Assembly (NCBI GenBank): GCA_965645245.1
Contig: OZ287079.1
Span: forward strand, 1,364,001-1,428,000
Length of the DNA stretch: 64,000 nt
Source of the DNA: Massalongia carnosa
Lineage: Eukaryota
Direction: 5' to 3'
The translations under genes and the position numbers were made by a program. This document shows positions 1 through 64,000 of this stretch, one piece after another (the stretch's first letter is position 1; each line of letters begins with the position of its first letter). The notes under the pieces are model-generated. The model did not search any database and was not told the DNA's origin. It was given only the letters and a program-made list of their open reading frames with translations.

Positions 1-1
1 T

Positions 2-748
2 TCTAGCTGTATCGTTGACCTGCGGCCCTGGGACTCCGGCGGTTTCGCTCCGAATTTCTGGGTTGACGTTTTGAGTCAAATTCGAATTTCCATTTGAATT
101 TCCCTTCGATTTTGTCTGTATAGGATGCACCGATTGTCTCTTTGTTTCTGGAATTTGGCTAGTTTGTTCTAGCACCCTATTCAATTTCCAATCAATCATT
201 TCTAACGTTGCTTTTGGCTTGATCGATTTCTTTGCCAGTAGAGAATTGACGTGATCGATGACCATAGCCGTTTCGGGGTTTTGATCTATTACGAATGACT
301 CTAATAATGCATTTTTTGCCGTATTCAATAGTTGAATCGATTTTGATCGATTGATTACTTCTTGACTCTCAATCGAATGTTCGTCAAATGTTCGTCTTTT
401 GTTGCGTTTAATTGGTGGACTCAGTCGAATATCAGAATTCAATGATGGCATGGGCAGATTGGTACTGAATTCACCAGATGGCGCGACAAAAGGTTTCGTT
501 TTTGGGGTGGGTGTGGACGGTGCGGACGAAAATTCTCGCGTTTGGTCCATGGCCTCCGTGGATTCTACGGTTAGGGGGTTGCTCCCAATTATCGCTACCG
601 AAGATGGCGTGGGGGAGTCGGTTCGGGGGGGGCACGGGGGAGTACTCGGGGGGACCCATAGATGTTGTGGAGGGGGGCCTGGGGGAGGAGTTGTTGGTAT
701 CAATCGATTTGGTCTATGACCTATCGGGTTAAATCTTCGATTGAGCAT
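2..748 (-). CDS. Partial ORF running off the window; probable LINE ORF1 (gag-like) N-terminus
   Basis: Stop-free frame from ATG at 748 to the window edge (MLNRRFNPIGHRPNRLIPTTPPPGPPP...IKRNKRRTFDEH...), Pro-rich start, preceded by a ~700-bp leader; absent from the ORF track because it has no stop. LINE assignment is inference. Confidence 0.5.
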   Translation of the reverse strand, partial: MLNRRFNPIGHRPNRLIPTTPPPGPPPQHLWVPPSTPPCPPRTDSPTPSSVAIIGSNPLTVESTEAMDQTREFSSAPSTPTPKTKPFVAPSGEFSTNLPMPSLNSDIRLSPPIKRNKRRTFDEHSIESQEVINRSKSIQLLNTAKNALLESFVIDQNPETAMVIDHVNSLLAKKSIKPKATLEMIDWKLNRVLEQTSQIPETKRQSVHPIQTKSKGNSNGNSNLTQNVNPEIRSETAGVPGPQVNDTAR

Positions 749-1651
749 AGTGTTTTTGCCTTTGCAATATCCCTTTTATCGCCACCAAATAATTTATTCT
801 GACTTTCCCCGGACGTACTAGTCAGAATAGAATTTACACCTGTTTGTTTACTGGTCAAATGACTCTTTCTTTCCTATCCCTATTTATTTGACTATAACGC
901 GTCAAATAAATCCTAATCGGGTTAAAATAGACCGTTCCTCGCTAAGGCAGTAAGTCTTATTTAACCCTTTACCAGACACTACAATAGGTGAAAATAATGA
1001 AAGTTTTTTTTTGCTTTTTTCAATAAAGATAAATTTTAATGCAATGTAAGACAATAGGAGACTTCCTATTCTGATTAATCTGAAACAGGACCTTTGGTAT
1101 AATCCTATTCCAGACGTTTTTCCCCTTCTTTTCAGTGATCTGTTGACCGGCCGTTCAACGAAGATCTATAAAGCCGAAAATGGAATGTGCAAAAATTATA
1201 CGTGAAATATGCTATGAAAATTTGTGCTTGCGGAAGTTCCCGTAACCTTAAATGAGGAATGAACTTTAGAAGACTCTGACGTCGCGACAGTTGTTGTACA
1301 GTCCCGCGAGAGTAGATAATTTTTGTAGATAATTTTTATAGTAATAATTGAAGGTCATGCGACAACAGAACAGAAGAAAACAAGAAAAAAGAGCGATTTT
1401 TTTGGTGAGGTTGTTGGTATTTGTTGTTTTTTCCAACTTCTAGAGCGCGCTTTATCACGTCGGTCGCGTGCGACCAGCAGAAAAACTCTGCTGGAGCTTT
1501 GCTAGAGCTCTCCTACACTCAATCTGAGAGCGTTTTAACTCTGGAGGAGCGCAAATGACTGAGAAATAGAGGCTCAATTGACTGTTAAAGTTATAGTGTA
1601 TCAAAAGTTGCGGTACTTGTGTTTCTTGTTGTTCAGGCGTCCAATGGCAAC

Positions 1652-3701
1652 AATGACAAATCTGAGTTGATTCACTTCGAAAAGTCAAGAAATGCATCAA
1701 AAGACAAAGTGAAATTCCCAAACGGCACAATACTAGAACCGAAAAATTCTGTCAAATGGTTATGAGTCTGGTTAGATCGAAAACTAAATTACAAAAAACA
1801 CGTCGAAACACGAATTGCTTCTGCAAATCGATCGTTTTTCGCAATTACAAATCTGATGAAGTCTGAATGGGGACTAAAGCCAACTGCATGCAGACAGCTC
1901 TATTTGTCATGCATTATTCCTATTTCGGACTATGGCTCAGAAATCTGGTATAATGGTCAAAAGAAATATGAAAAGCTATTTCACAATCTGCAAAATCGAA
2001 TGATTCGAAAGATTTTAGGCATATTCAAAACCACGCCTGTTCAGGCGATGGAAATTGAATCGCATATTTTACCAGCCAAGCTACGATTGTTGATGAAAAA
2101 TCAAAAATACGCGATTCGATTATTGAAGATTGCCAAAAATAATCCTATTTGTCATAGAATTCCCAGTACCTATTCGGTGAAATTCGAAAACATTGGTTTT
2201 GACACTAGTTTATGGAACAACAGATATGCTGAATGGAACGAAGACGAGAAAAAATCGAGTAAACCTCATCCTAGTCAGCTTATCCGTATTCTTCATTCCG
2301 TTTCGGATATAGTTCACAAAACTGAGGAATTCGAATCAGTAAATAATTTCATCCAACCATGGAAGCCGTCTTGTAAAATCAAGTTCCAAATCGAAAGATC
2401 AAAAGAAACAGCAAAGTCAAGTTATTATTCGACTTTATCAAAAATTCAATCAATAAACGCCGATAAATCGCGAGTGTTACTCTATACCGATGGATCAAAA
2501 ACCGAGTTTTCAACTTCACCTGTCACATTTGCACCAATTATGCGAAATTGGAACAATTTCACCGATAACTTCAATCGTTTTATCGAAAAAGATTGTCTTC
2601 TCAAACATCATACGATTTCGAAAAGCTGGAAATTAAACAAACAGTCAAGCGTTAAAAACGCTGAACTGTATGCGATACTACAAGAAATAAAATGGGCATA
2701 CAAATTGACAAGAATATTCTCTCCAATTTAGAAGAAATGATTTGGATTTTTTCCGATAGCATAAATGCGATAAACGAAATTCAGAACTTGACAAATCATA
2801 CTTACGCAAAACAAATTCGAAAATTCTCGAAATGCTTATTCGGAAACAATTATCAGGTGGTTCTACAATGGATTCCTAGTAATTCGAAAATCGTCGAAAA
2901 TGAAATTGTAGATAAAGCAGCAAAAGCGGGACATAGTCGGTCGAATCCTAGTCGAGTCTTCGATAATAATATTTGATTATATAAAGGGTCAAATAAATCG
3001 AAATATGTTAGCCACATGGGCGAATCAATGGCAACAATGCAAGTCAAAATGCAAATACTATGAGAAATTCGAAATGCAGCCGGGCAAATCGAGTTTTTAT
3101 TATCTGTCGAATAATTGTTCTAAATTAATATTTGCAACTATTATGCAAATGAAATTCGGACACGGTTATTTTCGATCATATCTGCACCGATTGAAAGATT
3201 ATAATTCGTCAAAATGCACAGGGCGCTGCAACGAACGTCAAACGCCAGAACACTTATTGATGAATTGCATACATTATTCCAATGAAATCCTAAATATGAA
3301 ATAAAATATCGATAGCACAATTACTTTAAAAATGTTTCTTAATACTAGGATCGGAAATAATATTTTGATTAAATTTATTGTTGATAACAAAATCGCGACT
3401 AGAAAATGGATGCTAGGTCAGCTCGATGACGAAAATATCGAAACGGGAGGTTGGGGAGAGATCGTACAGTAAAATTAGAAATGATTTATGCTGGAATATT
3501 CACGAGCTTTACAAAAACATATTGTAAAATCGATATTTCGATTACTAAAGTTTGTTACTAACACGGAGTAAAAACGGGGCAATATTGACGATACATAGTT
3601 GGGTTATAAAGGGTTGATTTATTTGTAAAAAAAAAACATATCTTAAAATAGTTTAGTGTCATAACCTTAGGTTGAATACACTTAATGAATAAATAAAAAA
3701 A
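1652..3701 (+). mobile_element. 5'-truncated Tad1-like LINE (end of RT, RNase H, CCHC), frameshifted
   Basis: Near-identical to 13410-15462; RNase H motifs LYTDGSK, AELYAI, IFSDS, QWIPS; CTGRC..EHLLMNC; ends in AATAAATAAAAAAA. Confidence 0.93.
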
Positions 3702-3838
3702 ATATTCGTAAAGTATCGGATTACTTGGTTTTCTTCCTCAAAAAGTTTTCCATGTATTATATAATCCTTTAGACTCGCCCGAATAGGCCGGCCTTCGGCC
3801 GGTACCACATCGGAATAAGACTTATCATCATCATCATA
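3702..3838 (+). mobile_element. Short 3' end of a second LINE family (double stem-loop plus (ATC)n tail)
   Basis: GCCCGAATAGGCCGGCCTTCGGCCGGT followed by ATCATCATCATC; same motif at 5546(-), 22066 and 46328. Confidence 0.7.
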
Positions 3839-3918
3839 ACCTTAGATTAAATACTCTTAATAGATAAATAAATAATAAACAGCTGGATCGGACAAAGCGA
3901 TTATCTATATAGACTCCT

Positions 3919-4065
3919 CTAACACGGAGTAAAAACGGGGGAAAATTGACGATACATAGATGGTTTATAAAGGGTTGATTTATTTGTATTATAGAAACAT
4001 ATCCTAAAATAGTTTAGTGTCATAACCTTAGGTTGAATACACTTAATGAATAAATAAATAAATAA
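3919..4065 (+). mobile_element. 147-bp 5'-truncated retrocopy of the LINE 3' UTR
   Basis: Matches 3558-3700 and 15318-15460; (AAAT)n tail; 13-bp TSD TATATAGACTCCT at 3906-3918 and 4066-4078. Confidence 0.85.
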
Positions 4066-4939
4066 TATATAGACTCCTAGAGAGGGTACCCTTTGCTTGT
4101 TTCCTTTCTGCATCTTTGATATTTTCTAGTGCATAGCTTCCTATTAGATAGTCAACTCCATATCCTGGTTGAATAGTCACAGTTAGAAAGATTCAGAAAA
4201 AATAGACAAAACAATTCTAGACACTGACAAAAATTTCTATCTTCACATGAAACGGCATTTTTTCAAAAGCTCGTCAAGTATATTCGTCGTAGTTCGTTCA
4301 ATTATGACGCGTGATTTTATTATATAACAAACGTCAAAGAACATAAAAAAATCGAACGATATCTGTAATAGATAAGTCGCCATACCGAATAAATACTTAC
4401 AAATTATAATTAAAGTATTTAAAACACTTCTATTATCGACACTAAAAACGAAAACGTATATAATCTCAATTTAAATCAACTTAAGACTTAGGTTAAACAT
4501 CGCTTGTGTCAGGAATTATTGCAAATAAATTCAGAGAACGAACTAAACGAAAGCGAGCTTCTGCGAGTATTCCGAAAACGCTAGACTATGCATAAATCAA
4601 GAAAATAATATCGAATATACAAAAAAGCTTGCTGTCGATAGCTAATTTATCACAAATCGAAATCTTTTCAAATACAGTTCGAAACATTGAAAAAGCGCGT
4701 GTCGTTCAAGATAACTTAATCGTAAAAATAAAACAACTATATACAAATGCATGACAGATTTTTAAAAATCATTTCAGAATCTCACATTTACGTCTACTTC
4801 AACAAAAGTAGCCTTATTCACGAAAAAAGCATCAAATTACACGAAAATTCAGTTAAAGCAGAAAACTTTTTGATAATTCAAATAAGCTTAGAAAAGATAA
4901 GTCTAGTCGACTTTTTATTAGACGTCGCGTTTTCGACAT

Positions 4940-5289
4940 TGTAAGGGGGTGGAGCGGTGATACTCTAAATTCAAATTGCTAGCGGTTCGGGAGTTGGTTC
5001 TTTTCGGCTGATACTCGGTAAAGGTAGCGGGGAAGTCAGGTGACAGTCTTTCTTTTAGTTTAGTTATAAATAGTTCTTTTCCTTTTAGAGCAAGCATGCT
5101 CGTAGCAATAGCTACAACACATAACATCAACACATACAGTTCACAGGCACGAGGCACGAGGCACGAGGCATACAGAGACCAGTCTAGCTATTGTCCTTAT
5201 TCTATTGTTCTGTTCTTCTCTTGTTTGTTTGTTCTCTTGCACTCCTAGCAGTAGTGGACCACGCACACCACCCAGTTCATCCTTCCACA
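4940..5289. mobile_element. Solo LTR (350 bp)
   Basis: TG...CA ends, 4-bp flanking repeat ACAT. Confidence 0.7.
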
Positions 5290-5499
5290 ACATCTTGACA
5301 TAAAAGCATTCATGTGATTGATCAAAATAAATCGCGAAACATGTAATCATGGTTTGCAAATTCAAGAATAATAAATATTTAATGTTACGCTTCATAGAAA
5401 AAAATAATTATCGATTTATTACTGCTTAATTTAGAGCGATAAAATTAATCATCGCTTGATTAATAAAGATCGATTTGTTAATTTAGTTCTCTCTGACAG

Positions 5500-5725
5500 A
5501 AAATCATTTGATGAAGATAATAATGTATCCATACTTTAATATGTCACCGGCCAAAGGCCGGCCCATGCGGGCAAAGCTATCTAAGTTGTATTATATGGAA
5601 ACCCTTTTTCAGGTGTATAAACTATATCCCTCAATACCTGTCCGATGTGACACCGTGTCGAGGTCGGATAGGAGACGTAGCTTTGACGCATTGTGAGATA
5701 AGAAAAAAGGAAAAGAGAAGTAAAA
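5500..5725 (-). mobile_element. LINE 3' end fragment (family of 21900-22135)
   Basis: Reverse complement resembles 21905-22130 including the CCCGCATGGG/CCGGCC-GGCCGG stem-loops. Confidence 0.7.
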
Positions 5726-6492
5726 CTGCTTTTAATTATACAATAGTGTAGATCCTAGTGAGAATTTGGTCATTAGACCTGTTTTTCATTAGTCAAGTAA
5801 TTAATATCTTTAGAGTTTTTGATGTTCGGTCAGCTGTTGATAGTTATTCGTGCCAGCAGTGCGAAACATATGTTCCATATTGCCAATGAACTATAAATAA
5901 TTCAGCTCCAATTTTTAAAGTAGAAGACAACGTATGATTGAATTCAAAAACATACCTATTCAGAGATTTGTTCGCACACTGAACTGAAAAAAGCTCGATT
6001 TCTTTAAAATGTTTCAAACCGTCAATAAATACGGGTATCGTCTCGATCTTTTTTTCGATATGAAAATTTCTTCTGTGTTTCATGTCTCGCTTCTAATTCC
6101 TATTTCTCGCGGTTTTCATTCTGATCACATTTCTTTAACCTTTTCAGCAATTCTCGTCGACGACGAGAAAATATTTAAAATAAAGAAAATTCTCGACTTC
6201 AAGCTTGTGTGAAAACGTTTAAAGTATCTTGTACAATAAATAAAATGAAACGATTTTTTTTAAAAAATAAGCTGAATACACCCGTTTGCAAAATGGTGTG
6301 CCGAACTTTGAACCCCGAAACTGCGCGGTAAAAATAAATTAACCGACAGAATTAGACTACACATCAGACTTTGGTGCAGTAGCTAATGGCCCTCCTCCCT
6401 TTCAAACTACCTTTTGCATTCTGTAGGATAAATGATATGTAGTGTTTTCATATAGATCTTTATTTTGCTACCTCGTAGTTTCAAAAGCAAAC

Positions 6493-7834
6493 ATGGGACG
6501 ACCATTTAGTATCATCAAACACCAGGCTATAAAGTTCAGACTGGAATCGGATGAAGATGCTACTGGTGTCAGCATTAGACAACTACGTAAGATGAGACAT
6601 AATTGGGAACATTTTTTTCGGTGAGGTTGCAAAACCTCAGCTTGCTACTGGCCGGCGCAAGAAAATAAATCAACAAATCAATCAACTACTCGTGTATCTG
6701 GATCAGAGACCTACCTCTTATTTGGACGAGATGTGCTGGTTTTTTTTGTATGATGAATTTGACGTCTTGGTGAGCGAGTCTACGGTTTCTCGAACTCTTA
6801 AGCAGATGGCCTAGAATCGAAAGATAGCTATTCGTATATCATAACAATGCAACCAATCTTTGCTTGATGAGAAGATGATTAGACTAGGGGGATAGAGGGC
6901 TGATCAGTTGATTTTCTGGACGAAAGCGCTACATGCGAGCATACTGGTCAGTACTATTTGAAGAACTTCAGTTTCTTTGCTAATTGTTATTACTTTAGGT
7001 GATCGTCGATATGGATGGGCCGCACCAGGAATCAAACCGACCATGGTTCAAGCGCTCAAACCTTCTAAGAAATGAAGTATATTACTAGCGTTCACTATCG
7101 ACGGTTTCATAGCTTGGGAGGTGCATCATGGCTCTATAATATCAGATATTCTGAATGAATTCGTCAGGCTCAAGGTTTTACCATACTGCGCTGGAGATAA
7201 TAGTCCTCGTTCGGTCTTGATTATGGATAATGCCTCTATACATTGGAGTGAGGACTTGAGAATCATGTGTCAGGATGCATATGTTTTGCTGGTTCATTTG
7301 CCTCCGTAATCACCCGATTTTAATCCAATAGAGACTTCAATCTCTATTCTTAAGGCTTGGATTAAACGTCACAGTAGTTTAATTGATTCATATATAGAGG
7401 AATCTGGTGGATTTGGGAGATTTTAGAAGATGCACTTGTTAGATGGTAAGGACTAGCATCTAATATCTATCTAGTTATTAGATTGTAAGAACTGTTAGAG
7501 GGTAAGTGATAGATGGTAAGAACTGTTAGACTACCATCATGGGCATCCGTCTAGTGTCTATCTTTGGTGACCCTACCACGGGGGCCGAAGTGACCTCTGG
7601 GGACCGAGAATCAGTGGACCAGCTGACTCCCTATGAAAAGGAGTCGCCGGAAAGTCTTCAATGTGACTGCTATATAATGAGTTGATAGCTCACATATAAT
7701 CCACGCCTTCAATGACAATCATGCTATTTATTATACCTACAAAGTGAAGCTATATTTTCATAGCACTACAGGCTATAAGTGAAGATATTTCATATGATGC
7801 AGGTGCATTGTTTCGACAGTCTAGTATTGAATAA
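6493..7834 (+). pseudogene. Tc1/mariner DD34E-type transposase, disrupted
   Basis: FLDES-like, IMDNASIH and LPP*SPDFNPIE motifs; stops, frameshifts, solo-LTR insertion. Confidence 0.85.
7437..7762. mobile_element. Solo LTR (326 bp) inside the transposase
   Basis: TG...TA (CA mutated); TSD GCACT at 7432-7436 and 7763-7767; removal restores EDALQAISED. Confidence 0.75.
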
Positions 7835-7858
7835 AACTCATAAAAATCAATTTCCTCA

Positions 7859-8447
7859 TCAGCTACTGTCTTCCGTATCATCCTCGTCGTCCTCCTCATC
7901 CTCCTCCTTATCCTCCTCGTCCTCCTCGTCCTCCTCGTCCTCCTCGTCCTCCTCGTCCTCCTCGTCCTCCTCGTCGTCCTCCTCGTCCTCCTCGTCCTCC
8001 TCGTCCTCCTCGTCGTCCTCCTCGTCCTCCTCGTCGTCCTCCTCGTCCTCCTCGTCCTCCTCGTCGTCCTCCTCGTCCTCCTCGTCCTCCTCGTCGTCCT
8101 CCTCGTCCTCGTCAAGGTCCTCCTCCTTCTCCTCTCCGTTCTCCTCGTCATTCAAAGCCTTTTGTATAGTCCTAGTAGTTAGCGGACGTACATTGAAGTT
8201 TGGCCAGAAATTCTTTGACAAAGATTAACTAGAGGAACGTGATTCTGATGGAGGAGGAGGAACAATTATAGGTTCAGAATCGTGCTCGGATGATTGCTGC
8301 TTCAATTTTCTAGTAAATTTGCTAATATCGCGAGCCAAACGTATGCCGATGCCAGGTTCGATTCCCATTTTCTCCCATTTTTCCTCATAAACAGTATCTT
8401 TCTACTGCTGAATGGCTTGGTTTATAAATCAGAGTAAACAAAACAGG

Positions 8448-8483
<36 letters not shown>

Positions 8484-8823
8484 TTCAGGAGCACTAGATA
8501 GCTTAGAAAGACAAGGAGAAGGCATACTACTGCGAGTCGGACGAACATTCCTTGGCTCGGGGAGGAGGAGACAATGAGGAGGTGAAGCCGAAGCCGAAGG
8601 AGAAGCTAGAGGAGATGGTAAAGGTGGACGTGATGGAAGATCAGGAATACGGGCATTTAAAACGGGTGATGATGATCTAGGAGGATTGATTCTAAGCCTT
8701 TGTTTAAATGAAGGTGCTGAATTCCCAGGTAATTTAGTAGTAGATGCCCGTTTTCATGATTATTTGGAGGGCTATTTGGGGGGCTGTTTGGAAGGCTGTT
8801 TAGGAGGCCGTTTTCGAGGCATG
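7859..8823 (-). pseudogene. Second, convergent ORF of the Tc1 element (Pro-rich N-terminus, (EP)n, acidic tail)
   Basis: MPRKRPPKQPSKQPP...PEPEPEPEP...GKWEKMGIEPGIGIRLARDISKF...DEDEED with several stops. Confidence 0.5.
7880..8112. repeat. (TCC/TCG)n triplet repeat; poly-Asp/Glu on minus strand
   Basis: Visible TCCTCCTCG/TCCTCGTCG array. Confidence 0.95.
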
Positions 8824-9302
8824 ATGATTGGAATAACTACGTTGAAAGTTTATACAAACGACAATCAAAAGGATATCATTAACCATATTATCCTATAGAC
8901 TGCAAAGGGCAGTGTGAAGGGGAGGAGGGCTATTAGCTCCTGCACCAAATTCTAGTGTGTAGTCCAATTCTTTCGGGGTTCAAAGTTCGGCACACTATTT
9001 TGCAAACTGGTGTACGTTAAAACGCAATTATTATAATAAAGAAATTTTATAAACGTTATTCGAATAAGCTTCAATAATTTACATCCATTGTTATCAATAA
9101 TTTACTTGAAATTAGACCTTAATAAAGAGAGTTATTGCCATGATAAAATTTCCACATCAACCTGGGGTGCCACCTTTGCCAAGGCAAGGCAGGTTTACAG
9201 TGCCGTAGTGCGTCCGGCCATGACATATGGGTCAACCGTATAGCACATGCCCAAAGAAGTCAAAAAGTCAAAGACGTCAACGAGCAAGCTCTCCGTGTAA
9301 TT

Positions 9303-9472
9303 TGTAACGGTTCGACCAAGCGTGGTGCGGACGGCAGGACCTACAGCGATCATAGCAGGAGTCCCAGTTATAGTAGAATAGAGCTTGGTCTGCGGACTAA
9401 GTATTGTGCCTTTTGGTCGGGAGGACAGGTAGCGCAATAGTAGAAATCTATTCACTATCTCGCTTCGTCACA
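9303..9472 (+). mobile_element. Solo LTR of the TRIM family, inside a probable ~400-bp solo LTR (9296-9861)
   Basis: Matches 53269-53439; TSD TAATT. Confidence 0.9.
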
Positions 9473-10173
9473 TAATTCGCGGGCTCCATCGTGTCAGCTG
9501 AACAAATATAATTTCTATCTATGTTTGGGCAACTCTCCCCTCGCTGCTGCCCTGCTGGCGCTCAGATTTGCTGAGGGCCCCTCCTATAATAGCTTTGTTT
9601 CAGTAGAAGTGAGAGGGGGAAAACTCCATCTACCTATGCGGCTGACTTAGGGAGTTAGTGGGTGGGCAAAGGACCTTTTTTTGCTGATCTCCGAATCAAT
9701 AGTGATGATGAGGAGAAGAGTGCCAAAAGGCCATCTATTTATGCCCTTTCTTTCCCCTCCTTGTCCAACTATTTGGACATCATCCTCCTTCGGCCTTTGT
9801 TGGCTATCCACGGCCTTGCCTCTACTCGGTCCCGTCATTACCTTTCGCCCTAGCCGAATTACTCATGTAAATAATTGCCTTTGCACTATAGCCGGTGCCT
9901 TTAAAGCCACTCCTATCTCAGTACTAGAAGTAGAGATATTCATAGCGTCTATAGACACGAATCTCGACATGGCATAAGCATAGGCAAGGCACCGGCTCCG
10001 AGGCTGAGGCTAATTGATGATCATCTCCTCCGCATGCAACAAAATAACTGACAAACTTCTAGGCAAGGCAGGTCGCAAACGACTTCAAAAGCCCACCCTG
10101 GGAGAGCCGAAACACGTCTGGACTAAAAGCCTACTGATCGACTCAAAAATAGTTAAACCATCAAAGGCACACC

Positions 10174-10741
10174 TATGACGAAGCGAGATAGTGAATAGAT
10201 TTCTACTATTGCGCCACCTGTCCTCCCGACCAAAAGGCACAATACTTAGTCCGCAGACTAAGCTCTATTCTACTATAACTGGGACTCCTGCTATGTTCGC
10301 TGTAGGTCCTGCCGCCCGCACCACGCTTGGTCGAACCGTTATACTACTGCCCGTCTAGCTGCGGCTAGCCCCTAGCCGCTTCCAGTTATAGTTAGCCCCG
10401 AAGAATGGGCTCTTCTTAGCGTACCGCCCTCGCCGATCCGACTTAGAGAGTTTTCATCCAACCCTTTCCCGTTTCGTCCTAGCTTCAGTCCGTCGAAGCA
10501 AGGCGAAAAGCGAGGAACTCAGGTCAGGAATCGAACTCACGACTAGTACACCGATTGATGACTAAGTATTTTATAACGAAGCGAGATAGTAAATAGATTT
10601 CTACCATTGCGCTACCTGTCCTCCCGACCAAAAGGCATAATACTTAGTCCGCAGACCAAGCTCTATTCTACTATAAATAGGACTCCTACTATGTTCGCTA
10701 TAGGTCCTGCTGTCCGCACCACGCTTGGTCGAACCGTTACA
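10174..10741 (-). mobile_element. Complete TRIM copy
   Basis: Two ~168-bp LTRs plus ~230-bp internal region, reverse complement of 53269-53839; TSD ACACC/ATACC. Confidence 0.9.
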
Positions 10742-11526
10742 ATACCAACCATGGTTCGAAGTCTACCCGGCGTAGCATCGCGAAGCTACCGTTGCGGCAA
10801 CGGCCCGACACTAGCAGATGCAATTAATTAAAGCACAACAAATAAAGGTCTGGAACGACTCGTGGTGGGCATATCAAAATCGCGTCAACGAACCATCCCA
10901 CGCGCGTGACAGAAACAGGCGGACACCAAAATAAGCATCACATTTACTATCACATTATTATATATCGGTCCTCCTCCTTCTACACCATCGGTCCTCCTCC
11001 TTCTACACCATCGGTCCTCCTTCTACACCATCGGTCCTCACCACGGAGACGCCAAAGGCCTCACCGTGGAGCGACCGACAAACATAGATTTGCTCCTATC
11101 TTTTCGCATCAAAACAATGCTAATTTAACGCGTTCACACGCGTCGCAGACGTACGTACGGAAGAGGATACGAAGGCCAACCGCCGGGGGGTAGAATGCGC
11201 GCGTCCCTGCACCATGCTTCTAAGGGTTCAAGTCCCTTCATGCAGTCATCAGCTGGAAGAAGATGTGGACCAAAGGAGCCGCATCATCCCCCACCCGGGC
11301 ACAATCGACACGCGTTCTAGCTCCTGAGAGTTCAAGTCTCCCCATGCAGTCATCAGCTGGGATCAACAGAACGCGTAAAGGCACCGGGGCGAATGCTGTC
11401 ACCTCAAGAAAACTCCATCTTGGAGCAGAATAACAATATCCCATTTAATAGGCCCGGCCTGTTAAATAAAATCGAGGAAAACACAGAGTCACAAAACACA
11501 TATTTATCAATCACACGTTGTACAAA

Positions 11527-11670
11527 GCACACAGTCACAAAGCACACAGTCACAAACATACAGTCACAAACACACAGTCAAAAAACACACAGTCACAAAA
11601 CACACAGTCACAAAACACACAGTCACAAAACACACAGTCACAAAACACACAGTCACAAAAAACACAATCA
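11527..11670 (+). repeat. 15-bp tandem repeat (ACAAAACACACAGTC)n, about 9 units
   Basis: Directly visible. Confidence 0.95.
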
Positions 11671-12820
11671 CAAATCAATAACACGTCCCTGTGAAGGGGG
11701 TTCTGCGGGGGCTCGTTAAGACAGATCTGCACCCCGTTAATATCGGCGTACATATTTTTAGAGGTTCAAGTCCTTTCTAGCAGTCATCAGCTGAAAATGA
11801 TGCATTTTGACACGGGCATGGTGTGGATTTGACACGGGTAGACCTCGATGGATCACAAAACGAATGAAAAGAGTTCAGCGGAACTTCGTTAATATTGTTC
11901 TCGAAGACCTCGTTAATAAGATTTTCATAGACCTCGTTAACAACGTTCAGTCATACTCTTAAAGGTTCAAGTCCTTTCATGCAGTCATCGGCTGAGAGCT
12001 AAAGACGTACGACACGGGTCAGCTATGTCTGTCACACGGGTCTCCTTCGTCTACAACACGGAGCCCTCCGGCTGAAAGAAATAAAACATATAGACACATA
12101 GTGTAGGGTCACACCCTACACGATACAAGGGATTTGGGTTATGAAAACCATCCGATTGATGGCTACCGTGAGCAACACGGCCCGAACCGGAGTCGTACCG
12201 GGGATGGTAGAGGCAACCTAGTCATCAAATAGGACACCCTTGGGACAAGAAGAGGGCAATATACGAGGAACCCGTTAATTGATAACAGTCTAGGCCCTGA
12301 GCTAATAGACGAATTTCAAACGAGCACCCCTCCGAGTTGTCCTCGACTCGTTTTGGTTAGTAGGGACGGAAAATCGATACTATACTGCCTGGTCAGGAGC
12401 ATAGTAGTCGAAATCCCTGCGAGACATGGTCGGTTCATAAACGGGAGACCTTTATGAATAACGCGAAGTGGGCGTAAAAAACCCGTGAGGCGTGGTATAC
12501 AATGGCGGCCACCGTACGGAGACCGTCTGCATAGCCCGAGAGGACAGTATGCGCATGTCGGTGTATATAGAGCAGGGAATGTCTATCTCGCTCGTAACGA
12601 GACCCCGTCGGTTCGCCGGCGCATGGGCTACGGCTAGACTCGCCCTTGATATATGCTTAAGGAGTAAACTGGGTTTGACCTGGGCGAAAGGGACGTCGTT
12701 CACCCCAATCGTAGAATTCATCAATAATCTTGGGCCGTAAAACGCACCAGTGAGATGAACGAAAACTGGGATAGAGACTTCACGAAGGAGAGAGATGTCA
12801 ACTCTATTTTATCATTCTTA

Positions 12821-15232
12821 GCCTTACTGAATTGTCTTGGTAAAATTGCGGAGAAAATAGTTGCTAATCGACTAGCCTACCTCGGCGAAAATTCGAGCTT
12901 GTTAGATACCGAACAAATGGGCGGACGGAAAAATCATTCTGCAATCGATGCGGTAATGAACGTCGTTCATGATATCGAAATCGCAAACCGAAACAAAAAC
13001 GTTTTATCATGTCTATTACTCGATGTCAAAGGAGCATTTGACTTTGTTTCGATTAATCAATTGCTAAATGTTATGAAAAAGCTGCATTTATCTCGCACAG
13101 TTATTCAATGGGTCAAGCATTTTATGACAGAACGATCGATCAATTTGATATTCGATGAACACAAAAGCAAAACGTACTATATCGAATCTGGAATTCCACA
13201 AGGTTCACCAATTTCGCCAATTCTATTTCTGATTTATATTCGTTACTTATTTCCGAAAATACGAATGAAATTCAATGCTCATTCACCTAGCTTTATAGAC
13301 GATGTTGCAATATATGTCGAAAATAAAACTGCCATACAGAATTGGAAAGAAATCGAAATTATCGTCAAAACAGCTTTTGATTGGGCCGCAACGAATAATG
13401 TCAAATTTGATGACGACAAATCTGAGTTGATTCACTTCGAAAAGTCAAGAAATGCATCAAAAGACAATGTGCAATTACCAAACGGGACAATACTAGAACC
13501 GAAAAATTCTGTCAAATGGTTAGGAGTCTGGTTAGACCGAAAACTAAATTACAAAAAACACGTCGGAACGCGAATTGCTTCTGCAAATCGATCGTTTTTC
13601 GCAATTCAAAATTTGATGAAGTCTGAATGGGGACTAAAACCAACTGCATGCAGAAAGCTCTATTTGTCATGCATTATTCCTATTTCGGACTATGGCTCAG
13701 AAATCTGGTATAACGGTCAAAAAAAATATGAAAAGCTATTTCAGAATCTGCAAAATCGAATGATTCGAAAGATTTTAGGCACATTCAAAACGACGCCTGT
13801 TCAGGCGATGGAAATTGAATCGCATATTTTACCAGCCAAGCTACGATTGTTGATGAAAAATCAAAAATACGCAATTCGATTATTGAAGATTGCCGAAAAT
13901 AATCCTATTTGTCAAAGAATTCCCAGTACCTATACGGTGAAATTTGAAAACATTGGTTTTGACACTAGTTTATGGAACAACAGATATGCTGAATGGAACG
14001 AAGACGAGAAAAAATCGAGTAAACCTCATCCTAGTCAGCTTATCCGTATTCTTCATTCCGTTTCGGATATAGTTCACAAAACTGATGAATTCGAATCAGT
14101 AAATAATTTCATCAAACCATGGAAGCCGTCTTGTAAAATCAAGTTCCAAATCGAAAGATCAAAAGAAACAGCAAAGTCAAGTTATTATTCGACTTTATCA
14201 AAAATTCAATCAATAAACGCCGATAAATCGCAAATTTTACTCTATACCGATAGATCAAAAACCGAGTTTTCAACTTCCGCTGTCACATTTGCACCAATTA
14301 CGCGAAATTGGAACAATTTCACCGATAACTTCAATCGTTTTATCGAAAAAGATTGTCTCCTCAAACATCATACGATTTCGAAAAGCTGGAAATTAAACAA
14401 ACAGTCAAGCGTTAAAAACGCTGAACTGTATGCGATACTACAAGCAATAAAATGGGCATACAAATTGACAATTGAGAATATTCTCTTCAATTTGGAAAAA
14501 ACGATTTGGATTTTTTCCGATAGCATAAACGCGATAAACGAAATTCAGAACTTGACAAATCATACTTACGCAAAACAAATTCGAAAATTCTCGAAATGCT
14601 TATTCGGAAACAATTATCAGGTGGTTCTACAATGGATTCCTAGTCATTCGAAAGTCGTCGAAAATGAAATTGCAGATAAAGCAGCAAAAGCGGGACATAG
14701 TCGAATCCTAGTCGAGTCTTCGATAATAACATTTGATTATGTGAAGGGTCAAATAAATCGAAATATGTTAGCCAAATGGGCGAATCAATGGCAACAATGC
14801 AAGTCAAAAGGCAAATACTATGAGAAATTCGAAATGCAGCCGGGCAAATCGAGTTTTTATTATCTGTCGAATAATTGTTCTAAATTAATATTTGCAACTA
14901 TTATGCAAATAAAATTCGGACACGGTTATTTTCGATCATATCTGCACCGATTGAAAGATTATAATTCGTCAAAATGCACAGGGCGCTGCAACGAACGTCA
15001 AACGCCAGAACACTTATTGATGAATTGCATACATTATTCAAATGAAATCCTAAACATGAAACAAAATATCGATACCACAATTACTTTAAAAATGTTGTTT
15101 AATACTAGGATCGGAAATAATATTTTGATGAAATTTATTGTTGATAACAAAATCGCGACTAGAAAATGGATGCTAGGTCAGCTCGATGACGAAAATATCG
15201 AAACGGGAGGTTGGGGAGAGATCGAACAGTAA
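12821..15232 (+). CDS. LINE ORF2 portion: reverse transcriptase, RNase H, CCHC (endonuclease missing)
   Basis: ALLNCLGK, LDVKGAFD, GIPQGSPISP, FIDD, WLGVWLD; RNase H AELYAI/FSDS/WIPSH; first ~22 aa of the track ORF (12755-12820) come from the foreign segment. Confidence 0.95.
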   Translation, partial: ALLNCLGKIAEKIVANRLAYLGENSSLLDTEQMGGRKNHSAIDAVMNVVHDIEIANRNKNVLSCLLLDVKGAFDFVSINQLLNVMKKLHLSRTVIQWVKHFMTERSINLIFDEHKSKTYYIESGIPQGSPISPILFLIYIRYLFPKIRMKFNAHSPSFIDDVAIYVENKTAIQNWKEIEIIVKTAFDWAATNNVKFDDDKSELIHFEKSRNASKDNVQLPNGTILEPKNSVKWLGVWLDRKLNYKKHVGTRIASANRSFFAIQNLMKSEWGLKPTACRKLYLSCIIPISDYGSEIWYNGQKKYEKLFQNLQNRMIRKILGTFKTTPVQAMEIESHILPAKLRLLMKNQKYAIRLLKIAENNPICQRIPSTYTVKFENIGFDTSLWNNRYAEWNEDEKKSSKPHPSQLIRILHSVSDIVHKTDEFESVNNFIKPWKPSCKIKFQIERSKETAKSSYYSTLSKIQSINADKSQILLYTDRSKTEFSTSAVTFAPITRNWNNFTDNFNRFIEKDCLLKHHTISKSWKLNKQSSVKNAELYAILQAIKWAYKLTIENILFNLEKTIWIFSDSINAINEIQNLTNHTYAKQIRKFSKCLFGNNYQVVLQWIPSHSKVVENEIADKAAKAGHSRILVESSIITFDYVKGQINRNMLAKWANQWQQCKSKGKYYEKFEMQPGKSSFYYLSNNCSKLIFATIMQIKFGHGYFRSYLHRLKDYNSSKCTGRCNERQTPEHLLMNCIHYSNEILNMKQNIDTTITLKMLFNTRIGNNILMKFIVDNKIATRKWMLGQLDDENIETGGWGEIEQ

Positions 15233-15517
15233 AATTAGAAATGATTTATGCTGGAATATTTACGAGCTTTACAAAAACAAATTTTAAAATCGATATTTCG
15301 ATTACTAAAGGTTGTTACTAACACGAAGTAAAAACGGGGCAATATTGACGATACATAGTTGGGTTATAAAGGGTTGATTTATTTGTAAAATAAAACCATA
15401 TCTTAAAATAGTTTAGTGTCATAACCTTAGGTTGAATACACTTAATGAATAAATAAAAAAAAACACCAAAATAAGCGAATATCATCAAATTTGAACTTGA
15501 TACCATCTACAAAACAG

Positions 15518-16633
15518 TTACCATCCAGTCATCTTGCCATTCATGTCTAAAACGTCATCTATTCTTTTAGGCATTGATTCGATCCATTCATTAATCGTTT
15601 CCTGAGAAAGACTGACCCAACCCGCCTTAATTGCAGCTATTGTGGTGTCGTCATCCCAATGAGGTTGACGACCTACCCGTTGTTTGGGCACCTGCCAGCA
15701 ATTTTCGATAGGAGAAAGATCAGGAGAACGAGGGCAGTTGAAGTAGTATTTTAGCCCATGCTCGTCCTTCCATCTTCGTACAATATTGTCCTTCCCCGAT
15801 CCATGTCCTGAATCGCCATCTTCTTCCAACACGAAATTCGAGTCTGTTTCGAGCCATGTTTTTACTACCGGTTCCAGAATGAAGTCAATATACACCTTCT
15901 GACTCATCTTTCTATTCGAATTGCTGGGAACCTCATAAAAAATCAGCTCTGATTTGAAGTTCTACCCCACAGCAGCCCAAAAATGATATCGTTTCTGTTT
16001 TTTATCCTTCTCTTCAGGCTCATGTTGTTCCTGAATGCAGTCCTGACACGTACGCTCGCCAGGTTTTCGAATGATGCGTAGTCTTCGTTAAGGTCCTCGT
16101 CCGAAATGAACTTCATCGGAAAAGCGAACTCTTTTCCAATCATTTAACGAGTATGTGTTTCGTTTGTTCCAAGCCCAGTCCTTTCGTGCAGTCATCAAAT
16201 CTTTCGGGACGTAGGTTTTTGTGCATGCGAGACATTTACGATAGTTTCGTTCATGCATCGCTCGTTGTATAGTACGCCAGGAGACGGAGGAAGTCTCAGC
16301 AGCTGCACCCAGTTGATTCCAGGTCAGTGATCTTCCCTCCAAGCCCCAGGTTTGCAATATTTCATCCATACGATCTATCTGCTTCTTTGACAATTTACGA
16401 GGCTGACCACGAGTCTCCGATTTGTTTGTATGACCATGCCGTCGATTAGTTTCTTGATCGTTGAGTATTTCATAACCTCGAGTATGTCCCACGCCGAAAA
16501 ACTCGAAAACCTCTCGCTTTGAACGCAAAATTCCTTTCGCCTGCAAAAATTCAACAGTACCCTGAACTTTCGCCTTCGTAGGAGTGGCATGCTCGGTATT
16601 TATAGTGATTCGTGACTCTAGAACAGGCTCCAT
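15518..16633 (-). pseudogene. DD37E transposase with premature stop
   Basis: VRFSDEVHF, EEDGDSGHG, SPDLSPIENCW (37 residues between second D and E); TAA at 16088-16090. Confidence 0.9.
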
Positions 16634-16940
16634 TGCTTATAAAGAATTGATAAATGTGTATATATACGATGTAAAAATTAAAAAACTAAGGAGTAGGTGG
16701 TGCGGGGAAATTTTGGTGTCCGCCTGTTTCTGTCACGCGCGTGCCTCCATAGCACAATCAGTTCCACTGAGCAAAAAACGGCTGAAAATACATACGCAGC
16801 TAAAAAAGGCAGAAAGCGCTCTAACAATACAAATCCGCACTGGCAAGATCGGGTTAGCTGACTTCTTCTGTAAGCAACGGGTGCCCTCCGTCACCTTACC
16901 GGCCTGCTCATGTGGCTGGCGCAGACAAATTCCAGAATAT

Positions 16941-19881
16941 TGTGGTAGGGCGACATGTGTCATCTATAGTCAGGTGACATTGCAGGCCTTTGTGGGGATA
17001 AAACGGGTTTTTTGCTGGCGTTTTCTTTATCATCTCCGGACATCATCTTCTATTACCTAAGCTGTCATCATCATCGTCGTGTCACGTAGTCATTGACACA
17101 CGTTCATTTCGTGCATCAACTAGTCGTTCAGTCGTTCAGTCGTCGAGTTCTTTTCATGTCTATGCAGTCGTAGGTCTATTTAGACGTTTGTGTGTGTATA
17201 TGTATGTGTTCACTGCTCAGTTCGCCATCTATCATCACGTACCACCATCTTCCATTAGCATGCACGATTACCCTTCTACATTGGCGACCACGGTGCGATA
17301 TATAATTGTACTAGTGCACTTAAGCGGTTGAACTAAGCATCAAACGTCGAAAAACCTCCTTGTTTTGCACCTCTGATCACTCTGACTACTCCACCTCCGA
17401 CCGTGCACGATCGAGTCCTCCCATATCAAATCAAGCATTATGGCCCCCATCAGCTTTTTCACCTTTTCGACCTCCGCTACCGCTACCGTTACCGTTTCAT
17501 CGACTGCATGCGTTCCAGACGTCCATTTCTGGGAATAGCTAGTCGTTTTATTCACTGCACTGATGGCCATTATCTCGTGCTGCACCTTCTGCTTTTGGGC
17601 CAATCATGTGACCGTGACCTACAGGACTAGTTTGACTGCACCTACTCCGTCATCAGTAAAACAATCACGTCAGCGAAGACGAACGAAACGTGGCAGGCCT
17701 AGCAAAAGAGCCTCCGTTTCGACCTCCGAGTCGTCCGAGTCGTCCGAGTCGTTCGAGTCATTCGAGTCGTTCACGTCTATCACTAGTTTACCTTCATCTC
17801 CACCTTTACCTTCATCTACAAATTCACCTCTGAACAAGCGACAACGTCGTCATCTGCCGAGAAAGCGACAGCAAAATAGCCCGTCTATCTCCGTGTCGAG
17901 GGCATCGTCTGTCAGTTTATCAGCACCGTTAGTATCATCATCAACTGCCTCGGTTGCATCCATAAGGTCATACATGAGCATGGAGGAATTGTTCGCGAAA
18001 TATGGGGCACAAAAGGCCTATATGGCCCATACAAACTGTCCAAAATCGCTGCCTATTTGTCCAGCAGTCGCCGTGTCACTACCGGTCACTATGTCTGCAC
18101 CGTCTGCACCGTCTGCACCGTTCATGTCCGCACTATCCACCGCACCACCGTCACCCGTTACCGCTTTTCGTTCTGCCGTGTCTTCGGCACCTGTCATCAC
18201 CGCTATCGAGTCAGCTGACACTGAGTCAGCAATTGAGTCATCTACACGTGGGCCGGAAGGGCCAAAATCAGCAATTTTACGTTCAGCACCTGGTTCTAGC
18301 ACTGAGCTAGCGCGGGCCGGGGAAAGGCCGACCACTGAGTCCGCTGCGTCTACTGTCACTGCGTCTGCTGACACTAAGTCAGTTATTGAGTCATCAAAAA
18401 AGGGGCCGGAAAGGCCAAAATCAACATCATTTCATTCAGCCTCTGCGGTCAATGTAGAGCTAGCTATGGCCGGACGTCTTCCGGACGTCAGCTACGTCGA
18501 AATTGACGACTATTTAGCACCTTCTCGTTCAGCATCACCGTCCCGTTCAGCGTCATCTTTTCGTTCAGCACGTTCAACAAATTCAGCATCATCATTCGTT
18601 CAATCAGTGACCTTCGTTTCGTCAAATGTCTATGAATATCTGTCTACTTTGTCGCTCATTCAGTCATCTATCTCTCGTTGAGTACTAGGGTTTTTATATT
18701 TGCAGGCCTCGACCTGGATAGTTCCTATGTGTCGACTGTTCAGCCTTCCCCTTTCGGAAGCCCTAAATCAACTAGCAGGTGCTGATAACACGAAAATAAT
18801 GCTGCACACTGTCGTGGGTCGAGAGATGTTGACCGAGTTTCTGACAAAAGTGAAAGAAATTCTCGCACGGTCATCAGCTAGTGCCACCGTGTCAGCCAAT
18901 CGGGTGATGTCGTTTCCACCTCCATGTAGGTCAGGGCCATGGCAGTCAAACCGAGCTAGGCACGAACGGGCTAGACGTGCAAAACGTACGCGCTGGATAC
19001 TACCTGCACCTCTGGTTTCATATTGTTCCACTCCATTTGACAGGCCCGGCCTATCTAATCAGTCAGCGTCAGCAACAGCACCGTCAGCATCTCCGTCGTT
19101 ATCATCAGCCCTACCAGCTGCACCACCGGTTGATGACTTGCCATTACCTGAAACGGTCACGTCGTCAACATTTGAGGCCTATCGGGCGAGCGGTGCGTTT
19201 ATTCCGCCTCAGGCTAACTCCATATAGTCGTCCGGATCACCGTCAACAGACCTATCAGTCAGTCAACAACGGTTTATTCAGTTCGTGTCCACCCCCGATG
19301 GCTTGCAGGTAATAGTGACGATGATGGAGGCTATTCAGCAGCGGATAGGGGTCGATGTGAGTTGTGTTTTTCACATGTGACTTGATCATATGAGCTGTAA
19401 TTGGCCCGCAGGGCAGACTAGTGAGGCGGATAGACTAGAGGCGAGGCGAGGGCTCAGAGACGAATTCTGATTGGTCAGGAGAGGTGAGCTGGCGAAGTGT
19501 TGACAGATGCCAGGGGACGGCATCTTTGGGGTGTGAGGCTATGTGGTAGGGCGACGTGTTTTATCTATAGTCAGGTGACATGGCAGGCCTGTGTAGGGAT
19601 AAAACGGGTTTTTTGCTGGCGTTTTCTTCATCATCTCCGGACATCATCTTCTATTACCTAAGCTGTCATCATCATCGTCGTGTCACGTAGTCATCGATAC
19701 ACGTTCATTTCGTACATCAACTAGTCGTTCAGTAGTTCAGTCGTCGAGTTCTTTTCTTGTCTATGCAGTCGTAGGTCTATTCAGACGTTTGTGTGTGTAT
19801 GTGTATGTGTTCACTGCTCAGTTCGCCATCTATCATCACGTACTACCACCTTCCATTAGCACGCACGACTACCCTTCTTCA
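16941..19881 (+). mobile_element. Non-autonomous LTR element (340-bp LTRs at 16941-17280 and 19542-19881) with Ser/Pro-rich ORFs
   Basis: TG..CA direct repeats; TGGCGACCACGG PBS-like after 5' LTR; flanks ATAT/ACAT; no RT/IN motifs seen. Confidence 0.9.
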
Positions 19882-19990
19882 ACATGTAATCATGTTCTGC
19901 AGACTTATTGACAATAGAGAATAGATGTTTCGCGCCGCCGGCACGAGCGACTATCAGCAGCTGACCGAATAATCAAAAACTCTGAAGATA

Positions 19991-21327
19991 TAGTCCCGTG
20001 CCAAAAGTCTGCGGCCCAACCCGTAATTTTCGTGATTCGCGTTTTCAACCCATCAACCCCCTAAACTCCACCTTATCATTTCACCATGATTCGTGCTTCT
20101 TTGACCCCCATAAGTGGTAATCGGCCTCGTAACACTGAATTGACGCCATATCAACGTGGTATGATGGTTGGGGCCCAGGCGTTGGGGCACACACCGACCG
20201 AGATTGGGAAGACTCTTAATTTCACTAAATCGACCGTGCAGAGCACAATTCAGAAGCGCTCAATTCGCAACGACGGCGTGTCTAAATCACGTTCTGGACG
20301 GCATGAAGTGCTGTCAGAACGCGATCGACGTTATATCATCAAGCATGCACGAATCAATCCACGAATCACTTATGCACAAATCAAGCTAGAAGTGGGGCTC
20401 GGCTGCAGTCGTACGACTATTTATCGGGCACTCAAACTGTATGGGTTAACCAACTGGGTGGCTAAAAAACGACCTTTATTGACGCCTGAGGTGGCCAAGA
20501 AACGATTGGATTAGTGCTTGCTGCGGCTTGAGTAGACTTTTGAGCAGTAGTCAAGAGTTGTATGGTCAGATGAGTGCTCGGTGGAAAAGGGGTCAGGAAA
20601 ACAGCGTCAGTAGGTGTTCAGATTGCCGAAAGAAAAATGGAATAAAGAGATGATACAACCTGTCCCCAAAGGCAAAGGAGTCAGTATCATAGTCTGGGCA
20701 GCTTTTTGGGGAGATGTCAGGTTTGATCTTTACAAATTGGCTCGTGATTTTGCTGCGAAGAAGATGGGGTACTCGGCGAACTCGTATATGGAATTATTGA
20801 ACGATAATCTGCTTGGAATTTGGCAACCGGGCCTCATTTTCATGCAGGATAACGTACCTATACATAAGGCTAAAAAGGTGATAGAATGTTACAATGAGAA
20901 CGGCATAGAGGTCATCGATTGGCCCCCCTATTCACATGATTTAAATCCCATCGAGCACGTTTGGTATGTGCTCAAAAAGCTCGTCTATCAAGTAAACCCG
21001 AATATAGATTTGGTGATCGGCAGTGATGAAAATGTTCGTGAGATACTTTGGAAAGCGTTAGAAGAAGCCTAGACGTTGATAGATGTGAAAATGATGAGGA
21101 GGTTAATAGAGAGCATGAAAAGGAGGATAAAAGCGTGTATAGCGTCGGAAGGATACTATACTAAATATTAAAAATTAATTTTTGGGGGAATTCTTGTTTA
21201 GTATGTATATAATTATTATATAAAATTTCAAGACATTTCAGCACTCGTGACGTGGTTGATTGTTGATTGAATAGAATGATTGAAATGTTGGTGGGGTGCG
21301 GGGCCGCAGATTTTTGGCCTAGTACTG
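19991..21327 (+). mobile_element. Tc1/impala-like transposon; DD34E transposase pseudogene at 20086-21171
   Basis: Imperfect TIRs, TA flanks; VWSDEC, FMQDNVPIH, PPYSHDLNPIE; several TAG stops. Confidence 0.9.
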
Positions 21328-21377
21328 TACTAACTAATTGGCTAATAAAATAGACTTATTGAATCAATTCTCACTAG

Positions 21378-21861
21378 TGTAATAGGGTAAGCCTAGTACG
21401 CGTTCGTTGAACGTAAGACTGGCCTATGTGGCTATGTGGGATACGTACAGCCAAAACAACTACCAAGACAATAAGGTCCCGCCTAACCCAGTTAGGCATA
21501 GTGTGGGGACTTAACTTATTATAGAGGTGTTTTCGTCGTACACGAAGTATCTCCTCGCCTCGCCTCACCTCCCCTAGCTCACCTGCCTAGTCTTATCTAC
21601 CCGTGTCTTTCGGTGTCCGAAGTATTTCGGAGTCCGAAAATACCATGTAGTATGGGCAAGGTATGGAAGAAGAGCTTAGGTTATGGATTGTCCTATCCTA
21701 TATAGATCAATTATCAAGTACTTTAAAAGGGTAGCATTTACTCTACCCTTTGACCCGACCCAAACTATTTGTATCTCTATTGTGACAATCACGTTGTGTA
21801 GCCCCTGTGGATCCCATCTTCCAGTAGTGAATGCCTGCTGGGAGAAGGTCTCCCCGTTTCA
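21378..21861. mobile_element. Solo LTR (484 bp)
   Basis: TG...CA, TSD ACTAG; removal restores LNQFSLASKLLY. Confidence 0.85.
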
Positions 21862-22905
21862 ACTAGCATCAAAATTATTGTACAATCAACAATAGTTGAA
21901 CGTTTCGTTCTTTCTTCTCATTTCACAAGGCATTAGAGTTCCTGGACGTCTTTTGCACTGCGTCTCCCGCCCGACGTCAACCCGTAGTCACATCGGATTG
22001 GTATCAAGGGATATGGTTTTTACACTTGTGAAAGGTATTCTATGTAATATAACTTAGATAGCTTTGCCCGCACGGGCCGGCCTACGGCCGGTATCTTTTC
22101 GAAGTAGGAATATATTATCATCATCATAATCATGATTTGCAAACTCTATTTGCTTTTTTTTCAACCTCATTTGCAAATTTTATTAATAAGTAGATATATA
22201 TCAATTGCGCGTTCTGATAGTAACTCCTGGTCTGACGATAGCCCCCTTGATAAAAGTTAGACTGCTCATCCTTATAACCCTTATCACCTTTATTATTCTC
22301 ATTATTCTCAGTGTTGAGCTCTGCAAGGATATCTTGGATAGCCTTATTATGCTAATGCTTATATGTTGAAAGACGCCCACATTAAGGGATTGCATACAAT
22401 GAGTCAGATGTGGTATCAGGGGGAGAAGGCGAATGTAATTTTTTATTGGCAAGCTTTATTAACTCAGGGGTGCAATGAGTCCTATGATTATTCATGAGCA
22501 TCAATTTCTACTGCTTTGTAGGCCCCTAGTCTGTATTCGCAATGAAATACTTTAAAAACTTAATGACTATTTCATCGGTGATGAACCGAATTTCTGATAC
22601 TTCAATCAGAGTCCCCGTGGGCAGCCCTTCTTGGAACCTGTTCTGCATTATTCTACGACCTTGCATGATTAAAATGGGAGAAGGTGGTTGGTTGATAAAT
22701 AGCGGTGTTGATGATTTCGATTATGATGAGAGATTTGCGATTTTCTGAACTGATTGAATAGAACTCCTTAATATCTGTAATGGGCTACGAGACCAGTAAG
22801 CTAATCACGAGCGACACTGATCTCGAAAGGGGAAATGCTCAGCCTGAGAGGTATTATGATCTACCTAGAGACAAGTCATAGGGACACTAGAAACGAATAC
22901 AATAA

Positions 22906-25565
22906 GAGTACGGATACATGGACACCCCTTTAGTTACCTAGACACTCCCCTGGGTTACCTATATACCCCCCGATGATACTCAGACACCCCTCCTATAATA
23001 GGTAAAGATTAAGGGTCATGCCCTACCGCTTACCTGCATCGGGGTAGTGAGGGGGCAATTTCTTTGGCACCTGAAATTTTTTCCTTTTTTCGAATGTTAG
23101 CAGCCGATCGAGAATGATTGAAACGGAGTCGATTGGCACTGTCTTTGCAAACCAGACAGTGATTTGATACGAGCTAAACCTCATTTGGACTATCTACAAT
23201 GATCAAGTCATCTTCTTCGCTTGTTGCCCGTTCTGACGTTGCTGTCCTCTTCTTTGGCCGACCTGTCCGACCTATCCGCCCTGCCGGTGCCCGTCATTTC
23301 GTCGTTGCCTTTGCCCCCCCGGACGTAGCTATCCTCGTTACCCTCGTTGTCCTTGGTGTAACTTTATCTTCCCCCCCTCGTCTTCCTCGTCTGCCACCTC
23401 GTCTGCCACCTCGGCCGCGACCCGGTGCCGAGTCCGCTCGATGCACTGCCAAATGCGTCTCCGGTTCCGCCCGTTCGAAAAGCGATGGTTCTCGATTTGT
23501 GGATGCGTCGAATGCTTGCTGTCTTCTATTTCCCGCACCTTGTGGACGCCCTCGAGTTCTTGCAACTTCTGGTTCTTGAATCAGAAGATGGGGATTATCG
23601 ATCTCGACGCGAGGCAGAACTTGAGTTCTATCAAATCTACATTTCAAGTCAGCTTCATCAATCTAGAAAGTTAGAAAGTTGAGTACTACCTCCAATGTGA
23701 ATGCACATCTTCGATCAACAATCTGCCACCCTCATACAGCCGTTGCTGAATCTTGTGACTGCATGGAAGACCGGTAGTCAGCGTGAAGGTTTGAGTGCAG
23801 GCCGGCAGGGCTGTTGGTCTCTCAATGAGTCGAAGATACTGAGGGAGTATCTTTCTCAAGGCGTATGGGGTGATATATGGTGCCTCTTCTTGAAAGATTG
23901 GTTTACGAAGACTCAAAGGAAGTCGTACTTTAGCCTCATCAAGATTGATCAGATAGTTATGTAGCTCATTGATCAGCAGCAAATTGATTCCGTCCACCAC
24001 TGTCTTGAGATCTCCGGATGAGGATCCCAACTGTCGTTTCAGAACCGCATGCCCGCCTTCTCCGCGAGAGGTGGTTGTCGTCTCGAAATGCAAGATCGTA
24101 TTGGTATAGCACTTGACAAAGCGATGCCGAAAAGAAGAGACATAGGTGGAGTCCAGATACTCAATGCAATTTCCCTGATATTGCAGACTAAACCGCTCCC
24201 ATGTCTCCCGAAATTCCGTTTCCGAAGATGCGTATATCACTGACTTCCAATCTGCGAAGAATCGATCCCAAGATTCTTTGGAATCGAAATGCTTCTTACA
24301 ATTGACTAGGACATTGTTGTTAATGTGCCAAAGACAAAGCAGATGATTGGTTATAGGCAAAACAGTCTCAATTGCAGACATCAGACCTCTTTCCATGTCG
24401 GTGACGATAACCGTCGGAGTAGGAAGCTCCAAATTCACACACAAAGCTTGCAATTGCTGCAGAACCCATGTATAATCAGAAGTCGTTTCTTTGGCCATGA
24501 AACAAAACGCCACATAGAAGTTGGAATGTAATGCCGTCTGACCACTGATAATCAAAAGTGGCATTTTGTAGCGATTCGTTTTGTATGTGCAGTCCATCAC
24601 CAACACCTCGTAATTGGTCTTCAGAATTCTTTGAGAACTGCCCTTTATGAAGAATAAATGACTGATCTGATTGAGATGATTCTTCTGCACATTGTATACC
24701 CAATCTCCTTGATCCAACTCGCGAATCAATGCCTGAACGGGAGTCAATGGACCGAGGGCTTCGCGACGTAGCTGCGCCTTGACATTGTAAATGTCTCGAG
24801 GTTTGAACATTGGATTGACGATGACGGGATCTTCGGGATCTTCGTGATTGACTCCAGTCATCGGGTCAGGAATTCTGAGACTTGAAAGAATTCTAGAAGG
24901 TGCCGTCTGCACTGTCAGCGCTCGAGAGATCTCGCTCTTAACCTCTGATGTCATCGCCAGCTTCCTTAATGCAGGATGGGCGCCGGCAAGTGTGGCGGAA
25001 TGATTATGTCCCGGTGTGATGACCTCCAAGAACCAAATTCCATTCTCATTTTCGCGCTTCGCAACGCAGGAAAAAGGGCACTCAATCCGTCTGCTGCTTG
25101 TATGTCGCCGATCCTGACCAGTCGGTCCATTGGATTTCCTGCCTCGGTCGCAGACCAGCCAAGCCTTTCTCGTCACCTTGAGTTTCGACTTCTTGGTCCG
25201 GCCCAAAACAACGGCATATCCTTGACGGCCGGCATGCTCGTTGACGCGAAGAATGAGGTCTTCCAAACTTTCGAAGCTTTGTCCATCTTCAGGAGGAGCG
25301 AGTCCACCAGGTGGTAGAGAGGTCGACATCGGATAGATGAAGTTCAAGTGGCAGAAGAATTTCGTGTGCCAACATTCGAAAAAAGAAAAAATTTTCAGGT
25401 GCCAAAGAAATTGCCCCCTCACTACCCCGATGCAGGTAAGCGGTAGGGCATGACCCTTAATCTTTACCTATTCTAGGAGGGGGGTGTCTGAGTATCATCG
25501 GGGGGTGTCTAGGTAACCCAGGGGAGTGTCTAGGTAACTAAAGGGGTGTCCATGTATCCGTACTC
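22906..25565 (-). mobile_element. Mutator-like element (MULE) with ~200-bp TIRs and 8-bp TSD
   Basis: GAGTACGGATACATGGACACCCC... inverted at both ends; TSD TACAATAA at 22898-22905 and 25566-25573. Confidence 0.95.
23294..25329 (-). CDS. MULE transposase (FAR1/WRKY-like and DDE domains), predicted intron 23637-23689
   Basis: CPF..HNH, MDCTYKTNRYKMPL, VTDMERGL, CLWHI, TTSRGEGGH, GLPCSH; GTAGTA..GCTGAC..TAG intron joins HWR to FDRTQ..RGRP; TGA at 23294 may be premature (frame continues to 23174). Confidence 0.92.
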
Positions 25566-27134
25566 TACAATAAAGATGAAGAAGGAAATAGACAATCGAC
25601 AACCAGAACCTGCCCCTATATATCCTCTACTGCGCTAGTACCCATGTGGTATAGTCGTCATGGAACCTTCTAGCAGCTGCGGGAACGAAATCGAAAGCGC
25701 CTGCGTGTTCCATCTACGATTGCCCTAGGCGGTGCCGAGTGCCGAGGTCGTGCCGTGTAGAATCGTGACAAGAGGTGGAAGATAGCTACTACGTGCTGGT
25801 CTCCGAGAGTATATGTGGTCTAAAGAACTAATGGGTATGGAAGTGCTCAGATAAAGAGATCTCGTCCGAGACCCAAACGTAGGTTGTTCATAGAATAAAG
25901 ACCAATTGCTAACGAATATTACAGGATTCGTTCTGGTATTTATCCTACTCACCCCAAGCCTATAGGCTTGGGAGCCTTGGAACCTTAGGAGCCTTGCAAC
26001 CTACTTCTGACCTTATCGCCTTACATCTAACCATCCCTCAGGATCCATCTACGAACTTGGCGTTCGCTGGATCATCTAGTCAGCCTCGAGCAGCCTTCTA
26101 GACCTTCCCTTGCAAGGTAGAACACTTCTACCTCCGGCTAGATCCCTCACTACATTGCTAGCCTGCCTCAAAACATAAAGTCTAGACGCCGAGGCTATGT
26201 AGCTTCATTTCGCCGTCACCACTACCAACGTAGCGATGGAAGGTTACCTCCGACTGAATCTCTATCTACACTGCGGACCTGCCTCTAGACACAAGGTCTA
26301 GACCACAAGGTTATGTAGGCTCATTCAGCCGACATCACTACCAACGTAGCAATAAAGGTTGAAGCTGAAGTTTACACCAGGGAGGCCGAGCTCAAGCTGC
26401 GTCCAGCTTGCCGTGCCTCCTGCTACAACTCTTGATCCATCAAGAGATCGAGTAGCTCCGAGTAGGCCTGTAGATTCCATATAGAGTTCACGGCTTCTCC
26501 ACAGGAGTTCGCCTTACTCCATGGCAATCTACCACCACGGCCTCGACAGGTGTTTGATCTGTAAGCAGTCTAGAACGTAGTAACAACTAATTCGGAGTTG
26601 TGTGGCAAGGTGGCGTCGTGTCAACCTCGATGGCTGTGGGACTAAGTACTACGGCCTGGCTCATGCTAGTTAATCCCGCAACCGCCGTAGGCGACCACGT
26701 ATCCTTCTAGCGCCATCCGTATTACAATATCTGATAGAACTAGAATTTCATGACCCTTCATACACTCAACTCAAAATCCTGCTTCATCACAGTTCCAGAT
26801 ATCTTGTGAACGAGTTATCCCCAACTCCGCAAGAACCTGCTGATATCGATCAAACCATGATCTCATATCTGACTCCTGAGCCGCAGTATATCGAACAACT
26901 TCCAGCGGCTTGGTCTTTATCTTGTGCAGGCCATTGTCTTTCTACTATTGCCTAAACTACCGTGGACTTGGATTATTGAATTCGGCATCTTGAGCACGTT
27001 TCGGAGTCTTAATGGCAGCAAAAACCACTTTATGAGTAGGTTGAATGCCACACGCAATCAGAGATGGAATGAATTCGTGAATGGCTCTGACCTGATGCTC
27101 CTTCAGTATTTTGTTCTACCCTTCAATTTACTTC

Positions 27135-27376
27135 TGTCACGATTCTACACGGCACGACCTCGGCACTCGGCACCGCCTAAGGTAAGAACATGCAGGCACT
27201 TTCGATTTCGTTCCCGCAGCTACTAGAAGATTCCATGACGACTATACCATATGGGTACTAGCGCAGTAGAGCATATATAGGAGCAGGTTCTGGTTGTCGA
27301 TAGTCTTTTTCCTTCTTCATCTTTATTGTATTCGTTTCTAGCGTCCCTATGACTTGTCTCTAGGTAGATCATAACA
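27135..27376. mobile_element. Family-B solo LTR (opposite orientation)
   Basis: Reverse complement of 46693-46943; TSD ACTTC. Confidence 0.9.
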
Positions 27377-27922
27377 ACTTCGACGGCGTCTTTTCACGTT
27401 CAATTGAACTGTATAGACTGATGTCGACGAGGTTGAAGATTCGAGCAGCGCAAACGATGCTCTCCTTGGGGTTTTCTAATAAAAACTTCTTAGCATTTTG
27501 CATGCGCGTTGCAATAGAATCACTGGTTTTAATAAGGTTTTTATTTATGATGCTGCTGCTATTCATGATTGAGGTGGAGAGCGGTTGATAAAATAGGGAA
27601 GAGAGTGATTGACGAAATAGGAGGCATGCAACTGATGCGGTCGCGATTGAATAACGATGAATATCCCGGTTAATCAATGAGTGATTAGGATGTGCAGATG
27701 ATATCTATCTATGGTATAAATAATAACAGCTAACGGTCGTAGGTTGCGGTTGAGATGTATTGCAAAAAGCTGCCAAATAGGTGGTAAAATGGGTGAATTT
27801 AGACAAATCCTGAAATTGAAACTACGCAGACCGCTTTCCCCGACTAGAGGTGCACAGGTGGTACCCCTCGTATGGAGGTAGCTAAGCGAGGCCGACGATT
27901 ACTTGAATTCTATAATTATATT

Positions 27923-29128
27923 TCAGAATGAATTCAACTGCAAAAATTTCAGACCAGTAACATTATCGCTTGAGGCCGAGGACCTGACTTTTCTTCTTCT
28001 CTCACTTCCGCTTGCGTTGCTACTACCTCGCCGGACACGCCCAGAGGAAGGGTGTTCTTCAGGCTCAACATCTGTGGGTGTAATGCTCCGGGATATATTT
28101 TGCAGTTGCGATTTCGATCTAGTGAAGGAACTGCGTCCTTTCAAATTCCGTTCAGAATTGTGCTTTGCACGGCTTTTCTCATTCTCGCCGCCCCTCCAAC
28201 TTGAATTTATCTTACTATCCCTGTTCCGCCAGCCCAACCACGAGCGCCAGCCCCCCTGTTCCTTAGTACACTCCCGTTCCTTAGCTTTAAGCTGCTTACG
28301 TGCTCGGGCTCGGCGTCCGTTCTCCTTTTCCCAGTATTCGATTCGATAAAGTTCCCAGTTCTCGCGAAAGTCTGCAGAAAATGGTTTCGGCATTAGTAAC
28401 AGTTTGATGTAATCCCCTCCTGGAGAGAGGTCCTCGTTCGCCGTAGGTTCATTTTGAATGGTCTCGAACTTTGACCGGTTATTTGCTTCTCCTGATTTCT
28501 CGTCCATTAAATCCATATATGGATCAAATGATTCTCTAGCGTGGGAAAATGTGGCCAACGGGAAGAGAAAGTACATGAGGCCCAGGATTTCTCTCCACCA
28601 AGATCCCTTGATGACGACGATCTTGGCATTTACATTTCTTAAGCCCCGGTTAGCAACACCAACCCAGCGGCGTGGCCACCTCACTCCGCGATCCCACTGG
28701 CCTGTGCCCCACATTAGGATACCCGTCAAGACACCACCCATCAACGCAACTTTTTCCGCTATCTCAACAACCCAATAGACTGAACCGCCCACGCCGCTGC
28801 CATCCTCGCGTGGTCGAAGGAAGAGAGCATAGAAAAAACAGGCGATCCAGATAGTGAGTACAAGAAGAAAAAATGTATGTTGCCTCCTCCGCGCACGTAA
28901 GGTCAAATATTGAGAGCGAAGGGATGCCTCAAGGATGAGAAGATTCAGATAGATTTGTGGCGGAGAAGAGGGAAGCGTTGATAAAGGATCGGAGAGCGGT
29001 AGACGGGTCCCAGATCTCGGAATTCCCAGAGGCGGAGCTGGCGATGTTGACCTGGAGACAACAGCTGGCGTAGAAGAATCCGGTGTCGGGGCACCTTTAA
29101 CAATCTGATCAAGCTTGGATCCAGACAT
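27923..29128 (-). CDS. SPO7: Spo7, regulatory subunit of the Nem1-Spo7 phosphatase
   Basis: SSPPQIYLNLLILEASLRSQY...RRRQHTFF, two hydrophobic segments, PRRW, FRENWELYRIEYWEKE. Confidence 0.9.
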   Translation of the reverse strand: MSGSKLDQIVKGAPTPDSSTPAVVSRSTSPAPPLGIPRSGTRLPLSDPLSTLPSSPPQIYLNLLILEASLRSQYLTLRARRRQHTFFLLVLTIWIACFFYALFLRPREDGSGVGGSVYWVVEIAEKVALMGGVLTGILMWGTGQWDRGVRWPRRWVGVANRGLRNVNAKIVVIKGSWWREILGLMYFLFPLATFSHARESFDPYMDLMDEKSGEANNRSKFETIQNEPTANEDLSPGGDYIKLLLMPKPFSADFRENWELYRIEYWEKENGRRARARKQLKAKERECTKEQGGWRSWLGWRNRDSKINSSWRGGENEKSRAKHNSERNLKGRSSFTRSKSQLQNISRSITPTDVEPEEHPSSGRVRRGSSNASGSERRRKVRSSASSDNVTGLKFLQLNSF

Positions 29129-29740
29129 TTTGATTCAATGGATAAGGCCTTGTAATGTCCAGTCAAGTCGCAGGTCGTAATATATCGGCAGCGTATTCAC
29201 CGGGGGTTTTCCCTATTCGCCTTGACTCCCATGACTGTGCCCGAATACATCAAAGGATTCTTTTTGATATGACAGCCTCATTTGGCGAATAACAACATAT
29301 ATATCGTGGCAATAATCGTTAAACATTACTGCTCATCATAGGGAAAGCTCTGTTTGAAGATGGAACTGCTGGCCGAAGATTGCTCCGATCCCGTCTGACC
29401 GCGGAGATAATCGGTGTTAATTACAGCTGTTTATTGACTACAGAGTATGATGACGACAATAGGTTAAGAGGCTTTCTTACATTAAGCTTCCAGTTCTAGG
29501 CAACCAATATTACTACGCATACACTTTTTTCTTCAGTTCACGAGTTTACATATCTACAACCTCTTTTTAGAGAAATGCGATGATTTGTCAATAGCCATTA
29601 GTTTTGTTTCGATATCTTATTCCGGTTTTCTTTTAAACTCGTTACTATTTCTCAGGTGTTCTCTATTGCTTCCGACTAAACTCAATAGATTCAAACGAGT
29701 CATCAATTATCATTCTCAAACGTTGGCTAAATACTCAACC

Positions 29741-31435
29741 ATGACAACAACCAGCCCGAATGGCAATGATGGTGAACTGCAATCAAGGGTCCAACAGAGT
29801 CCGCTTGTTTCCCAACGCCAAGGTTCAAACAGCATGCCCTCTGAGAACAACAGAACTGGGAAATTTGGCGGACATTTCACGCTAGGGTACAAGGAAGGTT
29901 TCAGTCAGTGGGTATGAGACTCAAATAGGAGGGCCTCGCTTTTGATGCTGATAAATTCAGTGGGCGAACATACCTGCTGCTGTAGCGGAGCACACCGTCA
30001 TGTCCTACATATCCCATCTCAGGCAACCTCCAACGCAGACTAGGTCAGGAGCGACAGCACCCTTAGAAAATGGTGCAGTGGCGTTAGTAGCAAACACTAA
30101 TGGCGAGAATACTGCGGCTGTGACAACAACTTCGATAAACGAACCTTATGGTCCTAGGCAATGGAATTCAAATCTAATTCAGCTAAGCGGTAAGAACCGT
30201 GCTCTTAATGAGTTCTCCGTAGAGCGCTTAGGGGAGAAAACCGAACAAAATCTGGTAATGTTACATGGTAAGATATCATCTATTCCATGCAGAGACCAAT
30301 TAATCATATGGTTTCGATAGGTTATGGTGCAGGTTTAGGATTCTTTTATAAGAATTTTGAAGGGATAAGTAGAGTTAAAGGCTGGAAGATATTCGCTTTA
30401 GACCTCTTGGGTATGGGACGAAGTAGCCGGCCTCCTTTTCGGGTCTACGCCAAGGATCGGCAAGGAAGCATTACCGAGGCAGAAGACTGGTTTATTGATG
30501 CTCTAGAGGAGTGGCGCGTGCAAAGGAAAATTGATCGATTCACACTTCTCGGACATAGCCTAGGCGGTTATTTGGCCGTAGCATACGCATTGAAATACCC
30601 TGGCCACCTGAACAAGCTTATACTGGCTTCTCCGGTAGGAATACCAGAAGACCCATATGCTGTCAATGCAGATATGCCGGATCCCGCAGTCTCAAGTGTT
30701 GCGAATGAATTAACCCAAGACCAAGAAGCGATTACGCAAGAGGACAACAATAACTTCCTGAACGCTCGTTCCAAGGCACAAAAAGAGGCAAACTCTGGTG
30801 TGAAATCTCCTCAAAGTGCTCCGAGAAAGCCCCTGCCGAAGTGGCTAACGTACCTATGGGATGCAAATATTTCTCCTTTTAGTCTAGTTCGTTGGACAGG
30901 GCCTTTAGGTCCTCGTTTCGTGTCAGGATGGACATCCCGACGTTTCTCTCATTTACCCCCGGAAGAAGCGCAGGCCCTGCATGACTATGCATATTCCCTT
31001 TTTAGACAACGCGGTAGCGGCGAATACGCTCTCTCATACATCCTTGCACCTGGAGCTTTTGCTCGCAGCCCTTTAATCAGACGTATACACGGTGTTGGTC
31101 GCCAAATGATAGCTCGTGATGGCTCCGCGACTTCCAGCATTAGCTCCGGAGAGCCAAGCCGCGAGAAGGCTTACCCAGTTATCCTCATGTACGGCGAGAA
31201 TGACTGGATGGATATTGCGGGAGGTTATTCAGCAGAAAAGAGGATTCAGGGGGAAAAGGAGAAAGTTTTGCGATCTCTCCCTAATAATGAGCGGATAGGT
31301 GATCATGGTTCAGCCAAGGTCATGGTCATCAAGAAGGCTGGGCATCATGTGTATCTAGATGGATGGGAGGAATTTAATTCTATAATGCGTGAAGAGATGG
31401 ACGAAGTATCAAGACGAGAAAGACATCATGATTAG
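29741..31435 (+). CDS. ABHD4/5-family alpha/beta hydrolase/acyltransferase (Ict1/Ecm18/Cld1-like); exons 29741-29911, 29961-30267, 30321-31435
   Basis: Spliced LHGYGAG, DLLGMGRSSRP, GHSLGGY nucleophile elbow, GHHVYLD (HX4D); two GT-AG introns. Confidence 0.9.
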
Positions 31436-31850
31436 TAACAGCATAGAGGCCGAGTTCGAAAAGGGTAAGACTTATAAATTAGACAGGAGGTGCAAGTTTA
31501 GTGGTTTGGAGTACCTAAACCCAGGGGTCTATCTGTCGAGTAGCTCTTTATTATTTGAAGGAATATGTACAGCGTAAGCTATTAGCCAGATCATGAGTCT
31601 TAGGAGAAGCCAAATTTTATGGATTTCCAACATGGACAGTCCAGCTCGTAGCTAAAGCACAACAGGAACTTCGTATGAGTATGTACTGTTTTAGACAGAA
31701 AATAGTCATGCTCTGATAAAAGGGATTACTGGTTCCACAAGCTAGTATGTCCGCTGTCATGGTTAAACTCTACAAGCCATCTTTCAAACTCGATTTATAG
31801 GGAAGAAACTTTCACAAACCATTCAGTTATTCAGCTCAAGCTTTTTTTTT

Positions 31851-32660
31851 TCATGTAAATGATCCTGATTCCTGAACGGAAGTTTTATTTATGGTTATTT
31901 TCATCGGCGCTGTGCGAGAGGAGCCTTCCGAGACCGTAGTAGACGCGGATGATGTATTACGATGCAGTATTGGTTTCCCAACTTTAGCAAAGTCCAGAGC
32001 TGTCGTAGCCTTAGAGCTTGCATCACTGACGAAATATTCTTCAATGCTTGCATTACCAGCAGCATGAACGCCACTTGACGGTTCCCTCGCAAACTTAACC
32101 AGAGACCGGGGGATCGAATGCGTGGAGGGCAAGCTCCCCGCCGTCCACGAGCGGTGATGATGATTATGCCTGCGCTCATCGCTAATGGCAGGGAGCTCTA
32201 GGCGCGAATTCATCGAAGTCCACAGCCCGTCGTCATCTTGCGAGTCGGGGATCCGCCATCCCCCCACGCCTTCGAAATCACGCTCGATCCTGCCTCCTCC
32301 TCCTCCTCCTCCTTCACTGCCGTAGATGCCGAGACCGCTGGTTTCGGAAAACCTCGGCGTCATTGATTCTCCGTTCGAGTTGCCACTGCCAGCACTGCTT
32401 CGTCGGCTCTTATGCCGGCAATCCTTCTCGTCGGTAATCGACGGAGTGGTTCTTGGGCTTAAACTGGCGCTGATGGGGGGATTAGAGAGGGTGGCGAAAT
32501 GATTTTGCACGAGGACCGCGGCGAGCTCTGCGTACACGATCAGGACCCGGCAGAATAGGGTGGAGAAGGCGAAGGTGGTTGTGAAAGCAGCAAAGACGAC
32601 TAGAGGGAGAGAGATCACGAGCAGCGCGGGTGAGAGGAAAAGACAGAGCAAACTGGCCAT
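31851..32660 (-). CDS. Hypothetical protein with N-terminal hydrophobic segment(s) and Ser-rich tail
   Basis: Long ORF; LLVISLPLVVFAAFTTTFAFSTLFCRVLIVYAELA; RDFEGVGGWR and WTSMNSRLELP look like conserved blocks. Confidence 0.75.
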   Translation of the reverse strand: MASLLCLFLSPALLVISLPLVVFAAFTTTFAFSTLFCRVLIVYAELAAVLVQNHFATLSNPPISASLSPRTTPSITDEKDCRHKSRRSSAGSGNSNGESMTPRFSETSGLGIYGSEGGGGGGGRIERDFEGVGGWRIPDSQDDDGLWTSMNSRLELPAISDERRHNHHHRSWTAGSLPSTHSIPRSLVKFAREPSSGVHAAGNASIEEYFVSDASSKATTALDFAKVGKPILHRNTSSASTTVSEGSSRTAPMKITINKTSVQESGSFT

Positions 32661-33385
32661 TCGCCGTGAAATGATGGTCTGTCGATTGAGGTGTACGTAC
32701 ATGTATGTACAACACATTGAGATAAGCCCTAATTATCGCCCGTGACACTTAGCGGCGTTTAAAATCCTAAATCCCGCGACTTTTCCTTGTCACGCCAAAT
32801 AGCCTTAGTAATCCGAAGAGCGAGAAAAATTTTTATTTTGAAGCAATTTAAACTCGTCAAATAGAGCATCCTTCAACGAGTAGACCCGTGCCTGAATTGT
32901 CTGATTTGATGTGCTGTGAAGTGTAGGATCGCCGTGCAAAACCGACGCCCTGCTTGGCCCTGGTCGTTGCGAAAGTCGACATTTGCGCTTCGCAATCGAA
33001 CCACAAAAGGGTTTTGCTAGAATTTTGAAACTGGGAGGCCTATACCACCGTTCCTACTAAGAAGCAATCACTCGTAATATGCCCGTAGTACCTCCTTCTC
33101 GTTCCTGTGACTGGGTGGGACATATTGTGACGAGGCGTGCAACTGCACCACGTATCGCGCCACCAGCGCTACATTAATTCTACTCGGGGTAAGATGCTTC
33201 TTCTATTCGGAAGAAGCTCTTTTCAGCAAACCATGGCTAGTACTCGTAGAGAGAAAGAGAGGCACCATTGGCCTATCTACGAAGCAGATCCTCTCCAGCG
33301 TCAATACGCTTAGAGATCTGATGTCCAGAGAACCCCAAACTGTCAACTTCCCGCGCAATATCCCACGAATCCCTCCCCTGCTCAT

Positions 33386-36080
33386 TCACTTTCCCTGAAG
33401 ATACCGACGGATCCGTCTTGTGACGTAGAACCGCTGCCTCAGGGCAGGAGTGAACCTCCACTTAGCCCCGAAGAGGCGGTCCAACTTTTCGAGAGACGTA
33501 CGCCGGAACCCCTCCACCAACGTCCCCACCGCGAATTCCTCCGACAGCGCCTCCGTCGAGGTCACGCCGCCGAGAATGGGCTCCGCCGGGCAGTCAGGAG
33601 GACGTTGAGGCGGCCCCTCTTGGGGGAGGGAGCCACAGGGCGCAGAGACCGTAGACGCCTCTCCGGGGACGGAAGTGAGGACGACAGAAGGTGTAGGAAG
33701 GAGAGAAGCGACTGCGTCGACGTACGAGGACGCCGACGCAGCAGGCTCTTCACCAACGGAGTGCGCCGCCGTCGCAAGAGCAGTCGCCTGCCCTCGCCAA
33801 GAAGCCTCGTCCAGCAGCCAGTCCCTCCGAACAGCTTCCACAGGAACCGTCAGAAAGGATCGAGGTAGCGTCGAGACCGTGGCCTGCAACTGTGAGAGCT
33901 GCGAACCCAGGACTCGAGCTATCTCCTGGGCATTTGCCGCCGGCAGCGCACTCAAGATGATCGTCAGCTGGCTCTGCCCGGAGAGCAACCTCTCCACAGC
34001 GTTGAGCGTGCGATCTTGCTTGATCGCAACACCGCTGACCTTGTTACTGACGGCATCAACGGAGTCAGCAACAAGAGACAGCACGCCGTGGATGGCCACG
34101 TGCAAAGGTTCCTTTTTTACGGCCTCCAACTCCCGTATCTTCGCCGCGAACGCAGGCCAAAGGGGATTTCTGAAGACTTGGTGTCTCCAGAGCGAAAGCT
34201 CAGGAAACTGAGGCTGTAAAAGCGCCGCGTCTTGCAGGAAGACACAACGCAGCCGCAGCAACATCTCCAGAACCTTCTTCCCTGCCTTATCCGCATCAGG
34301 AAAAAGACCGCCTTTGTACGCCGCCAGAGCGTCATCCACCCAAGGCTACACTTGCCGCTGCAGGGTTAGATCCGGTGAGTGTCCTCCTCTTCTCAAAAAG
34401 TAACTCCCGGGGGAGTTGCCAAAGCCGGCGGCGCGACGCATGTAGACACGCGGCAGGCGGGTGAGGTAGTTAGTGGCCCAGACGCCACGTTCCCATCCGC
34501 CTGCTCTCATGATCTGTAGTAGTTGGTATAAGGGTAATGCTAGTAAGTATAAGGGGCCATGAATCGTAGAGTACTTGCCTGGTCCGCGGGGACCTCTCAC
34601 ATGTCGGCCAGCAGTGACGAGGACTGCCGCATGGTGTGGACCGTCTTGGAGCTGTCGACGCCGACAGCATCCAAAGCCGGCTTAATCCATCGGGTCTGTG
34701 TTTTGTAGGAGATCTTCTCCTTAGATCGCGCCAGGCTCCCGGAGATGACCTTCGTGAAATATCAAAAGATCGATCTCGGAAGTCCGGCCGCTTCTCCAGA
34801 AGGAAGTCCCAGCGCAAGACGAGCCAATGGGCGAGGGCGCCGAGAGGACAGAGGACGACATCTCTGCTCCGCAAAGCACCATGATAATGCTGACGGCGCG
34901 AGTTGCCCCCGTCCGCCAGAGGAATGCTCTTGCCTTGGCCAATTCGAAGGATCAACGCAAGGCATTCGGACCCCTCGCTAGGAAGATCGTAAGCGCAGAG
35001 GTCAGGTAGCTCAGCCCTTCGCGTTGACTTCCCCCACAGCATCATCGAATGCATTAGAAGGAAGTCGAGGCGAGTCCGCAGAAGATGCCACTCGCCGCCC
35101 GCCACGCCCTCCTCCCCAAAAACCTTGCCCCCGGCGAGCAGCATTGCCGACAATTGAGCGGCCTGCTCAGTCGTGTAGCCGTCGGGGAGGTCGTGGATCG
35201 CGCGATCCTCGAACCAGGCTCGCTTGAAAGCGCTTCAATCGATGCGTAAGCGCGTCATCAGGGCTTTGATGACCTTCCCTCTGGGATGGGGCACTACCAA
35301 ATTCTCTTCGAGATGCTGATCATCGAAGAGGGCGCAGAGGGCAGAGATGTAGCCCGATTCCACGCTATCGGGCGCCAGGGGCCGGGATAAAGGATCGTCG
35401 GCTTGCTGCAAGACGAGTCAGTAAGCTACAAAAAGATGATTCTATTCCTGAATTCGAGTTCAGGGGGCGACTCACCGTCTCAACGAGCTCCTCGCCGTCG
35501 GAGATTGCCTCGAATTTTTCCACCTCCTCCACCTCCTCTCAATCTACCGCTGGCGAGGCTTCCACCGCCTTCGTCGCCTTCCCCTTCCCCCTCTTCAACG
35601 CGCGGCGCTTAGCCTGCCCATGGCGATTCTGATCCCGCCGCCTGGCCTGCGCTGCTGCGCCTGTGAGCTTGGGACGTGGGACGAAGCGCAGGCGGAGGAC
35701 GACCTCTTCGAGAAAGAGGAGCATCTTCCGCTCCCACACAAGGACGCCGTCAGGAAAATTGCGACGTCGGCACCACTTCTGTAGGATGTTAGCGTAGGCG
35801 AAAATTTGCAGGGCATACCTATCGTAGTCACCTCTCACAGATGCTAGCACTTGCGGTACGTCTTAAGGGTGTTGGCCCTCCGATCCTTCTCCCGCATCCC
35901 GCGGACGCGCCTCATGGTGGCGGCCATGGCGGCCTCGTTGTTGCCGTGGGTGGCATAGGCCTGAGACTCACGCTTGACGGCGTCGACATCAACGTAAGCC
36001 TCAGGAGGAGGCCAAGAAAGAGGCGCCGCCGTCTCCGGATCTGCGACAGCGGAGCCTGCAGCGGAGGGGCCCGGGTCCAT
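33386..36080 (-). pseudogene. CryptonF tyrosine recombinase (Ndc10-II-like domain plus C-terminal GCR1_C-like domain), intron-containing, inactivated
   Basis: NTLKTY..WC..FPDG.LV.E.K..LFLEEVV; YISAL..HPRG; DFLLMHSMMLWGKSTR; CPLGALA; VHTMR; AGGW; NYLTRLP; LDRLFGAKWR; stops and frameshifts. Confidence 0.88.
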
Positions 36081-36445
36081 CTTGCGGCCGCCAAAGAGGG
36101 TATCCGTGGTATGTAGAACGCTCGTTGATCAGCAAGTCGCTCGCGGCGCAAAACGGGGACAGGCAGGCTTTTTGCAGTTATACTGAATGGGTCGAGGGGA
36201 GAAAATCGTGGTATGGAGCTTGGTCACGGGTGATGTTGTCTATATACAGCGTGACGATTTTGCAGGGTCACGCCTATAAGTGGGTTTATATCCCAAAGTC
36301 ACAGGCGATAAGGCCACTTTGCGAAGGACCGCCAAGCCAGCATTTTTTACTCAACCCCGCGGCCCCAAAAAATTCTCGGTCTCGGATAAGTATGTAAGTT
36401 CGCCGTAACGGGTAACGATTACTGCAGGCGCAATCGATATTAATA

Positions 36446-36880
36446 CGGGTACAGAGGCAAGCGGGTGACAAAAAAATGACAACGTGGGGGCCGTTTACCC
36501 CACCAAAATTTCTTCCTTTATTTCATTCTTATCCACCTTTTCACCATTATTCCTATATAAAATGCCCCGAAAATCTCATTATGATACGCCTCAAAAGTCC
36601 ATGATACAGATAATTCATAAATTTCTTGTTGTGAAAGATATTTCCCATGATGTTCGTGATATTTTCAGAGAATTTAACGTTGAGAAAAGAGCTAAATATT
36701 GAATAATTGAAGTAGGATCTTCTTTACGAACTCGTCACAATGTTACTGGACTAAATAAAACTCGAGATTGAAAATCAAAGATCACAGACGAGCAGATACG
36801 AGAAATTAATCATATTTTACAATACGATGATTTAATGCTCGAAGGCAAGGGTTATACTTGAAATCAAATTGTTCTCGAAA
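36446..36880 (+). mobile_element. 5' fragment of a mutated Tc1-like element related to the DD37E family
   Basis: HYDTPQKSMIQ resembles HATPTKAKVQ of 16088-16633. Confidence 0.55.
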
Positions 36881-37537
36881 TACGCCGCGCACCGGGTCGG
36901 GTTTCTCTACTGAAAACCCAACCCGTTTGTGGCGAATCCTATTATTTTTGGTGTCCGGGTTGAGTTTTCAGAGAAAAACCCGGTGGCGAAAAAGTAATTT
37001 TGTGGCGAAAACCCAACCTATTGCGCGGCGTAGGTTAAACCCGTCGGGTTTGTATCGGGTTGGACTCCCTCGAACCCGACCCGACGGGTACGGGTTTTTT
37101 ATGCGGGTTTCCGGGTTAAACCGTTCAACCCGGTCAGTTTTTTCTGCTAAGTAAATATGAAAATTCGACGAAAATATGCCGTTTAAAGAGCTATAATTTT
37201 TGCTTACTAATTATTATTTCTTGATGACTAATTTTCAGAATTTTCAGAATTTTCAAATGTGTTTAAAACGTCTAAAAAAACACATTTAAATTGATATAAA
37301 AAATTGTGACGAAGCGAGATAGTGAATAGATTTCTACTATTGCGCTACCTGTCCTTTACCAAAAGGCACAATACTTAGACCGCAGACCAAGCTCTATTCT
37401 ACTATAACTGAGACTCCTGCTATATTCGCTATAGGTCCTGCCGTCCGCACCACGTTTGGTTGAACCGTTATACTACCGCCCGTCTAGCTGCGGCTAGCCC
37501 CTAGCCGCTTCCAGTTATAGTTAGCCCCGAAGAATAG

Positions 37538-37773
37538 TGTTGAATGTTCAACTTCTACCAGCATTGCCTTGCCGATAGATTAGATAAGATCAGATCTAAT
37601 CTAATCACATAGAGGCTCGGATAAACTATTATCATCTCGCTTAGGAGAGGTGACCAACATAAAAGGAACAGATCGCTCTGCACTCCGTAGCAACTCTGCA
37701 TCCTTAACATCATGGTTATACAGGCCCCTATCTTTACATATTCATATAGCCATAGTCATAGATATATTCAACA
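37538..37773. mobile_element. Family-C solo LTR (236 bp, TGTTG...CAACA)
   Basis: TSD AATAG; inverted copy at 57854-58089. Confidence 0.9.
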
Positions 37774-38132
37774 AATAGGCTCCTCTTAGCGTACCGCTCT
37801 CGCCGATCCGACTTAGAGAGTTTTTATCCAACCCTTTCCCGTTTCGTCCTAGCTTCAGTCCGTCGAAGCAAGGCGAAAAAGCGAGGAACTCAGGTCAGGA
37901 ATCGAACTCACGACTAGTATACCGATTGATGACTAAGTATTCTGTGACGAAGCGAGATAGTGAATAGATTTCTACCAATGCGCCACCTGTCCTCCAGACC
38001 AAAAGGCATAATACTTAGTCCGCAGACCAAGCTCTATTCTACTATAACTGGGACTCCTACTATGTTCGCTATAGGTCCTGCCGTCCGCACCACGCTTGGT
38101 CGAACCGTTATACTACCGCCCGTCTAGCTGCG

Positions 38133-39162
38133 TGTAATACGGATGGCGCTAGAGGGATACGTGATCGCCTATGGCGGTTGCGGGATTAACTAGCGTGGAC
38201 CATGCCGTAGTACGAAGTCGCATAAGCCGTCGAGGCTGACACACTGCCATCTTGCCCCGAAACTTCGGAGTTATTGTTATCACGTTCTTGACTACTTACA
38301 GATCAAACACCTGTCGAGGCCGTGGTGGTAGATTGCCATGGAGTGTAAGGCGGACTCCTGTGGAGACGCCAAGGAACTCTATATGGGATCTACTGGCCTA
38401 CTCGGAGCTACTGGATCTCTTGATGGATCAAGAGAGGTAGCAGGAGGCACGGCTCGCTGGACGCAGCTTGAGCTAGGCTCCCTGGTGTAAACTTCAGCTT
38501 CAACCTTTATTACTACGTTGATAGTGATGTCGGCTGAATGAACCTACATGACCTCGTTGTCTAGACCTTGTGTTTAGAGGCAGGTCCGCAGTGTAGCGAG
38601 GTATTCAGTCGGAGGTAACCTTCCATCACTAGGTAGTGGTGACGGCGAAATGAAGCTACATAGCCTGAGGCATGTAGTGAGGGATCTAGCCGGGGGTAGA
38701 ATTGTTCTACCTTGCAAGGGAAGGTCTAGAAGGCTGCTCGAGGCTGACTAGATGATCCAGCGAACGCCGAGTTCGTGGATGGATCCTGAGGGATGGTTGG
38801 ATGTAATGCGATAAAGTCGGATGTGGATTGCAAGGCTGTAATGCTCGCAAGACTCCCAAGGCTTGCAAGGCTCCTAAGGTTCCAAGGCTCCCAAGGCTAT
38901 AGGCTTGGGGTGAGTAGGATAAATATCAGAACGAATCTTGTAGTATTCGTTAGCAATTAGTCTTTATTCTATGAACAACCTACGTTTGGGTCTCGGACGA
39001 GATCTCTTGGTCTAAGCACTTCCACATCCATTAGTTCTTTGGATCACGTATACTCTCGGAGACTAGCACGTAGTAGCTATCTTCCTCCTCTCACGCTGAG
39101 CATTTCCCCTTTCGAGATCAGTGTCGCTCGTGATAAGCTTACTGGTCTCGTAGCCCATTACA
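38133..39162 (+). mobile_element. Family-A solo LTR (1030 bp)
   Basis: TGTAAT...ATTACA, TSD CTGCG; near-identical to 49500-50529. Confidence 0.9.
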
Positions 39163-40387
39163 CTGCGGCTAGCCCCTAGCCGCTTCCAGTTATAGTTAGC
39201 GCCGAAGAATGGGTTCTTCTATGCGTACGGCCCTCGCCGATCCGACTTAGAGAGTTTTCATCCAACGCTTTCCCGTTTCGTCCTAGCTTTATTCCGTCGA
39301 AGCAAGGCGAAAAAGCGAGGAACTCAGGTCAGGAATCGAACTCACGACTAGTACATCGATTGATGGCTAAGTATTCTGTGAAGAAGCGAGATAGTGAATA
39401 GATTTCTACCATTGCGCCACCTGTCCTTCCCGACCAAAAGGCACAAAACTTAATCCGCAGACCAAGCTCTATTCTACTATAACTAGGACTCCTACTATAT
39501 TCGCTATAGGTCCTGCCGTCCGCACAATACTTAGTTGAACCATTACAAAAATCTACCGGGTCGAACGGGTCAAACGGGTTAACCCGGGAACGGTTCCCGA
39601 ACCCGGTAGTGGGTCGGGTTCGACTAGTCTAAACCCGACCCAACCCGACCTGTTGCGCGGCGTATGTCGAATTCTGAAATTTCTTATCATCTATCTCGTC
39701 ATCGTTATTATAGTTAGATCAAGTTATAAGAAACTGCTGATTAAGAAACCTCGACTACTAAGAAACTTAGACGAAAAGACCGATTTTTCCCTGATAAGGA
39801 TTAAGAAACCTCGCTCTATTAGAAAGTTTCTTAACTTTCTCTAAAAATTTTGCGGTGATTTTTCATAGTTAATATTACTTCTTCTTTGACTTTGAGATAT
39901 AATAATTGTCAGGACTCGGGTGTGGGAGCGCTAAATCCAACGGCTCTTTCCGACCGAAGCTTCGGAGATAAGCTTCTAGAGCCGGATGGAAACTTCGAGA
40001 AGAAGGGCAAACGGGCATATAGATTTCACATTCTTCTTTGTAGATAGATTTCTCTTCTTCATGCTTAGTCTCTTAGGTAGCTGACTACTATTCGTCTTCC
40101 CTGGATAGTGGTTCTTACATTAGACTAAGCATCTTCTTTAACCCTTGCTATCCTGAACACGATATTAAACCGTTCAACCAGGAAAATTAGAAGAAGAACC
40201 CGGAACTTAGACTAGAACCAGATCATAGGACCTTAGAAGCAAGGATTTCTAGGCCACCAGAATTACCAGAATCAAAAGAAGAACTCAGACCCAGAAGAAC
40301 CAGAACCCAGGATCGTAGAAACCAGGATTTCTCGGCCATCGAATAGAAGATCACAAGATAAGAACACCCCCAAGAAAGAAAGAAGAA

Positions 40388-41683
40388 ATGCCCCGAGTAA
40401 TCAGCGAGCCTCGAAGGAGTAGGCTCACTATGGACGAACCCATGGAGGGCCGACGTGAGTCCATTGTCCCTAATATTATCGATGATGACTCCCCATATAG
40501 CATCGACTCCGTGGATAGACTGAATGAATTTGTCCGCCAGGACCCCCAGCGGGTGGTGGAAATGATAACTGAGTTGAAGACGGAGTCCCGAACGAAGACC
40601 CACCTATTGAACAAGGTGGCCGAAAGATTCAATGAAACGTTAGAGATAGCCCGGACCCTTCGCGATGAGCGGGACTCGGCCCAAGAGGAATTGGATAAAG
40701 CTAAGGTGATAATCCAATTTCTTCAAAACACCAACATATCGTCCGCAAGCACCGTATCGGCCGAGAATGTGCATACACACACGACCACTACCGCGTCAAC
40801 ACCTGCCCCCGAAGGAGTTGGCAAATCTTCCAAGCTTCCTGACCCACCCATTCTCGAAAATAATAAAGACGACAACTTCGAGGACTGGCTATCTAGCATG
40901 CGAAATAAGCTAGAAGGCAATGCGGATTGGTACCCTACCGAGGCCATGAAAAAGGCATACGTACGGACTCGGGTTGGGGGTGAGGCAGTTAAGCATATAG
41001 CCTCTAGATTTAGAAAGGAGTCTACCAAACCATTTACCACTGCTGAAGAGATTTTCGATGATTTAAACCGAGTATATGGTGACCCTCACAAGGAACAAAC
41101 AGCACTGCGAGAATTCCGCGACCTTAAACAAGTGGGTAAATATCGAGAATTCCATGCCTTCTGGTCAGAATTCCAACGCTTAGCCAACGAACTTGAATAT
41201 TCCGAAAAGACCCTACTGAATGAGCTCCGCAACAAGATGAACTTTGAGCTCCAGAAGATGCTAGCCGTCGAGGCCTACAAGGCCACCGATTTGTATGAAT
41301 TCGCACGCCTATGCATGCATACTGATCAGACCATCCGCGAGGTTGAGACCAAGACGAAAGGCTATCGAAAGAACTTTGTTGGCCCCTCAGTACCTATCGC
41401 AAGCACGGCCGGTGGGACCACCTCCATCGTAAAGGCCTCCACCCCCGCATTAACCCGTACTCCCGCAATGCCTTCCGCCACCAGCAGCCGATCTTCAACG
41501 CCCTTTATGGCCCGAGCCCCCCATCCCGATCCAATCATGGAGAAAAGAATGAAGGAAGGAAGATGTTTTAACTGCGATCTGACCGGGCATATGGCCAAAG
41601 ACTGCCCTCAGCCTAGAAAGGGACGGGTTAGCGAGATGAGCGCAGAAGCAGAAGATTCGGGAAAAGACGCACCTCCGTCATAG
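40388..41683 (+). CDS. gag: Gag with CCHC knuckle
   Basis: KLPDPP..FEDW, CFNCDLTGHMAKDC. Confidence 0.95.
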   Translation: MPRVISEPRRSRLTMDEPMEGRRESIVPNIIDDDSPYSIDSVDRLNEFVRQDPQRVVEMITELKTESRTKTHLLNKVAERFNETLEIARTLRDERDSAQEELDKAKVIIQFLQNTNISSASTVSAENVHTHTTTTASTPAPEGVGKSSKLPDPPILENNKDDNFEDWLSSMRNKLEGNADWYPTEAMKKAYVRTRVGGEAVKHIASRFRKESTKPFTTAEEIFDDLNRVYGDPHKEQTALREFRDLKQVGKYREFHAFWSEFQRLANELEYSEKTLLNELRNKMNFELQKMLAVEAYKATDLYEFARLCMHTDQTIREVETKTKGYRKNFVGPSVPIASTAGGTTSIVKASTPALTRTPAMPSATSSRSSTPFMARAPHPDPIMEKRMKEGRCFNCDLTGHMAKDCPQPRKGRVSEMSAEAEDSGKDAPPS

Positions 41684-44600
41684 ACGCGGCGGGGGTAGAT
41701 GAGTTGGTTATCACATCTTTCTTTATGGAGGATGATTTATTCGATGACCATCCAGTAATGGAAGATTGTATCGTAGGAAATAAATTTAATACGAGAGCGA
41801 TGATTGATACTGGATCTACTGGTTATTGTTTTGTTGATAGACTAACTGCGCAGGAAATATGTGAAAAGGCTAATATCTCACCGGTGACGTTAAATAGACG
41901 GAAAGAGATAAAGGCATATGATGGAAGAAAAGGCAAGCCTATTACCCAGGCCATTTATCCATCTCTGAAAATTGGAAATCATACCGAGAGCTCAACACCA
42001 ATGTTGATCACCGAGCTGGGCCAACGAACGATTATTCTTGGCAAGCCTTGGATGCGAAAACATGGTGTTAGCTATCATGGGCATACGAATTCGATTTCTT
42101 TTCGTCCCGATCATTGCAATCATCTAGGTGCCCCTGAAAGGCCTTTCCCATCGTCGCCAATCAGGAGAGAAGAACCGGGCTCAACAAAGGACACCACGCC
42201 TATATTCCAACCAAAGAAGATATTGAAAAGAGACGAACCCGATGAAAAGAATCATAGCAACTCGAACCCGATTTCAGTTCGAAGATCAAGAAAGGAAGAT
42301 ATCTTGAAGCAAAAGTCTTGGAGAAAAGACGCCGAGAGCGAAGAAGCCCTGGATATAGCGATGATAGGTGCAGACCCATTTAATGTATTAACGAAACAAA
42401 AGGATGTCGAGATATTTGCAGTCTCGCTGAGAGATATCAACTTTGAACTAGCCAAGGGAGAAAAGCCAATCACCGATCCTAAGACCATAGTCCCCCCCGA
42501 GTATCACGATTTTCTTGATGTTTTCTCTAAGGAAAAAGCTGATGAACTGCCCCCTCATAGAAAGCATGACCATACCATCGAATTGCTAGAAGGTAAAGGA
42601 CCCGGGCATGCCCCGCTATATAATATGTCAGAGGGAGAACTCCTACCGGTCAAGAGATATTTGGAAGAAAATCTGAAGAAAGGATTTATTACAGCCAGCT
42701 CGGCCCCTTTTGCCTCGCCGATACTATTCGCCAAGAAACCGAGTGGAGGACTTCGGTTCTGCGTCGATTATCGAAAGCTAAACGAAATCACCAAAAAAAA
42801 TCGATATCCCCTACCTCTGATATCTGAGATAATGTCTCGATTGGCCAGGGCTAGATTTTTGACAAGAATAGATATTCGACATGCCTTTAACCGACTTAGG
42901 ATGAAAACCGAAAAGGACGAAGATCTCACAACCTTCCGCACGCGATTTGGGTCATATAAATCTCTAGTATTACCCTTCGGACTGACCAACGGCCCTGCTA
43001 CGTTTCAGAACTTCATCAACGATACCTTCTTAGAATATCTAGACGAATTCCTAATAGCCTATCTGGACGATCTCTTGGTTTATAGTGAAACCATGACTGA
43101 CCACCGAAAACATGTTCGAAAAGTTCTACAAAAGCTTCGAGAAGCTGGTATTCAGGCTGATGTGGATAAATGCGAATTCCATGTGACCGAAACAAAGTTC
43201 CTAGGAGTGGTAGTCGGGCGGAATGGGATCAAGATGGACCCTACCAAAATTGAGGCAGTCGTCGAATGGGCCATCCCTAGGCATCTTAAACAGGTGCAGG
43301 CCTTTCTAGGATTTATCAACTTTTATAGACGTTTTATCAAAGACTTCTCCAAAATAGCCAAACCCCTCGTACATCTAACTCGAAAAGACGAACCATTCAA
43401 TTGGACCCCAGCCTGCCAAGCAGCTTTTTCCGAATTGAAAAGACGGGTGACCGAGGCCCCGGTCCTCGCGCATTTCAGCCCAAGCCGAGAAACGTTCGTG
43501 GAATCGGATTCATCTGATTATGTGTCAGCCGGAGTATTATCGCAAAGAGGTGAAGATGGACTTATCAGACCAGTAGCCTTCTTTTCAAAGAGCCTGTTGC
43601 CAGCCGAATGCAATTATGAAATATACGATAAAGAATTGCTTGCAATAATCAAATGTTTCGAACAATGGAGGCCTGAGCTGCAATCCACCGAGCTCCCAAT
43701 CAAAGTGTTGACCGACCACAAAAGCTTGGAATATTTCATGACAACCAAAAAGCTAAATAGGCGACAGGCCAGATGGGCTGAATTTCTGGCCGATTTCAAT
43801 TTTGTCATCACATACCAAGCTGGAAAATTCCATACAAAGGCAGATGCACTAACTAGAAGACCAGGAGACAGGCCCGAATCAGAGGAAGATGACAGGCAAA
43901 GGCATCAACATCAGATAATCTTACCTCTCAAAAGCCTAGACCCTCAAATCCAAAAGGAAATGGGGTTTGAAATGAACGAGATCAACGCGGAAAAGTCGAA
44001 AGATCCGCTCGAGAATAATGCCAAACTATTTGTCCCCGAAGAAAAGAGAATGAAGCTGATACAGGAAGTTCACGATCAACCAGCCGTTGGCCATCCGGGA
44101 ATAAAGCGGACCTACGAGATGATGAAGAAATTCTTTTTTTGGCCAAAGATGAAAGGGACCATAGAACAATACATTCGAAATTGTCATACATGCAAAAGAG
44201 CAAAAGCTCCAAGGGACGGTTATTCCGGACTATTAAATCCGCTACCTATACCAGACCGGCCCTGGACAGATATATCAATGGATTTCGTAACTGGCCTACC
44301 TGAAAGCAAAGGTCATAATGCAATATTAATGGTAGTAGACCGATTTTCCAAGATGCATCATTACATTCCATGCACCACGGACGAAGAAGGGACAACTGCC
44401 GAAGAGACGGCCCGAATGCTAATAAAACATGTATGGAAATTGCATGGCCTACCGACCACGATAATCTCAGATAGGGGACCTCAATTCGTATCGCTAGTAT
44501 GGAAATCGCTATGCGTAATGCTGGGAATAAAAGCCAAGTTATCAACCGCATTCCATCCCGAGACCGACGGTCAAAGCGAAATATCCAATCAAGAAATGGA

Positions 44601-45366
44601 GCGATATCTGAGAACCTATGTCAATTATCAGCAAGATGACTGGACAGAGTGGCTATCGATGGCCGAGTTCGCATCAAATGCCTGTGTCTCAGCTTCAAGT
44701 GGATTATCTCCATTTCAGGTCAACTATGGGTTTGAACCGAGGATGAGCTTCTATCCGATTGACGCATCTACCGGATCGGCCAGAGAAAGAATATTGAAAA
44801 CTCGAGCAAAAAATATCGGCCAAGCAATGGAGAAAATCTGGGAATTCGGAAAAGAAAACCTAGTACGAAGCCAAGAAAGTCAGAAGAGATTCGCGGACAA
44901 TCATCGGGAGGAGGCACCAACCTATAAAGAAGGAGATGAAGTTTGGCTATCAACCAAAAATATCAAAACGGAAAGGCCTTCGAAAAAGCTAGATCATAAG
45001 ATGATCGGACCGTACAAGATATTAAAAGCTTTGGGGAATAGCTATAAGTTAGATCTTCCAGCATCGATGAAAATACACGATGTTTTCCATTCATCATTAC
45101 TCCGACCAGCAAGTAAAGACCCATTGCCCGGACAAATACCCCCGCCTCCACCACCAGTAATTATTGACAACGAGGAAGAATTTGAAATTGATGATATTTT
45201 GGATTCAAGAACTTTCAACAAGAAGCTACAATACAAGGTAAAATGGAGCAATTACCCACCGGATAACACATGGTATCCGGCCGAAGATTTTGCGAATTCA
45301 AAAGAAACTGTGGAAGAATATCATCGGAAATATCCAAAGAAGCCGCGACCGAAGCTAATCACATGA
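41659..45366 (+). CDS. pol: Pol (PR-RT-RNase H-IN-chromodomain), -1 frame relative to gag
   Basis: MIDTGS, YLDD, ESDSSD, HHCC zinc finger, SMDF/SDRG/E, GPY, YKVKW chromodomain. Confidence 0.97.
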   Translation, partial: GKRRTSVIDAAGVDELVITSFFMEDDLFDDHPVMEDCIVGNKFNTRAMIDTGSTGYCFVDRLTAQEICEKANISPVTLNRRKEIKAYDGRKGKPITQAIYPSLKIGNHTESSTPMLITELGQRTIILGKPWMRKHGVSYHGHTNSISFRPDHCNHLGAPERPFPSSPIRREEPGSTKDTTPIFQPKKILKRDEPDEKNHSNSNPISVRRSRKEDILKQKSWRKDAESEEALDIAMIGADPFNVLTKQKDVEIFAVSLRDINFELAKGEKPITDPKTIVPPEYHDFLDVFSKEKADELPPHRKHDHTIELLEGKGPGHAPLYNMSEGELLPVKRYLEENLKKGFITASSAPFASPILFAKKPSGGLRFCVDYRKLNEITKKNRYPLPLISEIMSRLARARFLTRIDIRHAFNRLRMKTEKDEDLTTFRTRFGSYKSLVLPFGLTNGPATFQNFINDTFLEYLDEFLIAYLDDLLVYSETMTDHRKHVRKVLQKLREAGIQADVDKCEFHVTETKFLGVVVGRNGIKMDPTKIEAVVEWAIPRHLKQVQAFLGFINFYRRFIKDFSKIAKPLVHLTRKDEPFNWTPACQAAFSELKRRVTEAPVLAHFSPSRETFVESDSSDYVSAGVLSQRGEDGLIRPVAFFSKSLLPAECNYEIYDKELLAIIKCFEQWRPELQSTELPIKVLTDHKSLEYFMTTKKLNRRQARWAEFLADFNFVITYQAGKFHTKADALTRRPGDRPESEEDDRQRHQHQIILPLKSLDPQIQKEMGFEMNEINAEKSKDPLENNAKLFVPEEKRMKLIQEVHDQPAVGHPGIKRTYEMMKKFFFWPKMKGTIEQYIRNCHTCKRAKAPRDGYSGLLNPLPIPDRPWTDISMDFVTGLPESKGHNAILMVVDRFSKMHHYIPCTTDEEGTTAEETARMLIKHVWKLHGLPTTIISDRGPQFVSLVWKSLCVMLGIKAKLSTAFHPETDGQSEISNQEMERYLRTYVNYQQDDWTEWLSMAEFASNACVSASSGLSPFQVNYGFEPRMSFYPIDASTGSARERILKTRAKNIGQAMEKIWEFGKENLVRSQESQKRFADNHREEAPTYKEGDEVWLSTKNIKTERPSKKLDHKMIGPYKILKALGNSYKLDLPASMKIHDVFHSSLLRPASKDPLPGQIPPPPPPVIIDNEEEFEIDDILDSRTFNKKLQYKVKWSNYPPDNTWYPAEDFANSKETVEEYHRKYPKKPRPKLIT

Positions 45367-45800
45367 CAGCGATCAGGAGCTCGCTAACCAAGAGGGGGGG
45401 TAGTGTCAGGACTCGGGTGTGGGAGCGCTAAATCCAACGGCTCTTTCCGACCGAAGCTTCGGAGATAAGCTTCTAGAGCCGGATGGAAACTTCGAGAAGA
45501 AGGGCAAACGGGCATATAGATTTCACATTCTTCTTTGTAGATAGATTTCTCTTCTTCATGCTTAGTCTCTTAGGTAGCTGACTACTATTCGTCTTCCCTG
45601 GATAGTGGTTCTTACAATAATCAAAATTCTAAGATTCTATCTTCTTTATCTCGAAATTCTCGAAAACGTTCTACATCCTCGAACGACCCTCTGATTACGT
45701 AATTCGGGTTAGGCGTTGTTGAGTTATCGGCTATTGCTAAAAATAATCGGACAAATTATTTTTCAAATTATTTTTTGTCTAATTAGTATTACTCAGTCAA

Positions 45801-46383
45801 CGATCGCATAACAGGCGCCTATACACAGGAAAAGACTTAAGGCACACAAGTTACTAGACAAAGCGCAAAGCTCACTAGTAATACAGATAAGAACGGAAAA
45901 AATCGGACTAGCCAACTTTCTATATCGGCGCAAGGTGCCAGATGTGAACTCGGCGGCATGTCCCTGCGGAAGCCTCTTACAAACAGCCAAACATGTAATC
46001 ATGTTCTGCAGACTGCACGAAAACAGAACGCACATGCTACGAACGGCAGGCTCGTCAGACTACCGCATGCTAATCACCGAACCTAAAGATCTTAAAGTAG
46101 TAACCGCGTGGCTCATGTGCACAGGTATTTTAACACAGTATTCCATTGCTACGCAACTGCTTGAACAGCAGCCGGGCAGTCTCTCTTTAGTTTGAAAAAC
46201 AGGTATCGCAGATTTTCGATATACAGGAATCAATCTGCGGGAGCGGCGAACCCCCGATGAAGCGGATACGCCGGAGTAGTTTTTCACCTTTGGGTTTTCT
46301 ACTTATTATATAGCTTATATAGCATCTCCCGCATGGGCCGGCCATCGGCCGGTAACACAACGGCGTAAGAATAATAAAATCAA
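45801..46383 (+). mobile_element. 5'-truncated LINE 3' end
   Basis: IQIRTEKIGL..CPCG..QTAKHVIMFC; stem-loop; TSD ATTACTCAGTCAA at 45788-45800 and 46384-46396. Confidence 0.9.
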
Positions 46384-46692
46384 ATTACTCAGTCAATTCT
46401 AGTCCAAAAAGGTAATTTTTTGTCATTTTATAGCTCTTATTCTGAAGTACTTTGTGATATAATATACAAAATTTGTAACTAAGACTGAAGTTTATATCTT
46501 GATCCGACAGAAACCCGAAAATTTGTCAAACGGTCACTCTAAAAGTGTAGAGCGCTTCGAGAGCAGTAAGTTAATCACGAGCGACACTGATCTCGAAAGG
46601 GGAAATGCTCAGCGTGAGAGGTAGAAGATAGCTACTACGTGCTGGTTTCCGAGAGTATACGTGATCCAAAGAACTAATGGATATAGAAGTGC

Positions 46693-48454
46693 TGTTATGA
46701 TCTACCTAGAGACAAGTCATAGGGACACTAGAAACGAATACAATAAAGATAAAGAAGGAAAAAGACAATCGACAACCAGAACCTGCCCCTATATATCCTC
46801 TACTGCGCTAGTACCCATGTGGTATAGTCGTCATGGAACCTTCTAGCAGCTGCGGGAACGAAATCGAAAGCGCCTGCGTGTTCCATCTACGATTGCCCTA
46901 GGCGGTGCCGAGTGCCGAGGTCGTGCCGTGTAGAATCGTGACACTACCCTTCGCTTTAAATCGCGATCACCTGAGCGCGAACTAGGCGGTGCAAGCGGTG
47001 CAGGCAGTCAGTAGTCAGCGGTGAAACTGGTTCATTAGCTGAAGTGCTTCCGATTCTTTGCCAAGGTTTCCCGTGTCTTTCCAAGCTCTTTCGTCGATTT
47101 TCCGGTAATTTCGGTGCAGTCAGTACTTTGGTGTCTGGGGTCTGGTGTCTGGTGTCTGGTGCCTGCTGTCTGGTTTCTGGTGTCTAGTGTCTGGTGGTTC
47201 TGGTTCTGGTTCTGGTTCTGGTTCGTACGACTGGCCTAACTAGTGCAAGGGTCGCTCGTTGTCGTTCCGATGTGGGGTTCTTTTACATCCGCCACCGAGG
47301 ATGGTTCTTCTGGGTCTGGGTGGTTCTGAAGGTTCTGGTGGTTCTGGTCCGTACGACTGGCCTAGTGCAAGGGTCGCTCGTTGTCGTTCCGATGTGGGTT
47401 TCTTTTACATCCGCCACCGAGGATGGTTCTTCTGGGTTCGAGTTCTGGGTCTGGGTGCCACGCTGTAGGGGTGGCGGCCTTCTGGTTCTGGTTCAGGGTG
47501 ACTGGCCTAGTGAAAGGGTCGCTCGTTGTCGTTCCGATGTGGGTTTCTTTTAAATCCGCCACCGAGGATGGTTCTTCTGGGTTCTGGTTCTGGGTCTGGG
47601 TGACTGGCCTAGTGCAAGGGTCGCTCGTTGTCGTTCCGATGTGGGTTTCTTTTACATCCGCCACCGAGGATGGTTCTTCTGGGTTCGGGTTCTGGGTCTG
47701 GATGCCACACTGTAGGGGTGGCGGCCTTCTGTTTCTGGTTCTGGGTCTGGGTGCCACGCTGTAGGGGTGGCGGCCTTCTGCTTCTGGTTCTGGGTGACTG
47801 GCCTAGTGCAAGGGTCGCTCGTTGTCGTTCCGATGTGGGTTTCTTTTATATCCGCCACCGAGGATGGTTCTTCTGGGTTCGGATTCTGGGTCTGGGTGCC
47901 ACGCTGTAGGGGTAGCGGCCTATTGGTTCGGGTTCTGGGTCTGGGTGCCACGCTGTAGGGGTAGCGGCCTTCTGGTTCTGGTTCTGGTTCTGGGTGCCAC
48001 GCTGTAGGGGTGGCGGCCTTCTGGTTCTGGTTCTGGTTCTGGGTGCCACGCTGTAGGGATGGCGGCCTTCTGGTTCTGGTGGTTCTGGCTCTGGTTCGTA
48101 CGACTTGCCTAATGAAAGGGTCGTTCTTTCTTCAGTCCTCGATTCGGTGAGTTCTTTTACATCCCTCACGTAGGATAATAGATGAAGACGATCTTTATTG
48201 TAATGTTATGATCTACCTAGAGACAAGTCATAGGGACACTAGAAACGAATACAATAAAGATGAAGAAGGAAAAAGACAATCGACAACCAGAACCTGCCCC
48301 TATATATCCTCTACTGCGCTAGTACCTATGTGGTATAGTCGTCATGGAACCTTCTAGCAGCTGCGGGAACGAAATCGAAAGCGCCTGCGTGTTCCATCTA
48401 CGATTGCCCTAGGCGGTGCCGAGTGCCGAGGTCGTGCCGTGTAGAATCGTGACA
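46693..48454 (-). mobile_element. Family-B non-autonomous LTR element (251-bp LTRs) with tandem-repeat interior, inside a family-A LTR fragment
   Basis: LTRs at 46693-46943 and 48204-48454, TSD AGTGC, purine tract AAAGCGAAGGGTAG on minus strand. Confidence 0.92.
47130..48110. repeat. Compound tandem repeats (~120-190-bp modules built from TCTGGT/TCTGGG hexamers and two longer motifs)
   Basis: Recurring GACTGGCCTAGTGCAAGGGTCGCTCGTTGTCG.. and GGTGCCACGCTGTAGGGGTGGCGGCC. Confidence 0.9.
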
Positions 48455-49499
48455 AGTGCTTAGATCAAGAGATCTCGTCTAAGACCCAAACTTAGGTTGT
48501 TTATAGAATTACGCCGCGCAACGGGTTGGGTTAAACCCGTCGGGTTTGGGTCGGGTTTTCGGGTCGGTTTGGACTCCCTCGAACCCGACCCGACGGGTTC
48601 GGGTTATTTATGCGGGTTTCCGGGTTAAACCGTTCAACCCGGTCAGTTTTTTCTGCAAATACATCGGGAAATCGGGAGATGACTAATAGATCTTAATAAT
48701 TAAATACCGTATTAATTAACATTTAAGACCCTGGTTTTATAGGGGGTAGTCCGTCAAAGGGTTAATTAGAATAGTATTTTATAGATAGGGGGTTTTTATA
48801 GGTAGGGGGGTTTTATAGGTGGGTGAGGTTTTATAGAGGGGCTAGAGATATTAGTCAGCTGGAGAGACAACGCGAAAACGCATAATAATTTAATATTTCT
48901 CCCCGATATTTCGACCTTTGGATGGGACAAAAGGCTAGAAACATTGATGGATTATGTTTCTGCATATAATGTGAATAGGTGCAAACCTCTTCTTATATTT
49001 CAGGGTCAAGATGTCGTCAAGAACAGTCGCATTTTCAGGTCACGCACGTCCTGACATAAGCGAATCGGTAGTTATAACCGATCTCCGATCTCCGACTAGG
49101 ACACGGCTCGTGTTCGTATTCTTCTTTTCATTGTACCAATCATAATTACTGTAATTAAATCAACGGACTCGCGACCCGAAGAAGTGGGGCTATAGGATAA
49201 AGACCTGATCACCCACTTCTTTCGAGGGGTCACTAATCAATTTATTGATTTACCACTCTCTACTCGTACATTCATCACGAATCCATATAGTAGTCACGCT
49301 GTTAGACTTGACTCCTTACATTTTAATCAGTCTAATATCCTAGTAACAGCCCGACGATGCTATGGTACCCCGACGTGCGACTTCAGCTGTGGTGAGAGGT
49401 AATTCCTCTGGAAACAACGAGTCGGACACAGTGGAAAACACGCCCGACTCCGGGACGACTAACCCGCCTCTGTCCTCTATAGACGATATGCAACGTGAA

Positions 49500-50529
49500 T
49501 GTAATACGGATGGCGCTAGAGGGATACGTGCTCGCCTATGGCGGTTGCGGGATTAACTAGCGTGGACCATGCCGTAGGACAAAGTCGCATAAGCCGTCGA
49601 GGCTGACACACTGCCATCTTGCCCCGAAACTTCGGAGTTATTGTTATCACGTTCTTGACTACTTACAGATCAAACACCTGTCGAGGCCGTGGTGGTAGAT
49701 TGCCATGGAGTGTAAGGCGGACTCCTGTGGAGACGCCAAGGAACTCTATATGGGATCTACTGGCCTACTCGGAGCTACTGGATCTCTTGATGGATCAAGA
49801 GAGGTAGCAGGAGGCACGGCTCGCTGGACGCAGCTTGAGCTAGGCTCCCTGGTGTAAACTTCAGCTTCAACCTTTATTACTACGTTGGTAGTGATGTCGG
49901 CTGAATGAACCTACATGACCTCATTGTCTAGACCTTGTGTCTAGAGGCAGGTCCGCAGTGTAGCGAGGTATTCAGTCGGAGGTAACCTTCCATCACTAGG
50001 TAGTGGTGACGGCGAAATGAAGCTACATAGCCTGAGGCATGTAGTGAGGGATCTAGCCGGGGGTAGAATTGTTCTACCTTGCAAGGGAAGATCTAGAAGG
50101 CTGCTCGAGGCTGACTAGATGATCCAGCGAACGCCGAGTTCGTGGATGGATCCTGAGGGATGGTTGGATGTAATGCGATAAAGTCGGATGTGGATTGCAA
50201 GGCTGTAATGCTCGCAAGACTCCCAAGGCTTGCAAGGCTCCTAAGGTTCCAAGGCTCCCAAGGCTATAGGCTTGGGGTGAGTAGGATAAATATCAGAACG
50301 AATCTTGTAGTATTCGTTAGCAATTAGTCTTTATTCTATGAACAACCTACGTTTGGGTCTCGGACGAGATCTCTTGGTCTAAGCACTTCCACATCCATTA
50401 GTTCTTTGGATCACGTATACTCTCGGAGACTAGCACGTAGTAGCTATCTTCCTCCTCTCACGCTGAGCATTTCCCCTTTCGAGATCAGTGTCGCTCGTGA
50501 TAAGCTTACTGGTCTCGTAGCCCATTACA
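49500..50529 (+). mobile_element. Family-A solo LTR inside gag
   Basis: TSD GTGAA. Confidence 0.92.
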
Positions 50530-53268
50530 GTGAATTAGACGAGATAAACGCCCAAAGACAACGCGTCCAGCTGGCTACTAGTCTAGAAAAAGCCAGAGCA
50601 GACAGAGACGCCGGATTCCCCGCCAAACTCCCCGACGACGTTGACTATTCGTCCGAAGGAAATCGACCCATTGAGTCTTGAAAAATCGTTCAAGACTGCT
50701 GACCAAAGACCTATACAGGAACTAATCAGAAGGACTACGAACAATTCGTCAGAGAATGTCTGCGTACCTTCAATCAAAACCCATCACCTATGAAAAGAAC
50801 ACAACAAAGGTCTTGTATGAGGAGAATTATATTAGACGAACACTAGCAGATGACTGGCATAGAGAGAAGCCCACACTTGATGAATCTTCTCTTACCTGGA
50901 AATATTTTGTTGACTTTCTCCTGGAAAAGCTAAAACCAAAATATCTTCGTCTATTGGATCTCGGAGGACAATTGAAGAAATTAAAACAACGACCAGGACA
51001 AACAGTGTCGGAGTTAGTTTCTTATCTCGACACACTGGAAGATCAACTTCCAGAAATACCTTCCGAATTACAAAGACATAGTAATCTTCTACATTCTCTT
51101 TATGATTATCTACAGAGAGCTATTATTCGAGCTAATTCTCAGGGCACAACACGACTTGCATTAATTGAAGCGGCCCGAGTATCAGAAAGAGTGGAACCTA
51201 AACCCGATTTCGTTCGGAACGCCACTCGTCCCCATCATCGATCTACAAACGAAGAAAGGCTGCAGAGGGCCCCGAGTCACCAACGAACCGTGACCTACAA
51301 TAAGGCCTCGAGTTCAAAGACGAGCGAAACTTCCGAGGCTAGTTCCGCTCAAGCAGCCGTTACCTCCCCGAGTCGTAAACGACCCCGAGAAGACACCACC
51401 GACTCTCCAAAAATCACTTGTTGGAATTGTGGTAAGAAGGGTCGTAAAAAATCTGACTGTCGAGCCCCAACAAGGAAGACGGGAAAAGCTTAGAGGTAAT
51501 CGATATTGCCTCGATTGTGTTGGCTCGTAAAAAGAGAGGTGAAAAAATAAATCACTTGTTTACTATGATAACTTTATATCTAGGACCAGTCGTACTACGA
51601 ATTCGGGCCATGATTGACTGCGGCTCGACATGGAATTTCGTGTCACAACTCAAGGTCAAAGAACTCGGTATCCGATTCACCCCCGACTCGCCACCGCCGT
51701 CCGATTTAAAGACTCTGGATTGAATACCTCTGCGTGCCTATCGAAATCACTCCCTACTAGTTGGGGTTGTTGATAGTAGGGGTATTGAGGATCGAACGGA
51801 ACATAAGTTCGTGGGTGCTGACGTGTTCGGGGTGGAGATGATACTAGGCCTACCCTGGTTAAATTGGGTGGACCCGGTTATCCGCTGGCATGAGCGCAAA
51901 TTGTTCCATGTTCGTCGGACCAAAAGTGGCGACGATGGGGCTTGTCTGCATGAGATTTTACCTCTCGAGACTGAAAGGCCTGTCGAGGGGGGGTTTACCC
52001 CCCCCCCCCCCGAAGTAAAAATACCAGTAGTCAAGCTGACGTAGCGATGGTGAGCAGGGACGAAATTTGGGATATTTGTGAAAATGATGGAGTTCAGGCA
52101 TTCCTTTTAGATATCGAGAAGCTCGATCGGGCAGGGCCCGTAGTCGGTTCGGTGACGGAGTTTACAAATGAAATTCCTTCCAAATATTCGGATTTTCATG
52201 ACGTCTTTTCGAAAGATAATACACAGAAGTTGCCTGGACATGGACCTCAGGATCATGCTATCGATACGGAAGGAAAACAGTCTCCATTCGGCCCAATATA
52301 CAATTTATCCTTGACCGAGTTACAAATATTACGGGAGTACCTCGACCAATATTTGGCCAAAGGATTTATAGTTCCTAGCACTTCATCGGCCGGTGCTCCT
52401 ATTTTATTCGTCAAGAAAAAGGATAGTGGTCTGAGACTATGTGTTGATTATCGGGGGCTGAACGCTATTACCATCAAAAATCGATATCCTTTACCCTTGA
52501 TCATGAACCTATTAAATGTTCTTATTGGCGCCGTCTACTTCACTAAACTCGATATCCGGGATGCATATCATAAAATCCGGGTACGGGCCGGTGACGAATG
52601 GAAAACGGCTTTTCGATGCAGGTACGGTCAATTTAAATACCGGGTTATGCCTTTCGGACTAGTCAACGCCCCTGCGTCATTCCAGGCCTACATAAACGAA
52701 GCCCTACGTGAATATTTAGATGACTTCGCAGTGGTGTACTTGGACGACATTTTGATATTCTCTAAATCGATGAAAGATCATACATTTCATGTCCGACTAG
52801 TCCTGGAGAAATTACGGAAATTCAGTCTACAGGTGAAATTATCCAAGTGCCTCTTTGACCAGACTGAAATTGAATTTCTGGGATTTATTGTAAATCGGAA
52901 TGGTATATCTATGGACTCATCTCGGGAGACGACGATTATAGATTGGCCTGAACCCAAAAATCATCGAGATGTTCAAGTATTTCTCGGGTTTGCAAATTTC
53001 TATAGGCGATTTATCAACGAATTCTCGCGCATTGTGGCCGCCTTAACGACGCTACTAAAAGGGGGAAAGAAAGGAAAGTTCGATATTAAATTCTCATTCA
53101 CCGAAGAAGCAACAGAATTATTTCGTCGTCTCAAGCATGCTTTTACCACCGCTCCTATATTATTGCATTTTGACCCTAAGGCGAAAATACAATTAGAGAC
53201 GGACGCGTCCGGAGTCGCGATTTCAGCTATTTTATCACAATTGGTTGAATCGACGGGACAGTGGCATC

Positions 53269-53839
53269 TGTAACGGTTCGACCAAGCGTGGTGCGGACGG
53301 CAGGACCTACAGCAAACATAACAGGAGACCCAGCTATAGTAGAATAGAGCTTGGTCTGCGGACTAAGTATTGTGCCTTTTGGTCGGGAAGGACAGGTAGC
53401 GCAATGGTAGAAATCTATTCACTATCTCGCTTCGTCACAGAATACTTAGTCATCAATCGGTGTACTAGTCGTGAGTTCGATTCCTGACCTGAGTTCCTCG
53501 CTTTTTCGCCTTGCTTCGACGGACTGAAGCTAGGACGAAACGGGAAAGCGTTGGATGAAAACTCTCTAAGTCGGATCGGCGAGGGCGGTACGCTAAGAAG
53601 AGCCCATTCTTCGGGGCTAACTATAACTGGAAGCGGCTAGGGGCTAGCCGCAGCTAGACGGGCGGTAGTGTAACGGTTCGACCAAGCGTGGTGCGGACGG
53701 CAGGACCTACAGCAAACATAGCAGGAGACCCAGTTATAGTAGAATAGAGCTTGGTCTGCGGACTAAGTATTGTGCCTTTTGGTCGGGAAGGACAGGTGGC
53801 GCAATGGTAGAAATCTATTCACTATCTCGCTTCGTCACA
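53269..53839 (+). mobile_element. Complete TRIM (571 bp; 171-bp LTRs at 53269-53439 and 53669-53839)
   Basis: TG..CA, TSD GCATC, purine-rich AGACGGGCGGTAG before 3' LTR; removal restores QWHPIAFWS. Confidence 0.95.
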
Positions 53840-54812
53840 GCATCCTATTGCTTTTTGGTCAAGAAAAATGCATGCAGCCGAATTAAACTACGGTGTTGGC
53901 GAAACAGAAATGTTGGCCATTGTTGAAGCATGTAAGGAGTGGAGACATTATCTTGAGGGGGCGATACATTCGATTCGGGTAATAACCGATTATTGTAATC
54001 TTCGTACCTTTCTTACTACCAAAAATTTATCTAGACGAGAGGCGAGATGGTGGGAAAGACTTTCTAGTCTTGATCTCGTTATTGAATATCGTCCAGGTCG
54101 TCATAATCCAGCCGATGGACCCTCTAGACGCCCGGATTATATGGAAGAAAGGCACGACTTGTCTTATCAAGCCGGAGCTATAATTCCTGGAAGATTCGGG
54201 GGGGTCTCGGAGAGGAATCTGGGTGGGATAGAGGAGCTCATTACGTCAAATTAGAGAATGGCCCTTGTAAATGATGAATCTCAAGTAGCTGACGATGCTA
54301 TGGACTGGGAATCTACTATAAATGAATTATCAGACGGGGCAAATCGCAATTTGATGAGTCCACCCGTTGTCGACAAAAATTGTCGGAGTACTGCGCAGGC
54401 CCAACAAACCACTGAAGGAATTGGAATTGATTCGGCTGAAATTGTCGAAATTTCTGAAATTCTTGCGGTTGTTGGAAGAACTAAGGGGACAAAATCAGGA
54501 ACTAGTTCCGATACCTCTCAGTTACAGGAGAAATTGATTAATTTAAAATCAGTTGGACTCAAACTCGTGGAAACTTTGGATGAGAAGTTTGAAATTTCTC
54601 GGAAAGAGATAAAAAATGTCTCTGAGAAAGACTCGGCGTTTGGGGCCGCCCCAGTAGAACTACGCACCGTTTTACAAATTCTGCAAGAGCCTGATCAACT
54701 AGTGCAGAAGAAACGGCCCTCCATCGCATCGTCGATGGATGAGGGGCGGAATTCTATAGGACGACTACATGACGCGTCGAGGGATAAATCGGGGGGTAAC
54801 GAAGACTCGTCA

Positions 54813-54972
54813 TGTGACGAAGCGAGATAGTGAATAGATTTCTACCATTGCGCCACCTGTCCTTCCCGACCAATACTTAGTCCGCAGACCAAGCTCTATT
54901 CTACTATAACTGGGACCTGCTATGTTCGCTGTAGGTCCTGCCGTCCGCACCACGCTTGGTCGAACCGTTACA
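54813..54972 (-). mobile_element. TRIM solo LTR
   Basis: TSD CGTCA. Confidence 0.9.
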
Positions 54973-57853
54973 CGTCAGGCTCTCAGGTCCGAGACGGACG
55001 CGAGTCGGAGGGCGAAGTCGAAGGAGACCCAGAAAAAACCCGATGGCACATGAAGGATAATATCCTCTGCAGGGACAATAGGTGGTATATTCCCCCTGGT
55101 CTATTACGTGCTGAACTTTTGCGGCAGAATCATGATGATCCCAATGCGGGCCACTTTGGTTATTCCAGAACGTTGGGATTGATCCAGAGGAAATAATATT
55201 GGCCCGAAATGGTAAAGGACATCAAGCATTATGTGGAAACGTGTACTCGTTGTCATCAAGTTAAATCGTCCAGACATAAGCCCTTCGGATTATTAGAATC
55301 CCTACCCGTACCAAAAAGGCCTAGACAAAATTGGACGATAGACTTCATAACGGATCTGCTCCCGAGTCTCCGCCGAACCGTGTGTCAGGACCTGCCATAA
55401 AGACTACGGAGAAGGATACGGAAAAGGGGCATCAGCATGGACTCGGCCGCCGAACCCGGCCCGACCCTAATGGGCTGATTCCGCTGTCGGCCACATGCCG
55501 TCGAGGGGGGACGGCTGGCGAGGGGGACGGCTGGAAACCCATGTCGGATGGCACTAACCGCCCAAAGGGGCCGGGAGCCATTTGGACTAATCAGATAGCT
55601 GGGGGCTATCCGATAAGGGAGTCTTAGGGGGAGACACGTCTGTAGGATAAAGAGGTCGATGCCCACCTTATTCTAAGGGCATAGATCAATAACATACATT
55701 ATTGAGTTACCCCCTTCACGTGACCAACACGCCCTCTGAGTAGAAGCATACGTCTTACACTTTGATCTATCCAACCTTCTAGGGAGCCCGTTGGTCATTC
55801 CTCATTACCTCGACATTTCAACCTATGGTATTAACTAGATCGCAAATGTCTTCGTCCACCGCTTCCGGGGCGAACCCGACACCTAACCCGGACGAGACCC
55901 TAATTTCCGCCACCATGGCAGACATGCAGCGAGAAGTTGAGGCCATTGAGGCTGAATGGAAGCAGGCGCACCTAGCCAAAACGCTGGAGGACCTGAAGAA
56001 GGAAATGGCCGCCGGCTTCCCCACTCTCACGGATCGAACCAAACCCGTCGACCCGCTGGCCCTGGAAAGGTCTCTTCGTTCCGTAGACCCGACGACCTAC
56101 GCCGGCGACAATCAGCGGGCGTTTGACACATTCCTACGTGACTGCAAGAGAACTTTTCTGCAGAAGCCAGTCACATACGAATCGCCCTCGGCACAGGTCC
56201 TCTACGCCGAGAACTATCTATGCGGAGCCCCTGCCGACGATTGGCACCGTGAGAAGGAAGCGACGACGAAGGCGGCGGAAGGTGAGCTCACCTAGAAAAT
56301 CTTTGCTGACTTCCTCCAGGAAAAGCTCAAACCGAAGCATCTACGCTTGATGGATCTGGGGGGAACAACTGAAGAAATTACGCCAATTCCAGGGGCAGAC
56401 CGTGTCCGATTTTGTCACATATCTGGAAAGCCTAGAAGCTCAACTCCCCGAACCCCCCACGGAAATGCAGAAGCATTCCAACCTCCTACACAGCGTGCAC
56501 GACTACTTGAAGACGGCTGTGATCCGGGCGGGTAGTCAGGGGACGACCAGGGCGGAACTGGTCGAGGCGGTGAGGATTGCGGAAAGGGTTGAGCCAAAAC
56601 CCGATGGATGGAAGAAGACTTTCAATAAAAGCCGGAATCAAAATCGAAACAATCAATCTTCCTCAACCCCCAAACCTGAAGAAGATGGACCCGCTGACGC
56701 TCCACAGGCACCCGTGATTAATCCGAACCACCAATCAAACAAAAGAAAGCTGGATGATCAGGAAGATCAGCAAGATCAAGAAGCCCCGCCCCCTACGAGA
56801 CCAAAAGGAAATCGGTCGGATAAGGATTGCTGGAACTGCGGGAAAATGAGGCACCTTCAATTCGAATGTCGGTCCCGGCCGTCGCCGCGGGGATCGTCCC
56901 GCCGGCCGGGAAAAGGTCGGGGCCAATAGACGTTGCCTCCGTCGTATTGGCCCGGCAAATGAGGAAATCCCCATGCCGCCACCTCTTCTCAACGGTTTTC
57001 CTATATTACGACAACAGTCAGCATCGTGTCCGAGCAATGATCGACTGCGGAGCAACTTGGAACCTTATCGCTCAAACCTGGCTAAATGAGGTAGGTGTTC
57101 GAGATCCTCCCGGCTCCCTTCCACCATCTGGGTTGAAAACTCTCGATGGAACCCCCTTCCAGACTTATTTTGATCATGCCCTGCGCGTCGGGGTTGTTGA
57201 TGACAATGGTCTTGAGCGAGTGGCCGAGCAGGCATTCGTCGCGTCAGACATGTATGGGGTGGACATGATCCTGGGCTTGCCCTGGTTGGGTCATGCCAAT
57301 CCATCCATCGGCTGGCGCGAAAGGAGGATAATCCATGAAAGCCACCTCATCGAGGGTGAAGTACGAGATGACCTGCCAGGGGAACGTCCCGGGGTCACTG
57401 TAGGCGATGAGGAAACCCCTCATCGAAGTAGCAATCTCCCAGTAGTGGCAATGGTGAGTGAGCAGGAGATCTTTGACATCTGCGAATGCGAGAGCGTCGA
57501 CGCATTCCTAATAGACATTCGGGAAATGCTCGGTGGGAGCCCGGAGAGTCGGAGTCAATAGTTGGTGCCATCTCTACGTCTAGCAATAAACTTCTGCCTC
57601 TGTATCAATCCTACAGTGACGTCTGCTCCAATGAAAAAGCTTCAGTGCTACCAGAACGAGGGCCCCACGACCATAAAATCAATCTGGAAGGCGAACCACC
57701 CCCGACCCGGGCCATGTATAACCTCTCCCTCACCGAACTAGAAACCCTAAAAGACTACATCGACGACAACCTGGCAAAAGGGTATATTACCCATAGCACC
57801 TCACGACTAGGCGCGCCCATCCTATTCACCAAGAAGAAATATGGTAGTCTACG

Positions 57854-58089
57854 TGTTGAATAGGTCTATGACTATGGCTATATGACTATGTAAAGATAGG
57901 GGCCTGTATGACCATGATGTTAAGGATGCAGAGTTGCTACGGAGTGCAGAGCAATCTGTTCCTTTTATCTTGGTCACCTCTGCTAAGCGAGATGATAATA
58001 GTTTATCCGAGCCTCCATGCGATTAGATTAGATCTGATCTTATCTAATCTATCGGCTAGGCAATGCTGGTAGAAGTTGAACATTCAACA
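57854..58089. mobile_element. Family-C solo LTR inside RT
   Basis: TSD CTACG; removal restores SLRLCVDYR. Confidence 0.92.
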
Positions 58090-61000
58090 CTACGTCTGTG
58101 TCGATTATCGGGCCCTAAATGCTGCTACGATTAAGAATAAGTACCCTCTACCCCTGATCCAGGGGCTGTTCGACATCGTCAGCGGGTCGGCTATCTACAC
58201 CAAGTTGGATTTGAGGGACGCATACAACACCCTCCGAATCGCCGCCGGGGACGAATGGAAGACGGCCTTCAGATGTAGATATGGCCATTTTGAGTATAGA
58301 GTCATGCCCTTCGGACTGGTCAATGCCCCCGCCTCCTTTCAAGCGTTCATTCACGAGGTGTTGAAAGAGAATCTCGACCAGTTCGTAGTAGTATATCTTG
58401 ACGACATCCTCATCTTCTCCAAGACGGAAGAGGAGCATTCGGGCCACGTTCGATGGGTTCTGGATCAATTGCGGAAATGGAAACTACACGCAAAGTTATC
58501 GAAATGCATCTTCCACGCGTACGAGCTGGACTTCCTGGGCTACATACTCTCCCGAAAAGGCATCGCCATGGACCCAGGACGAATTTTTACGGTGACGCAA
58601 TGGCCGGAGCCGAAATCTCATCGAGAAGTTAAAGTCTTTCTTGGATTCGCCAACTTCTATAGACGCTTCATCAAAGGATTCTCGCGCATAGTGGCGCCAA
58701 TCACTTCCTTGCTGAAAGGTGGGGACAAAGGCCGTTTCCGGGGGAAGTTCGTGTGGACGGACAAGGCAAAGGGGGCTTTTGAGGCGTTAAAAATCGCGTT
58801 CACTAGCGCCCCAATGTTGCTGCATTTCGATCCTGCAAGGCGTATTAAGCTCGAGACGGATGCGTCAGATTTCGCCCTATCAGGAATCCTCAGTCAACTA
58901 GTCGAAGAAACGGGCCAATGGCACCCGATCGCCTTCTGGTCCCGGAAAATGACCCCTGCAGAAATCAATTATGGGGTCGGGGAGAAGGAAATGTTAGCAA
59001 TCGTGGAAGCGTGCAAAAATTGGAGACACTATCTTGAAGGGGCAAACTTCCCCGTCAAAGTGCTCACCGATCATGGAAACCTTCACACCTTTTTCACAAC
59101 CAAAACACTATCTAGACGCGAAGCGCGTTGGTGGGAAAGACTATCCAGTCTAGACCTACAGCTCGAGTACAGACCTGGTCGGAATAATCCGGCAGATGGA
59201 CCCTCGCGACGCCCGGACTACGCAGGGCCAGGCTTGCATCGTCAAGACGAGGCCACACTGCTGGGTCAGGGGGTCGTCGGGGGGGAAAGCGAGGTATATC
59301 AAACGAGAGCAGATGAAGTCGGTCAAGGGCCGAAGGAATCCTTCGTCTTCAACAATACTCCACCGGAGACGCGCACGGAATCCTCAATTGCTGTCGTAGG
59401 GATGGATACCACCCCGAATGCTGCACGGGCGTCGGATCCTGATATCCAGGCGGCAATGAGAAGGACCAAGGGGGGGAAGAAAAAGGGCAAAAAGCCTGCC
59501 CCTCCGAAGTCAGACGAGACCGCGGCTGACTCCAAGCCTGTGGGATTCCGACTCGTCGAGGCCGAGAGGGACTCGGACACATTAAGCCAGCGCGTCCTAG
59601 ACGTGACTGAGTCGGAAGCTGCCTTTGCATCGCCCCCCCTGGAACTCAGCACCGTCCTTCGTATTCTTCAAGAGACTGATCACCTTGCGAAGCGAAGACG
59701 GCCCCTCGCCGCATCGTCGTTGCAGGGAGAGCTGGATCAGGAAAGGGACGGTCAGAGGCAGCCCGCCGAGGGAACGGAGGGGGTCGCAGGAGACGACCTT
59801 CCTGCCGATGAGAAAGAAGACGGGCTCTGGCATCTCAAAGATGACATCCTCTGTCGAAATAACAGGTGGTATATACCGCCTGGATTGCTGAGAAACGAAC
59901 TGCTAAAAAGGAATCATGATGATCCAAACGCAGGGCATTTCGGTACCCTCAGAACGACAGAACTTCTCTAACGAAAATACTACTGGCCCCGAATGGTCCC
60001 TGATGTCAAGCACTACGTTGATACCTGTACTCGCTGTCATCAAGTCAAGGCAGTCAGGCATAGACCATTCGGCGAATTAGAATCCTTGCCAGTACCTCTG
60101 GGTCCAAGACAGAATTGGGCACTAGATTTCATTACGGATTTGCCCCCGAGCATCCGCCGCACCCTTATTTTTGATGCAATACTAGTAATTGTTGACAGGT
60201 ATACAAAGTACGCCCGATACATCGCGGCCAGGAAAGACTGGACGGCGGAGAACCTTGCCGACGCCCTGGTAGAAGAAGTCTTCACCCGCTTTGGAATGCC
60301 GGTCTCGCTGGTGACCGACAGGGGAAGCCTGATCACCTCGAATTTCTGGTCCAACTTCTGCTATCATCTGAGGGTACGGCTCAATTACAGTACGGCCTTT
60401 CACCCCTAGACCGACGGGCAAACGGAACGTCAAAATCAGACGTTGGAACAGTACCTTCGTTGCTACGTCAATTATCAACAAGACGACTGGGTGTACTGGC
60501 TACCGATGGCAGAATACGCCTACAACAACAGTCGGCATAGCGTACTGAAAATGTCCCCATTCGAGGCCCTTTTCGGAGAGGCACCGAGGTGGGAGGAGGA
60601 AATAACGGAAACCGAAAAGGAAACGCCAGCAGCGAAAGACAGGGCGATAGAAACGCTCGAAAAGAGACGTCGTCTCGAAACTCTGCTGCAAAAAGCATCA
60701 GCAGATCAAGCTAAGTACTACAATCAGAAGCACACCCCGATGACCTATCGGGTCAAGGACAAGGTACTACTTAATGCTAAAAACATCTCATCTACTAGGC
60801 CTTCAAAGAAACTGGACTATAAATACTACGGTCCTTATGAGATAACCAAGGTTATAGGAAAGCAAACGTATCGTCTGAAACTACCGCCGCTACTAAAAGG
60901 CGTCCACGACGTCTTTCACGTCAACCTTCTAGAACCATACAATGAAGACTCAGCAAGAGGTCCTGAGCTCCCCCCGGCCATCGAGGTCGACGGCGAGGAG

Positions 61001-61399
61001 CAATACGAGGTGGAGGAGGTACTGAGCAGTCGAATCCGATACGGGAAACTGCAATATCTGGTCAAATGGAAAGGATATCCGGATTCGGACAATCAATGGC
61101 TGTCATTGGAAGACATGGAAGGGTCACAAGACCTAATTAGGATTTATCATCGGACATACCCATCGAACCCGTCGAAAAGCGGGGAAAAGAGAAGAAAGAT
61201 AAGCAAATAGATCTTTTCCCATACCGGGCATGCGAAAAATATAATCTTATCTTATCGACCTAAGACACAGTTAAGTAAACAGCTTTGATTATTGCTAAAA
61301 AGAAAGCTAGCTACCCCTCATGATCCGACACCTGATCCTCACCCTCCGGGACGGTCACGGGAAGCCCCTTTTCCCACCGAAGTAGGGCGTCGGTCTCAA

Positions 61400-61869
61400 A
61401 GGCCTGCCGTCGGATCTGCGCAAGGGCATCTAGTCCCTCCACGCTGTCGGTTTTCAAGGCCTTGGCACGGGCGCGCTCCCAAATGGCCACACGGGCGACA
61501 TATCGCTCATGCTTGGCAGCGAGAGCAGCGACCGGGCCCGATTTGGGGTCGGCAGGTTGTTAATGGCGGTTGCCTCTTACAGCAACCGAAGGACCGTCCG
61601 CCGAAAAGGAACTGGGATCGGGCGACAAACCTCCTTTCGACGAATGCAATCAGCGCACTTCCCCGAGGCTGGTTATCGGTGGTGCAGTTGAAATTAAGTT
61701 CAGGATTGTGTTGGGAACACCGATGGCAGAGAGAAGCCTCCGAGGTGGGGCCGACCCATTTGGGAGGCACCCGCACCGCTGCAGCAAGGGGAGGAAAGTC
61801 GGGCAAATGGACATCGTACGCTCGGGGTGGCCGACGGCGACTGGCGGCGGGGGGTGGTACATCAGACAT
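61400..61869 (-). pseudogene. Antisense Cys6 zinc-finger-like ORF of the inner Gypsy
   Basis: PPKWVGPTSEASLCHRC..C..(1-nt shift)SGKCADCIRRKEVCRPIPVPFR; 3' end approximate. Confidence 0.7.
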
Positions 61870-63679
61870 AATTGGGAAATTGGAGGATTGAACTGATGAA
61901 AAGTAAGTCATGGATTGGGGACTACTGAGGGGAGATAGACAGGCCAAGTGGCTACTTATGCTCGAATTACTGGCATTACGAGGGCATCCGACAACAAAGA
62001 ATATCACCAACAACGAAAAGAAGATATCACGTGAGTCGAAGCCTCCTGCGACATGAGCCCTAGGGGGAGGATAATGTCAGGACCTGCCATAGAGACTACG
62101 GAGAAGGATACGGAAAAGGGGCATCAGCATGGACTCGGCCGCCGAACCCGGCCCGACCCTAATGGGCTGATTCCGCTGTCGGCCACATGCCGTCGAGGGG
62201 GGACGGCTGGCGAGGGGGACGGCTGGAAACCCATGTCGGATGGCACTAACCGCCCAAAGGGGCCGGGAGCCATTTGGACCAATCAGATAGCTGGGGGCTA
62301 TCCGATAAGGGAGTCTTAGGGGGAGACACGTCTGTAGGATAAAGAGGTCGATGCCCACCTTATTCTAAGGGCATAGATCAATAACATACATTATTGAGAC
62401 ACCCCCTTCACGTGACCAACACGCCCTCTGAGTAGAAGCATACGTCTTACACCGTGGCATATGATGCGATTCTTGTCATGGTGGATCGGTATACCAAATA
62501 TTCTCGATATATTCCCGCACGAAAGGACTGGAATGCTGAAATCATGGCTGACGTCCTAGTGGAAGAAATATTTACCAAATTCGGTATGCCAGTGTCTATT
62601 GTCTCGGATAGGGGTAGTTTATTCACCTCAAAGTACTGGTCTCATTTCTGTTATCATTTGAGAATTCGACTCAGTTACAGTACAGCCTTTCATCCACAAA
62701 CGGATGGTCAAACCGAGAGACAAAATCAGACACTGGAACAATATCTACGATGCTACGTCAATTATCAACAGGATGACTGGACTTACTGGTTACCCTTGGC
62801 AGAATTCGCTTATAATAATAGCTTACATAGTGTCATAAAAATGACCCCCTTCGAAGCTATATTTGGAGAAGCGCCCAAATGGGAAGATGAAGTTCTGACT
62901 GAAAAGGGGTCCGAGGTTCCTGCTGCACGCGTCCTGGCTACTGACATAATAGACAAAAGAAAACACCTGGAGAAATTATTACAAACAGCTTCAAGTACCC
63001 AGGCTAAATATTATGATCAGAAACATATTCCCAAGACGTATAATGTGGGTGATAAAGTCCTCCTGAACGCAAAAAATATTAAATCCACTCGTCCGTCCAA
63101 AAAACTGGACTACAAATATTACGGGCCATACGAAATTGTCTCTCCTATAGGAAAACAGGCCTACAAACTCCAACTTTCTCCGTTATTGAAGGGTATTCAT
63201 AATGTGTTCCATGTTTCCCTATTGGAACCTTATAGATATGACCCGAACAAAATATCTGAACCGCCTCTACCTATAGAAGTAGAAGGGGAAGAACAATGGG
63301 AGGTAGAACAGGTGCTGGATAGTAGAATTCACTATGGAAAACTCCAATATCTAGTGAAATGGATGGGATTTTCTGATACGGATAATCAATGGTTATCCGT
63401 AGAAGACATGGAAGGATCACAGGAATTAATTATTTCCTATCATAATCAATATCCGGAAAAACCTTCCAGAACTCCTACGAGGAAGAAAAGAAAATCGAAG
63501 GTATGAACCATTTCCATTGGAGTCGAATGATCCAGGATCAGACTGCTATCTACCACACCACAACCACCTTCTCTCACCCCTTCACCCCCTTTTCAATCCA
63601 CCAAAATATCCTCCCCTGGAGGGGGTCCAACCTCTAATCCGGCCTAAAAGTGTCAAAAAATGATTAAATTAATTCGACA

Positions 63680-64000
63680 CTAGATCTCCACCAAGAGATG
63701 AGCCACCGAGCAGCGGAAATTGACTGGAACCTACCCAAATTAGATCAAATTTTCCATAACAGAGCTCCACCTACCGGAAAACATTTATCCTTCTTCCGGC
63801 GACACTCCCCACACTTCCCCGACTCCTCGGACCACTCACAGGCGACAGGGTCGCCCCCAAGGGTCTGCTTGGCACACCGGAGGCAAACGCTTACCTCCGG
63901 GGTAGGCCCCACCCAAATGGGCGGGTGGAGGAGCGGAAAAGGGGGAGGCAGAGGGGAACCGCCACGAACCGGGGCGGAAACGGGTGGCGCGGCGGGGGAA
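63680..64000 (-). CDS. Antisense Cys6 zinc-finger-like ORF of the outer Gypsy (partial), predicted intron 63731-63774
   Basis: PPIWVGPTPEVSVCLRC..C..SGKCGECRRKKDKCFP|VPVNFR. Confidence 0.7.

Follow-up and report, generated by a model that had tools for sequence, protein, structure and literature searches.

The window (the whole 64,000-nt stretch of DNA analysed) carries a 4.5-kb insert at 10937-15462 that is, in our judgement, probably a bipartite chimeric retrocopy of the MINE type. It consists of a non-LINE head (10937-12823) followed by a 5′-truncated reverse transcriptase (RT)/RNase H LINE (12824-15462), and one perfect 14-bp target-site duplication (TSD) brackets the whole. MINE of Magnaporthe grisea/oryzae, as set out in the available text of its description, joins a full-length 1113-nt non-coding RNA, WEIRD, to a truncated MGL LINE (Gogvadze et al., 2007; PMC2104539). 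The head in the window belongs to a multi-copy genomic repeat family, and consensus folding and covariation predict that it is a large structured non-coding RNA on the LINE-sense strand.

A single target-site duplication surrounds the head and a truncated LINE

The outer parts of the insert and the join between them are:

10923-10936, no strand: left copy of the TSD, ACACCAAAATAAGC (exact word search)
12823-12824, plus strand: head/LINE junction, without microhomology (sequence, run contigs, native LINE protein)
12824-15462, plus strand: 5′-truncated AT-rich LINE (open frame, Pfam, protein relatives)
15463-15476, no strand: right copy of the TSD, ACACCAAAATAAGC (exact word search)

The two TSD copies agree at 14/14 positions, and an exact word search revealed that ACACCAAAATAAGC is the only word of at least 10 nt shared between 10880-10960 and 15420-15500. 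The single TSD shows that segment and truncated LINE entered the site together, as one unit. This agrees with the first-pass annotation, which had described one TSD around both parts (its right copy correct within 1 nt) and integration in one event. Contigs of four sequencing runs were aligned on 10400-16000; run X7 lacks cover at 10774-10960 and past 15636, and these parts were not counted as evidence. In run X2, one contig passes directly from the left flank to the right (10927 to 15469), with no insert between them. As its shorter side is 26 nt and the join lies 1 nt off the exact TSD offset, this empty-site contig gives weak support. The segment is more GC-rich than the LINE, as had been noted earlier (0.481 versus 0.343, with 0.461 for the window). 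The region around the insert is a dense nest of repeats.

The LINE part contains neither ORF1 nor the endonuclease nor the N-terminal part of ORF2. Its frame is open to 15232, with matches to RVT_1 at 12818-13531 (E 1.2e-31, profile match from position 12) and RNase_H at 14369-14695 (E 2.2e-08), and it ends in an A-run at 15455-15462. A second 5′-truncated copy, 96.5% identical, lies at 1655-3702. The closest LINE proteins are fungal (86-98% identity), with Lasallia pustulata and Sclerotinia among the named relatives. These relatives indicate an ascomycete host, which probably lives in association with lichens. The relatives P0005 and P0007 (full-length) carry Exo_endo_phos, which the window LINE lacks.

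The junction falls on a codon boundary of LINE ORF2 (TTA CTG AAT TGT, encoding LLNC). P0007, a native LINE protein with 98% identity to the window RT, reads ...KSYRIITLLNCLGK, while the window reads LLNCLGK from 12824 and unrelated sequence before it. LINE contigs from both X5 and X7 have native LINE sequence before 12824, and past 12823 the head contig of run X7 continues with other sequence. Because the P0007 reading agrees with these contigs, which continue past each side, the join lies exactly at 12823/12824; it had been put in the RT coding region at about 12821. The LINE template at this point reads ACA before the junction and T after it. A splicing (SpIRE-like) origin was rejected because the native LINE reads ...ACA, not AG, before 12824; in addition, head and LINE are different families. 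No internal TSD or A-run was found on reading the sequence at the junction. Among the listed pieces, only a contig of run X1, probably the window's own source, bridges 12823/12824.

The head is a multi-copy repeat present in several organisms

The head comprises the following parts:

10937-10963, plus strand: AT-rich 5′ leader (a similar AT-rich stretch precedes the repeats in metagenome locus L003)
10964-11039, plus strand: 23-nt tandem repeats, 3.4 copies (repeat search; relatives compared)
11041-11069, plus strand: hairpin CCACGG..CCGTGG, -16.0 kcal/mol (folding)
11217-11259, plus strand: three-way-junction module 1, with a closing stem, a T-arm-like hairpin GGTTCAAGTCC and a hairpin CAGU-CAUCA-GCUG
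11321-11363, plus strand: three-way-junction module 2
11478-11674, plus strand: 15-nt CA-rich tandem array, 13.2 copies (repeat search)
11755-11797, plus strand: three-way-junction module 3
11956-11998, plus strand: three-way-junction module 4
12045-12823, plus strand: conserved structured core, ending at the constant 3′ end ...ATTCTTAGCC (nhmmer E 1e-168; consensus fold, covariation; 3′-end alignment)

The stuttered repeats of about 23 bp near the head start, the CCACGG..CCGTGG hairpin and the CA-rich repeats of the leader had all been picked out by the first-pass annotation. The AT-rich leader may be part of the head RNA or may have been added at integration. All related heads except L006 begin with tandem repeats (units of 23-34 nt), the unit sequence differing between loci. 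By eye, relatives have a similar inverted sequence where the window has the hairpin; L006 shows neither the repeats nor the inverted sequence. In the X7 copy the 15-nt array is 60 nt shorter, and the metagenome relatives lack this expansion. Together with additional modules, it accounts for the extra length of the window head (1887 nt versus about 1.15-1.27 kb in the metagenome loci). A module word of about 30 nt has four window matches within 3 mismatches, against 0 expected. As reported before, the segment matches nothing else in the window: blastn with word size 9 returned internal repeats only, and the nhmmer core profile found one copy.

Outside the window, 31-mers of the segment occur in runs labelled as four organisms and in a lichen metagenome, from five studies, with word shares of 0.49-0.98. 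At head position 11667, we counted 45 distinct contigs in X2 and 5 in X5; at 12499, the counts were 27 and 1. In both runs, the head has about half the summed depth of the LINE part. An 8164-nt contig of X7 contains head positions 11027-12823 at 98% identity (27 differences over about 1.7 kb), not joined to the window's LINE. Thus, the head is a multi-copy genomic repeat family.

More distant relatives came from metagenome contigs. An exact 22-mer of the core gave 0 matches in the metagenome scan, and a degenerate module consensus identified seven loci. Six of these (L001 and L003-L007) have both the modules and the 3′ core (window positions of about 12100-12730) at 68-75% identity; L002 has a solitary module only. 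The heads of L001 and L004 are 81.4% identical over 1151 nt and their LINE parts 68.1% identical over 323 nt. No solo head was found among the copies seen, and in the metagenome contigs that reach past the head, the LINE body always comes next.

The head is predicted to be a structured non-coding RNA

No reading frame is conserved among the head relatives. Wherever the head sequence is conserved, open frames exist on both strands, and the positions of the stops vary from copy to copy. Broken protein-like frames, which the first-pass annotation had reported, do exist, but a coding head was rejected, as the open frames only track nucleotide conservation, on both strands. Searches with two conceptual head translations matched 6 and 3 short proteins.

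RNAalifold analysis of the core (7 sequences, 893 columns) predicted 197 pairs, and in an independent count 94.0% of the pair cells were standard pairs. Double-sided changes occurred at 80 of the 197 pairs, compared to 34.3 ± 3.9 in 500 shuffles (none of which reached 80) and 13-19 in slid controls. All 17 module copies examined fold as a three-way junction made of a closing stem, a 5-bp hairpin with loop UUCAAGU and a 4-bp hairpin CAGU/GCUG; related heads carry 2-4 copies each. The closing stem differs in sequence in nearly every copy while its complementarity is kept. Across the 17 copies, pairing holds in 95.5% of cells, and double-sided changes affect 44 cells versus 15.7 ± 4.9 in shuffles. 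G-U cells outnumber A-C cells in both the core (172 versus 32) and the modules (27 versus 4), an excess to which the method itself contributes, the fold having been predicted on the sense strand. Of the two alignments, sense and antisense, the sense one folds better. This result, together with the G-U excess, points to the LINE-sense strand as the RNA strand.

We compared the head with known RNA classes. No Rfam family, including the models for ribozymes, introns, rRNA, snRNA and telomerase RNA in that database, matched the window at its gathering score, and at E ≤ 10 the matches were at chance level only (SpR10 with 24.8 bits against a cut-off of 50, sR22 with 17.9 against 40). ARAGORN reported 0 tRNA genes. 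A tRNA-derived SINE was rejected on this result, as the module hairpin provides a B-box-like word only and the head is 1.2-1.9 kb long. A tRNA-like minihelix was ruled out because 17 conserved nucleotides part the T-arm-like hairpin from the closing stem. Inspection by eye also excluded a hammerhead (CUGAUGA occurs antisense in the modules, but lacks helix II/GAAA and is not conserved in module 4, and Rfam gave nothing) and, in the head 5′ regions, telomerase RNA (no conserved CCCTAA-type template).

Heads end at one nucleotide and enter LINEs at different points

Alignment of 3′ ends revealed a common terminal nucleotide of the head, shared by the window and 4/4 contigs extending past the head (L001, L004, L005 and L007). 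The variants of this end are ...TTCTTGGC (CTTGGC), ...CTCTAGC and ...TTCTTAGCC (TTAGCC). Beyond it the sequences diverge fully, and each enters a LINE in sense orientation at a different point, once in ORF1, once at the RT start and at three other RT points:

Window: LLNCLGK, the RT start
L001: RKHGATF
L004: immediately before GFMDDVNILV
L005: C-terminal part of a CCHC zinc-knuckle ORF1-like frame, without a start codon
L007: CEEWARRHGA (CEEWARRHGAKF)

These are the five fully read junctions, four of them from short metagenome contigs in which mis-assembly at repeats is possible; a sixth, in an X7 contig, is known only from a 30-nt loose end. In 0/5 junctions, a small sample, does the head meet an ORF1 start, and membership of a LINE 5′ UTR was rejected on this count. 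L007 showed no flanking repeat.

The L007 ORF aligns to residues 218-374 of the window ORF2 (E 3e-21) and is only 28% identical, so the partner LINEs are distant from the window LINE. By this comparison, the LINE partners of the head appear to belong to two or more widely separated lineages. The match between the C-terminal part of L007 and the window ORF2 is weak (E 0.51). Pfam searches of the LINE-derived ORFs of the metagenome loci returned no family at E ≤ 0.01, and the LINE nature of these loci rests on pairwise alignment and motifs read by eye.

Template jumping is the most likely origin of the chimera

The most likely mechanism is a jump of the RT from the LINE RNA onto the 3′ end of the head RNA. 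Target-primed reverse transcription would begin at the poly(A) end of the AT-rich RT/RNase H LINE RNA. At LINE position 12824, perhaps where the RNA was broken or synthesis paused, the RT would jump end-to-end onto the free 3′ end of the head RNA and copy it to its 5′ end, and the chimera would integrate. Template switching of a LINE RT onto another RNA was also the proposal of the first-pass annotation, and the segment, a copy of another RNA, lies in sense orientation. The fixed head end and the variable LINE points argue against chance nested insertion, an ordinary 5′ UTR and splicing. They agree with an RT that quits the LINE RNA and restarts at the extreme 3′ end of a separate RNA, which it copies in full. 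Counting against a template jump are the absence of junction microhomology and the window switch site, whose ACA followed by T misfits the consensus for MGL, GCC followed by A/U, given in the available text of PMC2104539.

In such a chimera, the head would supply a 5′ transcription unit and the LINE part the 3′ end recognised by the RT, so these chimeras could act as non-autonomous retrotransposons. Selection on the chimera cycle, or on a master gene, may keep the RNA fold.

Several other origins must be weighed against a jump in the window copy. The insert could be the retrotransposed copy of a master that was already chimeric and had the same junction, with the LINE acting on it in trans. 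An open frame that has an ATG at 12755 crosses from the head into RT/RNase H, transcription of MINE copies in Magnaporthe is described in the available text of PMC2104539, and the depths of head and LINE 3′ part in X2 and X5 are of the same order, the head at about half, which would fit amplifying chimeras. The contigs tell against such a master: the X1 contig is the only listed piece to cross the junction, and in the listed X5 and X7 pieces that extend to 12823 or 12824, the sequence beyond that point is different. We consider this origin rather unlikely, while granting it a real chance. That the head is a modular 5′ UTR or promoter of a LINE family, with chimeras arising by 5′-end switching or internal deletion, seems to us improbable. 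The head breakpoint is always the same nucleotide and the LINE breakpoint varies, the partner lineages are only 28% identical in RT, conservation is higher in the head than in the LINE sequence beside it, and an ORF1 start is reached in none of the five junctions. These features outweigh the variable 5′ tandem repeats, which many LINE 5′ UTRs also have, the finding that the head is seen only beside LINE sequence, and the cycling of 5′ UTRs reported for RTE LINEs in the available part of a preprint (bioRxiv 10.1101/2022.11.04.512097).

Two independent events, with the LINE landing next to a head fragment already in place and the 14-bp repeat arising by chance, are scarcely credible, even in a region so dense in repeats. 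The 14/14 repeat is the sole word shared by the two ends, the LINE starts exactly at the canonical 3′ end of the head family, and the junction has neither an internal TSD nor an A-run. A viral origin, with the segment captured from a mycovirus, a satellite or another RNA replicon, had been raised as a possibility by the first-pass annotation, and we find it very improbable. The head is indeed non-coding, highly structured and without a known family. No DNA master copy was seen, and the available text of PMC2104539 mentions none for WEIRD in Magnaporthe either. The viral reading is nonetheless unsupported because the segment is a multi-copy genomic repeat elsewhere, present in the genomic DNA of several organisms: contigs of X2 and X5, the X7 copy and six metagenome contigs carry it as a normal repeat. 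The earlier remark that there is no RdRp motif held, as Pfam searches of 10 segment ORFs at E ≤ 1 returned only two chance-level matches (E 0.1 and 0.26) and no other viral domain. In IMG/VR, the module motif had 0 matches and the core pattern 7, all of which failed the profile (the best covers 28 nt), so neither pattern found a true relative. An endogenous non-retroviral RNA virus element was rejected on the same grounds, there being no similarity to a viral gene (Pfam, 10 ORFs) or to an IMG/VR sequence (two patterns). Further, sequences 20-30% diverged keep the structure and have so far been seen only as LINE fusions.

Discussion

LINE chimeras with a mystery RNA (MINE/WEIRD) have, in the literature searched, been described so far in one fungus and are little studied; earlier work on MINE is reportedly that of Fudal et al. 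in 2005. The window and its relatives place an RNA of similar size and behaviour in other ascomycetes and in environmental DNA. An elaborate fold appears to be kept through compensatory changes, and unrelated LINE lineages are joined at one fixed 3′ nucleotide. What was a curiosity thus becomes a testable class. Why is a non-coding RNA so often the acceptor, what purpose does the fold serve, and does the head give truncated LINEs a new promoter? For annotation, the warning is that heads of this kind should be taken neither for viral insertions nor for genes.

A tentative reading, which we hold to be possible rather than probable, is that the head is a member of an unrecognised, widespread class of large structured fungal RNAs that parasitise LINE reverse transcription, WEIRD being maybe the only described relative. 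Through its conserved core and three-way-junction modules, the RNA would dock onto LINE ribonucleoproteins from different lineages. Next, either the RT would switch to the free 3′ end or the RNA would be joined by ligation to broken LINE RNA, and the products would be promoter-bearing non-autonomous chimeras. Inheritance of such RNAs could run through the chimeras, or even through RNA itself, with no master gene of the usual kind.

Other composite elements resemble the insert in part. SINEs and SVA-type composite retroposons carry a non-coding 5′ head and a LINE-derived 3′ end and are mobilised in trans. The elements described here are far longer, and their LINE part measures kilobases and varies in extent; the modules carry a B-box-like word, GGTTCAAGTCC, but no A box or tRNA fold was found. 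U6 snRNA-L1 and other mammalian bipartite and tripartite chimeric retrogenes formed by RT template switching, as the available text of PMC2104539 relates. U6-L1 has in common with the insert a full-length RNA at the 5′ end, a 5′-truncated LINE at the 3′ end and TSDs. It differs in the acceptor, since U6 is a known snRNA whereas the RNA here is 1.2-1.9 kb and without known cellular function. In plants, RTE LINEs gain new, exchangeable 5′ ends before complete LINE bodies, according to the available part of the preprint (bioRxiv 10.1101/2022.11.04.512097). Exchangeable 5′ modules on conserved LINE bodies are shared with the present case, but the bodies here are truncated at varying internal points.

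The closest counterpart is MINE. Five structural criteria for bipartite LINE chimeras appear in the available text of PMC2104539. (i) The 5′ part should be a full-length RNA copy: the 3′ end of the head is constant in the window and 4/4 contigs, and the 5′ architecture is common to the window, L001, L003, L004, L005 and L007, with the exact 5′ nucleotide fixed by the TSD in the window only. (ii) The 3′ part should be a 5′-truncated LINE: RVT_1 begins at profile position 12, and there is no ORF1 or endonuclease. (iii) Truncation sites should differ: the five junctions have five points, and the X7 contig adds a sixth. (iv) The two parts should be joined directly in the same orientation: the join is direct, and the predicted fold and the G-U excess favour the LINE-sense strand. 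(v) Short direct repeats should flank the element: the window copy has its 14-bp TSD.

The same source, which cites GenBank EF585235-EF585237, states that MGL is truncated at 28 different sites in MINE and that flanking repeats are 10-20 bp; its available text reports, as of 2007, no solo copy of WEIRD, no relatives in other genomes and no known function (PMC2104539). The insert and its relatives are alike in having a complete non-coding RNA of about 1.1-1.2 kb at the 5′ end and a variably truncated LINE at the 3′ end in direct sense fusion, direct repeats within the 10-20 bp range (14 bp here), no solo RNA copy seen and joins without microhomology. This likeness of head and WEIRD is one of architecture. 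Two 20-nt WEIRD primers, taken from the available text of PMC3978060, match the heads no better than shuffled sequence, a comparison that is uninformative at such divergence. The switch site of the window also departs from the MGL consensus. Unlike WEIRD, for which the available text of PMC2104539 reports no relative outside Magnaporthe, the head occurs in several organisms and in metagenomes, and it has at least two distant LINE partners, a covarying structure and a repeated module.

Repeats and coding remnants around the insert

Transposable elements are nested throughout the window, where the following features lie:

1655-3702: a second 5′-truncated copy of the AT-rich LINE that forms the 3′ part of the chimeric insert
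3834-3878 and 3919-4062: two extra partial copies of the final 45-144 nt of this LINE, after the 1655-3702 copy
9300-9476, 10173-10746, 37305-38132, 39163-39548, 53266-53846, and 54812-54973: a ~170-bp interspersed repeat
9651-9977 and 16566-17060, + strand: frames that look by eye like C-terminal portions of a second LINE family, one of normal GC content
15518-16636, − strand: a degenerate Tc1/mariner transposase (DDE_3, E 4.6e-06; HTH_Tnp_Tc3_2, E 0.003)
22775-27381, 38133-39165, and 46546-50532: several further repeat families

The ~170-bp repeat, at least 10 copies of which share 86-98% identity, is often paired and is also found a short way upstream of the chimeric insertion site. It looks SINE-like; ARAGORN detected no tRNA in it. 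Among the further families, a ~1-kb unit occurs at three places in the window with 85-99% identity. The chimeric element inserted just past the C-terminal end of the Tc1/mariner transposase, whose coding sequence is divided between two frames.

The GC-normal LINE-like frames, which contain …IAGAFKATPISVLEVE… and …IRTGKIGLADF…CSCG…, resemble the LINE parts joined to heads (the structured non-coding RNA copies) in metagenome loci. Comparison of one such locus (L007) with window positions 16774-16865 revealed a 72% match.

Module-like sequences outside heads

The profile of the three-way-junction module of the head also matched 16162-16212 (+; E 0.002), which falls within the transposase frame at 16088-16636 (−). 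Reading by eye, we noted that a 21-nt stretch here, AGTCCTTTCGTGCAGTCATCA, agrees with the module's conserved portion in 20 of its 21 nt. The module's hairpin stem is absent from the sequence of 16162-16212. This likeness may reflect either kinship or chance.

A lone module was recovered from one metagenome contig (L002:1567-1651, +; E 2.8e-19 with the unit profile), with no head core around it and a Cupin_2 frame 450 nt downstream. It may be a remnant or a module put to different use.

An open frame and a conserved word in the head

The final 96 nt of the head remain open in frame with the LINE (12728-15232, +), and an ATG at 12755, inside the head, could serve as the initiation codon for an RT/RNase H protein of 825 aa that has no endonuclease. 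That this ATG opens onto the LINE frame is probably fortuitous.

Approximately 200 nt from their 5′ ends, heads keep an R-CTAA-Y word (GCTAAC, ACTAAT, or GCTAAT), located at ~11115-11125 in the window and ~175-185 in the metagenome locus L001. An AG follows within ~20 nt. The word resembles the fungal intron branch-point consensus.

Follow-up and report, generated by a model that had tools for sequence, protein, structure and literature searches.

One of the questions raised by this part of the Massalongia carnosa genome is why a hairpin with the loop of a tRNA T-arm should be found in it four times over. What kind of element carries these hairpins, and what might they do for it? The window referred to throughout is the whole stretch of DNA that was analysed, 64,000 nt of contig OZ287079.1 (assembly GCA_965645245.1, positions 1,364,001 to 1,428,000). 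The four copies lie in direct orientation on the + strand and are found nowhere else in the 64 kb: a 26-nt pattern searched on both strands with up to three mismatches gives four matches, against a mean of 0.00 in 100 shuffles, and the model R1, run over the window with its filters off, returns these four units alone (56-74 bits, with the next best at 7.7). In every copy the T-arm loop TTCAAGT is followed by a 3-nt linker and then by a 14-mer, GCAGTCATCRGCTG, and a repeat search groups the copies into one 44-nt family. The spacers are unrelated and unequal, with start-to-start distances of 104, 434 and 201 nt, and the number, positions and irregular spacing given in an earlier note on this DNA all stand. 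The same note took the unit to be the hairpin plus the 14-mer, which is right in content and too small in extent, the real unit reaching ~85-90 nt once its flanks are included. Unit 4 is alone among the window copies in having CGGCTG at the 14-mer. A degenerate fifth unit at ~12270-12340, where there is a CGTTAA-like box, is not recognised by R1 with filters off. The coordinates are collected in Table 1.

Table 1. Positions in the window of the T-loop units and of the elements in and around which they lie.
Feature	Position	Strand	Remarks
Inverted repeat left arm, Tc1/mariner-like element	10899..10932	+	34 nt, 100% match to 16743-16710
Target-site duplication, left	10924..10936	.	13 bp, identical to right copy
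LINE-derived element	10937..15463	+	5' leader joined to RT-RNase H ORF; 9-A run at end
Non-coding 5' leader	10937..12823	+	ends at junction 12823/12824
Leader tandem repeat	10964..11039	+	period 20-23 nt, ~3.4 copies
Unit 1	11194..11281	+	R1 63.1 bits; own closing stem CTTCT/GGAAG
Copy 1 T-arm hairpin (P2)	11222-11238	+	stem AAGGG/CCCTT; loop 11227-11233
Unit 2	11298..11382	+	R1 56.3 bits
Copy 2 T-arm hairpin (P2)	11326-11342	+	stem GAGAG/CTCCC, one A.C
Tandem repeat between units 2 and 3	11478..11674	+	period 15 nt, 13.2 copies
Unit 3	11733..11816	+	R1 73.9 bits; CGTTAA box, ACACGGG box; closing stem CATATTTT/AAAATGATG
Copy 3 T-arm hairpin (P2)	11760-11776	+	stem AGAGG/CCTTT, one G.U
Unit 4	11933..12018	+	R1 71.7 bits; CGTTAA box, ACACGGG box
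Copy 4 T-arm hairpin (P2)	11961-11977	+	stem AAAGG/CCTTT
Copies of 14-mer GCAGTCATCRGCTG	11242-11255, 11346-11359, 11780-11793, 11981-11994	+	
Domain A, conserved structured RNA	12090..12252	+	hairpin 12105-12123; long-range helix GAUUGAUGGCUA/UAGUCAUCAAAU
Domain B, large conserved structured RNA	12340..12700	+	directly 5' of first long ORF
825-aa intact ORF	12755..15232	+	RVT_1, RNase_H, C-terminal Cys/His motif
Target-site duplication, right	15464..15476	.	13 bp
Tc1/mariner-like element remainder	15518..16743	-	transposase pieces (DDE_3, HTH_Tnp_Tc3_2), right inverted-repeat arm

As modelled, the unit is an RNA module of ~85-90 nt that forms a three-way junction. The closing stem, P1, has a different sequence in every copy and in many copies is extended outward through the pairing of a CGTTAA box with an ACACGGG box (P0); in the window both boxes are present in copies 3 and 4. 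An invariant tRNA-type T-loop, G-UUCAAGU-C, caps the 5 bp of the second stem, P2, while P3 is a small invariant hairpin, CAGU-CAUCA-GCUG, and the junction itself has conserved residues in the form of a U before P2 and a G before P3. For instance, in unit 2 the outer closing stem pairs 11310-11318 (ACGCGTTCT) with 11368-11376 (AGAACGCGT), a 9-bp perfect complement that also appears in the predicted fold, and in the MFE fold of unit 3 CCCGU is paired with ACGGG. The predicted folds do not stand out in stability (z -1.25 to +0.66), which is uninformative as evidence.

The case for such a fold comes instead from related loci. A metagenome scan gave 63 loci that fit the pattern, gathered by motif search so that motif-less derivatives lie outside the sample, and 45 of the 63 carry the full motif, with the flanks judged by eye. 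All 42 of the full-motif loci that were searched have R1 matches, amounting to 111 units, 85 of them distinct, although many of these metagenome copies come from one assembly series and are close relatives, and the unit counts do not therefore represent independent events. GTTCAAGT is nearly invariant among the 85 distinct units. The arrays consist of 2-4 units, followed by two further structured domains, A and B, and then by the first ORF, and in some other loci the units stand head to tail with periods of 112-119 and 183 nt. The motif has no match in viral contigs.

Covariation was followed in a MAFFT alignment (A2) of 32 units of less than 93% identity, where 82.2% of the cells assigned to stems are paired, compared to 70.7% in shuffled alignments (0 of 500 reach the observed value) and 40-59% when the partner strand is slid. 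Both P1 and P2 covary strongly: P2 is 96.3% paired with changes on both sides in four of its five pairs, and for each of the inner four pairs of P1 there are 7-12 sequences with changes on both sides, the outer pairs of P1 being only partly in register. For P0 a fitted alignment gives CG 28, TA 9, CA 6 and TG 2. P3 is 96.8% paired, with G-C replacing C-G in two units, and because it is nearly invariant it is only weakly tested by this approach. A check that is free of any alignment gives the same picture, in that the units' own flanks pair with a mean of -12.1 kcal/mol, where flanks taken from unrelated units give -7.6 (sd 3.2, n=906). The wobbles within P2 and inner P1 are strongly biased, with 30 G.T to 5 A.C (62 to 22 in the larger fitted alignment), an excess that points to RNA of the + strand. 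The earlier suggestion of a repeated, selected RNA structure is thus borne out, as the homologues whose absence would have told against it exist and their stems covary. Judged from this comparative record, the T-loop module is a real RNA element with a fold kept in its relatives through paired mutations.

An alternative pairing for the 3' end of the unit did not fare so well. The earlier note had proposed that the 3' GCTG pairs with upstream TCGGC, TCAGTC or CTAGCT, and this pseudoknot (upstream CTGGCT with 3' AGCTG) is 77% paired, varies on one side only in three of its five pairs and has a single compensatory case, in window copy 4; it was set aside for the local P3, CAGU/GCUG, which fits better.

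Does the module then belong to an RNA family that has already been described? It is absent from Rfam: cmscan with 4227 families gives nothing at E<=10 on 10900-12300 and nothing at E<=1 on 15 related loci, a result that covers the tRNA model as well as the self-cleaving ribozymes (hammerhead, HDV-like, twister, pistol, hatchet, hairpin and VS), with the caveat for the last group that pseudoknotted HDV-like folds can evade covariance models. ARAGORN finds no tRNA in the window and none in 21 related loci. The earlier view that the repeat fits none of the tRNA, hammerhead and CRISPR patterns is upheld, and no described family provides the match that would end its novelty. The Alu domain of SRP, the telomerase three-way junction and the hammerhead were considered for their topology or short shared strings and rejected, there being no match to their Rfam models. 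With the SRP Alu domain and telomerase CR4/5 the likeness is one of topology only, a closing stem with two small hairpins that bear conserved loops, and P3 (4 bp and a 5-nt loop) is as large as telomerase P6.1; the loop sequences differ and there is no sequence similarity. The 14-mer, its reverse complement, a 19-mer, a 26-mer and two blocks of domain B do not occur in the paper text searched, and a keyword search of the literature on the module gave nothing relevant.

The one clear likeness is that of P2 to the T-arm of tRNA. P2 carries every invariant of the T-arm (G53, U54, U55, C56, R57, A58 and C61). With 5 bp closed by a G-C pair and the loop UUCAAGU, it fits exactly the stem-loop consensus for Pus4/TRUB1, GUUCNANNC, as it is given in PMC13492117. 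The rest of the unit is unlike tRNA, since there is no cloverleaf, D arm, anticodon arm or acceptor stem, the remainder branches from the 3' side of the T-stem rather than the 5' side, and tRNAs have no counterpart to the invariant 14-mer that comes after the hairpin. The T-arm of tRNA genes doubles as the Pol III B box, with the consensus GGTTCGANTCC, to which three of the four window copies correspond with GGTTCAAGTCC and the fourth with AGTTCAAGTCT. An A box (TRGCNNAGTGG) is expected 30-60 nt 5' of a B box, and by inspection of alignment A2 no copy fits this consensus, the sole conserved block upstream being YGRCTTY, ~24 nt before the B box. The invariant loop and the 14-mer, with its CAGCTG, could also be sites read at the DNA level.

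The element to which the units belong is a LINE. Their place is the untranslated 5' leader of a non-LTR retrotransposon with RNase H, where they have the same sense as the element, and we hold with considerable confidence that their identity is that of a multi-copy ~85-90-nt RNA module of the LINE 5' leader. The LINE has inserted inside a Tc1/mariner-like transposon, and the copy in the window is a derivative of ~4.5 kb without ORF1 and without an endonuclease, no such domain being present in the 825-aa ORF. Its 13-bp target-site duplication and its terminal run of 9 A mark leader and ORF as one retrotransposed element. This ORF starts at an ATG in leader-derived sequence and continues in frame over the junction 12823/12824 (12824-12755 = 69 = 23 codons). 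At the junction contigs from other sequencing runs diverge, with loose ends at 12823 and 12824 (run X7) and at 12824 (X6); contig 27 of X7 spans 11027-12823 with 27 differing letters and is not joined to 12824. The copy number of the 15-nt tandem repeat also differs between genomes, and the X7 contig skips 11568-11627. The window copy may have arisen through internal deletion, or equally as a template-switch chimera of leader RNA with a truncated LINE cDNA.

More complete relatives show the same arrangement. All 10 contigs with LINE homology have their coding part 3' of the units and on the same strand, and one locus (L009) runs from the units through a 149-aa ORF and an APE endonuclease (Exo_endo_phos_2) to the RT (RVT_1). 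Intact leaders are joined to ORF2 at different points in the window, in L012, in L014/L038/L062, in L020 and in L060, and L015 retains one unit, the 3' end of domain B and residues 1-34 of ORF1. The L003 family, which has a (TAAT)n tail, displays a series of 5' truncations with ends at ~2119-2142 (six copies), 2290, 2290, 2313, 2425, 2593 and 2630. None of the 14 copies of this family begins at or inside a unit, and neither does the window copy, the sequence 5' of the first unit ranging from 257 nt in the window to ~830 nt in the L003 family.

Between the units and the first ORF are domains A and B. Domain A has 70-76% nucleotide identity to at least 12 loci and in RNAalifold (12 sequences) gives 40 pairs, 18 with changes on both sides. 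Domain B, with 67-78% identity to many loci and long invariant blocks in alignment A4, gives 75 pairs in 13 sequences, 34 with changes on both sides. This level of identity in domain B is seen between elements with RT proteins that are just 23-36% identical, and both domains are better conserved than the RT protein itself. A pairing of the units' AGUCAUCA with the domain A strand UGAUGGCU was rejected, as domain A covaries with its own partner (L011 and L056) and the units of these two loci keep CAUCA.

What, then, would a LINE gain from such a leader? The reading that we prefer, and hold tentatively, is that the units act in cis and at the level of RNA as a multi-copy docking site for protein, in which two invariant loops would be displayed on variable stems. 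The most likely partner would be a protein of the LINE itself, from ORF1 or ORF2, in the manner of the 5' protein-binding RNA of R2; alternatively it would be a host factor that recognises T-arms. The leader would thereby mark the transcript for assembly and mobilisation, and such marking would be the reason why non-autonomous deletion derivatives keep it. An internal promoter explains this retention equally well. APE-type LINEs are not known to require a 5' RNA in order to integrate. [quoted passage not shown] It resembles the present leader in being a structured RNA of the sense strand, conserved by covariation and situated where the LINE transcript begins. R2 is, however, site-specific, with a restriction-like endonuclease and a PBM that is single and pseudoknotted, whereas the present LINE is APE-type with RNase H, its module is repeated 2-4 times and shares no sequence similarity with the PBM, and docking here is a proposal.

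Two other readings at the level of RNA, both unlikely, build on the resemblance to tRNA. In the first, the units would imitate the elbow of tRNA in permuted form, with a T-arm, a short hairpin in the role of the D arm and a stem in that of the acceptor. Together with domains A and B they would form a structured RNA machine of ~1 kb in distantly related fungal LINEs, able to recruit Pus4, Trm2, Trm6/61, eEF1A, the ribosome or the element's RT. If true, eukaryotic retrotransposons would possess in it a large functional RNA of a new class, of a complexity comparable to that of viral IRESs or the R2 PBM RNAs.

The second, of similarly low probability, is that the units and domains A and B constitute an IRES-like platform on which ribosomes are delivered to the first ORF, with the tRNA-like T-loop modules contacting the ribosome or a translation factor. 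In its favour are the large size of the leader RNA and its covariation. In the window, L015 and L001 the end of domain B and the first long ORF are 20-90 nt apart, and the intact 825-aa ORF of the window derivative opens at an ATG 86 nt past domain B. The 27 ATGs of the 1.9-kb leader equal the number that composition predicts, so that there is no depletion, and scanning from a 5' cap would look costly. The spacing speaks against a platform of this kind, since domain B and the ATG are separated by varying distances (21, 55, 86 and 273 nt) and the units are 350-1500 nt 5' of the ORF and variable in number; moreover, the whole leader is kept in derivatives without ORF1, and there is no similarity to any IRES family of Rfam.

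Rather less probable is a role for the units as DNA, either as the repeated modules of an internal LINE promoter or as B-box (TFIIIC) sites that form a chromatin boundary to protect the promoter. GGTTCAAGTCC agrees with the B-box consensus of Pol III in 10 of 11 positions, the palindrome CAGCTG lies within the 14-mer, the units form head-to-tail arrays elsewhere, and retention of the leader in non-autonomous copies is as expected of a promoter. The nearest known system would be the monomers of the mouse L1 5' UTR, with which the units share their place in a LINE leader, a repeat of ~100-200 nt, a variable number and, in several related loci, a tandem arrangement (periods 112-183 nt). Mouse L1 monomers function as promoters at the DNA level, with transcription starting inside them, and to our knowledge no covarying RNA fold has been reported for them. 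Here, in contrast, the stems covary with a strand bias, the window units are dispersed, and no genomic copy starts in a unit (0 of 14 in the L003 family), as would be looked for with internal starts. Sites in double-stranded DNA have no need of flanking arms that change yet stay complementary, nor would they be expected to show the 30 to 5 excess of G.T over A.C. The units are not Pol III genes either, because they lack an A box and contain T-runs.

Quite improbable is that the units define or protect the 5' end of the transcript, whether as a self-cleaving ribozyme, a substrate of RNase P or RNase Z, or a block to Xrn1. The T-arm is, as is generally known, a recognition feature for both RNase P and RNase Z, but the units branch off the T-arm/P1 stack from its 3' strand, opposite to tRNA, and they are therefore not a standard substrate of either enzyme. 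A three-way junction with invariant loops would suit such a role. In xrRNAs a junction of this kind is closed into a ring by a pseudoknot with the 5' end; the units have the junction, and their one candidate pseudoknot is the 77% paired CTGGCT with AGCTG discussed above. There is also a precedent in the HDV-like ribozymes at LINE 5' ends (PMC3774820). Like the ribozymes and Pr77 of R2 and L1Tc, the module is short, conserved and structured and belongs to the 5' part of a non-LTR retrotransposon, but those elements define the very 5' end, whereas the units are internal, repeated and form a plain three-way junction that matches no Rfam ribozyme family. The 257 to ~830 nt that precede the first unit likewise speak against end definition, and the finding that neither the window copy nor any of the 14 L003-family copies starts at a unit is weak evidence against it.

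That the units are a tRNA- or SINE-derived relic, duplicated in the leader and carried passively, is disfavoured and scarcely credible, for although the T-arm is perfectly of the tRNA type and LINE leaders do pick up foreign sequence, the loops and 14-mer are almost invariant and the stems covary across elements with RT proteins 23-36% identical, and neither ARAGORN nor Rfam gives a tRNA or tRNA-like match.

Structured cis-acting RNAs have been well studied in few LINEs, namely in R2, in L1Tc and at the 3' ends of L1. In the present case one leader architecture, of T-loop modules and two covarying domains, recurs across LINEs with highly divergent RTs, and this recurrence, together with its persistence in non-autonomous derivatives, suggests that in an abundant group of fungal retrotransposons an RNA function is under strong selection. 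Its small size, its repetition and its clear compensatory variants make the module directly testable. If it does bind the element's proteins or the tRNA enzymes of the host, it would bear on how APE-type LINEs choose their own RNA in cis, would show how deletion derivatives parasitise LINEs, and would provide a new natural context for the T-loop motif.

All four copies of the motif that the earlier note had picked out in the window are present at the positions it gave, on the + strand, and each consists, in order, of a 5-bp stem with the loop TTCAAGT, a 3-nt linker and the 14-mer GCAGTCATCRGCTG. As had been claimed, the stem sequence varies among the four copies while the pairing and the loop are kept in every one, the exceptions being one A.C in copy 2 and one G.U in copy 3. 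A 26-nt pattern with up to 3 mismatches matches the 64 kb four times, at these copies, and matches nothing in 100 shuffles. Relatives come from a single scan of public metagenome contigs with the pattern GTTCAAGTC-N7-GCAGTCATC; every one was therefore located via the motif itself, and many belong to one assembly series and are close copies of each other. The scan gave 63 loci, in 45 of which the match extends into AGCTG or a near variant with flanks common to the window copies, and the remaining 18, judged from their flanks, look like chance matches.

Alignment of the copies gives a unit of ~85-90 nt, which begins with the CGTTAATAC box, YGGCTTY, a variable strand, a U and the T-arm hairpin, and continues with a 3-nt variable linker, the invariant 14-mer, a second variable strand that is the complement of the first, and the AACACGGG box. 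A covariance model of the unit (R1) was trained on 32 units, obtained from 70 regex matches with full flanks by removing the chance locus L027 and thinning greedily to <93% identity. It matches all 42 of the true loci searched and yields 111 units over the loci, 85 of them distinct; among the 18 chance loci it matches L026 and L027 only, both weakly and the latter over part of the model. Within the window it finds exactly the four copies, at 56-74 bits, the runner-up reaching 7.7 bits with filters off. Arrays hold 2-4 units and are often tandem, with a period of 112-119 or 183 nt, whereas the window units are dispersed. Around window units 3 and 4, as in L056, the number of CGTTAA and ACACGGG boxes exceeds the one pair needed per unit. 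Separately, in the units of L002, L020, L022, L028, L042, L046, L048 and L060 deviations from the consensus are mainly C-to-T and G-to-A at CpA/TpG (for instance GTTTAAGT and GTAGTTATTAG), a pattern that, as an unquantified impression, resembles repeat-induced point mutation.

The fold was assessed on a MAFFT alignment fitted to no structure (A2), with pairing counted for a structure named by the analyst. Overall 82.2% of cells are paired, against 70.7% with the 3' letters shuffled (0 of 500 shuffles reach 82.2%) and 40-59% with the partner slid. In the T-arm stem, P2, 96.3% of cells are paired and four of the five pairs show both-side changes; in the closing stem, P1, each of the four inner pairs has changed on both sides in 7-12 sequences, and the outer pairs of P1 are frequently out of register because of bulges. 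Without any alignment, the upstream and downstream flanks of the same unit form a duplex of mean -12.1 kcal/mol, compared with -7.6 kcal/mol (sd 3.2, 906 pairs) for flanks of unrelated units, and such own-flank pairing is clearest in window copy 2, where 11368-11376 is the perfect complement of 11310-11318. RNAalifold and single-sequence folds also place a small hairpin, P3, within the 14-mer (CAGU, loop CAUCA, GCUG) and join ACGGG, from the ACACGGG box, to CUCGU, in the CGTTAA box, as an outer pairing in several of the copies. On the alignment fitted to R1 (A3), and hence biased in the model's favour, the paired share is 96.8% for P3, with G-C instead of C-G in two units, and one position of the outer pairing reads CG 28, TA 9, CA 6 and TG 2. 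P1, P2 and P3 together make the module a three-way junction in which the invariant loops UUCAAGU and CAUCA are carried on stems free to vary. The earlier note had the 3' GCTG pair with sequence further upstream; this pairing is weak, at 77% paired with one compensatory case.

The strand of the selected form is settled by the wobble bias. A decaying DNA palindrome should yield G.T and A.C equally, but G.T outnumbers A.C by 30 to 5 in P2 and inner P1, and by 62 to 22 on A3, so that it is the + strand RNA that is selected. With homologues that covary and a + strand wobble bias, the suggestion of a repeated, selected RNA structure holds. The predicted stabilities of the units are ordinary (z -1.25 to +0.66).

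Searches of catalogued RNAs gave no match for the module either. With ARAGORN the window yields no tRNA, and Rfam, the search proposed earlier as a check on novelty, gives no match at gathering thresholds, none at E<=10 on 10900-12300 and none at E<=1 in 15 of the related loci, in agreement with the view that the motif is not a tRNA and with no already described family emerging. The T-arm is common to tRNAs, but the module fails every other tRNA test; the idea of repeated leader units is shared with L1 monomers, and that of a structured 5' RNA with R2, yet the module lies outside both families. Conserved strings of the units and leader have no occurrence in the paper text searched. The module is absent from Rfam 15 and was not found in print by the string searches made, and it is of an already-known kind, the cis-acting structured RNA of a retrotransposon leader.

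The window is eukaryotic, transposon-rich and evidently fungal, with a Spo7 gene, a chromodomain Ty3/gypsy element and a MULE transposase. Identical 13-mers, the right copy immediately after a nine-A run, show that the sequence between them is a single retrotransposed insertion, a LINE nested in a small Tc1/mariner-like element. The latter, split by the LINE, is mariner-sized (~1.3 kb minus the LINE), and its transposase is broken into at least three reading-frame pieces. In the LINE itself a domain search of the intact ORF found no endonuclease domain. Contigs from other sequencing runs mark 12823|12824 as a junction: one X7 contig covers 11027-12823 with 27 differing letters, 12824-15463 lies elsewhere in the same X7 record, and both sides continue into other sequence, while X6 has a loose end before 12824 and a contig over 12285-12823 that continues unlike the window. 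The ATG of the ORF lies within leader-derived sequence and the frame is open across the junction; with no stop in 825 codons, this endonuclease-less derivative looks recent and may be expressed. In at least one other organism the LINE family, like its neighbours, has been enormously amplified and has diversified: 20,811 contigs of run X2 align to window 9000-16000 (7 kb), compared with 19 of the probable source run. Of the words of 10900-12700, 62% also occur in a lichen metagenome run. Elsewhere in the window lies a ~570-nt element whose terminal direct repeats of 174 nt are 92% identical and which has very high depth in X2; it may be a small LTR-like element of TRIM type or some other non-autonomous repeat.

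Features of the LINE insertion, its leader and neighbouring repeats in window coordinates
Feature	Coordinates	Strand	Details
Flanking 13-mers	10924-10936 and 15464-15476		identical
LINE insertion	10937-15463		
Non-coding leader	10937-12823		1.9 kb; carries units and two tandem arrays
CGTTAA boxes, surplus	11714-11940		five
ACACGGG boxes, surplus	11808-12050		four
Domain A	12090-12252		RNAalifold: 40 pairs, 18 with both-side changes, 12 sequences
Domain B	12340-12700		RNAalifold: 75 pairs, 34 with both-side changes, 13 sequences
Intact ORF	12755-15232	+	825 aa; ATG at 12755; RVT_1, RNase_H, Cys/His motif
Tc1-like transposon	10899-10936 and 15464-16743		
Tc1/mariner-like inverted repeat	10899-10932 and 16743-16710		34 nt
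Tc1/mariner-like transposase		-	DDE_3, HTH_Tnp_Tc3_2
~570-nt element	10173-10745		
~570-nt element, further full or partial copies	9305-9470, 37307-38132, 39163-39548, 53269-53840, 54812-54973		
Repeat array	7881-8149		269 nt; TCCTCCTCG-type repeats, periods 9, 21, 30 nt

The same setting recurs in the related loci. When the window ORF and three ORFs of locus L009 were compared by tblastn with all 63 loci, matches were found in 12 loci on 10 contigs, and in all ten contigs the LINE coding sequence follows the units in the same orientation. The most complete arrangement is that of L009, where four units are followed in turn by a 149-aa ORF, an APE-type endonuclease (Exo_endo_phos_2) and RT. The point at which the leader joins ORF2 differs among copies: the window has it at about the RT start, L060, L014, L038 and L062 at residues 130-220 of the RT query, and L012 and L020 where the endonuclease ORF ends. 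L015 retains residues 1-34 of ORF1, which run directly into residue 228 of the endonuclease ORF. Either an internal deletion or a template switch onto a leader RNA would have produced such shortened copies.

Two stretches of the leader 3' of the units, domains A and B, are kept in most loci at 67-78% nucleotide identity, while at the protein level the RTs of these elements share only 23-36% identity with that of the window. Domain B, a non-coding ~350 nt directly 3' of the unit array that is more conserved than the RT protein and matches nothing in Rfam, is present in the window and in L001, L009, L011, L012, L014, L025, L035, L038, L044, L056, L060 and L062. Its predicted fold includes long-range helices, and its alignment combines long, invariant single-stranded blocks with indels whose lengths are not divisible by three. 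Domain B may be the leader's more important RNA. A long-range helix of domain A uses AGUCAUCA, a string common to the units' invariant 14-mer, with UGAUGGCU as local partner; no covariation between this helix and the units was found.

Among rival roles, the leader could be IRES-like, as its 27 ATGs and the position of the first ORF, adjoining domain B, would favour. Were the units instead to define or protect RNA ends, the 5' ends of genomic copies would argue weakly against it: the multi-copy L003 family follows the classical LINE pattern of 5' truncations and a (TAAT)n tail, with full-length 5' ends clustered at ~2119-2142 (six copies), truncated ends at 2290, 2290, 2313, 2425, 2593 and 2630, and a 5' end at a unit in none of its 14 copies. 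Action of the units as DNA, as promoter or B box, leaves the covariation and strand bias unexplained (the A box and B box consensus and the T-arm numbering applied here are general background rather than computed). That the units are a passive relic is argued against by their conservation pattern.

What the leader carries is a repeated, covarying sense-strand RNA module with invariant loops that is kept in derivatives. Its units would form a cis-acting docking site for a protein, present in several copies, since recognition sites are usually marked by conserved loops on free stems and repetition would raise avidity for the docked protein. There is a precedent in R2, with a 5' RNA to which the element's protein binds and which controls the second half of integration (PMC6895275). 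An alternative docking partner would be a host T-arm-binding factor, because the T-loop of the units fits exactly the Pus4 consensus, GUUCNANNC, as given in PMC13492117. The docking-site reading is favoured, too, by the derivatives that lack ORF1 and the endonuclease, which would need mobilisation in trans and yet keep the leader.

Follow-up and report, generated by a model that had tools for sequence, protein, structure and literature searches.

Antisense accessory genes are rare among retroelements, with precedents in plants and in the Boty element of Botrytis. Complex retroviruses make antisense proteins, among them HBZ and HIV-1 ASP. Antisense transcription in HTLV-1 proceeds from the 3' LTR (PMC7264820). 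In plants, antisense genes of the class termed aORF-3R are described for maize Grande (gene23), rice RIRE2, Silene Retand, and Phaseolus PvRetro13; Grande, at least, has its own promoter upstream of the gene, and the review that describes these genes proposes nuclear or regulatory roles for them (PMC7264820). For fungi, the only antisense example in print seems to be brtn, which lies between pol and the 3' LTR of Boty-like Ty3/gypsy elements in Botrytis cinerea and Sclerotinia sclerotiorum (PMC7264820, PMC8365987). A Boty-like element is described as carrying gag, RT, IN, and CHROMO plus brtn (PMC4227169), and a transcript from Monilinia is reported to be similar to a truncated Pol and to BRTN (PMC5987419). 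A literature search for Zn2Cys6 or zinc-cluster genes in LTR retrotransposons, and for fungal gypsy antisense ORFs, gave no report of either among the papers listed.

We analyzed a 64,000-nucleotide stretch of Massalongia carnosa DNA (the window) in which two chromoviruses each carry an antisense gene for a small Cys-rich protein. Like brtn, this is an extra gene of unassigned function in a fungal chromodomain Ty3/gypsy element, placed in antisense behind pol and ahead of the 3' LTR, a likeness drawn from the published descriptions of position and element type and not from sequence; the brtn precedent lowers the novelty of the gene. With the plant aORF-3R genes it shares its site in the internal region between pol and the polypurine tract/3' LTR, its orientation opposite to gag-pol, and the lack of clear similarity to database entries; the plant genes are conserved within their families (PMC7264820), as this one may be. 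In contrast, the plant genes belong to Tat-type and other plant lineages, encode unrelated proteins (PMD, Tr28, and SMC-like) that are far longer than ~100 amino acids (aa), and are described in passages of PMC7264820 that mention no six-Cys domain. The likeness to the complex retroviruses lies in a minus-strand accessory protein encoded near the 3' end and predicted to be spliced in antisense, whereas those viruses have animal hosts, unrelated proteins, and a known promoter in the 3' LTR.

Two nested chromoviruses and their antisense open reading frames

RT, RNase H, integrase, and Chromo domains were detected in both elements, which places them among the chromoviruses. They are nested, with the inner element (55383-62451) inserted within the integrase of the outer one, and both are defective, with pol split into several ORFs. 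The inner 5' LTR (55383..55759, plus strand) marks the insertion point in the outer integrase and has the target-site duplication CCGTG upstream, and the 3' LTR (62075..62451, plus strand; 377 bp, TG..CA) is followed by the second CCGTG; the two 377-bp LTRs are 98.9% identical. A polypurine tract, AGGGGGAGGATAA (62062..62074, plus strand), lies directly 5' of the inner 3' LTR. The C-terminal part of the inner pol, with the integrase SH3 and chromodomain, occupies 60410..61210 (plus strand), with its stop codon at 61210, and the outer pol resumes past the insertion with the integrase core, SH3, and chromodomain (62452..63506, plus strand). A 1030-bp LTR (TGTAAT..ATTACA; 49500..50529, plus strand) immediately 5' of the outer gag-pol is the probable 5' LTR of the outer element. 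In the integrase-chromo region, the inner and outer elements have 70% aa identity and are each other's closest relatives in the window, and a third chromovirus (39907-45619) is 44% identical to this pair. In that third element, the gap between pol and the LTR is just 37 nt, and no antisense Cys ORF is found there.

The inner and outer elements each contain one minus-strand ORF of ~97-99 aa between the pol stop codon and the polypurine tract/3' LTR, opposite to gag-pol on the plus strand. A shared Cys motif had been noted at this site, and we located both copies there. The encoded protein is laid out as a ~40-aa Pro-rich N terminus, a six-Cys domain, and a short conserved (V/I)PVxFRxxVxxLL tail, with PPxWVGPT, the six Cys, and (V/I)PVxFR common to both copies. 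The Cys residues are spaced C-x2-C-x10/11-C-x8/9-C-x2-C-x6-C, so that the second loop agrees with the x8/9 first given for it, whereas the first loop had been given as x9/10 and is one residue longer. The second half of this domain bears a basic C-x2-C-[RI]-R-[KR]-K-x2-C stretch. A six-frame translation of the whole window contains W[VIL]GP three times, in the two copies and in an unrelated WLGP at 20165, and the C..C-x6-C.P motif is confined to the two antisense copies. Rfam (E<=0.1) and Tandem Repeats Finder, run on 61000-64000, gave no match.

The inner antisense ORF (61577..61869, minus strand) is intronless, begins with an ATG at 61869, and ends at a stop codon at 61579-61577, with 367 nt separating it from the pol stop. 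It has ~97 codons if it is read through a frame change of one base that falls at or next to a run of four G residues (61661..61664, minus strand) between Cys3 and Cys4, where frame A ends in ..NQPR and frame B picks up at KCADC..; the frameshift that had been noted in this copy was thus placed at or beside that run. The LTR begins only at 62075, so that 205 nt of internal region separate it from the ATG, and the transcription from the 3' LTR that had been proposed is not supported by this placement. The 205-nt spacer between the 3' LTR/polypurine tract and the ATG (61870..62074, minus strand) is a candidate promoter and 5' untranslated region. The 1030-bp LTR has no similarity to the sequence that precedes the antisense ORF on its upstream side. 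We also considered a second intron that would link the inner ORF to an 82-aa helical ORF (61559-61311), and a manual sequence check rejected it: a GTAAGA donor at 61580 joined to either downstream AG leaves the frame unchanged and does not reach the 82-aa ORF.

In the outer element, exon 1 (63775..64000, minus strand) encodes the Pro-rich N-terminal part, PPxWVGPT, and all six Cys; it leaves the window, with its start codon beyond position 64000, and its frame is supported by a database protein, P0004, with 94.6% identity over 74 aa. It is followed by a 44-nt intron (63731..63774, minus strand) whose splice signals are intact, with a GTAGGT donor, a CTAAT motif for the branch point (intron positions 32-36), and a TAG acceptor; the intron contains an in-frame TGA, and its length is not a multiple of 3. 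Exon 2 (63680..63730, minus strand) consists of 16 codons from VPVNFR to a stop codon at 63682-63680, which is 174 nt from the pol stop. Excising exactly these 44 nt brings the outer tail VPVNFR.. into frame and makes it collinear, gap free, with the IPVPFR.. of the inner read-through, as expected from the intron that had been called in the outer copy and found lacking in the inner one. Of the 154 possible GT..AG introns with lengths of 30-150 nt in this neighborhood, two restore the tail, and only 63774..63731 retains the six Cys. The residues that the outer copy would encode by reading through the intron recur in two database proteins, P0001 and P0005. In addition, the similarity to the inner tail ends right after C-x-P in all four database proteins, which fits an intron in each of them.

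Relatives in databases and constraint on the antisense frame

An exhaustive phmmer search of 1.84 billion representative proteins, made without a length limit, gave three matches, of which two, both unnamed, are genuine. P0001 (92% identity, E 3.8e-32) belongs to the family of the outer copy, and P0003 (62% identity, E 1.7e-12) represents a third lineage that retains the six Cys and WVGPT; the gene has relatives in other genomes. The third match, P0002 (1877 aa, 17 short stretches), is a repeat resembling LLHPPIWVGP without the Cys pattern, and we rejected it as spurious. Further searching added P0004, which stands for a cluster of 6 sequences, and also P0005, on Mb-scale contigs, which brings the outer family to three 90% clusters and the database total to 4 proteins in 2 lineages. 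A word-seeded homologue search with exon 1, covering lengths of 41-132 aa, gave no match, and one with the core of P0003 returned only P0003 itself. Annotation routinely masks or overlooks short antisense ORFs within repeats, which is the probable reason that only two related clusters appear among 1.84 billion proteins. Within the outer family, the reading frame of the Pro-rich N terminus varies from copy to copy, with P0001 and P0005 on one side and P0004 and the window copy on the other, and WVGPT has been lost in P0005, which suggests that many copies are decaying. The nearest Atlas clusters consist of small, unnamed hypothetical proteins of Ascomycota, with 174-186 of 256 features shared and scores of 0.87-0.88; these, like all Atlas scores obtained here, fall below the 0.9 under which the tool's calibration treats them as leads only.

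The two window copies are divergent at the DNA level, as had been noted. A sensitive blastn comparison of the post-pol spacers found 58-61% identity over ~140 nt, confined to the ORF, and nothing else similar within the window. In 66 aligned codons, 34 are identical, with 58% nucleotide identity overall and 62, 71, and 41% at the first, second, and third codon positions, so third positions are the least conserved in the claimed frame; the NG86 dN/dS over these codons is 0.32, with dS saturated. For 47 ungapped codons, the claimed frame is free of stops and has the lowest pN/pS among the six frames (0.405, Fisher p=6.9e-6), a value that comes from a single pairwise comparison with saturated synonymous sites when three lineages are known. 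The other five frames have pN/pS values of 0.51-2.0, and four of them contain stops. As judged from these alignments, the antisense frame is under protein-level constraint, and the purifying selection expected of a conserved antisense coding gene shared by two chromoviruses, with an intron in only one of them, is borne out by this pair.

The six-Cys domain and competing explanations

Among the folds of transcription factors, the Zn2Cys6 domain is the one most characteristic of fungi, and its canonical Cys spacing is C-x2-C-x6-C-x5-12-C-x2-C-x6-8-C. The antisense protein, which probably binds zinc, deviates from this pattern in the first loop alone, with 10-11 residues instead of 6. Pfam searches at E<=10 gave no match, including to Zn_clus and DUF3716 (PF12511), for any of six sequences (four pieces from the window, P0001, and P0003), and a NUP159 row in the output (E 0.12) was dismissed as noise. 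A profile search of PDB sequences returned LIM domains (E 0.38-0.41) and an odorant-binding protein (E 1.7), none of them significant. Two AlphaFold models, both of low overall confidence and not independent since they were built on one 5-row alignment, had a mean pLDDT of 59 (model 1) and values of 79, 86, and 74 for the core blocks at residues 141-166 (model 2); both predict a short helix after each CxxC. When these two low-confidence models were compared with the PDB by Foldseek, 3 of 3 and 7 of 7 matches were zinc-cluster DNA-binding domains (Pho7, GAL4, PUT3, Leu3, and 1cld), with nonsignificant E values of 0.88-9.6; the best match had an E value of 0.88, a probability of 0.44, and an rmsd of 2.5 Å over 41 columns. 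The usual targets of Zn2Cys6 proteins are CGG-N0-12-CCG sites. The inner LTR contains 6 of these against 2.4 expected, a number reached by 16 of 300 shuffles, and the outer LTR contains 0, so enrichment is not consistent between the LTRs and gives no support for binding sites of the protein in its own element.

The antisense protein is thus like the Zn2Cys6 domains of Gal4, Pho7, Put3, and Leu3 (PF00172) in its six Cys arranged in two CxxC-led halves, in its fungal origin, in the helix modeled after each CxxC, and in a basic stretch resembling C-x2-C-R-x-K-K-x-K-C, and these domains are the only structural neighbors found for it. It is unlike them in the length of the first loop, in the placement of the basic stretch, which falls within the second half instead of the first, and in being a protein of ~98 aa without an evident linker and coiled-coil dimerization element or regulatory domain. 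Moreover, Zn2Cys6 regulators are encoded by host genes, whereas this protein is encoded by a transposon and has no HMM match. The resemblance to Zn2Cys6 domains that the original prediction had drawn from the six Cys therefore holds at the level of a lead from the structural matches, and the missing Zn_clus match and the wrong length of the first loop count against it.

We consider it rather probable that the antisense ORF represents a true accessory gene, carried by the elements of one fungal chromovirus clade, with a product that would bind zinc and nucleic acid and act in the nucleus. It is unlikely that the ORF is instead a diverged homologue of the described brtn family, so that only the host would be new. 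No named relative emerged from the exhaustive protein search, and BRTN, if it was included there, shows no detectable similarity to the 75-aa query; nor do the elements, with LTRs of 377 and 1030 bp, seem to be Boty. A homologue of brtn would nevertheless agree with the identical position, orientation, and element type (PMC7264820, PMC8365987, PMC4227169) and with the Monilinia transcript that resembles both truncated Pol and BRTN (PMC5987419). We regard as improbable a piece of some host gene, one encoding a small Cys-rich protein, that was captured once in the common ancestor and is now decaying without a role, although both window copies sit in defective elements, the inner one is frameshifted, N-terminal frames differ within the outer family with loss of WVGPT in one copy, and the unnamed Ascomycota proteins nearest in the Atlas could be host genes. 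Synonymous divergence between the inner and outer pol is saturated, and a neutral passenger would by then have lost its frame, yet frame, six Cys, N-terminal motif, and tail are all kept (pN/pS 0.40), and the third lineage at 62% identity retains the same features. A functional antisense RNA, which would act through convergent transcription or through double-stranded RNA/siRNA control of copy number over the 3' end of pol with the ORF incidental, seems very improbable: the substitutions fit the translated frame, with third positions least conserved and the lowest pN/pS of six, and the intron restores both frame and homology in a region where Rfam gave no match at E<=0.1. Such an RNA would find some precedent in the regulatory antisense transcripts discussed for several retroelements (PMC7264820), and the ORF region is richer in G+C than the adjoining outer pol, a composition that keeps frames open by chance, and both strands carry long ORFs at 61289-61896.

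A real protein with a different zinc module, either a four-Cys ribbon or treble clef with two further Cys or a relative of DUF3716, that makes protein or RNA contacts is possible but doubtful. The lack of a Zn_clus HMM match and the first loop of the wrong length point this way, as do a LIM domain as the best PDB sequence match (E 0.38) and the Pfam-named Atlas neighbors, which are only DUF3716 (score 0.78, in 28% of the cluster's members) and DUF8257/DUF8414. The REP9 transposon of Zymoseptoria tritici has DUF3716 in two of its genes (PMC8232023), and these proteins, as described there, are likewise small, fungal, carried by a transposon, and unassigned in function. REP9, however, is a class II element, the Atlas score of 0.78 is below threshold and thus a lead only, the antisense protein has no Pfam match to DUF3716, and all ten structural matches are zinc-cluster domains. 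A chromovirus clade that encodes its own Gal4-type (Zn2Cys6-like) DNA-binding protein, antisense and with a spliceosomal intron that survives retrotransposition, is an idea that we hold only tentatively.

Possible role of the antisense gene

If the antisense ORF is an accessory gene as we favor, its transcription would be convergent to gag-pol, from the 200-450-bp spacer upstream of the ATG or from the 3' LTR. An intron on the antisense strand is not spliced from the sense genomic RNA, so that it would be copied faithfully at each retrotransposition. The six-Cys domain may bind zinc in a Zn2Cys6-like binuclear cluster and may also bind nucleic acid, and the protein could work in the nucleus on the expression or integration of its own element, like other retroelement accessory proteins; the regulatory or anti-silencing role first proposed for it is conjecture. 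Given the damaged elements and the inner frameshift, both window loci probably represent remnants of a gene that functions in active relatives.

If a Gal4-type protein is indeed encoded, the element would carry a member of this typically fungal fold, or a distant relative of it, and would steer its own transcription, targeting, or silencing by means of a zinc-cluster protein, and zinc-cluster domains could pass between elements and host genes in either direction. The presence or absence of the intron marks the evolution of an antisense gene within an element that replicates through a sense RNA. Little is understood about the accessory genes that LTR retrotransposons carry, and a second fungal antisense family would offer a concrete handle on their function, with a recognizable metal-binding domain, a signature of constraint, an intron, and, from its zinc-cluster-like basic domain, a predicted ability to bind nucleic acid.

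Two nested elements and the remaining content of the window

The final 14.5 kb of the window consists of two nested Ty3/gypsy elements with chromodomains, and Pfam identified RT, RNase H, integrase zinc-binding and core, Tf2-type SH3, and Chromo domains in both the inner and the outer element. The inner element (55383-62451) has 377-bp LTRs (TG..CA) that are 98.9% identical to each other, is bordered by a 5-bp target duplication, CCGTG, and carries a polypurine tract, AGGGGGAGGATAA (62062-62074), immediately 5' of its 3' LTR. This insertion interrupts the outer integrase; outer pol restarts at 62452 and reaches its stop at 63506. The 1030-bp LTR (TGTAAT..ATTACA) at 49500-50529, directly 5' of the outer gag-pol, is the probable 5' LTR of the outer element, and the 3' LTR lies past the window end. 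We also observed more copies of this LTR at 38133-39162 (99.3%) and 25771-26726 (reversed, 89-93%); 38133-50529 may be one element, or these copies may be solo LTRs. A 239-bp segment within inner pol (57854-58092), matching 37535-37773 reversed at 95.8%, is a small insertion that partly accounts for the interrupted frames there. Outer pol (62436-63506; 39-44% G+C) is much more A+T-rich than inner pol (60410-61207; 44-53%), and their apparent synonymous difference is above saturation (pS 0.98), suggesting that the two families have shifted apart in base composition or codon use.

Elsewhere, short repeat units of ~170 and ~385 bp, 86-98% identical and in both orientations (9300-9476, 10173-10747, 37305-38132, 39163-39548, 53262-53840, and 54812-54973), form a family that looks like a MITE-type element, with several copies located within outer pol. 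Direct repeats of 251 bp, 99% identical (46693-46943 and 48204-48454), enclose tandem repeats with spacings of 49 to 194 bp (47189-48094), and 46693-48454 is possibly a small, non-autonomous element of LTR type. Two non-LTR-type retroelement copies (1655-3702 and 13415-15462) share 96.5% identity over 2 kb, the latter within an 834-aa ORF (12728-15229) that contains RT and RNase H domains. The window also holds a 9/12-nt tandem array of 23 overlapping copies coding for a PRP/PPR proline-arginine repeat (7829-8176), Tc1/mariner-type transposase pieces (15521-15961 and 20065-21069), an alpha/beta hydrolase (30272-31432), and, on the minus strand, a MULE transposase (23689-25467), a Spo7-like gene (27926-29134), and NDC10_II-domain ORFs (33389-35234).

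An antisense six-cysteine gene and its intron

On the minus strand, the outer copy of the antisense ORF behind pol encodes PPIWVGPT..C-x2-C-x11-C-x8-C-x2-C-x6-C-F-P as far as 63775. The next 44 nt (63774-63731) start with GTAGGT, have CTAAT at positions 32-36, end in TAG, and contain an in-frame TGA; 16 codons from VPVNFR onward and a stop (63682-63680) then complete the ORF. The inner copy runs from an ATG at 61869 through PPKWVGPT..C-x2-C-x10-C to a 1-base frame change at or adjoining a G4 run (61664-61661), past which it encodes KC-x2-C-x6-C-R-P-IPVPFR.. up to a stop at 61579-61577, reading uninterrupted at the place of the outer 44 nt. The two tails align gap-free once exactly 44 nt are excised, and among 154 GT..AG candidates (30-150 nt, around the site), 2 recover the outer tail and only 63774-63731 retains all six Cys. 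These coordinates and collinear tails confirm the original prediction of two antisense six-Cys copies, with an intron in the outer one and read-through plus a 1-nt frameshift in the inner one; the Cys spacing was also as described, except that the first loop, given as x9/10, is x10/11. An antisense-strand intron is unrecognised in the sense genomic RNA and so is inherited via reverse transcription. Six-frame translation of the window revealed no further occurrence of the motifs beyond these two copies. The outer ORF stretch has a G+C content of up to 51%. We also noted an 82-aa ORF in a third frame (61311-61559, minus strand), situated between the stops of the inner antisense gene and of inner pol. 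It looks helical by eye and has no Pfam match, no second copy in the window, and no counterpart in the 174 nt of the outer element; possible readings are a C-terminal extension that the inner gene has lost, or an ORF arisen by chance in G+C-rich DNA.

The DNA of the two copies had been described as divergent, and the post-pol spacers indeed share 58-61% identity over ~140 nt, confined to the ORF. In one pairwise comparison of 66 aligned codons, 34 residues are identical, identity at codon positions 1, 2, and 3 is 62%, 71%, and 41%, and the Nei-Gojobori dN/dS is 0.32 with dS saturated. Over 47 ungapped codons, the claimed frame is stop-free with a pN/pS of 0.405 (Fisher p=6.9e-6), and the remaining five frames give 0.51-2.0, with stops in four. 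Over the 266 codons of the integrase-chromodomain part of pol, the two elements share 70% identity, with a pN of 0.19 and synonymous sites fully saturated. Thus, judged from this single pairwise comparison, the antisense ORF evolves faster than pol yet is under clear protein-level constraint.

Relatives and distribution

Outer exon 1 (63999-63775), run exhaustively with phmmer against 1.84 billion representative proteins, gave three matches, of which P0001 (215 aa, 92% identity, E 3.8e-32) and P0003 (166 aa, 62%, E 1.7e-12) are real; P0002 (1877 aa, 47% over 17 short stretches, E 2.7e-16) was rejected, the similarity being a spurious one to a repeat. Two more outer-family proteins, P0004 (a cluster of 6 sequences) and P0005, emerged from a word-seeded search and lie on Mb-scale contigs; P0003 comes from a 1.5-kb contig and retains all six Cys, together with PPKWVGPT and the basic stretch. 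All four are crude ORF calls, none named and none with a Pfam domain. With the constrained frame, these relatives bear out a conserved antisense accessory gene.

P0001 and P0005 continue into the intron. P0004 terminates precisely at C-x-P, and P0003 has 3 residues more, the first being a Val (GTN) codon. Since similarity to the inner tail ceases at the outer intron start in all four, the intron is probably present in two of three lineages and absent from the inner one. P0004 agrees with the window frame of the outer copy (94.6% over 74 aa) and suggests an outer start codon ~10 codons past the window end, for ~99 aa compared to ~97 aa in the inner copy. The Pro-rich N-terminus is in other frames in P0001 and P0005, and WVGPT is lost in P0005; many copies of the gene are in decay.

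A third chromovirus (39907-45619) has LTRs of ~213 bp that are 100% identical, and neither its gag (40319-41683) nor its pol (41632-45366) is interrupted; it is probably recently active. Its integrase-chromo region is just 44% identical, and the 37 nt from pol to LTR hold no antisense ORF. The antisense gene is a property of one clade, not of chromoviruses at large.

Protein domain, promoter, and possible role

Six sequences or pieces of the antisense protein had no Pfam match at E<=10, a profile search of PDB sequences was topped by LIM domains (E 0.38), and Atlas, a feature-based protein cluster search, scored small unnamed proteins of Ascomycota at 0.87-0.88 and DUF3716 at 0.78, all under its threshold. 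Structure models of the outer core and P0003, built on a common 5-row alignment, have mean pLDDT values of 59 and 58 (79, 86, and 74 by block for P0003 residues 141-166), and both place a short helix after each CxxC. Foldseek (350,542 PDB chains) gave 3 matches for the outer-core model and 7 for P0003, none significant and all zinc-cluster DNA-binding domains (Pho7 twice, GAL4, PUT3, Leu3, and 1cld, labelled "DNA-binding protein," which we take to be the LAC9 cluster); the best (E 0.88, probability 0.44) superposes over 41 columns with an rmsd of 2.5 A. The structure prediction is weak yet consistent. In sequence, the second half, C-x2-C-[RI]-R-[KR]-K-x2-C, looks like the first half of Gal4-type clusters, the half that contacts DNA. 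The first loop is 4-5 residues longer than in canonical Zn2Cys6. Because two formal membership tests came out negative, we do not class the protein as Zn2Cys6; the odds that it carries a Zn2Cys6-like, nucleic-acid-binding module are about even.

The gene is part of the internal region, with the inner ATG 205 nt from the LTR boundary; a stretch of at least 465 nt 5' of the outer-family start lacks similarity to the 1030-bp LTR. The promoter may lie in the spacer, where one is reported for maize Grande, or in the 3' LTR, the site reported for HTLV (PMC7264820). Plant ORFs placed likewise, antisense and located after pol but before the 3' LTR, are reviewed for Grande, RIRE2, Retand, and PvRetro13 (PMC7264820). 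One fungal case is named, the brtn gene that Boty carries in Botrytis and Sclerotinia (PMC7264820, PMC8365987, PMC4227169, PMC5987419). A literature search of limited coverage found no published zinc-cluster gene in an LTR retrotransposon. The antisense accessory gene is real and conserved, and of a kind already described. The original interpretation is partly supported: the gene and the Zn2Cys6 hint stand, and the LTR promoter and anti-silencing role are conjectural. Antisense transcripts would run toward the chromodomain end of pol, convergent with it. A small basic zinc protein produced in this way would most plausibly be nuclear and affect transcription, integration, or silencing of the element itself.
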